A stretch of 64,000 bases of DNA from positions 1,426,001 through 1,490,000 of the forward strand of contig NIVC01000038.1 of NCBI GenBank assembly GCA_002269645.1, given 5' to 3'. Below are positions 1-64,000 of this stretch, piece by piece; the first letter of the stretch is position 1, and every line of letters starts with the position of its first letter. A program made the position numbers and the translations under genes. Under the pieces are notes generated by a model. The model searched no databases and had not been told where the DNA came from. It saw nothing but the letters and a program-made list of their open reading frames with translations. Origin of the DNA: Macrostomum lignano (lineage: Eukaryota).

Positions 1-430
1 ACCTGACTCTCAAATGGTGTTTTACCTGACTCTCAAATGGTGTCTTCCCTGACTCTCAAATGGTGTCTTCCCTGACTCTCAAATGGTGATTTCCCTGACT
101 CTCAAATGGTGTCTTCCCTGACTCTCAAATGGTGTCTTCCCTGACTCTCAAATGGTGACTTGCCTGACTCTCAAATGGTGAATTCCCTGACTCTCAAATA
201 GTGAATTCCCTGACTCTCAAATGGTGTCTTCCCTGACTCTCAAATGGTGAATTCCCTGACTCTCAAATGGTGTCTTCCCTGACTCTCAAATGGTGAATTC
301 CCTGACTCTCAAATGGTGTCTTCCCTGACTCTCAAATAGTGACTTCCCTGACTCTCAAATGGTGTCTTCCATGACTCTCAAATAGTGTCTTACCTGACTC
401 TTTAATGGTGTCTTCCTTGACTCTAAAATG
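1..430. repeat. Intronic minisatellite, 23-bp unit (ccctgactctcaaatggtgtctt)
   Basis: Direct tandem copies, degenerating at ~400-450. Confidence 0.95.
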
Positions 431-1044
431 GTTGCTCTGCTGACTCACAAATCTGACCCAAAATTCAAGCTTCTAACAGCACCATAGACTAAACAAATTA
501 ATTTACCAGTTAACTTTAAAAGTTTCATTCGATTCCCCACAAAGCAACGAAGATGTTTAAAAGGTTAAAATGTACTATTTGCAGTCGTTTCAGCATGGCT
601 ACTGGACCTGGAACCCAGCTACTTTGATTCAGGTAGTCATGGCAAAACCCAAACTTAAATAGTATCACCACCTGCAGAGTTACCACCCCAAAAATACCTG
701 GACTTTTTTCCTCATTTTTGTTGTTTGTGTCTGGATTGTTTCGCGTACCTGCCGTACAAATCAGTTGCTGTCCAACCCATAGACGAAATACCAAATAATA
801 TGAAAACGTCGATTTCATTGAGCATGTCGAAAATACGTTCGCACCTACATTTGTTAAAATGATTTCTGAAATGTCTTGTTTCATAAATTATAGGACTGAG
901 CCCGAAATAATTCTTTGCATCATTTGTTAGCTGCATTAAGTGCTGAACTCTGTTTACCTGAACCAGCTGTTTTATTTGATGTTCTCAAAACATAATGTTG
1001 CGCCGTGTTTGCCAATATTAAATGTGTTTAACTTTTTTTTTCAG

Positions 1045-21000
<19,956 letters not shown>

Positions 21001-21604
21001 ATATTACTGTTGATTTTAACAAAACATGCTTTGTTTTACTATTTCTACTAATATAAAACTGTGATATACTACTGATTAAAATAGTACCCATATTTCCCTT
21101 TCTCTTTGCCAATTGTTACTTTTATTTGTTTTAATGTTTTAATTTAAACGCTTTCTTATAAATTGAAAGCAAAATTGAACCGATCAATGTTCGCGTTTGA
21201 AACGGAACTATGCGCAAAATTGATATATTTAAAAAAGAAAATGTGTTGCTTTTTGCGAGAATGCTGAATTTTTTGCTCGTAAAATATAATCTAAAAGTAC
21301 TACTGCTAGTAAAAAGTATTTTAAAAATACGCTTTGACATGCAATTTTCTTCATTTCCAACACTTTAAACACAAGTTTAGTTTATTATCCGCTGGTAAAC
21401 GGAAACGCTGATGGAATTATAAATTTAGATACGATTTTCGTGCCTAGTTAAAGCGTCTGCAGAATAGATTCTGAATATACATGTTGCCCGTTTATAGCAA
21501 TGACAAATAATTATAAATATGATTAAGTACGCATGCCCTACATAAATATGAACAATTTGACAAAAATAAACTTAATTAAAAATAACTTGACAGAAAAATT
21601 TGAC

Positions 21605-22360
21605 AGTGCTCAGACCAACAGGAGAGTGCTCAGGCCAACAGGAGAGTGCTCAGACCAACAGGAGAGTGCTCAGACTAACAGGAGAGTGCTCAGGCCAACA
21701 GGAGAGTGCTCAGACTAACAGGAGAGTGCTCAGACCAACAGGAGAGTGCTCAGACCAACAGGAGAGTGCTCAGGCCAACAGGAGAGTGCTCAGACCAACA
21801 GGAGAGTGCTCAGGCCAACAGGAGAGTGCTCAGACTAACAGGAGAGTGCTCAGACTAACAGGAGAGTGCTCAGACCAACACGAGAGTGCTCAGACTAGCA
21901 GGAGAGTGCTCAGACTAACAGGAGAGTGCTCAGACCAACAGGAGAGTGCTCAGACTAACAGGAGAGTGCTCAGACCAACAGGAGAGTGCTCAAACTAACA
22001 GGAGAGTGCTCAGACTAACAGGAGAGTGCTCAGACTAACAGGAGAGTGCTCAGACTATCAGGAGAGTGCTCAGACTAACAGGAGAGTGCTCAGACTAACA
22101 GGAGAGTGCTCAGACTAACAGGAGAGTGCTCAGACTAACAGGAGAGTGCTCAGACTAACAGGAGAGTGCTCAGACTAACAGGAGAGTGCTCAGACCAATA
22201 TAAAAGTGTTTAGACTAACAGGAGAGTGCTCAGACCAACAGGAGAGTGCTCAGACTAACAAGAGAGTACTCAGACTAACAAGAGAGTACTCAGACCAACA
22301 GGAGAGTACTCAGACTAACAAGAGAGTACTCAGACCAACAGGAGAGTACTCAGACTAACA
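21605..22360. repeat. Intergenic minisatellite, 20-bp unit (ggagagtgctcagactaaca)
   Basis: ~37 copies between two convergent 3' ends. Confidence 0.95.
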
Positions 22361-22471
22361 ATATTATTACGCTCGTGATATAACGGCAGTGAATAGTTTA
22401 TTGAAAAAAATCGAATTTCGCAAACAATTTTGTGAAACATTCAACAGTGAATTCGGCTGGGCAGCAGCTGG

Positions 22472-25400
22472 CTACATATAGATCTCGCCTTGATCCTCGT
22501 CGCAAGGCTCTGTCGGCGTCAACGGAGGGCCCTCGACATCGTAGTCGTCTTGGGACAGAGCAAGGCTTTGAATTGCAGCCTCGTATCTGGACTGGTCGGC
22601 AGCCGAACTGAATTGTTTGTCTCTGTCAACCTCTTCGGGTAGGATGTAGCCAACTGAAGTGGCGGTGGGTGACAGGAAGTGATTGGGTGATGGGGAGTGA
22701 GTGGGTGATGGAGAGTGAGTGGGTGATTGGGAGTGAGTGGGTGATGGAGAGTGAGTGGGTGATGGCGAGTGAGTGGGTGATGGAGAGTGAGTGGGTGATG
22801 GGGAGTGAGTGGGTGATGGAGAGTGAGTGGGTGATGGGGAGTGAGTGGGTGATGGGGAGTGAGTGGGTGACGGGGAGTGAGTGGGTGACGGGGAGTGATT
22901 GGGTGATGGGGAGTGAGTGGGTGATGGAAAGTGAGTGGGTGATTGGGAGTGAGTGGGTGATGGAGAGTGAGTGGGTGATGGAGAGTGAGTGGGTGATGGG
23001 GAGTGAGTGGGTGATGGGGAGTGAGTGGGTGATGGGGAGTGAGTGGGTGACGGGGAGTGAGTGGGTGACGGGGAGTGAGTGGGTGATGGGGAGTGAGTGG
23101 GTGATGGGAAGTGAGTGGGTGATGGGGAGTGAGTGGGTGATGGAGAGTAAGTGGGTGATGGGGAGTGAGTGGGTGATGGAGAGTGAGTGGGTGACGGGGA
23201 GTGAGTGGGTGACGGGGAGTGAGTGGGTGATGGAGAGTGAGTGGGTGATGGGGAGTGAGTGGGTGACGGGGAGTGAGTGGGTGACGGGGAGTGAGTGGGT
23301 GACGGGGAGTGAGTGGGTGATGGGGAGTGAGTGGGTGACGGGGAGTGAGTGGGTGACGGGGAGTGAGTGGGTGATGGAGAGTGAGTGGGTGATGGGGAGT
23401 GAGTGGGTGATGGAGAGTGAGTGGGTGATGGGGAGTTAGTGGGTGATGGAGAGTGAGTGGGTGATGGAGAGTAAGTGGGTGATGGGGAGTGAGTGGGTGA
23501 TGGAGAGTGAGTGGGTGACGGGGAGTGAGTGGGTGACGGGGAGTGAGTGGGTGATGGTTAGTGAGTGGGTGACGGGGAGTGAGTGGGTGACGGGGAGTGA
23601 GTGGGTGATGGAGAGTGAGTGGGTGATGGGGAGTGAGTGGGTGATGGAGAGTGAGTGGGTGATGGGGAGTGAGTGGGTGATGGGGAGTGAGTGGGTGATG
23701 GAGAGTGAGTGGGTGACGGGGAGTGAGTGGGTGACGGGGAGTGAGTGGGTGATGGAGAGTGAGTGGGTGACGGGGAGTGAGTGGGTGACGGGGAGTGAGT
23801 GGGTGATGGGGAGTGAGTGGGTGACGGGGAGTGAGTGGGTGATGGGGAGTGAGTGGGTGACGGGGAGTGAGTGGGTGACGGGGAGTGAGTAGGTGATGGG
23901 GAGTGAGTGGGTGATGGGGAGTGAGTGGGTGACGGGGAGTGAGTCGGTGACGGGGAGTGAGTGGGTGATGGGGAGTGAGTGGGTGATGGGGAGTGAGTGG
24001 GTGATGGAGAGTGAGTGGGTGATGGGGAGTGAGTGGGTGACGGGGAGTGAGTGGGTGATGGGGAGTGAGTGGGTGATGGAGAGTGAGTGGGTGATGGGGA
24101 GTGAGATGGGGAGTGAGTGGGTGATGGGGAGTGAGTGGGTGATGGGGAGTGAGATGGGGAGTGAGTGGGTGATGGGGAGTGAGTGGGTGATGGGGAGTGA
24201 GTGGGTGACGGGAACTAAGTCGAATAGAAAACACAGGATTTCAGGGGCATTCAATACTAAATCCATAATCCCAACTTAGATGACCCGAGGGCCACCGCAG
24301 GTTGCAATCCAAATCTGAAACTTATTTCACTGTTTTAAAATTTGAGCCCAGCAATTCTAGCGGACACCACAGTGCCAGCATTGTAGGAACTCACAGAGGT
24401 CAGTGCCGGGCAGCCAGGCCAGCAGTTTCTCGCAGCGATTATCAGCATTGAAGTACAGCTTCCACACCTCGATCTTCTCCCCAGCGGTGGGGCTGAGCCA
24501 CACCGAGCGGGATTTGCCTTTGATTTTCATTTTCCGTTTAGAGGAATCGGAGATCAGGGACTCCTTGGTTTGCTTGAGCTGCTTGGCAATTGAGGTGCAG
24601 TCAGCGGCGAATACCCGCGCAACCAGGTGCGTGGCCTGCGTGATCTGGTGAGTGATGAGGATACGTGAGATTCTGGGACCTCATGATAATGATTGATGGG
24701 GATTCTGGAATACTCTGGGATCTCGCGATGATGATTGAAGAGGATTCCGGGAGATTCTGTTATTTCAATGATAATGATTGATGGAGATTCTGGAATACTC
24801 TGGGATCTCATGATAATGATTGATGAGGATTCCGGGAGATTCTGGGATCTCGCGATGATGATTGAAGAGGATTCCGGGAGATTCTGTTATTTCAATGATA
24901 ATGATTGATGGAGACTGGGAGATTTTGAGCAGTGAACGCGTTGACAGAGTAGTCAAATAGTGTGAGCAAAAAAAGCCAACAGACCCCAAAAGTTGGCCTC
25001 AAGCTTTCCGGAACGCAGTCTGGGAACAGAACAGCAGCCGGCTCTGGCTGCTGAGACTGAAGCATGTTTTTTGAAGCTGACCCGCCATCCTGGCCAGCCC
25101 TGTTTCGAATCCTTGAAAACGGATTCCTGCAAATTCGATAGTGTTAAGCTTCTGTTTCATTCTAATATTTCAAATTGAAAGTGGAAAACTCATATTTAGA
25201 TTAAATTGGGCAGGTGTGCAACCGACAGCTCAGCCGCAGCTATTTGCGCGGCACATCTGAAGGCTGCGTACGGCTGTTGAGGTAGCCACACACACCCTCA
25301 ATTATCCCAGCTAATGCTGGCACCCATTTTACAGCTGGGGTGAACTGAAGCAATGCAGAGTTAAGTGTCTTGCTCATGGACACAGATTGTTGCGAGTGGG

Positions 25401-28297
25401 TCGAGAATCGAACCTCCATGCTTCCAGTCGTGAGTCAGACTCTTTAACCACTAGTCATGAGTCTAACTCCACTGAATGCAATCGTAGTAGGTAAAATCTT
25501 AACGTGGTATATTGCAAAGTGGAATATACTCGTACCACTTCAATCTCGATTGTCAAAATTGACTTCAAAAATAGAAAACCGATTTACCCTGCCCTGCTAT
25601 GTTTAGTCTTCGTTTCTTTCGGCTTTGTTGTCTGAGCTTCTCCTGTCTCGTCACCGGATCGCTGCGGGTGCACGATGTCGCTTTCGATGGTGTTCTCCTG
25701 GCTAGATGACGCCGTAGTCTGTCTCGGCTGCCTCTCGGCATCGCTAAACGTATCGCGATTGCTGCAGTTTTTTATCGATCAATGACTATATCGTTACATT
25801 TGAATGCATTTTCAAATAAAGTTACTTGCAGACAAGGACCATACAGGACATACATTCAGTAGTGAAAATATTTGAATTACCAGGAGTAGGATAAAGTTAT
25901 CAGCTTCATCTATATTCCATCTATAACTTGGGATTTGCAACGCGCAAAAAAATCTGGCCGCTGGGTTTTAGTGCTTATATTCACTGCTATGAGGGCCAAG
26001 GTACAGGGAGTGTCCATGCTTGACGATTAGGAAACCAGAGCCACTGTACATCCAATGCAATCGTAGTAGGTAAAATCTTAGCTTGGTATATTGCTAAGTG
26101 CAATATACACTCAGCAACAGTCAAAACCGCCACCCTACCGAGAGAGGCGACTTTTCTCTCACCTCAACTGCAAGTGACGTAACTTGCGCCACGGCGTGGC
26201 TAAAGCTGGGTGAGAGTGAATTCCAGGGTGAGAGTACAAAAGGGACTGGGGTTGGGGTTGGGGTGCAACAGTACACGTGACAATGGTCAGGCATATGACA
26301 GACGCTGAACGATGGCGCGCTGTTGGCATGCTAGAAGCTGGTGCATCCATCAGCGCAGTTGCTCGCCAATTTGGCCGATCAGGTTCAACAATTCGAGCGC
26401 TGTTAACGAAGTCCCAAGAGACTGGTAGTGTTCAGCACGCAGCCATAGGCAGCCAGCGCCATGATCACCGCGGCTCAACAGCCAGGGCAAATCGACGTCT
26501 GCTGCGGATTGTCAGGCGAACTCCGACCGCGCCAGCCACCCTGCTCCGTCTGATGTGGGGTGAAAGAAGCAGATGGGGCAACATCTAATCTGCTAAGTAA
26601 AGTGCATCCCTGATTGCCCTCTCCTGCATTCACTCTCACCCAGCTTTAGCCACGCCGTGGCGCAAGTTACGTCACTTGCAGTTGAGGTGAGAGAGAAGTC
26701 GCCTCTTTCGGTAGGGTGGCGGTTTTGACTGTTGCTGAGTGTACTATTTCAATCTTGACTTTCAAAATTGACTTAAAAAATAGAATTGATTCAGCGTTAC
26801 GTCAGGTTGATATCGACTCTCAATTATTTTAATGGGTGTCACCACAGAAACACATATCGACTACTTTATACTCCCCAAAAATTTAACCAACATCTGAAAA
26901 GATGCGCTTGCCATAAAACTCATTTCACATCATTCTAGGTAGGCGATGCAAACACACAGGAGCCTATATAGGAAACATAGTGACATTTTGCCTGCGCAGA
27001 TGGAAGGTGCGTACAATGGCTGTACGATTAACAAACAATAATTCGCTTACCCAGCATCGGCATCTGAGCTGCTATTCTGCGCAGCAGCTGCCCCAGCCGA
27101 CAGCTGATGGCTATCAGTTGCACATTCCTCAGGCATTTCTAATGTTGGCGTTGTTGGCTCTGCTGGCTCAAAGAATTCGCTACCAATGGATTGCCGGCTC
27201 TTGCCTGGCTTGAATATCCTGTTTGCAGCGCCCAGTATGCTGAGTGCGAAGGGCGGGGGGGGGTTTGGTTGCAAGATAATTTCACGTTAGACATAGGCAG
27301 CGGCTGATACAGTAGTGTTACAGTTAGACGCGAATTTTCGAAACAATCGCTTCCTTTAGGCAGGATAGCAGCATAAGGGCAAGGCGCAGGCGTGTTTTAT
27401 AAAGTAGCAAAGCACAATTCAGCAAATTTTGCATGCACTTACTGCAGTTATTAATTCGAAATAAATTTATTGGAATGCGCGGTACGATGGGAATAATCTA
27501 TCATGCTGTCATGCGACGCCTAACGAATTTAGCATGTCACATACACAGCCATACATTGAAAGTTAAACTACTGAATGAAAATGTCCGATACATTATAATT
27601 GTTTACAAAGATTAAAGGCCTCTTACGCTCGTTTCTGAAACAAATGAATACAAGTTGCATGATTGAATCAAAATTTCAACCACAATTTCAATAAATTTCA
27701 ATAGTACTCATACACAGGCTGATCTATCAAAAGCTTAATGTATGCATGTTTCCACATAGTCGTGTTTTAATCTTGCATTTATAAAAAAACCAAACTAGTA
27801 AGCACTTTTAATAGAAAAATCACAATACTCTTCGGTAAATTCGCAAAACTTACGGAATCCTTAAATGAATTTTTAAGCGACTTAACGTAAGACGTGTCCT
27901 CGCTAATTTGCTTTGCTGGAGCTCCCAGTTCCAGTGATACACTGACGTCCGCCTGTCCAGCCACAGTGGCCACCGAGATATTGGCTCGCGCAATTCTATA
28001 CACAACTTTGTTAATCTCTATCGTGAACGACGGTGCTGCCACGCCTGGTTGGGACAGCTGAGGCGACAGCGGTGGTGGCTGCGAGCCAGCAGTGGCCGTT
28101 GCAGGGGCCGCAGGTGCCTCGGACGCTAAGCTTGCAGCATCCTCTGTCGGCTCTGTCCCCGGCTCGTTGAGGTACAGATTTCGGTCGGCCGCATCGACAG
28201 CTTGCGGATTGACCGGCTCGCGGCTTGGCGGAGTGGGCGGTCGGTCGTCTTCGACGTGAATTCTGGGTGGCTCGAAGTGCTTTTGCTGCTGTTGCAT
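22472..28297 (-). CDS. Multi-exon gene of unknown function, convergent with CFAP54
   Basis: Exons on - strand: 28297(or 28309)-27854 (donor gtaagt), 27239-27051, 25761-25588, 25126-~24980 (donor unresolved), 24644-24395, 22653-22472 (TAG). The phase joins between 27239-27051, 25761-25588 and 25126, and between the last two exons, are consistent. The join after the first exon needs a missing exon or another donor. C-terminal block: ITQATHLVARVFAADC...EVWKLYFNADNRCEKLLAWLPGTDLFGYILPEEVD; no family recognised. Confidence 0.7.
22680..24212. repeat. G-rich intronic minisatellite, 18-bp unit (gagtgagtgggtgatggg)
   Basis: ~85 copies; fills the last intron of the - strand gene. Confidence 0.95.
24655..24915. 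repeat. Composite intronic tandem repeat (atgataatgattgat...gattctgg units)
   Basis: Shuffled direct repeats of ~35-50 bp. Confidence 0.8.
25222..25463 (-). mobile_element. tRNA-derived SINE with CORE-like central segment
   Basis: On - strand: A-box-like gactagtggttaa, B-box ggttcgattct, then gtgtccatgagcaagacacttaac (CORE-like) and ccagctgtaaaatggg. Confidence 0.7.
26108..26741 (+). mobile_element. Internally deleted Tc1/mariner-like DNA transposon (634 bp)
   Basis: 114-bp TIRs 26108-26221 / 26628-26741 (2 mismatches); TA TSD at 26106-07 and 26742-43. Confidence 0.92.
26283..26588 (+). CDS. Truncated Tc1/Tc3-like transposase, N-terminal paired-like HTH only (101 aa)
   Basis: MVRHMTDAERWRAVGMLEAGASISAVARQFGRSGSTIRALLTKSQETGSV; no DDE domain. 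Confidence 0.8.
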   Translation: MVRHMTDAERWRAVGMLEAGASISAVARQFGRSGSTIRALLTKSQETGSVQHAAIGSQRHDHRGSTARANRRLLRIVRRTPTAPATLLRLMWGERSRWGNI

Positions 28298-30030
28298 GTC
28301 TGAGCGCTGTTAGTTGAGGGCTTCTTTGATATCTAGTTGATAGATTCCACGACTGGGTAATGATAGACGCCGGCTTTTATCTGCTTCGTGAAGTTGTTTA
28401 TTGTACAATCCACTCAAATTTAGCAGCAAATTTAAGTCATGACAGCCAATAAAGTTTGCTTCAACGGATTAAATGCTAGCCATGAAATACTACTAACTAT
28501 ATGCATGCATTAGTAGCTTACACTCGAATATCATCATCCGAATCCAATACAATATTGCGGACCATTTACTCAGCTTTCAGCCTAGACATTAGACACTACT
28601 CTTAGTTACGGGGCGGATAGAGACCTGAATTCCAAAGTTCAGCTCTGCCAATTCGGGACACGCCAAGCCAAGGCTTGCCATACCAGCAACTCCTGAAGAC
28701 GCACCAGAGCCACTATGCAAGCACATTATTCTAGGAAAAATTTTGCGTTAAGATGGGGGATTTGTGCTGTTAACATGGCTCAGACAAATACGAGTTACGT
28801 AACAGTACACTTCTGATTTACTATTCCCAAGTGTTGTGAAGTGAAAGGTGTAGTAGTAAAAGGGCACCCCGTCCTATACTTGTACCAGTAGTAGGGGTTA
28901 GTTCAACTCTGACGCACTTGCACGGGAGAGATAGGCGGCAATGTTAAAGGATAGGCCGCTATGTGGCGCAACACCACAGTAGCCTATAGGTCTAGCTAGG
29001 GGAGAGATAAGGGGCGGAGGGGGGTAGGGGTGCACAGGTACCAAAGCTATAATTGTCTAGCGTGTAAATAAATGGCTGGCCTTTACTGAACACTTAGAAA
29101 AAAGGAAAGGGGCCTTTGATTATCCAATTCTGATGCACTTGCTTACAGAGAGCGGGGTTTAATAAATAAGGAATTATTCTATTGTATGAGAGCACTTCAA
29201 TTCGTAAATATGTTTGAATTTGTTTGTATTATTGAATCTTGTATATGATTACATACATGTAGCTCTAAGTAATTTGATAAAACTGGCATAAAAATGCTTT
29301 AAATTTGAGTCCCCTTACAATGGAAAATTGAATACAGTGTTTATGAGCCTGTGTTTGTGGTTAATTACGAGCGTAGGTTTAAAACTTGTGTGTATCTAGA
29401 CTTGTTTTTGAGGGCAAAACTTTATGGCGAATGGGGCGGGGAAGCGTTGCTTTCTAGTAATTACCGGGGGTCCGTTTATGACTCGGGGTTAAAATGGACA
29501 CCAACGTATGATAATTTAATGAAAATAGTGGGTATAGTTATCAGTGTTGTTATAGTATGAGAGAAATGTGCTCTCTTCTCGGAGAAAGGGGCGAAAAAGT
29601 CCAAGAGCTCTCGTCATCGAGGACATCAGCTGCTGCCCGGTACTGAAAAAGCAGCCCGTTCATTTCGGCGGTTTGTTAGGGCCGCGGCAAGCCGACATAA
29701 GGCTCAGCTGGATGCTGCTAAGCAATTACGCTCCAACTTGCTAAGCCAGGTAATTAATGGCCGGCGTCATTCACCCGGCAAGTGTAGACAGAGGTGGCAG
29801 GACAGCATCAACTCAGATGACGACTTTGAACTAATCCCAGGAGAAGCAATGCACAGCCAGGAGGAAGCGGAAAAAGCATGAGTTGAAGCCATTGCATTTC
29901 CTATCCGTCAGGTGCCGTCAATTCGAGGAAAGCAAATGCTTCAACCCGATAGCCCTATGATTTTTGAAGAAGGCGACCACATTGAGCCTGATGAAATCTC
30001 ATTTTTCTCTGCTGCTGCTGCTGCTGCTGC

Positions 30031-30238
30031 TTTGCTTTGCTTTGCTTTGCAGGGGCAAGGGCGCCACGGCGGTGCTAAAAAACACCGCCGAGCCAGCGCC
30101 ACCGAACCCAGGGGATCGGCCGTCAAGATGCTGAGATCAGCTTCAATCTCACTGCCTAGACATATCGAGCGGGCTTGGCGGAGGGCCGGGCAGCTGAGCC
30201 AGTGCGCCAGGTCTTCCTCCTCGAAGCTGCACCGGGCT
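30031..30238 (-). mobile_element. 3' end of I-group-like LINE (family B)
   Basis: - strand EEEDLAHWLSCPALR...LSILTADPLGSVALARR, homologous to 34800-34937; (CAAAG)4 tail abutting (CAG)n. Confidence 0.8.
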
Positions 30239-30239
30239 G

Positions 30240-31083
30240 GCCGCACATGCATATTGATTTTCACGGATGGTTCGATTGATAAGGGAGGCAAAGGAGGGGG
30301 AAGCGTGGTGGTGACGAAGTACGATAACGGCGCGGTGGTCGAGAGGCAAATGGTGGCCGGCGGACAGCTCGCGTCCTCGATGCAGGCGGAGCTGTACGCG
30401 TTGAAAGAGGCAATCAGGTGGCTGGCGATTAACAACAACTGGCACAAAGCTGTGATTGCGACACACAGCAAAAGCGGGATCCAAGCTATAAAAAAGACCA
30501 GCAGGAACCCGATCGTCTGCAGCATTAGAAAAGCGCTGAGCGAGATGGAAGGGCGGGAGATGGTGATGCTGTGGATACCGAGCCACTGCGGGATCGTAGG
30601 GAACGAAGTGGCGGACGAATGGGCTAATCGGGCGGTCAGGGAAGTGAGCAATGAATGAATTGGAGTCATGGCGAGCACGATGGCGAAGATGGCGAGGAGG
30701 CGGAGTAGAAGGAAGGTGTGGAGGCACGAGAGGATGAGGGCGACGTACGGCGGCTCGGAGGGACCAAGGAAAGAACCGGAGTTCACGAGCAGGAAGGAGG
30801 AGGTTAGTTTTAGAAGATGGCATACGGGACACTCGCTGGAGCTGGCAGCGTTTAGAAAGAGAATCGGGCTGCAGCAGAATGGAAATTGCAGGCAGTGTGG
30901 CATGGAGGAGGAGACCATCGAGCACGTGGTGGCCTGCCCGGTTCTGGACAGCTGCTGGAGGGGATGGAGGAGCGGAGTTCTGAGTGAGGTTTGCATGAAG
31001 GCAGAGGAAGCGCTGAAGATGTGGGAGTGGTGGAAGAGGAAACCACCGGAAAGCAGCTAGACATCTACAACAACAACAACAAC
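30240..31083 (+). mobile_element. 5'-truncated RNase H-bearing LINE (family A)
   Basis: RNase H motifs IFTDGS..QAELYA..WIPSHCGIVGNEVAD; after a stop, RWHTGH..CRQCG.EEETIEHVVACP zinc motif; (CAA)n tail at 31068-31083. Confidence 0.88.
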
Positions 31084-32010
31084 CTGCTGCTGCTGCTGCT
31101 GACCCCCTGGCTGGTGCCACATCTGCTGCTGCTGACGCCCTCGCTGATGGCACCTCTGATGCTGTTCCAGCTTTTACTGTTCTCAATGGTCAGGATGACC
31201 TCAACGAGCTACTCGTACTAGCGTCAATTGACTTACCAACGATGGCGCCGACGAATCTTACAGATGCAACTGATTCAAAGGCTACGGGTAATAATCATAT
31301 TAATAACAATAACAATGCTACTAGCTATCTTACTTTGAACCTGGTGTTACCGCCTTTGAATGGAGCTGGCTATGTCGTGCATGTTGATGGTAATAGAATC
31401 ACTTTTACTTCAATGTAATTTTCTAGCTTTCTCCTTCTCTCTGAGCAAATTCTCTCCTTCTCTCTGAGCAACACACTCAAATTTACTTTAAATGTTTGTA
31501 AACGATGTAATTTGTATTGGCTGCGATTATAACACCTTTACTTTCAGTTTCGTTAAATATACTTACCTCGCATAATAACATCTCTGTGAAAGAATTGACT
31601 TTTGCTAATTATGAATTCGTCTTTATTAAATTTAAATTTGCAGTTTTGAAGTTACTGTTCCAATTTTTGTTTCCATGGCTGAAAGATTGTTAGCAGTTCA
31701 GGCTATTTTGAAAGTAGTGCTTTTCGTCGAAGGGAATCATTTTAGTTTACAATGAGACATTTTAATTAATCGCTAGATTTATTCAAATATCTCATTACTG
31801 CATATTTCGCGTTCCAAAATTTCAGTTAATGCAAGGCAATGATCTTGCGGACTATTCAGAGTCCGATAAGATACGGTCTGAATCTGAAACCTCATCTGAG
31901 ACGACGGAAAGTGATTGGTCGGAGACGACTAACACTGATTGGTCAGAATTAAGTAGCTCTGATTGGACCGAATCAACTGACTCTGCAGACAATAATCTAT
32001 CTGTAGTAAG

Positions 32011-33793
32011 CTGACTGTCATTGTCTACATCGACGATCTGCTCAAGCACTTGGAAGGTCTCCAAGGGATTATCGTTTCCGGATTTGCCGACGACCTGGCT
32101 ACTTGGACCACCTGCGAGTCTACCTCGGAGGCCGCTGAGCAGCAGAGGAGGGCAGCGGACACCATTCAGAGGTGGAGTCGTTTGTGGCTCCTGCCCCTGG
32201 CCGGCAGCAAATGCACGCTCTTCAGTTGCAGCCCCAGAGGCCAAACGATGGACAGCAGCGGTATCACCATCAATGATGTTGAGCTAAAGTGGTGCAAGTA
32301 CCCCAAATTCCTCGGTCTCACCTTCGACCCGCAGCTAAAGTTTCACCGGCACGCAGAATCCGTGATAGCCAGCGCCAGGAGGAAGATGAACTTGCTCAGA
32401 CGCGTCGCCGGCACAGACTGGGGCTGGAGTAGCCAACTGCTCAGGCAAACGTATAAGGCAATAATCGAAAGTGGCTTGCTCTACGGCGCCTCGGCGTGGA
32501 CCCCCTGAATCACCAAAGAGACCTGGCGCCAGATGGAGGTCACGCAGAGAATGGCCGCTCGTATCATAACCGGATTGATGGCCACCACACCGACGGATGC
32601 GCTCGAGGCTGAAAGCGGCCTTGTGCCGATTGAGGACCTCTGCCACGCGCGGTGGGCCATCATGTACGACAGGCTTCTCAGGAAAGATAAGGACTCGCTC
32701 AGAGGCAAGCTCTTCCGGAAAGTTCAAGTTAACAGGTGTAAAAGAAAAGGCTGGAGGCATCAGGCTGCGGATATCTTCAATATGAGCGGATTGTCCGACG
32801 CGGTCCTCGAGGATGCCATTGCTGAGGCCCCTTGGGCAGACAGCTGCAAGAACAGGGCCTTCATCTCTGGCTCCAGAGCGTCTACCGACTGCGAAAACAG
32901 GACCAAGGGCCTGGAAGTCATCGAGAAGCTTGGACACCTTGACTGGCTCATTTACTCTGACGGCTCGGTCAAGGACAATAAGCGGGGCCGGCGGCATCGT
33001 GGTCTGCACACCCAGCGTGGACGATGTCGAGGGTGTCCAGCAGATCGTGGACAGAGCCAGAGCTGCGGCGGGGAAGCCATGCTCGTCAACGCAGGCGGAG
33101 CTTAGGGCGGCCTGCCTGGGGCTCGACTGGCTGGACGCGCGGAGGGACTGGACCAGCGCCGCCATCATTTGCGACAGCCAAAGCTGCGTCCGGCTGCTGC
33201 AAGGGACCAGCAGACACCCGACGGCCATTTCGGCCAGATTGTGCATGAGGGCGCTCGAGGCCAGGGGCCAGCACGTGAAGGTTGCATGGACACCGGCGCA
33301 CTGCGGGCTGACCGGTAACGAGCTGGCAGACGAGGAAGCGGGCAGAGCGTGGGCTGAGGCCAGTGCCGAGGAGCAGGAGGCATGCAAGAGACCGTCGACC
33401 ATAAGCAAAGCCTGGATCAACAGACATGTTGCAAAGGACAGGAAAAGAACGCACCCTCGGTCGGTCACGGTCTACAGCACCACAGGACCGGCGAAGCAGC
33501 CAAGGTACAGCATCCGAGAAGAGGCCACCAGCTTCAGGAGGCTCCGCACCGGCCACTCTTTAGAGCTCGCCAGCTATGCGAAGCGCATCGGAAAAAATGA
33601 GGACAGCAGCTGCCAGGACTGCGGATCGCAAGAGGAAAATGTCGAACATCTGATGGACTGCCCGGCGACCTGGAGGAAGAGAGAAGAGATGGACATCAGG
33701 GAGCTGGCGGATCTGAACACCAAGGCCGAGAGGGCGCTTGACTTCTGGCGGTGGATGCGTGGCAGAAAGATCGAGAGGATGTAGTCCATGGGC

Positions 33794-33836
<43 letters not shown>
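32011..33836 (+). mobile_element. 5'-truncated RT-RNase H LINE (family C), frameshifted
   Basis: YIDDLL..GFADDL (RT domains 4-5), KFLGLTFD, YSDGS..QAELRA..WTPAHCGLTGNELAD, RLRTGH..CQDC..ENVEHLMDCP; (CA)n tail. Confidence 0.9.
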
Positions 33837-33838
<2 letters not shown>

Positions 33839-33904
33839 AGCAGCAGCAGCAGCAGCAGCAGCAGCAATATGAATATGTGCTAGCTACCGCACGACCAGGA
33901 GTTG

Positions 33905-34980
33905 CTGGCGCCACCGTGCCTTGCAGCTCATGGCCAGTATGCCGGGATACCTGGACAGCCGGGAACCTCTGCCGGCGCTCCCCCTCTGCCCCTGGCAACG
34001 ACCGCCAGCCACGCGCACGATCCGCTGCAACCTCACCGCGCCCGCTGGCGAGGCCGAGGAGACCGAAGAGCTCTCGACCGAGGTCGCTGCTAAGGAAACA
34101 CTTTGGAGGCGCGCCCCGAAGGCCACCCGCAATTGCGCAGCCGATCTAGTGCTCTACACGGATGGCTCGGCCACTGACGGCTGCGCCCGCGGTGGTGCGG
34201 CCTGCGTGGTCACCAGCGGCGACCCGGCCGACCCCGAGATGGTCACGACGATCTCAGCCACCGGCTCGCCGCACACCTGCAGTTTCGATGAAGAGAGACG
34301 GTCTCTACAGCTCGCTACTAACTGGCTCCGCAACCAGCAATTCACAGGACGGGTCCTCATCTGCACGGACAGCCGCGCCCTCCTCATGGCTCTCCTGAGC
34401 GACAGGCCCCGTTGCTCGCTGCTCGACCTGGACTGCCAAGCTGCCGCCCTGGTGCTTCAATGGGTCCTGGCACACTGCGGCATCCCCGGGAACGAGCTGT
34501 CCGATGAGGCTGCCAAGCAGGCGGCCGCTGCTGATTCCGCCCCGGCACCCATCTCCTACCACAGCGCGTTGGCGACGATCAAGCGGCACTTCGGAGACCC
34601 GCCACTCACGCACGCACGCACCGCCGCGGTTTACAGGGCCCTCAACAGGGACCGCGACCGCGCCGAGCTGCGTAGCCGACAAGACGCGGTGCTATTGACG
34701 AGGCTCCGCTCGGGACACTGCAGTTTTCTCCGCGCCTACTGCAACGTCGTCAACCCCGCCGCCGACCCGACCTGCCCGCGCTACCAAGACGGTCCGGAGG
34801 ACCTGGAGCACTGGCTCAGCTGTCCGGCCCTCCGGCCCACCAGGCTCTCTATTTTCGACGAGGACGAGTTGGGCCTTTCGGTTCTGACCGCCGCCCCTGC
34901 GACGTCAGTGGCGCTTGCGAGGCGCAGCCTCCTCTGACTGGCCTCGGCGCCTGTGCCCCAACAAAACAAAACAAAAAACA
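33905..34980 (+). mobile_element. 5'-truncated RNase H LINE (family B), continuous 338-aa ORF
   Basis: LYTDGS..CSFDEE..ICTDS..WVLAHCGIPGNELSD..RLRSGHC..EDLEHWL; (CAAAA)n tail followed by (GCA)n. Confidence 0.9.
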
Positions 34981-35019
34981 AAGCAGCAGCAGCAACAGCA
35001 AGATCAAACATCAGGTTCT

Positions 35020-35945
35020 CGGCTGCTCGCAGAAAATCTTCCAGCAGCTGCCGGATTCACTGTTGTTGCAAAGAGCGATATGAAAGGACCGCCTTTAAAA
35101 GACGAAGGAGTCGTCAAGCTCGACTCAGATCCGAACAAGTGCATAGAAGGTTTCTTTGCGAAATTGACAAAGCCGCCCGTGAAATCTACAATTGGAACAG
35201 AAGATACAGCTACCAAAAGGTTCATTTGAGTCATGATGATCGCCATGCATTCGAGATTGCTACAGAGTGCCACTACTGCAAGCAGAGCTTCTGAAACTCA
35301 ATAGACAAGCATCTAGACCATGATCATCTTACTGGACTCTTTAAAGGTGCTTCCTGTGCCCGATGCAACATGTCGGCTCAGCTACGGAGGCACTTTCTAC
35401 CAGTGTTTTTGCACAATTTAAAAAATTACGACGCACTTAGTTTTTTCTACCGCTCTTGATCGAATACAGGACTGGAGCATCAATGTCGTGCCACAAACAT
35501 CTGAGAGGTATCTTACGATGCGAGCTGAGTTTCCAGTCGCTGAGATTGTTACGCAGAGTGGCAAGAAAAGGGTACTGAATTTCACCATCCAGTTTGTTGA
35601 TACGTACCAGTTTATACGTACCATTAGAGGAATTACCTTTGTTAATTATCATTGCGCACGTTTGACCGAAGCTACTTCCTCCAACGAAACTTTTGCAGCA
35701 GCAGATTCGAATGTTCCGACCACTGAATCTCTTGTTCCAATTGACATCAACAATTTGTACGTACATGCGCTATCAATGAGACTTCCAGTGGACTCATTTG
35801 AATGGGTGTCTAATGAAGAGCTCGAGCGATGGAATGAAATGACAATTCTTCAGTCGAGAGATGACGACGAATTCGCTTATCTATTGGAGCTGGATCTCGA
35901 ATATCCAGAAATAATTCACGATGAAACCAAAGAGCTGCCTTGCAC
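35020..35945 (+). pseudogene. Polinton/Maverick-type protein-primed DNA polymerase B relic (stops, frameshifts, internal deletions)
   Basis: CHYCKQSF..DHDHLTGLFKGASCARCN..PVFLHNLKNYDA (Endo VII-like Zn finger and exonuclease start); PQTSERY; FVDTYQF; DINNLY..MRLP..FEW..YLLELDLEYP..HD. Confidence 0.85.
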
Positions 35946-36170
35946 CAGAAAAGTCCACTCCAGAATTCGAAGACTTTCCAGACTTTATGAAAGAACTGTG
36001 GTTCACGTTGCATGCTCATCAAACGTATTGTAGTGACTGGCTGCTAACTGGCTATTCAGCAGCATTCATTAGCTTTCCCTAAGAGTGCTGTGATCCGCTG
36101 CACAGTTGCTCAGTCCACCTCATCAAGTGAGAGAGTTACCCTGTGCTGGGCCTAAGTGTTTACTGTCCGA

Positions 36171-36540
36171 TGACTCATCGCCTGAGCAGGCGTGGGCAGC
36201 CACACTCAATGTCTTCCCACTCGCGCTGAGGAGGCGTAGCAGGATGACTCATCACCTGCACGGAGTGTAATGGCTGCCTAGAGGGAGTAAACAGGATGAC
36301 TTGCCTCATCCGCCCAAGTTCTATTTTTAGCACAGAATAAGCGCGTGACTGTGCACACACACACACTGTACGTGGCCACTGACCTTGAGTCACGCCACTG
36401 CTGCATGACAGGGTTGCCTTATTTGGAAGTTGGCCTTGGATCACGCGTCGCTCGCATGATTCTGAGGACCAAATAAGGAAGTTTCACGCGCTCACCACAT
36501 GAAACTCACGTGACTTTTGGGGGTCCGCTCGGCTATAAAT
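36171..36540 (+). promoter_or_regulatory. Pol II promoter with immediate-early/muscle-type motif cluster
   Basis: AP-1 TGACTCA 36171, 36245 and TGAGTCA 36386; MEF2 CTATTTTTAG 36321-30; CArG CCTTATTTGG 36417-26 and CCAAATAAGG 36469-78, each overlapping GGAAGT; TCACGTGA 36506-13; TATAAAT 36534-40. Confidence 0.6.
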
Positions 36541-37450
36541 ACGGAGCATCTGGGAGCTTTTTTCTCCAGATCGCGTCGCAGCGCATCCTGCGTCGTCTCG
36601 CGAAGCTTCATGGCTAACTCTTGAAGCCTCCTCCGAGCTCTTCTCTCTCATTTCAGGTTTTTCAGGTTCGAGCAGCATCTACTAGGAACGATCGACTGTC
36701 GAGACATTTTTCAGATTTGCCTTTGCTTTGGTCACTATGCTTTGTTGAAATCGAACAGCTCGAAGCGTCCACGTCAGGTTCCTACACTAGCGAGCGACGT
36801 TATTTATTATGACATTTGTCAGTTTATTGAAAGTGAACTAAATTTTCTTTGTAAAGAAAAATCTAAACTATGAGTACCTTGATCAAGCTACGTTCTAAAT
36901 ATTTTTACAATGCTTATTTCAGAGTTCGCATACTTATTTTCAATCGGGCAATAAATTAGCCTTTCCATGCCTCAACCATTTTTAATGTTTTTACTGTCAG
37001 TGTTGCTTCACTTTTCCTGGCTTTGAAAAGCTCCTCAAGTCGCTTAACTACATGTAGCCTACTGTTAGATATCTTAGGCTCTCTAAACTAATCCAAAAGT
37101 GTGTGCACTTTTTTCAATTTGCTTAATTTGATAAGAATGTGGCCATTATGGCTATTCACCTTTTGCAGTATCTAGTTGAGTAGCTATACTGTCGCAGTTC
37201 TTGAATTACGTGTTTTTGTTTCTTTTATAAATCTTGCTTTGCATTTTACTCTACTGTGCTGCCCTTTATAAATTATCGGACTAACTTTTCATGTACCTTA
37301 CTTTCCGATACTCATTTTATTTTGACCATGTTTATATTGCTTCTTACATGTACTTTCATTTCTATGTAGTTTTTGTTTTACATAATGGTCTTACTATCGT
37401 AAAGCGTGTCATTTAAAAAAAATAAACCGTGAAACGAACTTCAGTCCTGG

Positions 37451-37899
37451 TGTGACGCGACCCTTCTTGTTCGGTGCTGACGGCTATGCACTTATCAATA
37501 AATGAGTCTACGTAGCAAGAAAGTTTAGAATTTTAACTTCGACTGATTGTATTTAACCGTATTATATTATTTATTTGAAGACAGGAGTTAACTGTTGCTG
37601 TTAAATTATTGGTAGTAAGTACTAAGTATGGCGAATAGGCACAACGCGGCGGACAAACCAACAGCACACACGAGCCCAGCGAGACACGAAACACTAGAGA
37701 ACAAAAATGCGATATAACCCACTTTTAAATAATGCAATACCCGTATTTCTATGAATGATACAGTAAAACAAATTTCATGTATAAATATAGAATAAATTTA
37801 AGATTCGTTTAATAAATAGTAGCTAGAGTAATAATATAATACTAAAAATGCATTAATAACACTAGAATATTTTCAGAAATAAATATCAACATCGTTACA
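37451..37899 (-). repeat. 3' LTR
   Basis: Identical to 45958-46406 except one substitution. Confidence 0.97.
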
Positions 37900-37917
37900 C
37901 TCGCCTCTCCTCAAAAA
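37900..37917 (-). other. Polypurine tract
   Basis: - strand ...GAGGAGAGGCGAG immediately before the 3' LTR. Confidence 0.75.
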
Positions 37918-37989
37918 AGCAATACAGCTACTTACAGTAGTATCGAAGCACATGACCAAAATTTAATGACGATATAAACTTATATATTG

Positions 37990-38300
37990 GCTATCGACGG
38001 AATTTTAATTATAGGCTCAATTGGCCCGGAAAGTTGGCAACAGCAAATCGACACCGTTGGCAAAAATCGACACCATTGGCAAAAATCGAACACATTGGCA
38101 AAAATCGAACACATTGGCAAAAATCGAACACATTGGCAAAAATCGAACACATTGGCAAAATCGAACACATTGGCAAAATCGAACACATTGGCAAAATCGA
38201 ACACATTGGCAAAAATTGAGCACATTGGCAAAAATTGAGCACATTGGCAAAAATCAAACACATTGGCAAAAATCGTACACATTGGCAAAATCGAAGCAAT
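37990..38300. repeat. 19/20-bp minisatellite in the Gypsy 3' UTR (ggcaaaaatcgaacacatt)
   Basis: ~13 copies. Confidence 0.9.
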
Positions 38301-38759
38301 ATTCGAACAACGAACGATCAATAGCTGGTATACCTGTAATAATATTCAATAATCAATATTTTTTTGTATTTTTTAAAAATATTTTAGAACAACTGTCAAA
38401 AGGAAATATAAAATGCAAACGGCCAATAGAGTTAAATACACGGCAGCAACTGTAATTCAACGGTGGCAAATTCAAAAGACCGGCGGCAAATTCGACTGTC
38501 TCGGCAGCGCGGCGACAGCTTCGCCGACACAGACTGCAGCCCAACGGCCACAGTCAGACTGAACTCCTATCTAACTAAGCCATTTCTAGACAAACCTAAC
38601 TAGGATCAAAAAACCCAATCCGAGGATTAAGGGCTATGATCACGGCAATAAACTAGACTAACCTACGATAAATTTAAGATGACATTTGACAATTGAATAA
38701 CGGAACCCTAACCGGCGCACAGAGAACACAGGCACACAGCACACGACACGCCAAAATCC

Positions 38760-41516
38760 CTACTCCCCGCTACCTTTACCAAAAAGATTAGCCAGCAAGG
38801 AACGAAACCTGATGGGCGGTCTAATTGCGCGCCCAGACCTTGTGGTTGTGACAGCTGGCTGTTCTTGAGTGGCTTGCTCGTGCTGTTCTGAAACTTTCTG
38901 TTCTTGTGCTACTGGTGCCTCAGGTTGTGGTTGCTCTGTCGCTTGTGCTTCAGTTCTGACTTTTTCTGGCAAATTTTCTGCAGGTTCCGTGTGTGGCTGC
39001 ACGGTGTGTTCTGTGACTGGCTCAATGGCTTGCTCTGTGATTGGCTCAGTGCTTTGCTCTGTGATTGGCTCAGCAACATGTTCTGTGATTGGCTGAGTGA
39101 TCTGTTCTGTGATTGGCTCTGTTGCCGAATCTGCTACTGTTCCTATGGCTGGCTCCGTGTCTGGTTCAGATACCGACTGAGCACTCTGATGCTGGATGGA
39201 GTGCTGACTCGGAGGAGGAACGGTCTGCTGCTCACCCGGACAGACTGGACCCGGATCGAATCCTGACACCCAATCAGAGCAGTCAGAACTACAGCTCAGC
39301 TGCCTAGAGTCTTCATCACCCTGTCCTAACCTCGAGGAATGAGGCATCCTCGCAACCAATTCTAATCCAAACCTGTCGGCGACATCCTGATAACTAGACT
39401 GGCGAATGCACCTTTTCATACGATCTACATTGTAAATCTTGTGGCTCGGATTCGGAGTTTTAAACTGATTCTCACACGCTAACTCAGGAACTAACCGATA
39501 ATTTCTCTCTGAAATTTTCTGCGCGACCTTGTACGGCCCAAGCCAGACCGAAGGATCGAGGCCCTTGTGGTCGGGGTTTAACACCCACACGAGCTCTCCT
39601 ACCTCAAAACTAGATTTAAACACTGACCGATCGTAGTACCTCTTCTGTCTAGACTGCGCCTTCTTCCTAAAAGCTCTGGCGGTGGCAGAGGCTTCAACTA
39701 GAGTTCGGTGGAGCAGGTGTGCATAACTGGCTGGGTCATAGCGCTCATGCCTAGGTGGGTTGTACATCAAATCTAGCGGCATCTGGAATTCCCGGCCTAA
39801 GAAAAGCTTGGCAGGCGTCATGCCGGTGGAATCGGATTCTAATGACCTAACGCTCATCCCTGCGCATCTCGCGGCAAAAGGCCAGGTCACATGCCTTTCA
39901 GCAGTGACTGCACGGACTTGACTTTTGATGGTTTGAATCGTACGCTCCACTTTGCCATTGGCCTGAGGGCGACGGGCAGTAATTCTAACAGTGTCAATTT
40001 CTAACAAGCGGGTTAACTCGGCTACAATGCTATTGATAAACGCTGTCCCATTGTCCGAGACCAATTGCTCCATTGTGCCGTAGCGAGCAATCCACTCCGT
40101 CAGGATCGCTGCTGCGGTTGTCTCAGCAGTTACGTCTCTCACAGGAATGATTTCTAAGAATCCAGAAAATCTGTCTACCATGACAAGCAGATATCTGAAT
40201 CCATCCTGTTCCGGAAATGGCCCACAATGGTCTACATGGACAACCTGATTCGGATATCCCGCTAGAGTTGGCAGCATCGGTGCTTTATTCTTGCGTTTGT
40301 TTTTCTTAGTTCTGGCGCAAATCTCGCAACTGGCAACGACACTCTTGACAACTGTTTCCAGGTTGAAAATTTGGAAGTTCTTCTTTAAGATACCTAATGT
40401 CTTCTTGACTCCGGAATGGTTGATCAATCTGTGGTAAGAGGTCACTAATTCGTCTATGTTTGCACTCTCCGGAATGACAGTCAGTTTAGCGGCAGGCTTC
40501 CTTTTCTTAGCTGGTCTATTTCTAACTAGTACATTTTCTTCCACCGACAGCTCACCAAACATGGCCCATAAGGCTCTCAGCTCCCGGCTATGGCTTTGAA
40601 GCTCCTGCTTGGACAACCTTTCCTCTCTGCCCGCTACCGCGTTTCTAAGGTACACCACGTCAATATTCGATTCCTGCGCGCTGCGAATCCATTCTCTTTC
40701 TTTCTGCTCAGCTTCTTCCTCATCTTCACTCTCACTATCCGACCCAGAGTCTATGGCGGCTACATCGGATCTACCCGGGTCCTCCACTTGAACAGCATGA
40801 GCCGCAGCTGGGGACCGGGTCTCTGGTTCACTTCCAGCTGTGTCCGTGCCCGCAACAGGAGTTGGGGCGGCTAAGTGCTCGCTGCCGTGGGCTAACTCAT
40901 TAACTTCAGTGAAACGCTCAGTCTGAATAGCTAAATCTACTACCGGCTTGTCCTGCGCTGGGACCGTAAATTGGGACTCAGCTTCCAGGGTCTGACTACC
41001 CGTGGAGGCGAGGGTCTGGGTGCTACTATCGACGCTGATGCGGTTGGCTTTGACTTCACTAGGCTCCGATGGCGCTACATTTTTACCCTTCTGGAACTTG
41101 GCTTTGAAATCTGGGATCAAGCTGCAGGTTGGGCAATCGAAATGGTCTGCTCTGAACTTGGGATTTCGACTGAGGATGTCTGCGTTAACGTGATCTAGAC
41201 CGGCTCTGTGGTTCACTTGGAAATCGTACTCCGCTATCCTTTCTAGGGGCGTCTGGTCGACCTTAAACGTATACGGTTCCAGGGTGACCAACCACTGAGC
41301 TAGCATGCCGGTTGCGTGCTTCTTTGAGTGCAACCACTTTAAAGCAACGGCATCGGTTCGAACTAGGAACTCACGGTCTAGGAGATAGGTTCGAAATTGC
41401 TCTAGCATCAAGACCAACCCTAGAAGCTCCCTCATAGTCGCACAATAATTGCGCTGCGCACTACTAAACTTCTTCGACGCGTAGGCAATCACCTGTTCTT
41501 TACCGTTCCTGTCTAG
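38760..41516 (-). CDS. Gypsy RNase H-integrase portion of Pol (out of frame by +1 with upstream ORF)
   Basis: VLSQLD..VIAYAS..ELLGLV..RTD..NADILSR; H..H..CEIC; VDHCGP..SDNGT..NGKVER; TRSGRAIRPP tail. Confidence 0.92.
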   Translation of the reverse strand, partial: LDRNGKEQVIAYASKKFSSAQRNYCATMRELLGLVLMLEQFRTYLLDREFLVRTDAVALKWLHSKKHATGMLAQWLVTLEPYTFKVDQTPLERIAEYDFQVNHRAGLDHVNADILSRNPKFRADHFDCPTCSLIPDFKAKFQKGKNVAPSEPSEVKANRISVDSSTQTLASTGSQTLEAESQFTVPAQDKPVVDLAIQTERFTEVNELAHGSEHLAAPTPVAGTDTAGSEPETRSPAAAHAVQVEDPGRSDVAAIDSGSDSESEDEEEAEQKEREWIRSAQESNIDVVYLRNAVAGREERLSKQELQSHSRELRALWAMFGELSVEENVLVRNRPAKKRKPAAKLTVIPESANIDELVTSYHRLINHSGVKKTLGILKKNFQIFNLETVVKSVVASCEICARTKKNKRKNKAPMLPTLAGYPNQVVHVDHCGPFPEQDGFRYLLVMVDRFSGFLEIIPVRDVTAETTAAAILTEWIARYGTMEQLVSDNGTAFINSIVAELTRLLEIDTVRITARRPQANGKVERTIQTIKSQVRAVTAERHVTWPFAARCAGMSVRSLESDSTGMTPAKLFLGREFQMPLDLMYNPPRHERYDPASYAHLLHRTLVEASATARAFRKKAQSRQKRYYDRSVFKSSFEVGELVWVLNPDHKGLDPSVWLGPYKVAQKISERNYRLVPELACENQFKTPNPSHKIYNVDRMKRCIRQSSYQDVADRFGLELVARMPHSSRLGQGDEDSRQLSCSSDCSDWVSGFDPGPVCPGEQQTVPPPSQHSIQHQSAQSVSEPDTEPAIGTVADSATEPITEQITQPITEHVAEPITEQSTEPITEQAIEPVTEHTVQPHTEPAENLPEKVRTEAQATEQPQPEAPVAQEQKVSEQHEQATQEQPAVTTTRSGRAIRPPIRFRSLLANLFGKGSGE

Positions 41517-44500
41517 CTGGGAAAGGACTGGGAAATGGGAAAGGACAGTTCCCTTGCTGAGAAAGGGAACTGTCGCAGTCTAGGATGAAGGTACCCGCGC
41601 TAGGACTCAAGTCTGGGTAGGTCAACACTGGCGGCTCACACAGGCTCGCCTTCAGTTCCTGAAACGCATTCTCGTGAACTTGGCGCCAGACAAATTTCTC
41701 TGAACTTTTGGCTAAGGCGTACAGAGGCGTGGCTATGATAGAAAACCTGGGGACAAACTTTCTGTAATAATTAGCAAACCCCAGAAAGGATAACAGCTGC
41801 TTTTTGTCCCTAGGGGTACACCACTGTCGCACTGCTTCCGTCTTGGTGGGGTCCGCTTCAATCCCTCTCGAGGAGACCACGAATCCCAGAAACCTAAGCC
41901 TGTCTTTGAACAATTCACATTTAGATGGCCTGATCTTCAAGTTGGCTTTCCTAAGCTGCCAGAAAACAAGCGCTAGGTGGGATATCATCTCATCGTTATT
42001 CCTAGCCTTGATGATGATGTCGTCAAGGTAAATCAGGCTGACTCGCAACAGCAGTGGTCTGAAAACCTTATGCATAAGCTTAGCAAAACTGGCTGGGGCG
42101 GTCTTTATCCCGAAGGGAACAACGGTCCAACGGAAAGTCCCCTGAGGGCAGGAAAACGCGGTGAGATCGCGGTCAGCTTCCCTGATTCCTACTTGCCAGT
42201 ACGCGCTCGTCAGATCTAAGCTGCTGAATACGCTGGAGCCCGCCAAACTATCGAATGACTCTTCTATCAGCGGCACAGGAAATGAGCACGGCTTTATGTG
42301 CTTGTTTAGGGCGCGGTAGTCTACGCACAGGCGATACGTACCGTCCTTCTTTTTCACAAGCACAATTGGCGAAGACCAGTCAGAGTCACACTCCTCAACC
42401 ACTCCCTGATCTAAAAGCTGGGCAATATGCTTGTCTAAGAACTCTTTCTGGGCCGGCGTTGTCCGCCTGGACGGTTGGGAAATCGGGCGGCAACTCGGGT
42501 CTTTGAGCTCGATCGTCATCTCATGCAGCGTGGTCTTGCCTAGATCTGTTTCGGACTGAGAAATTTGACTAAGGAAATAATTTAACATTTTTACGGTGGT
42601 ATCCAGCTGCTTCTTAGTTAGGTTAGAGTCTAGCAAATTGAACTGGTTCATTAGCCACTTGGCTGTTCCTGGGTCTGGGTAGGGTAGTCTTGCCAGCTTG
42701 TCGTTAAGCAGATCTACCTTGTCGAAGCTGAAATCGCTTTCGTTTAGCCGGGTGCACACCACGCTCTCGTCGTCCCCTAGCTTCTTAAATGACGCTACCT
42801 CCTCACCCTTGGCAACAGTAATCTCTTCTTCACTGCTATTCAGGACCCTAACTAACACGTGGCTGGTGGGGCTGACCTGGTCTAGAGAATTAGCGACCAC
42901 GATGGCCGAATCTGAATTGAACAGCCTCGCGCTGACAACCCCATGGGCGTTGCTCTCGGCGTCTATGGCTCTAGCTGGGACCAGGGCTTCTGAGCGCGGC
43001 GGCAGGACCGTGTCGCAAGCGGCGACCACACGGTTCACGCTACAGATGTCACTAGATCCCCGCAGGGTTGGGACATTCTCCCCTGCGCAAGTCACACGGT
43101 CACAGGCCATGTCCATGACAATTTGGAAACTGCTGCAGAAATCCAGTCCTAAAAGCGTCTCACTCAGGGAGCCATCGATAACTAGGAAAATATGCTGCTT
43201 CTTCAGTTTGCCTAAGCTCAACTCACACTCGAGCTTTCCCAGGATTTCTGAGCTGGCTCCGTTGAACCCAGTCGCAGTTCGCTGGATTTGGGCGGGGGTG
43301 AAGACATTATTGATGGGATCCGCCTCTACTAGCCTGTCTCTTATCTTGGGGCAAATCAGCGATGCATTGGCTCCAGGATCCAAAAGGGCCACGGTCTTCG
43401 TCTCTCCGACCTCAATCTGAACATAAAATCCCGCCTTGTAGTGGGGCAGGTCGGAAGAGGCCTCCGCACACTTGGGGTCTACCGAATCTGCAGTCACGCT
43501 GATGGCCCGGTCCCTGGTCTTTCCAGCTTCAGCAACTCGGCCGAAGGTCACATGGGTGCCCACTAGCTGGTGGTTTAAGGCCAGGTCCATCAGGGGCTGC
43601 ACTAGCTGGGACAGGTGCACGAAAACTGAGTCTCCGATTTGGGAGGACCGGACGAACCCGTAGGAATCCTTCCAGTGGGTCACTACCCCCCTCTCTCTGG
43701 GCGGTCTCGGGCTCGACTTCCCTCTGTCCTTTGGGTCGACGAACGGCTGCGGAGCCCTGAACTTCGAAGGTGGCGCACTGGCACCCGGCTCTCTGGGATA
43801 GGGACACTCTGCGATCAGATGGTCTGTCTCCCCACACCTAAAGCACTTCGGTGGCCTACGGTTCTTGTGATTATAGTTACTGGAGTTCAGGACATGCTGC
43901 GGTGGCTGAAAACTCTGGGCTCCAGGGTGTCTATTGTCGTTTACTGTCGTTTGCTGCTGACTTGACTGTTTCCTTTCAAGCTCCTTGATCCTTGCCTTCA
44001 GGGCTTGGATCTCGTCTGACTCAACACTACGGACTTTCGGCGGTTCTGCTAATTTGAGTAATTGCCTAGTTTGGGCGGCGTCTCGTGCCCTGTTTAAAAG
44101 TCTTTCGAGAGACGGCCTTGGCTTCTCTTGCAGCAAATTGATTAACTTTTCTGCGATTGACTTGTCAGTTAACCCATAGCAAAATCGCGTCCTAACTAAA
44201 GGCTCGTACTCATTGCGGCTTAAGTTCGCAGAGTTAGCAAGGCTAACGAGGCGATCGAAATATTCTTGAATACTTTCAGACTGCAGCTGCTGGGCGGAGG
44301 TAAGCTCTATATAAAACTGGTCCACATGCGTTGGTTCGCCGTACCGACCCTTAAGCTGCTTAACACCGGTTTCGAAAACTTTCTCGTGCAGTCTCTGGTT
44401 ATAGAAGTACTCTTGGCACTCTGGCGACAACGATGACAGCAGTACAGCTGTCCAGTGCTCGCGTCCTATGTTATTCGCTTCTAAGTACAGGCTGAACTGG

Positions 44501-44844
44501 GTCCACCAAATTTCGAATTTCATTTTGGGCGAATAGGCGGCTGGGGGCCTGAGCCGAGGGCTCGACTTTGAATACTTCACATTGTCACGGATCTCTGCCA
44601 AAGTTCTGGCCAGATCGCCCAGGGAAGTCTCGCACTCCTGCAGGTCACCTTCATCTGTCTCCGCCTCGTCATCACCAGCTGTCTCTGACAATCTAATTTT
44701 ACTGCCTACTGTCTCGCTTCTACCTCCTAGCTCTGTCTCCCCATTCCCACCTCCTGGCTCTGTCTCTCCACTTCTGCCTGTCCTAGCTCCACTCGCTGCT
44801 GGATCCTCTGTACTTGGCTTGGCTACCGACTCGGACTCTGCCAT
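41500..44844 (-). CDS. Gypsy Gag-(CCHC)-cold-shock domain-protease-dUTPase-like-RT polyprotein (1114 aa), ending at a frameshift early in RNase H
   Basis: CFRCGETDHLIAECP; GVVTHWKDSYGFV..VFVHLSQL; LLDPGANASLI; SPIVLVKKKDGTYRLCVDYRALN; YLDDII. Confidence 0.92.
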   Translation of the reverse strand: MAESESVAKPSTEDPAASGARTGRSGETEPGGGNGETELGGRSETVGSKIRLSETAGDDEAETDEGDLQECETSLGDLARTLAEIRDNVKYSKSSPRLRPPAAYSPKMKFEIWWTQFSLYLEANNIGREHWTAVLLSSLSPECQEYFYNQRLHEKVFETGVKQLKGRYGEPTHVDQFYIELTSAQQLQSESIQEYFDRLVSLANSANLSRNEYEPLVRTRFCYGLTDKSIAEKLINLLQEKPRPSLERLLNRARDAAQTRQLLKLAEPPKVRSVESDEIQALKARIKELERKQSSQQQTTVNDNRHPGAQSFQPPQHVLNSSNYNHKNRRPPKCFRCGETDHLIAECPYPREPGASAPPSKFRAPQPFVDPKDRGKSSPRPPRERGVVTHWKDSYGFVRSSQIGDSVFVHLSQLVQPLMDLALNHQLVGTHVTFGRVAEAGKTRDRAISVTADSVDPKCAEASSDLPHYKAGFYVQIEVGETKTVALLDPGANASLICPKIRDRLVEADPINNVFTPAQIQRTATGFNGASSEILGKLECELSLGKLKKQHIFLVIDGSLSETLLGLDFCSSFQIVMDMACDRVTCAGENVPTLRGSSDICSVNRVVAACDTVLPPRSEALVPARAIDAESNAHGVVSARLFNSDSAIVVANSLDQVSPTSHVLVRVLNSSEEEITVAKGEEVASFKKLGDDESVVCTRLNESDFSFDKVDLLNDKLARLPYPDPGTAKWLMNQFNLLDSNLTKKQLDTTVKMLNYFLSQISQSETDLGKTTLHEMTIELKDPSCRPISQPSRRTTPAQKEFLDKHIAQLLDQGVVEECDSDWSSPIVLVKKKDGTYRLCVDYRALNKHIKPCSFPVPLIEESFDSLAGSSVFSSLDLTSAYWQVGIREADRDLTAFSCPQGTFRWTVVPFGIKTAPASFAKLMHKVFRPLLLRVSLIYLDDIIIKARNNDEMISHLALVFWQLRKANLKIRPSKCELFKDRLRFLGFVVSSRGIEADPTKTEAVRQWCTPRDKKQLLSFLGFANYYRKFVPRFSIIATPLYALAKSSEKFVWRQVHENAFQELKASLCEPPVLTYPDLSPSAGTFILDCDSSLSQQGNCPFPFPSPFPARQER

Positions 44845-45144
44845 GACCTTGGCAGCTAAGTATTACAGACACAGAGTACAGACACACTGGCAGGCAACTA
44901 AAAGAGGGAACCCAGCAAGAAAAGAGCTAAGAATAAGAGAGAAAGTGGCAGCTTATAAAATAACTTAGCTATTGAGTCTCAATCTGTAAGCAATCCTATT
45001 ATAGTTACTGCCACAATAGGCCCTATTCTACTTGACAAAAATGATGAATTCAGTCTTAACTGCGACGCTGAACTGCGGGTCCGGCCGTTGAAGGAGCTCG
45101 CCGCTCGCCAGGTCACTCGGTTCACCGCTCGGTTCGGTCTGTCT

Positions 45145-45195
45145 CAGCTCGGCTCGACTCGACTCGACTCGACTCGACTCGACTCGACTCGACTC
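45145..45195. repeat. (CTCGA)n microsatellite in the Gypsy 5' leader
   Basis: Direct inspection. Confidence 0.9.
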
Positions 45196-45933
45196 AACAC
45201 AGCTCGACTCGCCTCGGTCGCTGACGCTGCCCAGCACTGGCCGGCGTTATCGATGGTCACCGCTGGCTGTAGGCTTAGGCTGAAGTCGCAGGCTGATGAG
45301 TGATGACAGATTGCACTTGCACTGTTGACTGCAGTAGGCCCTCGCGCAGGTTGCAATCACAGGCAGTGTCCAATTGTAGCTGCAGCGGGCGCTTTACCGG
45401 TGCGGCGCTCTCAACTCAATTAAAAATGAGGAGTACTCGCAAGCAGACAGACAAAAACACGATCCGATGACTCAGCAGACTTGTTGACAGATTTTGCAGA
45501 ATTAGGCTGGCCTTGGGTTGGTACAAAACTGGTAAACAACTTAAGCCTTAGGGTTATTTCTTGACTTGTATTAGCCTCTAGGTCCGACAGACTAGCAAAT
45601 TTGTGTTGACGATTGTCACGTGACTAATTGGCTGGCTGGGTTGGCTGCGGGTGGATGGCCTTGGCTTTGATCGCGTGACTTGGGGGTTGTTGTCCAGTTC
45701 AGAGTTGGCCGCCAAAGCGTAAACTGGTTCAGACCGGTTTTCTAGATCGGCAGACAGTACGCTCAGTACTTTGCAGTGGCGCTAGCAGATAGGCGGCTGA
45801 CTGAGGTACAGGCAATGTCACTGGCAGTGGCAAGTTGGCTTCCTGTTGTCGACTGCAGATTGCATACGATGCAGATGGTTAGCAATGGTTGTCGGCGATG
45901 TAGATTGCAGGCTGGGTCAATTTTAATTTAGCC

Positions 45934-45951
45934 ATCTCGGTGGGACCTCCA
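45934..45951 (-). other. Primer-binding site, tRNA-Gln-like
   Basis: TGGAGGTCCCACCGAGAT is complementary to the tRNA-Gln 3' end (...UCUCGGUGGGACCUCCA, from memory); 6 nt from the LTR. Confidence 0.8.
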
Positions 45952-45957
45952 AAATAA

Positions 45958-46406
45958 TGTGACGCGACCCTTCTTGTTCGGTGCTGACGGCTATGCACTT
46001 ATCAATAAATGAGTCTACGTAGCAAGAAAGTTTAGAATTTTAACTTCGACTGATTGTATTTAACCGTATTATATTATTTATTTGAAGACAGGAGTTAACT
46101 GTTGCTGTTAAATTATTGGTAGTAAGTACTAAGTATGGCGAATAGGCACAACGCGGCGGACAAACCAACAGCACACACGAGCCCAGCGAGACACGAAACA
46201 CTAGAGAACAAAAATGCGATATAACCCACTTTTAAATAATGCAATACCCGTATTTCTATGAATGATACAGTAAAACAAATTTCATGTATAAATATAGAAT
46301 AAATTTAAGATTCGTTTAATAAATAGTAGCTAGAGTAATAATATAATACTAAAAAGGCATTAATAACACTAGAATATTTTCAGAAATAAATATCAACATC
46401 GTTACA
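45958..46406 (-). repeat. 5' LTR
   Basis: Followed on - strand by the PBS. Confidence 0.97.
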
Positions 46407-46699
46407 CTGGATTTGCTCAACCATTTTCAAATCACTTAATTTGCAGAAAACCTTCCAGTTTATTTATTCATGGACAAACTGAGACAGCAAGCATTGCAAA
46501 AAATTGAATCAGATCGTAGCATACGCATAGATTTCGCGCCACAGAGAATGTAAGACCCAGTGTGAAAAAGTAAGCACTTGTAGTACTGAATTTTGCAGGA
46601 AAGTGCAGAAAAAGTTTCTGGTTTATACTGAACCTTCTGTACCATCATAGCTAAAGCAGAAAGAGGCAGCACATTGTTAATTTCAAGTCTTCCACGAGC

Positions 46700-47073
46700 A
46701 GTAATAGTTTTAATTCGAACACAAAGTTAGCACATTGAACTCTGTTTATATTGCCTCGGAGCCAAAAGCCATTTGTTTTAATCTCTCGAAACAAATTATA
46801 AACCAGAGATTAAATTTTAGGTTTCCAGCCGAGGGAGTTGAACAACTCAATGGAATTTCCTTGCCCAACATAGCATACCACCCAGTGACCAAATGAGCCA
46901 TTCTGCTGAAGTAGGACAAAAACAAACTTGTTTTCAAGGTAAATTGATGATCGAAATTTTCTTTTTACATTCAAGGGCAGAGAATTTTTATAGCGCAAAT
47001 GTAAAGTAACTATGAGAAATTTTTGGCAACACGAAAATTTTCTGACAGGATCAAATAGCTGAATTGCGTCCAT
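46700..47073 (-). pseudogene. Adenain-like cysteine protease relic (Polinton PRO)
   Basis: GHWVVCYVGQGNSIELFNSLG motif; lies directly downstream of the capsid relic. Confidence 0.65.
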
Positions 47074-47078
47074 TCCAG

Positions 47079-47580
47079 TTAAGAGGAATAGTCTAGCAAA
47101 AGCTCTCGGTGCTTGGTGACCTCAATCAGCGATTCATACAGGCACATAACAATCAGGGACACCGCTTCATTCAGAGCCTGTTGGAGGCGAATCTCCACCG
47201 CAGGTTGCCCTCCTTCTGTCCGTACCACAGAGCCGCTCCCTCGGGTGTGAGATCGAATGCAAACACCGTGTTGTTGTTGGAGGGGATAGGGGATCCACGG
47301 AACCGAATTCGTGTGGCTTGCAGATTGACAGCTTTTTAGGTAGTGTAAGTAGTATTCTCTTACAAAGGATTTGTTTTCAGGTGTGAAGGCGCCGTGGCAC
47401 ACTGTTTCTTCACCTTTCTTTAGAGCCAACCGGCTGAGGTTGAAGCTCTGGAACTGGAACGGGCTCGAGTGATGATGACCATTGAATGCTCGGTGGCTCA
47501 CGAAGGCCAGCATGATGAACTTCGGCAATTTTTAATGAAAGAATCCTTCAATGTTTTTAGACTTGATACCCTGGGGTCGA
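47079..47580 (-). pseudogene. C-terminal part of Polinton major capsid protein
   Basis: LPKFIMLAFV..AFNG..SPFQFQSFNL..REYY; second frame NTVFAFDLTP; ..F/LQQAL..IVMCLYESLIEV..R.LLLDY. Confidence 0.78.
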
Positions 47581-47958
47581 TTAGTGAGTGTGGCTGTGAA
47601 TGAGGCAGTGAATGAGGCTGTGATAGTGAGTGAGGCATATTGTACCTAATCTACGTTTCATGCTGGTTAATGCGCATGTTTTATTTTGAATATAAGTAAT
47701 TTGGTGTCAAAATGAGTCACTACTGAAGTGAGGCAGTCCACCCCTTTGAGTCTAAAAGCATAGTGGATTTGACACGTACTATGAACGTGAAATATTTTGA
47801 CCACCCCATTTCGAACCAATGAAAATTAGAGTGAACTTGTTGATGTCGAACATAAAGTCGAACATGATGTCGAATATAAAATGGGACTTCAGTTGGCCTT
47901 TCAAAGAACCAGATTTCTAATTGTCAATTAATTTCACTTTTTCAATAAATTAATCCAA

Positions 47959-50201
47959 ATGTCCAAACAATTGGAGTTCATAAAACAGCTGATAAGCCGC
48001 AAAGGCAAATGCTATGACGTCGCTAAGCGGCAAAAGTCGTTTGAGAAAGAGCTCGCCGCGTCTGATCGATTCCAGTTAATGGTAAGTGAAGGTGAAGAGC
48101 AATATTTTTACCAATAACTGCCCTGTCTCTACCATTCTGCTCTGTCTCTACCATTCTGCCCTGTCTCCACTTCTGCCCTGTCTGTACCAATTTCTACCAA
48201 CAACTGCAATTTTTCTACTCAGACCGATACGTCACAACCCGGCTCAGCTGAGCAGCCGCCCGCCGCAGCTCAGCAGCCGCCCGGTCCAGCTGAGCAGCCC
48301 AAGTCGCGTGCCGGGCAGGAGTACATTTGCCCATTCGGTGACTGCCTGCCAATAAAAGAGTCCCGTTTTAGTGACCACATGAAAAGAGCGCATCTGAATC
48401 TGCTCGAAGAGACGAAACAAAATCTGGCAAAGGATGGGGTTCCTGCATTTCTTCTACACAAAAGAGCCCTCCAGATTCTGCGTGCTTCTGGGAAGCTCAA
48501 CACGCATCAGCTGACTGCCGGCCCAATGGCAGAGAAGGCGGTACAGTGCGACATCTGAGGCGAGTGGCGCAACGACAGAAATTTGCTGGCGAGCCACACA
48601 CACAACAGCCACCCAGACGCAGCAAGAGCTGCAAAGGAGCAGAAGCTGGCTGAGGCCAGAAGCAGAGTGCCGGCTAGACCAGCCGTGGCCGAGCACCCGT
48701 CGACAGACGACGTTTAGGCACTCTGTGCGTTCTTGGCCAGCTCTCTCGGTGGGCGCAAGAAGCCGGCAATGGTACTCGAAATTCGGTGCTACCTGAAGTG
48801 GCTGATGCGTTCACTTGACATAGAGTCATTCAACTCACTGGTCATCGAAGACCAGCGCGACCGAATCAGCGCATATTTGGACAACCAGACCTACCCGATC
48901 CTCAAGCAGAGCGTCTCAGAACTCGAAAAAGTCGGCAACTTTCTGGTCACCCGACGCTATCAGCAAGTGATTGATGATGGGCTGCTGCAGCACCTAAAAT
49001 CGTACAGGCAGTCGACAAAAAATTGGACTGCTAGTTCCATGGGTCCCAAGGCGAAATATTACGCGGACCTGATGGACCGGAAAGAAGAAGAGCTCCTGAC
49101 CGGCGACCAAATTAAGGCCGTCTTCGAAATGAAGACCACCGTACTGGAGGAGGCTAGGTGCACAAAAGACCGGTGCGTTCTTATAATCTTTGAAATGGCA
49201 CTCAGTTTTGAAAATGGCACTTAGTTTTGAAAATGGCACTTAGTTTTGAAAATGGCACTTAGTTTTGAAAATGGCGCTTAGTTTTGAAAATGGCACTTAG
49301 ATTTTGAAGTGGCACCTAATCTTTGAAATGGCACTTAATCATGGGATTAAAAAATCTTGGCCTCAACATTGACACAGGACGGTGACATTCCTGGCCATCA
49401 GGATGTGCATTTGTTTCGGCGATGGAAACGCTAAACCGGCAGGGCGTGGCCTCCGCCTGCAAAATTTCGGACGCACGCCGGTGGCTGAAGTCGCCGAATG
49501 AGCCTTTTGAAGTTATAGAGCACAAGTCAAATGAGGGCCACGGCTCAGCGTGGGCAAGTGTAACACCGTGCGCAGATTTGGTGATGCAGGTCCTGGTGCA
49601 ACGATTTGCGAAGAGCCCGAGCGACGACGCTCAGGCGTTTGTATTTCGGTACGGCTCATTGGACCGCCTATTTTACCAGGATAGAAAACGGTACTCACCG
49701 CTGCTGAACAATGTCACTATTTCTAAATTCCGCGAGTGGCTGGAAGTGATGGGCCTGGAAAACGCCACGGCGGAAGAACAGCGCTTGATGGCAGATCACC
49801 AGAACCACACCGAAGGAGTGCAGCGCCGCTTTTACCATGTGAGAATTAATCAATTTGTCTTTAAAATCGCTTCACGAGCTAGGAATTTCTCAAGCTCTTT
49901 GAAAGGCTTCACTATATAGTATTTTGTGAAGTTTAGTGTTTATGAAACAAAAAGCTCCGAATAAGAATGTATTTTAAAAATTAAGTTTGCTTTTATTATT
50001 ATTAACATTTTCATCCCACCACGCAATCTAATCAGACCCAGACTAAGAAAAGAAGAGAGAATGACCGCCAGCTCACAAAGCGACTGGTCACAGAGGGCGC
50101 CGGCGTGCGTGAAGAGGACGTCAACGCCAAGGCTCCGCTGCTCGGCAATGACCTGCAATCGGCTGCTGGCAGCTTAGCGAGCAGAATTACCAGCGCCGCC
50201 A
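47959..50201 (+). pseudogene. Spliced C2H2 zinc-finger / tyrosine-recombinase (Crypton-like) gene, decayed
   Basis: Exons 47959-48081 (gtaagt), 48223-49172 (gtgcgt), 49378-49838 (gtgaga), 50036-50201 (gtgagt). CPFGDC..HMKRAH and CDI*GE..HTHNSH fingers; LASSLGGRK; LNRQG (R); EHK (K); MADHQNHT..RRFY (H, Y). Two in-frame stops and one frameshift. Confidence 0.72.
49185..49335. repeat. 19-bp minisatellite inside the predicted YR intron (ttagttttgaaaatggcac)
   Basis: ~6 copies. Confidence 0.9.
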
Positions 50202-50308
50202 GTGAGTGCATTATTGTTAAATAAGCTTTGTGAATTGAGATTTTCGTGAATTTTGACCTCAGTGAACTTTGTCAATTTGGCCAAGTGAATCAGGACCTCA
50301 GGACCCTA

Positions 50309-50520
50309 GGTTACTATGAGTTGCTCAGAACTGAGGACGGTGTACGCAAGGTAGACTTATCTATGGGGCAGACTGATCCAAAGGTAGTCTTGCCCAAGTC
50401 TCTGGATAGTGAAGTATTTCACCAAATCCATGATTCACCGTTAGCGGGACACCTAGGTCGAGATAAAACTTTCCAGAAAATTAAAACTCGATTCTGGAGG
50501 CCAGGATTAGCAACAGCAGT
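50309..50520 (+). pseudogene. Gypsy integrase zinc-binding (H2C2)-like half domain
   Basis: VVLPKSL..VFHQIHDSPLAGHLGRDKTFQKIKTRFWRPG. Confidence 0.7.
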
Positions 50521-50862
50521 TATATCGATATATCTGACTCCAGCGATGAGCCGAACGATACGCAGGCTATAATCACTGTACTTCGCTCAAACCAGCGTCT
50601 GTTGCTGCTAAAGCCGGGCAAATTAGTTCTAGCTAAGTCAAAGGGTCACCAATACTGGCCAGCAGAAGTGACGAAGCGCCCAAGGTCAGGAACATATTTA
50701 AAAAAACATCATAATAAGTCATGCGACTCGATTCACGTGCTCGAGCCTCGCACCCGTGACTGGGTTAACGACTTCAAGCCATTTTTTCCGATTTCGAGCA
50801 GCGAAATGCCCGATGACCTTAAAAAAGCCTTCGACCTGGTCAAGTTAAGAATGAGCAAATAA
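50521..50862 (+). CDS. PWWP-domain ORF
   Basis: KPGKLVLAKSKGHQYWPAEV...FKPF...DLKKAFD; open from 50521 to TAA at 50860-62. Confidence 0.7.
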   Translation, partial: YIDISDSSDEPNDTQAIITVLRSNQRLLLLKPGKLVLAKSKGHQYWPAEVTKRPRSGTYLKKHHNKSCDSIHVLEPRTRDWVNDFKPFFPISSSEMPDDLKKAFDLVKLRMSK

Positions 50863-50984
50863 GTTTTCAAAGTCCTTACTTGCATGTACGGGGCCACTAG
50901 CAAAAAAGAGAAAAAATAGTTTATATAAATGTGAAGTGCACTTTCTAGTCTGAACAGGACCAAAGCTCACACAGCTATCTTTTA

Positions 50985-51125
50985 CATGCAGTTTAGGGAA
51001 TGGGTTCTGTCACAATTTGCATGGCAGTTTAGTGAATGGGCTCTGTCACAATTTGCATGGCAGTTTAGTGAATGGGTTCTGTCACAATTTGCATGGCAGT
51101 TTAGTGAATGGGTTCTGTCACAGTT
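50985..51125. repeat. 36-bp unit, ~3.5 copies (gcagtttagtgaatgggttctgtcacaatttgcatg)
   Basis: Direct inspection. Confidence 0.85.
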
Positions 51126-51925
51126 TTGTTAATTACTTGATATAACGTGAAGTGCACTTTTTAAGTTAAAGTCTGAACAGGTTCATTGTCTCCATCTTTT
51201 TGAAACCGCATTTTGTTAGATTTGATATTAACGTGAAAAGCACTTAAGTTAAAGTCTGAACAGGTTCATTATCTCCATCTTTTAAACTGTTAAAACTACA
51301 TAGTTAATTGTTTCTAATGAAATAAATATTTAAAAATTTACAAGGACAATTTTCGTTGCTTTCAAGGCATTGAATTTTTTTCTTCAGAATTAGAGTTTTA
51401 AATTTTTCATTTGGATAGGATAAAACATAAAATCATGCTTAAAGTTATCTAACGTATATGGCTTTAATGTTTCACACCTACAAAGACTCTATAGCTAGTT
51501 AGCTATTGTGACAAGGTTAAGATATTTACATGTAGGAGTATAATAGGAAGATAAGAAATATAGGATTTCGATCGATTGATGACAAATATTTATTTGACAC
51601 AATTCTCACAGCTCAGGCATTTTAGTGAACAAACAAGTTCTGTTCTGTCACACTTTGCAATGCAGGGGCTAAATCATCTAAATCAACTAGTAGGCAGCAC
51701 TGAATCCAGCCTATCAATCCATGTATATTTTAAATAACTGAATATGGTTTTGCTCACTTGCTCATGCAGGATATAATACCCCGCTTTGAGAGAAAAAGCA
51801 ATTTTTTCGACTTTTTTAAAGTTCAAAACAGTTTGTTATTGTCAGAGAACAATTTTTTAATCGATTCGAACTCTTTTGTACAGAAGTAGTACTACAGATA
51901 ACACAGCTAGCAGATGAGAGATGTT

Positions 51926-52611
51926 TGTGACGTTGTCAGTTTCAGTAGCCCCGCCAAGGGCCGTTTGGACATACGGTACCAATATTTTAATATTACTAGT
52001 TCCGTATTCTCACGTTTACTGTAAGTAGTGCCCTAGGAATCTAATCAGCTGCGTACAATTGTAACCCCGCGTTCAGCGCGCGATCAATAATTTCTGTTCT
52101 TGTTTTTCTCAGTCAGCCAATAGAAATACGCCGCATTAATTATACTAATTTCTCTCGCGCGCCACCCCCAGCCCGGTCCTTATCAGTTCTGTCTGGCCGT
52201 GCGCTCGGGCCCCACTCTCCTTTCGTCCCTTTGCCTTAGCTCCGCCGCCACCCCGTCTGGGGCCTTCGCCTGTTTAGACTTCGTTAGACTCTCGCACCCT
52301 TGCGAGCCCGTGTAGCTTGTAGGCTCTGACTGCCTTTGCTTGATCATTTGCCTTCTCTCCGCCACGATTTTAGCCACGCTATTGCCACTCCAAGTCACGC
52401 CACTGCTACTACTTAAACTATTTGCTCTATTGTTGCGTGGTTGCCAGCGCATTGTTAATCAAAGTACAAGACGTAATAATAAACTAAATCTGCAGCCAAC
52501 GTTCGCAATAACGCTGATCCATTTACTGCCAAGTGCTACCGCTACAATTCCGCTTTCACTACATTATTTGCCTTCGCTTGTTCTCGAGACCACCACGACA
52601 ATATCGTCACA
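51926..52611. mobile_element. Solo LTR (686 bp)
   Basis: TGTGACG...CGTCACA termini, 5-bp TSD ATGTT (51921-25, 52612-16), AATAAA at ~52478. Confidence 0.85.
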
Positions 52612-54926
52612 ATGTTGAAAGTCAGGCAATGCATTAATAAAATAGAAGTTTTGTTGTTGTCTAAGTGCTATCCAACTATTAAGCGCCCTTTTACGCTTCA
52701 AAATTCTCATTTTAATTTTTTTTGAAATTCTAGAAGCGATCAAATCTAGTTCGTCACATTTAGTTCCTGTTAGCTATATTTATATCTTATTCGTACACTT
52801 GCATTTTGACTTAATACGTATTTTGTGCACTTTTTGTTAAGGAAAGGAATTAAAAATTGTTCAAATTATATACGAAAAAATCATATTAGCTTAACTATGT
52901 GCAACTACGTGAGCCAAACGTGACCAACATAATTACCTAATAATAATGAGAGCTCATTTTCTTAATTGAGCATTCGACGTTTCGATGTTCTGTATGTTCT
53001 CATACAGTCATAAACCAAGAGTTAGAATAAGAGTTCATATAAAACAAACACATTTTTAGCAATAAAATTGTGTGATCATGATCCCAAGAAGCTTAATATA
53101 CTGTAAAATATTTTTAATTCAGCTATCAGAATGAGCTATAGCTACTGGCGAAGTACCATATCATGATTTGTCCTTCCTAAATAGTCTGAAGTAGGCCAAA
53201 AAGGACGGAATTTTATAGCTGAATCTGTAATATTTCGCATTCTGTCATATTCTGCAATAAAGTTTTTCCTATCTATTTTTTTCTGTCACATTGTCATATT
53301 TCAACATTTCTGTCACAATGTATACCCATGGATTAGTTTAGAGGCTAGACCAGCAAGAGAGCGTCTTGCTCCAGATAGATTAACTGTCAGGCCAAATCAG
53401 AAAAGTTATTCACAGAGGATAGCGGCGTTGTTTAACCCATTTAACCTATTACAGCCTAAGAACAAATTAACAATGGCCGACGCCCCATTGCGAGTATATG
53501 CTAAGAAGAAAATCTACGGCCAAAAGAGAAGGCATAAAGAGCAGGAAGACAACGAGCTCCCGCGAGTTAGGGCCGTACACATAGCAAATCAAGAAGAACA
53601 ATGTAAGAAGCACAAGCTGAGAGAAGAAGATAGCGAGCCGAAGGGGAATTTAGTTATCAATGTAGATTGATAACGCTCTTCATGGAGGAGATCCGGTAGC
53701 AGGAAGGAGTAGATCCCATCGACGAACAGGACGAGACCAACTGACGTGCCGGCCAGAGTAGAGCCAGCCTGGGCCTGCACCAGACTCGCTCGTAAACTAC
53801 GCAACACTACTCAGTGGACCTGGGCGAGGAGCCAGCCCCTGAGAGGACCGAAAGCAAACGGCAGGACAGCCCCGGCACGCAGGTGCGAAATTTGCGCAGG
53901 TGCCGCCGCGACCTTAAGCGATTTATTCTAACAACGGGACGAACGGGATAATTCAAGGCCGAGTTATCGGAGGCCTGCATTCAATTACTGGCCACTACCC
54001 CGCCGGCCACTACCCCGCCGAAGCGGTAAGGTGCTTCGAGATCACCTGCTCTTACTGCTTGCAGTACGCGGAAGGAAAGGTGAGAGGTTTAATTTGCATG
54101 AAGGCGACTACCGAACAACTCGAGTCCATTGCCGGCCAGATTGACCCAACTCACCGACTAATCCCGGTCAACGGGTTACTCTACCTATCTGCCCAGAATA
54201 CTCTAAACCTCCGGCCGGCTAAGAAGGACTGGGAAATCCAACTAGATAATTCTTCCGAAACAACATTATTTACACGTGCTCGATGCTATCATATTTTTCG
54301 TTTTTTTACCATCTTTCGGAATTTCTAAGAATAAATACCTTGCCAAAAATTTACCGCTTTTTTGCACCGCATTTTTTCGTGTGTTGTTGTTGTTAGTATA
54401 CACTTGCCATTCTGGACATGCTTAGTTGTCATTATTACTATAGAAATAGAAATACTATTCATAATAATTTCAACTTGCTTATGTAAGATGCTCGACATTT
54501 AGTATATCCGGCTAAGTATCATCGAAGTGCGCTCATTCATGTACTCATTACGTGACCAAATAATTTTACTGTGCATGTAATTAATATTTTCTTCTCACTT
54601 ACCTATACGCATATTCATAATAATTTCGTATGCTCACAACATTAAGTTATAAATCCAGTATATCGCTGGTAAGTGCATTAATATTTCCTTGTGCTTAACT
54701 AATTTCAAATACTTAAATAAATACAAATAATTAATGTACAAAAGAGGTTTTGCACATTTTGTAGTGAGGGGGAAATGTAGTAGAGCATTATTTTAGGAGT
54801 AGAATTAGACACGAGTTAAATATGCTTTTACGCTACTAACAGTAGTTTCAGCTAGGGGAAATAATTAGAGCAGGGGTAAATCGCTAACTTTGGGGTTTCT
54901 TTACAACTAAAGAGCAGTTGGGCTCC

Positions 54927-56458
54927 AAGCCCAAGACCAGAGCGGCAACGTTGGTGCGGGGCGTGGCGCAGCACAACGGTCCAACAACCAAGGACGCTCA
55001 TACGCGTCAGCTGCGGGTCAAGATAGAAATAGAAATTATCAAATTAATAATAATAATAACAATAATGCTGCACCTGGCCGGCAGAATGTTGTTCCCGTAG
55101 TACTTACTTTTGACGGCGACACCGGCGACAGCAGCTTTTCTCAAATTAGTTTTCTCAAGTGGTTGGCGGCCAATTTTCAGGGCAACGCCCGAGCCACGCT
55201 GACCAGGCCAACTAGCTCGAAAAACGGATATCTAGTCTTCCCAGCGACGCCCAGGGATCACCAGATCTTTCTCCGAGGGCATCTGAGGGAGCCGAACTTC
55301 AATAGCGTAGCGGTTAACCGTAGGCTGCTAAACGCCAGACCAACGCACAACAGACCCGCTGGCCGGCCACCTCCAGTTCAATCGGTGCACTCCGTGGTTG
55401 TTCGAGGAGTGCCGGTTGAGATCGAGATGCCGGCATTTATCCAGCACCTGCGGGAGGACGTTGGGTTGAAGGTCGTCTCAGCTAGCCGCATCACATCGCG
55501 AGCAAGTAATGAGCCGACTCACCTCGTCCGACTGTTTTTGCCAAATAAGAGCACTGCGGATGCATGCCTTGCAACAGGCATCGTATCGCAGTTTACTAGA
55601 TATGCCTGCAAACCGAGTAAGACTGCTGCTCCGGCTAGGGCGCTCCAATGCCGTAAGTGCCAGCGATTCGGCCACAGCGCGAACAGATGTCGTGCTGCTC
55701 CGCGCTGCAATATCTGTGCGGCGGCGCATCGCTGGCAAGAGTGCCCGAACCCGGAAGCAGCGAAATATGCCAACTGTGGTGAGGCCCACCGTGCAAATCA
55801 CCGAAACTGCCCGGTAGCGGCCGAGAAGCACGACCAGGCTGCCCGACGCGCTGCAGCCTTTCAAGCCGGTGCCCGGGAAGCCACGGTAGCAACAGCTCCG
55901 CCACAAGCACAGGCAGCAGCAGCAACTGAACGAGCTGCACCAATAGCAACGTCGGCGGCGACGGCAGCAACAGCAGCAGCAGCAGCGCCACCCGCCCCCG
56001 TACCACGACCTGCTTCGATGACTGCGCCTAGGCCGGCCGAGACCGCTGCACGGGCGTCAACGGCGACGGGGGGCAACGATGATGACTCGACCTGGCTCAC
56101 AGGCCGTGGCCTCCCTAGTCGAAAGCGCCCTGTGCGCGACTCGGCTGACTCGATTACTCAGACGCAGCCGCCAAGTGACTTGTCGCCAAATAACAGCGCG
56201 ATGCCCAATATGCTAGCCGAAATGGAAGCCATGGTAAGTGGGCTCCTTCCCAGGCTGGTTCAAGCACTCGTAGAGGTGCTCACGACCCTCGCGCCGAACC
56301 TAGTCGAACGGCCGCCTACTACTGATGGTACCGGTCATTCGTTGCCGGAAGTAGTAGGTAGGGTTCTGACCCGGGTCCTCGCGGGGGGGTCGGAAGATCA
56401 CCAAGGTTTTGGTCAGCTGCTTGGCGCCCCTCGGCGCTGGGTGGATGGCCAGACCTAG
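54927..56458 (+). CDS. ORF1 (RRM-like + 3 CCHC), open from the 5' junction with no start codon
   Basis: VVVRGVP..I..F..L...GLKVVSA.RI..LVRLF; QCRKCQRFGHSANRC, CNICAAAHRWQEC, (Y)ANCGEAHRANHRNCP. Confidence 0.85.
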
Positions 56459-56518
56459 ATAAAAATATATAGTGAATAACTTTCGGTAACAATGCGCAAG
56501 ATAGCTCTAACCCCACAG

Positions 56519-59258
56519 CCCTAGGGCTTAAGATCGCTCACCTAAACTGCAGGGGGATTAAAAGAATTTCGCTCACCGAAATTAAAAGAACTCAGGCTCT
56601 GGGTCTCAGACCAAAAGTTGGATATAGCTATGTTTTCTGAGACCATCCTGAAAAATACCCAAGTATGCACATTTCCGTGCTATGCTGCAGTGCGGTTTGA
56701 CCTTCCGAATACGAAGCGTGGACTCCTCCTTGTTCACTCCCCGAGGGTCAAGGTAGCTGACGTCCAGCTCTCGTATGACAACATCAACCATGAAGTTCTT
56801 ACCTGCACAGTCACCCCTCTTGACGGAGCTTGCCCTGCTTTTAAACTGGCCTTAGTCTATCGGTTACCATCGCCGGACAACCTTGATGTCGGACTAATGA
56901 CACGGCTGTCTTCGGCCAGGTTCTCCCTTATTATGGGTGACCTCAACGCCAGGCACAACTTTTTGGGGGGCGAGAGTCGCAACAACAGAGCGGGTCAACA
57001 GCTTCACGATTGGCTCTGCGGCGACACTATTCATCGTCCCACCGTACTCAACCAACCAGGTCAATTTACCAGGATTGCCCACAGGAACGGCACGGTCTCT
57101 CGGAATGTGCTGGACCTTGGTCTGGCCTCCAGTGACCTAGTCCCCTACATCCAGGACTTCAAAGTGGGTGATGACCTGAATAGTGACCACCTTCCAATTA
57201 TTCTCACCCTGGCGAGCAACTCCCCAGACTGGCACGGGCCGGAGAAGGCCCGAAATTTCGCCAAAGCCAACTGGGAGGAGTTTTAGAACTCGTTGATGGA
57301 GAAACTGGTTAACAAGTGGCCCCCAGACCTCAACACGAGGCAGCAAATCGATGCGGAGGTCGACACCATCGCGAGTGCTATCCAGGAAACCATTGAGCAA
57401 AATGTCCCGGTCAGAAAAGGCCGTAGAGCCCTCCCTCAAAGGATCATTGCAATGATCAAGGAGAGGAGGAGGCTCCGGCGACTCTTTCACAGTACCAGGG
57501 ACGATAACTTCAGGCTCCTTGCGAACAGAAAGGCAAATGAGATCAAGAGTGCCATCCACGCATTTGAGCAAAGCTAATTTACTGAGCTGTGCGAAAAAAT
57601 TGTAGAAAAAAGTCAATGCCGGAATGTCAAAGATTTCTGGCAGGACACAAAAAACTAATGGGGCGCAACAAGGGCACCACTATCCCGTCCTTGAATGATG
57701 GCGCTACCCACGCACACACAGACTCTGACAAAGCTGATATGCTTGCGAGAGCACTTGACGCCAAAATGCGCCCGATTCCATCAACGGATGAAGGTCTGAA
57801 AAAGAAGGTTGAGCAGACTATGAAGCTCCCGCTATTCAGGCCTGTCCCACCGGGCAAAAAACCGCATATGGGGCACCCACTTGAGGCTCCCTTCTCCGTC
57901 ACTGATACTCTTTGGGAGTTGGATCACCTCAAGACGGACAGTGCTCCGGGCCTGGACAAAGTGCAAAACTGCGTCCTGAAGTATGGCCTGGAGCCCATTG
58001 CGGTTACGCGCATAACAAAACTCTTCAACGACTGTTACCGGACAGGGATCTTCCCATCGCAGTGGAAGAAAGCGGTAGTCACCATGATACCCAAGCCGGA
58101 CAAACCGCCTGAATCCCCAGGTTCCTATCGGCCCATCAGCCTGACCTCCTGCCTTGGCAAGGTCTTCGAGAAGCTATTGGTGAGGAGGCTGATGAAACAT
58201 CTTGAGGGCCAAGGTATCCTCGGAGCGGATCCGTGCGCCTACAGGAAGGTCCACTCGACGTACGACAACCTGGTCCGCCTCGTCCAGGACGTCCAGGTAG
58301 GCAAAGCCAAACACAAAAGATTGCTGGCCATTCTTCTTGACGTGCAAGCGGCGTTCGACTCTGTGTGGTACGACTTCCTAAGGTTTAGGATGCATGAAGT
58401 CGACACACCGGACGCCCTCGTCAGGATCTGCTCTGACTACCTAGCAGACAGGCTAATGCAGGTGAAGGTCAACGGGGCGCTCAGCCAGTTGTACGAGTTG
58501 CAGGCGGGGGTCCCGCAGGGCGGCATTCTAAGCCCCTTCCTTTACCTGCTCTTCATCAGCACCATGCCACGGCCACAACATCCAAACCTTAAACGCAGCC
58601 AATTCGCCGACGACATGGCCATCTGGGCCTCGGCGGACTCCTTTGCTGGCCTCAAAACGCTCCTGCAACCCTACCTTGACCAAGTGTGGAACTGGTGTGG
58701 AGGCAGGGGATCAAGATCAATGCCGGCAAGAGTCAGGCTATCGCATTCAATTATAAGCCAACTCAGCGGCTCGATCTTCGCCCCAAGCTGAAACTTGGTG
58801 GCACGAGTCTTGAATACCAAGAAGAAGTCCGGTTCCTTGGCATGAACCTGGACTCCAGGCTGACCCTGAACTCTCATATTGACAGAGTTGTCAGCCACGG
58901 CCGGGCGCTTGCCTTGTCGATCAACCGCATTGCTAAGCTAACCCGGCTGAGCAGTAATACCCTAAAGATGCTTTATAGGGCCTATGTGGAGAGTGTGCTG
59001 ACATACGGCGCCCCCATTCTCAATATCATCGCCCCTAGCAACCTCAACAAGTTGCAAAAAATCCAAAACCTAGCCCTTAGGATATGTTATGGTGCCCCCA
59101 GCTACACGCAAGTGGCCTACCTTCACGAATTGGCGGCTATCCCCATGCTGGCTGATAGGATCCAGGCCCTTGGTGTAGGATGGCTGTCCAAGATGAAGGC
59201 CGCTGGGCACCATGACTTTCATATCGAGCCAGAGCTTCCTAGGGCGGCTCGCAACTGA
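56519..59258 (+). pseudogene. ORF2 (APE endonuclease + RT), several stops and frameshifts
   Basis: HLNCRG..FSET..MGDLNA..LDL..SDHLP; APGLD..YRPISLTSCLGKVFEK..LDVQAAFD..GVPQG..QFADD..RFLG. Confidence 0.9.
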
Positions 59259-60781
59259 CCTCCAGTGCTGAACCGGCTATCGGACAGCCTGAAAAGGAGG
59301 CAAGTAAGTAAGTTAGCTGCAGTGAGCGCGGCGGCCCGCGCGGATAATAACCCGCCCTAAACTAACCCTAATTAAGCTCCAAACTAGTATGCGCGTGCCA
59401 TGCCATCGGCTTCCCCACCTTTTCGGAATTCTAAATCTTCTTCCCCTTTCCACCCTCTTCAGTATAAAAAAATCCATAAAAAATTTCTTGCTTTATTTCC
59501 TTTGCCTTCTTCTCCCCTTCTCATATAAATGCCGTATGCCAGCGCAAAACTACTCATATCAAAATACATTGCGGCTAAATATAAAATGGTGAGCGAGTGC
59601 TTGGCTGGTTGGGGAGTGGCCTACAACCCGGATGAAATCTGGGGAGCTGAACCAGTACACTTTTCCTACCTGTGATCGCTCCTGCTTATATTGTGATGCG
59701 CCGCCGCCTTTTGTATTGTTTTATATTTAGTACTGCCGATTTTACAATCCAATATCTACATGCGCGCCTTTTTACAACTTGGCCAAATTGCGCTTTTTAT
59801 CAGGCTTTTGCCACTTTTTATACACCCAAATTATTTTTATTCATATACCAATATTGTTTTTATTTACTACATTTTACCCATCTAGGACGCCATACCCCAA
59901 CTAAATTATTTTGTGAAATGTCTGCTACTTGTAGTAGTCATTTTTATTCTTATTTCTTATTTCTTTCCAATATATACTTTTTCTTTTTATTCATCAATAA
60001 CTCAAATATCCTTTACTTCTTACTTTTATCCTAAAATGTCTGCACTACTCCCTTTACTGTATGGTCCAGATCTTTGTGAGGACCCCTCTCTACTAGAATT
60101 CCCTCTATTTTAGTTCAAAATAATTTTAGAATCCAAAATGTAAATATCAATATTCATCGTGTTTTTAAACTCGCGTACCAATACTCGTATTAATTTTAAA
60201 CATGCATAATAAATCGGCAGAGCCCTACTTGGGCTGATCCGAGGTGCCCATTACTTGCACCATCGTTTAACAACAACAAAGAGCAGTTGGGCTCCTTAGA
60301 GCAGCCCTTGGTCCGTAGTTGCTTTGATAACTTAAAATCAATTAAGTAGTGAGCTACTAAAGGTATCCACAGTGTGGGCCTCGGGTAGCTCTTGCTTAAT
60401 TGTGCTTAAGCATCTGGGGTGACTACTCTCCTGGCGTCGGCATCGACCTCGGCAGTGACTTTCGGCGACCTCGGCTTCCGCGGCGACTTCAGCGACTCCG
60501 GCCTCGTCAGCGGCTTCTCGGCGCCTGTAGCCTCGGCGACTTCGACGGCCCGTTGTCTCGGCGGCTCGGCTGGTCGGCAGCTCGGTGACTCGTCAGCGCG
60601 GCGCCAGGTGCCTGCAATTGTTCGGCCAGCCTCGCGCGACGTCTGCAACACGGCGCCAGGTCTACCTGCCTAGTAGATACCAGAGCATAGCATCGTTTTA
60701 AGGACTTTTCTTGTACTCTCTAGAATTAGCTCTACTTTAAGTAGTATCATTTGATTTTTAAAACTTTTATTAGTTTTAGAA

Positions 60782-62746
60782 ATGGCCAGCTTGACAGAAA
60801 TGATCAATGGCACCCAGAGATTATCAAACTAGTCACCTGGCTCTACGTTGAACTGGGATTACCACTCTTCAACTCCTGTCTTATCAACTTCTATGAAGAT
60901 GGTAACACGACTATTCCATGGAACGCCGACAACGAGCCTGAGCTTGGAGTCAACCCTACTACGCTCGTATAGCCTCTATCTCGTTAGGTGCTCAAAGAGA
61001 GTTAGTAGTCAAGGCCAACACCTCAAAAATATTGTGTTCAAACAACACCTGGCCAGCGGCAGCGTTCTCATTATGAGTGGCTCAACCCAGCAGCACTTCT
61101 AACATTGCATCACGAAGGACCCAAAGGTCAAAAATATGAGAATCGACTTAACTTTCCGAACAACTCAAGACCCGGCACCGATCACGCCGCACTTCAATCC
61201 TTGCGTGTGTCCAGCAGATGATGCCATTGAACAGCAGCCAATCACCTGTGACCTAGACAATGAAGAGTCAATTCGCCTAAAAGCTCAAGAAGAAAAAGCC
61301 AACTTTGAGCGCATTAGACAATTAAGCCAATCCAGCACTAGTTCTTATCGCCAGCACAATCAATCTAACAACCAAACTAAAGCTAAGGGGTCTGCACCGG
61401 TAATTTTCGAAGTCGCCTAGAAGGGAAGGACCCCATCCAGTTCGAATGGTTGCTCAAGACCAATTTTCCTAACATCAGGGTCAAATCTGTCAAAGAATTG
61501 TACCATTCATCTGGTTACATAGTAATTCCTGAACATCCTAAAGACTTCAATGTACTCCTAAATGGGCCGCTTAAAGTAGACTCCATCAATGGGCAAAAAG
61601 TTACTCGCAGACTTGCCTCTAAACGACCAACCCGTCAAGGCGATGATCGATCACAAATTCTAGGACCTCTCAAGGCACCAAATGTACACTCATTCATAGT
61701 AAAAATGTAAAAAATGCGGTTGATGTCAGCGGCCTAGCGAAACACCTCTCGGAGGGTGACCAGCAGCTTCCAATTGATGGGGCTGTCCGCATCTACTCGA
61801 AGGCTACCGGTCAAGCTACCCCCTTTGTCCGCCTCTTCACTAAATGCCGTGGCGCCATGGACCACTGCATTGAATATGGCATCTACCTTGGACTGGTCCG
61901 GTCCGCTGTGAAGCCTCAACCAGCCTTCCACCAGTCAAAGCGATTCAATGCAAACGTTGCCAAGGCTTTGGTCACCTCGAGACTCGATGCACAGCTGGTT
62001 TCAAGTGCAACAAATGTGCTCAAGACCACTACTCTGGCGATTGTCCAAAGGAGCACAAGTTCAAGTGCGCAAATTGCAAAGGATAGTACCCGGCTTATTC
62101 CTACAAATGTCCAATGGTCAAGAAGGCCAACGAAGCTGCTACAAGTAAAGAACACGAGCGCATTAACAACTTAAAACTAAAACAAAAACAAAAACAAACT
62201 TACCGGAATAACCAGTTGCCATTTGGGAGCCAGACCCTTGGGGAGGTTTTCGGCGTTCCAGGTCCGCAGTCCTATGCCGAGATGTTGCGTCCCAAACCAG
62301 TTCTGCCATCCATGGGTCCAATTGCCTACTCCAACCGAGCTGCTCAGGCTTTCATCTCAGCCTCGGCTCAGCCTGCTGACTCTCTGGCCGCCGCCGCTGC
62401 CGCCGCTGCCAACCATCAAGCGCTGCTTGGTGCAACCAATCCATCTGAGTTCACAACAGCTGCTCCAGCCAATCCGGTCTCGACGCAATCTGGAGTTGAT
62501 TCTACTAATCAATCAGGACCATGTGAGAGGGGCCTTTTCTCTCGGGAAGACGTGCTCGAGGTTGCGTTGCAGGCGCTTGACCGACTCATGAGCATAGAAC
62601 CAGGACGGATGTTCACCCCCTGGGAGGCGGGGCAACTTGTCTTCCGGGTGGTGTCTAAAGTCGTAAGGGTGTTCAGGAATCAGAGAGTGCCTGTTGCAGA
62701 GTCAGGGGACACCAAAGTCGCGCAAGCGAACGGAGGTGGAACCTGA
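60782..62746 (+). pseudogene. LINE-2 ORF1: AlkB-like 2OG-Fe(II) dioxygenase + RRM-like region + 3 CCHC zinc knuckles
   Basis: Reconstructed across frameshifts: FNSCLINFYEDG..IPW(N)ADNEPELG.NP/IASISLGAQRE/L.SGSVLIMSGSTQQHF*HCITK..MRIDLTFR; then APVIFEV..; QCKRCQGFGHLETRC, CNKCAQDHYSGDC, CANCKG*YPAYSYKCP. Confidence 0.85.
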
Positions 62747-63011
62747 ACTCTCTGATTATAAGTTGCTTAGCTTAGTTCAATACGATATTCAATTCTACTC
62801 GTAAAACTCCTACGACAAATACCAAAAGTCACTCCGTTGTGCGGGACTCCCTCAACATTGGGCATCTGAACTGTAACTGGCTCAGCAACAAAATCTATGA
62901 AATAATTTCATGGCTAAATAATGAGGACTTAGATATAGAACTATTCTCCGAAATTGGCTTAGTTGATACAAACCCTTTCTTTGTTCAAGACTACGCTATC
63001 CTTAGGTTTGA

Positions 63012-63813
63012 ACAACAACAACAAGGTACTGCTCCCGCCGGCCACGCAGTAGCCAGAAAGGGGGGAGCAGTCAGAAAGCGCGTCTCTGGGCCATTGCCCT
63101 CAGGAAGTCGCATCCCCCTGCTTTGTCCGGGGCGCCAGCGTCACTCAAAAGTCGGTCAGGGTATCGCACCGTTCGCCCTTGGCCTCGCCTCCGCGGTCCC
63201 TGCAGCTTGAGCAGCAGCACGTCGTGTAGCGGCTCAGGACAGCGGGCCTCCGACCGGATGACGTGGCCAGCCAGTCGAAGTCGCCGCCCGCGCAGCAGGT
63301 CAGAAGGCCGCGTCAGGCGCGCCCTAGTGTAGAGCGCGGCATTGGTCTCGCTGCCTCTCCAAGGCGTCCGTCAGGGTCCAAGTCTCGGCGTTGTACAACA
63401 GGACAGTCTCGACGACTGCCTGAAACAGCCGAGCCTTGAGCCCGTCGTCCAGGGCCTCAGATTGGAGCACGGAGCGCACAGATCGAAATGCGGCCCAGGC
63501 CAGTCCTCGTCGTCTCTTCAGGTCGTCGGCAACGTCCGGCACGGAACCGCCGAGGTACACAAAGCGCTCGCAGCGGGTAAGCATAAATACATTCCCGACA
63601 GCGTCTCGGTAATTGATCTCAGCCGGCAAGTCGGAGGGCACCGTGAACACTACCGTCTTCCGCGCGTTCAGCTTAAGGCCGACCCGCGACGCTGCCGCCG
63701 TCAGGCCATCAAGCAGCCGCTGGGCACCTTCAGCCGTCGATGAAAGTAGCGCGAGGTCGTCCGCGTAGCCGAGAACGGAGAGCCGCTTCTCCGGGTGCCA
63801 AACCTCAAACCTC
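63012..63813 (-). mobile_element. 5'-truncated RTE-clade LINE inserted into LINE-2 ORF2
   Basis: YADDLAL..GLKLN..KT..F.YLG..LLYNAETW..RRLRLAGHV..R.RGQGR; (GTT)n tail; 9-bp TSD taggtttga at 63003-11 and 63814-22. Confidence 0.9.
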
Positions 63814-64000
63814 TAGGTTTGACAAACCTCACTGTAGAAGAGGACTTGCCGTAGCTTATAAAAATAATCTTAACATTATGAATATTAAAAAGTTTTATGA
63901 CAACAGTCACCATGAATACATTAGTTTTGAGGTTTTCTTAAAACATAACAGGTTGAACAAGCTTAATATAGTCCTCTTCTACAGGGCTCCCAACCCCACC

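What the first reader, a model, noticed from the sequence alone, without database searches (positions are those of the whole stretch)
60782..62746. LINE retrotransposon whose ORF1 carries an AlkB-family nucleic-acid demethylase domain
Seen: ~60800-61160 reconstructs, over two frameshifts and one stop, to a complete ALKBH2/3-type fold: FNSCLINFYEDG, W-x-A-D at the HxD position (here N, AAC, one change from CAC), IASISLG..R, GSVLIM.G.TQ, distal His at 61103 and RIDLTFR. The same uninterrupted frame (61136-61420) runs from RIDLTFR into APVIFEV, which is homologous to VPVVLTF at the start of the RRM-like region of the neighbouring LINE's ORF1. Three CCHC knuckles and a normal APE ORF2 follow. So the enzyme is part of ORF1p rather than an adjacent gene. 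Established: AlkB enzymes oxidatively remove m1A/m3C (some m6A) from single-stranded nucleic acids, and AlkB domains are known passengers in replicase polyproteins of several plant RNA viruses. Inference: an ORF1p that coats the retrotransposon RNA could remove RT-blocking methyl lesions or host-imposed methyl marks from its own template. I am not aware of a description of AlkB in this ORF1 type, but I cannot check the literature here. This copy is decayed, so any function must be tested on the family consensus.
Basis: partly seen in the sequence, partly recalled or inferred. Interest (0 to 1): 0.88.

Follow-up and report, generated by a model that had tools for sequence, protein, structure and literature searches.

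The report
Flatworm LINE with AlkB-fused ORF1
This is a dead, partly deleted copy of a flatworm jumping gene (a LINE) whose RNA-binding protein carries a built-in AlkB-type demethylase; intact, recently active copies exist elsewhere, and I found no published description of this combination.

Summary
The AlkB-like sequence is real. The frameshift-corrected peptide from 60784-61159 hits Pfam 2OG-FeII_Oxy_2 (E 5e-22), and its best solved relative is human ALKBH3. It is not a complete fold. This copy has lost about 480 bp, removing the start codon and the first ~147 codons, so about 60 of ~190 fold residues are missing. It also has two frameshifts, one stop codon and His>Asn in the HxD motif.

In Macrostomum lignano, two 7.1-kb copies are 99.8% identical, lie in different flanks and each have their own target-site duplication. 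Each encodes one uninterrupted 938-aa ORF1: complete ALKBH2/3-type domain, disordered linker, two RRM-like domains, three CCHC knuckles. An intact APE+RT ORF2 follows. Divergent intact families with the same layout occur in unidentified sequencing runs. HxD..H..R..R is conserved, and AlkB has the lowest dN/dS in ORF1 (0.12).

AlkB is also fused to a different ORF1 type in another LINE clade, and an AlkB ORF lies upstream of a Penelope-like element.

The likely role, not tested, is removal of RT-blocking m1A/m3C methyl lesions from the element's own RNA or cDNA. Literature searches found only plant-virus and orchid Gypsy precedents.

The parts
60278..60313 (+). End of the upstream (neighbouring) LINE's 3' tail: the hairpin motif AAAGAGCAGTTGGGCTCC plus about 18 nt. 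The AlkB LINE begins directly after it.
   Evidence: The same 18-mer lies at 54909, just before the neighbour LINE's own 5' end. GAGCAGTTGGGCTC sits at the same distance upstream of the L006 copy. The head-to-tail reading is inference.
60314..60778 (+). 5'UTR of the AlkB LINE: a GC-rich repetitive core (~60400-60660) followed by an AT-rich spacer.
   Evidence: Window 60303-60660 is 69% identical in nucleotides to L001 9449-9819. The spacer aligns with L001 up to about 9961. The element start CGTAGTTGC at 60314 corresponds to CGTCGTTGCC at the L001/L006 start.
60779..60783 (+). Junction of an internal deletion of about 480 bp. Relative to L001 ~9962-10440 it removes the ORF1 ATG, the N-terminal ~90 aa and the first ~60 residues of the AlkB fold.
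   Evidence: DNA and protein alignments to L001. The Pfam match covers only profile positions 94-194/194.
60784..60960 (+). AlkB remnant, piece A: GQLDRNDQWHPEII...FNSCLINFYEDGNTTIPWNADNEPELGVNPT. The HxD histidine is replaced by Asn (AAC, 60922-60924).
60966..61028 (+). AlkB remnant, piece B (RIASISLGAQRELVVKANTSK), in another frame. Frameshifts flank it at ~60961-60965 and ~61029-61030.
61031..61159 (+). AlkB remnant, piece C: ...LASGSVLIMSGSTQQHF*HCITKDPKVKNMRIDLTFR. It holds the in-frame TAA at 61100-61102 (Gln in relatives), the distal His at 61103-61105 and the 2OG-binding RxxLTFR at 61139-61159.
61160..61393 (+). Linker between AlkB and the RRM-like region. It includes the conserved ITCDLDNEESIRLKAQEE helix. 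It is much shorter here than the ~170-aa Q-rich linker of the M. lignano copy.
   Evidence: Alignment. The AF2 model has a helix at 312-333 followed by disorder at 334-481 in P0005.
61394..61898 (+). Two RRM-like domains of ORF1. They are broken by TAG at 61418-61420 plus a frameshift there, and by further frameshifts at ~61705-61712 and ~61899-61903.
   Evidence: 57% amino-acid identity to L001 ORF1. AF2 gives beta-alpha-beta-beta-alpha-beta topology for P0005 483-560 and 580-645. No Pfam hit; the RRM assignment rests on topology only.
61949..62110 (+). Three CCHC zinc knuckles. The third is interrupted by TAG at 62084-62086.
   Evidence: 69% identity to L001.
62114..62746 (+). C-terminal part of ORF1 (Ala-rich disordered stretch, then a helical end) and the ORF1 stop TGA at 62744-62746.
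   Evidence: ORF 62114-62746. Alignment to L001 and P0001.
62848..63012 (+). Start of ORF2 (APE endonuclease), first part. No ATG is retained.
   Evidence: tblastn with L001 ORF2 residues 11-65, 62% identity.
63013..63814 (-). A 5'-truncated fragment of an unrelated LINE (C-terminal part of its RT) inserted into the APE. It has a (TTG)n tail and a TAGGTTTGA target-site duplication.
   Evidence: The minus-strand ORF 63324-63650 looks RT-like but had no Pfam hit.
63815..64000 (+). ORF2 APE continues up to the window end.
   Evidence: tblastn with L001 ORF2 residues 63-123, 59% identity.

Best explanation
Window ~60314-64000 holds a dead copy of a flatworm (Macrostomum-type) APE-class LINE family of about 7.1 kb.

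ORF1 protein of the intact family. It is a single polypeptide with these parts in order:
- a disordered N-terminus;
- a complete ALKBH2/3-type Fe(II)/2-oxoglutarate dioxygenase;
- a disordered linker;
- two RRM-like domains;
- three CCHC knuckles;
- a helical C-terminus.

State of the window copy. A ~480-bp deletion has removed the start codon and the first third of the AlkB fold. It carries His>Asn at the iron-binding HxD, at least five frameshifts and three stop codons in ORF1. A foreign insertion splits ORF2. This copy does nothing.

Proposed mechanism for intact elements (inferred, not shown).
1. ORF1p binds the RNA it was translated from.
2. That tethers the AlkB domain to the retrotransposon RNA and, during target-primed reverse transcription, to the single-stranded cDNA.
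3. The domain oxidatively removes N1-methyladenine and N3-methylcytosine type methyl groups.
4. These block reverse transcriptase and base pairing, so their removal raises the yield of full-length copies.

Plant RNA virus replicases carry AlkB domains for which the same role is proposed.

Shown here: the sequence identity, the architecture, conservation of the catalytic residues, purifying selection, and recent transposition.

Inferred: enzymatic activity, the substrate, action in cis, and any benefit to retrotransposition.
For: Identity of the domain.
- Window peptide: Pfam 2OG-FeII_Oxy_2, E 5e-22.
- Intact L001 domain: ALKBH3 at E 2e-25 and ALKBH2 at 2e-19 by sequence.
- AF2 model of P0005: AlkB domain pLDDT 85-94.
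- Foldseek: about 200 aligned columns, TM 0.78-0.87 to human ALKBH3 and ALKBH2. ALKBH5, ALKBH6 and E. coli AlkB are far behind at E ~1e-9.

Fusion to ORF1.
- Uninterrupted 938-, 969-, 962- and 843-codon ORF1s in L001/L006, L002, L011 and L007, each followed by an APE or APE+RT ORF2.
- No 2A skipping motif in any of them.

Family membership of the window copy.
- The 5'UTR is 69% identical to L001.
- ORF1 is 47-69% identical to L001 domain by domain.

Recent activity.
- L001 and L006 are 99.83% identical over 7123 bp.
- They have different flanks and each has its own 18-21 bp target-site duplication.

Selection.
- H201, D203 and R223 are invariant across 53 aligned AlkB sequences; H259, R271 and R277 are nearly invariant. 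The TE-borne sequences are included.
- L002 versus L011 dN/dS: AlkB 0.12, RRM-like 0.17, CCHC 0.17, linker 0.44.
- Between L001 and L002, AlkB is the best conserved part of ORF1: 47% identity against 35% for RRM-like and 20% for the C-terminus.

Analogy. BFVD structure matches include AlkB domains inside closterovirus, vitivirus and other RNA-virus replicases.

Substrate. ALKBH2/3-type enzymes repair m1A and m3C, and ALKBH3 prefers single-stranded DNA and RNA. This is established knowledge and was not tested here.
Against: - No biochemical or expression data exist for this protein.
- dS is close to saturation (about 2.1) in the only pair where dN/dS could be computed, and fully saturated in the others. 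The ratios are therefore rough.
- Related LINEs of the same clade do without AlkB: the neighbour at 54930-60313 and P0052, P0056, P0070. The domain is an accessory, not a requirement.
- Nothing here separates an RNA substrate from a DNA substrate, or lesion repair from removal of a deliberate host mark.
- The organisms behind the Logan and JGI contigs are unknown.
Confidence: 0.6

Rival explanations
1. Epitranscriptomic counter-defence. The ORF1p AlkB domain erases a regulatory mark that the host places on transposon RNA to destabilise or silence it (m6A, or a deliberately written m1A/m3C). The orchid Gypsy-encoded ALKBH5-like protein is proposed to do this.
For: - An orchid Ty3/Gypsy lineage encodes an AlkB protein with m6A demethylase activity on ssRNA in vitro (PMC9289625).
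- The same paper cites work showing that m6A affects ERV and L1 RNA fate in mammals.
- AlkB is tied to retroelements in several contexts here: CCHC-type LINEs, a coiled-coil ORF1 LINE (L009), and next to a Penelope-like element (L010). The rough tree suggests more than one origin.
Against: - By sequence and structure the domain belongs with ALKBH3/ALKBH2 (E 2e-25; TM up to 0.87), not with the m6A erasers. ALKBH5 matches only at E ~1e-9 with TM ~0.6.
- No m6A-related partner is encoded by the element.
Confidence: 0.2
2. DNA-side repair. The domain acts on DNA rather than RNA. It would remove 3mC or 1mA from the nicked target, the single-stranded cDNA or the new copy. One possible source of such damage is off-target methylation by the host's DNMT1/DNMT3.
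For: - ALKBH2 and ALKBH3 are DNA repair enzymes; ALKBH2 scores almost as well as ALKBH3 structurally.
- M. lignano is reported to retain DNMT1, DNMT3 and ALKB2, and DNMTs generate 3mC as a by-product (PMC9246332).
Against: - ORF1p is primarily an RNA-binding chaperone, and fusion to it places the enzyme on RNA first.
- Sequence scores favour ALKBH3 (single-strand preference) over the duplex-specific ALKBH2.
- No test here separates RNA from DNA.
Confidence: 0.13
3. Non-catalytic or host-directed role. The AlkB fold would serve only as an extra nucleic-acid-binding or multimerisation module, or it would act on host RNAs such as tRNAs to favour translation of the element.
For: ALKBH3 is known to act on tRNA (general knowledge). 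The domain sits at the N-terminus, far from the RNA-binding core, across a long disordered linker.
Against: All iron- and 2OG-binding residues are conserved in every intact lineage, across divergence that has saturated synonymous sites. This argues for retained catalysis.
Confidence: 0.05
4. Artefact or one-off event. A host ALKBH3 pseudogene or exon lies next to a LINE by chance, or was captured by this single copy, and the apparent fusion comes from frameshift 'correction' and gene-model errors.
For: The window copy is broken and had to be stitched from three frames. Several UniProt models (P0001-P0003) are fragmentary or mis-spliced.
Against: - Raw DNA of six independent loci shows continuous ORFs across the AlkB-ORF1 junction with no introns.
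- Two copies have target-site duplications that bracket the whole unit.
- The layout is kept between families only about 40-50% identical.
Confidence: 0.02

Closest known systems
Human ALKBH3 and ALKBH2 (AlkB-family Fe(II)/2OG dioxygenases that repair 1-methyladenine and 3-methylcytosine)
   Same: - Best sequence and structure relatives of the domain: E 2e-25 and 2e-19; Foldseek TM 0.78-0.87; 32-34% identity over about 200 residues.
- HxD...H iron triad and RxNLTFR 2OG-binding motif are conserved in intact copies.
   Different: - Here the domain is the N-terminal module of a retrotransposon ORF1 protein, not a stand-alone host repair enzyme.
- The nearest stand-alone animal ALKBH3-like proteins are only about 38-45% identical in the core.
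- Activity is untested.
AlkB domains inside replicase polyproteins of plant RNA viruses (Betaflexiviridae, Closteroviridae, some potyvirids)
   Same: A selfish RNA-templated replicon carries an AlkB domain fused into a protein that handles its own RNA. Structural matches to such replicases were recovered. The proposed role, cleaning methyl lesions from the template, is the same.
   Different: - Those are RNA viruses of plants, with the domain placed between methyltransferase and helicase.
- This is an animal non-LTR retrotransposon, with the domain on the RNA chaperone (ORF1p), and the polymerase to be helped is a reverse transcriptase.
- Identity is lower (14-20% in the Foldseek alignments).
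Orchid (Phalaenopsis) Ty3/Gypsy elements encoding an ALKBH5-like m6A demethylase (PMC9289625)
   Same: This is the only retrotransposon-borne AlkB I found in the literature. It shows that retrotransposons can fix an AlkB domain and that it can be enzymatically active.
   Different: - It is an LTR retrotransposon of plants, with AlkB in a separate extra ORF.
- It belongs to the ALKBH5/ALKBH9B (m6A eraser) branch.
- Ours is a LINE of animals, fused within ORF1p, and of ALKBH2/3 type.
Jockey/CR1-group LINE ORF1 proteins with RRM-like domains and three CCHC knuckles
   Same: - The C-terminal two-thirds of the protein has this layout.
- AlkB-less relatives with the same layout exist: P0052, P0056, P0070 and the neighbour LINE at 55145-56458.
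- ORF2 is APE+RT without RNase H.
- The 3' end has a hairpin plus a short microsatellite-like tail.
   Different: An enzymatic AlkB domain of about 190 aa plus a long disordered linker is added at the N-terminus. The RT clade was not formally assigned here.

Membership tests
AlkB family (ALKBH2/3 branch) of Fe(II)/2-oxoglutarate dioxygenases | Significant match to the AlkB-type profile (Pfam PF13532 2OG-FeII_Oxy_2) above the curated threshold | tested here: met
   Window peptide 79.4 bits (cut-off 31.2), E 5e-22. Intact relatives 98-108 bits.
AlkB family (ALKBH2/3 branch) of Fe(II)/2-oxoglutarate dioxygenases | Iron-binding HxD...H triad | tested here: not met
   Window copy: the first His is Asn (AAC, 60922-60924). 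The Asp and the distal His (61103) are present, but the codon before that His is a stop. In intact family members the triad is complete: WHSDDE...QHAV.
AlkB family (ALKBH2/3 branch) of Fe(II)/2-oxoglutarate dioxygenases | 2-oxoglutarate-binding arginines in the RxNLTFR motif | tested here: met
   RIDLTFR at 61139-61159. R271 and R277 are nearly invariant in the 53-sequence alignment.
AlkB family (ALKBH2/3 branch) of Fe(II)/2-oxoglutarate dioxygenases | Complete double-stranded beta-helix core with the N-terminal nucleotide-recognition part | tested here: not met
   Window copy: only profile positions 94-194/194 remain and about 60 N-terminal fold residues are deleted. Intact relative P0005: complete, about 200 columns aligned to ALKBH3/2 with TM 0.78-0.87.
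AlkB family (ALKBH2/3 branch) of Fe(II)/2-oxoglutarate dioxygenases | Oxidative demethylation of m1A/m3C in nucleic acid | not testable with these tools
   Needs an enzyme assay with a protein from an intact copy.
APE-type non-LTR retrotransposon (LINE) | ORF2 encoding an apurinic-like endonuclease followed by a reverse transcriptase | tested here: inconclusive
   In the window only the first ~123 APE residues are visible (62848-63012 and 63815-64000) before the window ends. In L001, L006 and L007, ORF2 of 948-950 aa has Exo_endo_phos plus RVT_1.
APE-type non-LTR retrotransposon (LINE) | Target-site duplications and a defined 3' tail flanking whole copies at different loci | tested here: met
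   Family level: L001 and L006 have different flanks, their own 18-21 bp duplications and an ATGAAA-type tail. The 3' end of the window copy lies outside the window.
APE-type non-LTR retrotransposon (LINE) | ORF1 nucleic-acid-binding protein upstream of ORF2 (here RRM-like domains plus CCHC knuckles) | tested here: met
   CCHC motifs read directly, with a Pfam zf-CCHC hit in P0048. The RRM-like fold is inferred from AF2 topology only.
Orchid Gypsy AlkB-bearing LTR retrotransposons | LTRs, gag-pol with integrase, and an ALKBH5-like domain in a separate ORF | tested here: not met
   No LTRs or integrase. The domain is in ORF1 and is ALKBH3/2-like, with ALKBH5 only at E ~1e-9. It is an analogue, not a member.

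The most novel reading that the evidence does not exclude
AlkB capture is a recurrent retroelement strategy, not a curiosity of one family. Here AlkB is tied to at least three retroelement contexts: CCHC-type LINEs in several deep lineages, a coiled-coil-ORF1 LINE of another clade, and an ORF next to a Penelope-like element. This would point to an unrecognised host restriction, or an endogenous damage burden, based on base methylation (m1A/m3C or similar) of retroelement RNA or cDNA, which the elements counter with their own eraser. A side consequence is that 'ALKB2/3 present' calls in comparative genomics of flatworms may partly reflect transposon-borne copies.
Probability: 0.25. Interest if true: 0.85.

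Novelty: new variant of a known kind. Interest (0 to 1): 0.7.

Why it matters
LINE ORF1 proteins are regarded as RNA-binding chaperones. The known accessory domains I recall are esterase, PHD, RRM and zinc knuckles (general knowledge).

A nucleic-acid demethylase built into ORF1p, conserved under purifying selection and present in recently active copies, would be a new kind of accessory. It would be a retrotransposon-encoded activity that edits the chemical state of its own template.

It offers a natural, genetically tractable test of whether methyl lesions or marks on retrotransposon RNA or cDNA limit reverse transcription in animals. Macrostomum lignano has transgenesis. The test is to compare wild-type and HxD-mutant elements.

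It also links three separate observations into one theme of replicons carrying their own AlkB: plant RNA viruses, orchid Gypsy elements and these LINEs.

Finally, it warns that AlkB gene counts in repeat-rich invertebrate genomes can be inflated by transposon copies.

Tried and rejected
- Exact-protein look-ups for P0001, P0003 and the window's 1114-aa Gypsy ORF found nothing. The window's source assembly could therefore not be named. The species assignment (Macrostomum-type flatworm) rests only on the closest protein relatives.
- Megablast of all fetched loci against the window gave no high-identity shared repeats.
- The third homolog search, with the alignment as query, scored only 8000 candidates and returned no new fusion proteins. 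The exhaustive representative search did.
- dN/dS for window versus L001 and for L001 versus L002 could not be computed because pS is 0.78-0.83, which is saturated. Only L002 versus L011 gave usable, still rough, values.
- L001 versus L006 differ by just 2 sites in ORF1 and 3 in ORF2, too few for a selection test.
- Rfam on 59800-60800 found nothing that explains the shared 18-mer.
- I looked for a 2A 'NPGP' skipping site between AlkB and the rest of ORF1 and found none.
- I suspected that L009's ORF1 C-terminal part is L1-type (Transposase_22). Pfam gave only generic coiled-coil hits, so that stays unverified.
- Searching papers for the SRA run numbers gave nothing.
- The RT clade (CR1, Jockey or other) was not formally assigned, because no reference RT set is available in these tools.
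Full report
**1. What is in the window**

- Piece A, 60784-60960: ...DQWHPEIIKLVTWLYVELGLPLFNSCLINFYEDGNTTIPWNADNEPELGVNPT.
- Piece B, 60966-61028: RIASISLGAQRELVVKANTSK.
- Piece C, 61031-61159: ...LASGSVLIMSGSTQQHF*HCITKDPKVKNMRIDLTFR.

The joined peptide hits Pfam 2OG-FeII_Oxy_2 at E 5.3e-22, 79 bits against a cut-off of 31. It also hits human ALKBH3 (E 1.4e-14) and ALKBH2 (E 4e-10) among solved structures.

The Pfam match covers only profile positions 94-194 of 194. The 'complete fold' claim therefore fails for this copy.

Downstream, again over frameshifts and two TAG stops, lie an RRM-like region, three CCHC knuckles and a C-terminal region ending at TGA 62744-62746. An APE-type ORF2 then starts near 62848. 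It is split by a minus-strand LINE fragment at 63013-63814, which has its own TAGGTTTGA duplication, and it runs off the window.

**2. Relatives elsewhere**

The corrected ORF1 peptide found only four proteins among 5.8 billion. Three are from the flatworm Macrostomum lignano and carry PF13532. Searching again with one of them found two more informative proteins:
- P0005, an NCBI M. lignano protein of 927 aa.
- P0007, from Logan assemblies, 757 aa.

The DNA of these loci shows the architecture directly.

*L001 (M. lignano NIVC01001213.1).* The 5'UTR is followed by one uninterrupted 938-codon ORF1 at 10001-12817, then a 950-codon ORF2 at 12843-15695. ORF2 has Exo_endo_phos and RVT_1 domains.

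*L006, a second M. lignano locus.* It carries the same element at 99.83% identity over 7123 bp. Both ORFs are intact, the flanks are unrelated, and it has its own 18-21 bp target-site duplication. L001 also has its own duplication. These are independent, recent insertions of a ~7.1-kb LINE.

*L002-L005, L011 and L007/L008.* These come from unidentified sequencing runs SRR316283xx-4xx. They carry three further families with intact AlkB-ORF1 of 969, 962 and 843 aa. In each case an APE or APE+RT ORF2 follows. Their ORF2 proteins are about 40% identical to that of L001, so this is the same clade with deep divergence.

**3. How the window copy relates to the family**

Its 5'UTR (60303-60660) is 69% identical in nucleotides to L001 9449-9819. 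The AT-rich spacer aligns up to about L001 9961. Protein homology resumes at about L001 codon 150.

The copy is therefore full-length at its 5' end but has an internal deletion of about 480 bp. The deletion took out three things:
- the ATG;
- the ~90-aa N-terminal region;
- the first ~60 residues of the AlkB fold (strands and helix at residues 92-146 in the model).

The ATG at 60783 is a chance start of a 16-codon ORF in another frame.

Domain identities to L001 are 60% (AlkB C-terminal part), 57% (RRM-like), 69% (CCHC) and 47% (C-terminus). This makes it an old member of a related subfamily.

**4. The domain in intact copies**

AlphaFold2 on P0005, using a 14-sequence alignment, gave the following:
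- AlkB domain, residues 91-282: pLDDT 85-94.
- Helix at 312-333, then a long disordered Q-rich linker.
- Two beta-alpha-beta-beta-alpha(-beta) modules at 483-560 and 580-645, which is RRM-like topology.
- CCHC region: low confidence.
- C-terminal helices.

Foldseek against the PDB put human ALKBH3 and ALKBH2 on top: E 5e-18 to 1e-16, about 200 aligned columns, target TM 0.78-0.87, 32-34% identity. ALKBH6, ALKBH5 and E. coli AlkB were well behind at E ~1e-9. By sequence, ALKBH3 scores E 2e-25 and ALKBH2 scores 2.4e-19.

In a 53-sequence alignment of AlkB cores that includes all transposon-borne versions, H201, D203 and R223 are invariant. H259, R271 and R277 are nearly invariant.

**5. Selection**

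Synonymous sites are saturated between window/L001 and L002 (pS 0.78-0.83). Non-synonymous change in AlkB stays at pN 0.28-0.38. AlkB is also the best-conserved ORF1 segment between L001 and L002: 47% identity, against 35% for RRM-like, 41% for CCHC and 20% for the C-terminus.

The closer pair L002/L011 gives these Nei-Gojobori dN/dS values:

| ORF1 segment | dN/dS |
|---|---|
| AlkB (210 codons) | 0.12 |
| RRM-like | 0.17 |
| CCHC | 0.17 |
| C-terminus | 0.34 |
| N-terminus | 0.35 |
| Linker | 0.44 |

dS is high (about 2.1 for the AlkB segment), so the values are approximate. The ranking is nevertheless clear.

No 2A skipping motif separates AlkB from the rest of ORF1.

**6. AlkB is an add-on, found in more than one retroelement context**

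ORF1 proteins of the same clade without AlkB exist. Examples are P0052, P0056 and P0070 and the LINE immediately upstream in the window. That neighbour's ORF1 lies at 55145-56458, and its ORF2 is 37-42% identical to that of L001.

The exhaustive HMMER search and follow-up turned up further contexts:
- *L009.* A metagenome contig in which AlkB is fused to a coiled-coil ORF1 without CCHC, followed by an APE+RT ORF2. That ORF2 is only 21-23% identical to L001 and L007, so it belongs to a different LINE clade.
- *L010.* A 1012-aa AlkB-containing ORF directly upstream of an ORF with RT and GIY-YIG domains, which is Penelope-like.
- *A second M. lignano group, Mlig027759g7 / Mlig005735g1.* The longer model ends in IPPIVLRC, the motif that opens the RRM-like region in this ORF1 type.

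In a rough neighbour-joining tree without support values, the CCHC-type LINE AlkBs, the Mlig027759 group and the Penelope-associated AlkB cluster together. The L009 AlkB falls elsewhere. That suggests more than one capture, but it needs a proper phylogeny.

**7. Mechanism**

Shown:
- an ALKBH2/3-type catalytic domain with all cofactor ligands;
- covalent linkage to the RNA-binding ORF1p of a recently active LINE;
- purifying selection on that domain.

Established for the enzyme family (general knowledge):
- ALKBH2/3 oxidatively remove 1-methyladenine and 3-methylcytosine.
- ALKBH3 prefers single strands, including RNA.
- These lesions block polymerases.
- Plant-virus AlkB domains repair RNA.

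Inferred: ORF1p coats its own RNA in cis, so the tethered AlkB cleans RT-blocking methyl groups from the template and/or the single-stranded cDNA. This would raise the yield of full-length copies.

Alternatives are erasing a host regulatory mark, DNA-side repair of DNMT-generated 3mC, and a non-catalytic role. They are listed with their tests in the rival explanations. The ALKBH3/2 affinity, rather than ALKBH5/FTO, makes m6A erasure the less likely reading.

**8. Comparison with what is known, and novelty**

Full-text searches for AlkB together with each of the following found no description of an AlkB domain in a LINE or Penelope-like element:
- non-LTR retrotransposon and ORF1;
- LINE and reverse transcriptase;
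- Repbase;
- Penelope-like elements;
- Macrostomum;
- the Pfam family name.

The nearest precedent is an orchid Ty3/Gypsy lineage with an ALKBH5-like m6A demethylase in a separate ORF (PMC9289625). AlkB domains in plant RNA-virus replicases are the functional analogue, and structural matches to them appear.

I therefore rate this a new variant of a known kind: a replicon-borne AlkB in a new element class, a new fusion partner and a new AlkB branch. The library does not hold subscription-only papers or Repbase/Dfam entries, so an earlier mention cannot be excluded.

**9. Verdict**

The interpretation, AlkB as part of ORF1p, is supported by intact and recently mobile relatives. The function is a reasoned inference.

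Interest lies in the family, not in this relic.

Noticed in passing
window 54909-54926 and 60278-60295; L006 5427-5440: The exact 18-mer AAAGAGCAGTTGGGCTCC (a GAGC/GCTC hairpin) sits about 19 nt upstream of the 5' end of both LINEs in the window and of the L006 copy. The ~70 nt before it in L006 and at window 54840-54926 are homologous and resemble a LINE 3'UTR end. My reading is that these are head-to-tail LINE arrays: the neighbour LINE's 3'UTR runs from 59260 to 60313, and AlkB LINEs tend to insert into the 3' tails of related LINEs. Rfam found nothing there.
   Followed up: partly
window 63013-63814 (- strand): A 5'-truncated fragment of another LINE (C-terminal part of its RT, ORF 63324-63650) with a (TTG)n tail and a TAGGTTTGA target-site duplication. 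It is inserted into the APE domain of the AlkB LINE.
   Followed up: partly
window 54930-60313 (+ strand): Neighbouring LINE of the same clade without AlkB: ORF1 at 55145-56458 (RRM-like plus CCHC), and ORF2 in pieces at 56573-59237, 37-42% identical to L001 ORF2. No ATG is visible for its ORF1. It has a long (~1 kb) AT-rich 3'UTR.
   Followed up: partly
window 38760-44844 (- strand): A nearly intact Ty3/Gypsy-type LTR retrotransposon gag-pol, in two ORFs of 1114 and 910 aa separated by a single break near 41492-41500. Domains: zf-CCHC, aspartyl protease, RVT_1, RNase H, integrase. There is a weak, sub-threshold cold-shock-domain hit in the gag part.
   Followed up: no
L010 2120-7398 (Logan SRR19430222): A 1012-aa ORF with an AlkB domain (residues 530-665) lies directly upstream, on the same strand, of an ORF with RT and GIY-YIG domains (Penelope-like element). 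Whether the two belong to one element is not established.
   Followed up: partly
L009 248-4609 (JGI metagenome 3300086443): A LINE of a different clade (ORF2 21-23% identical to L001) whose ORF1 is AlkB plus a coiled coil plus an uncharacterised C-terminal domain, with no CCHC. Its AlkB does not cluster with the CCHC-type LINE AlkBs in a rough tree, which suggests an independent capture.
   Followed up: partly
M. lignano proteins P0053 (Mlig027759g7) and P0193 (Mlig005735g1): A second M. lignano AlkB group, about 40% identical to the L001 AlkB. The gene numbering suggests many copies. The longer model ends with IPPIVLRC, the start of the RRM-like region, so this is probably another AlkB-ORF1 LINE family. 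Reports that M. lignano 'retains ALKB2' (PMC9246332) could be affected by such transposon copies.
   Followed up: no
L007 4346-4717: An extra 123-aa ORF with no Pfam hit lies between ORF1 and ORF2 of one AlkB LINE family and overlaps the ORF2 start by 8 nt.
   Followed up: no
window 60400-60660; L001 9560-9820: The 5'UTR of the family contains a conserved GC-rich stretch of short repeats (CGGC/GCGAC units). Some UniProt gene models (P0002) translate it as if it were coding. Its function (promoter, RNA structure) is unknown.
   Followed up: no
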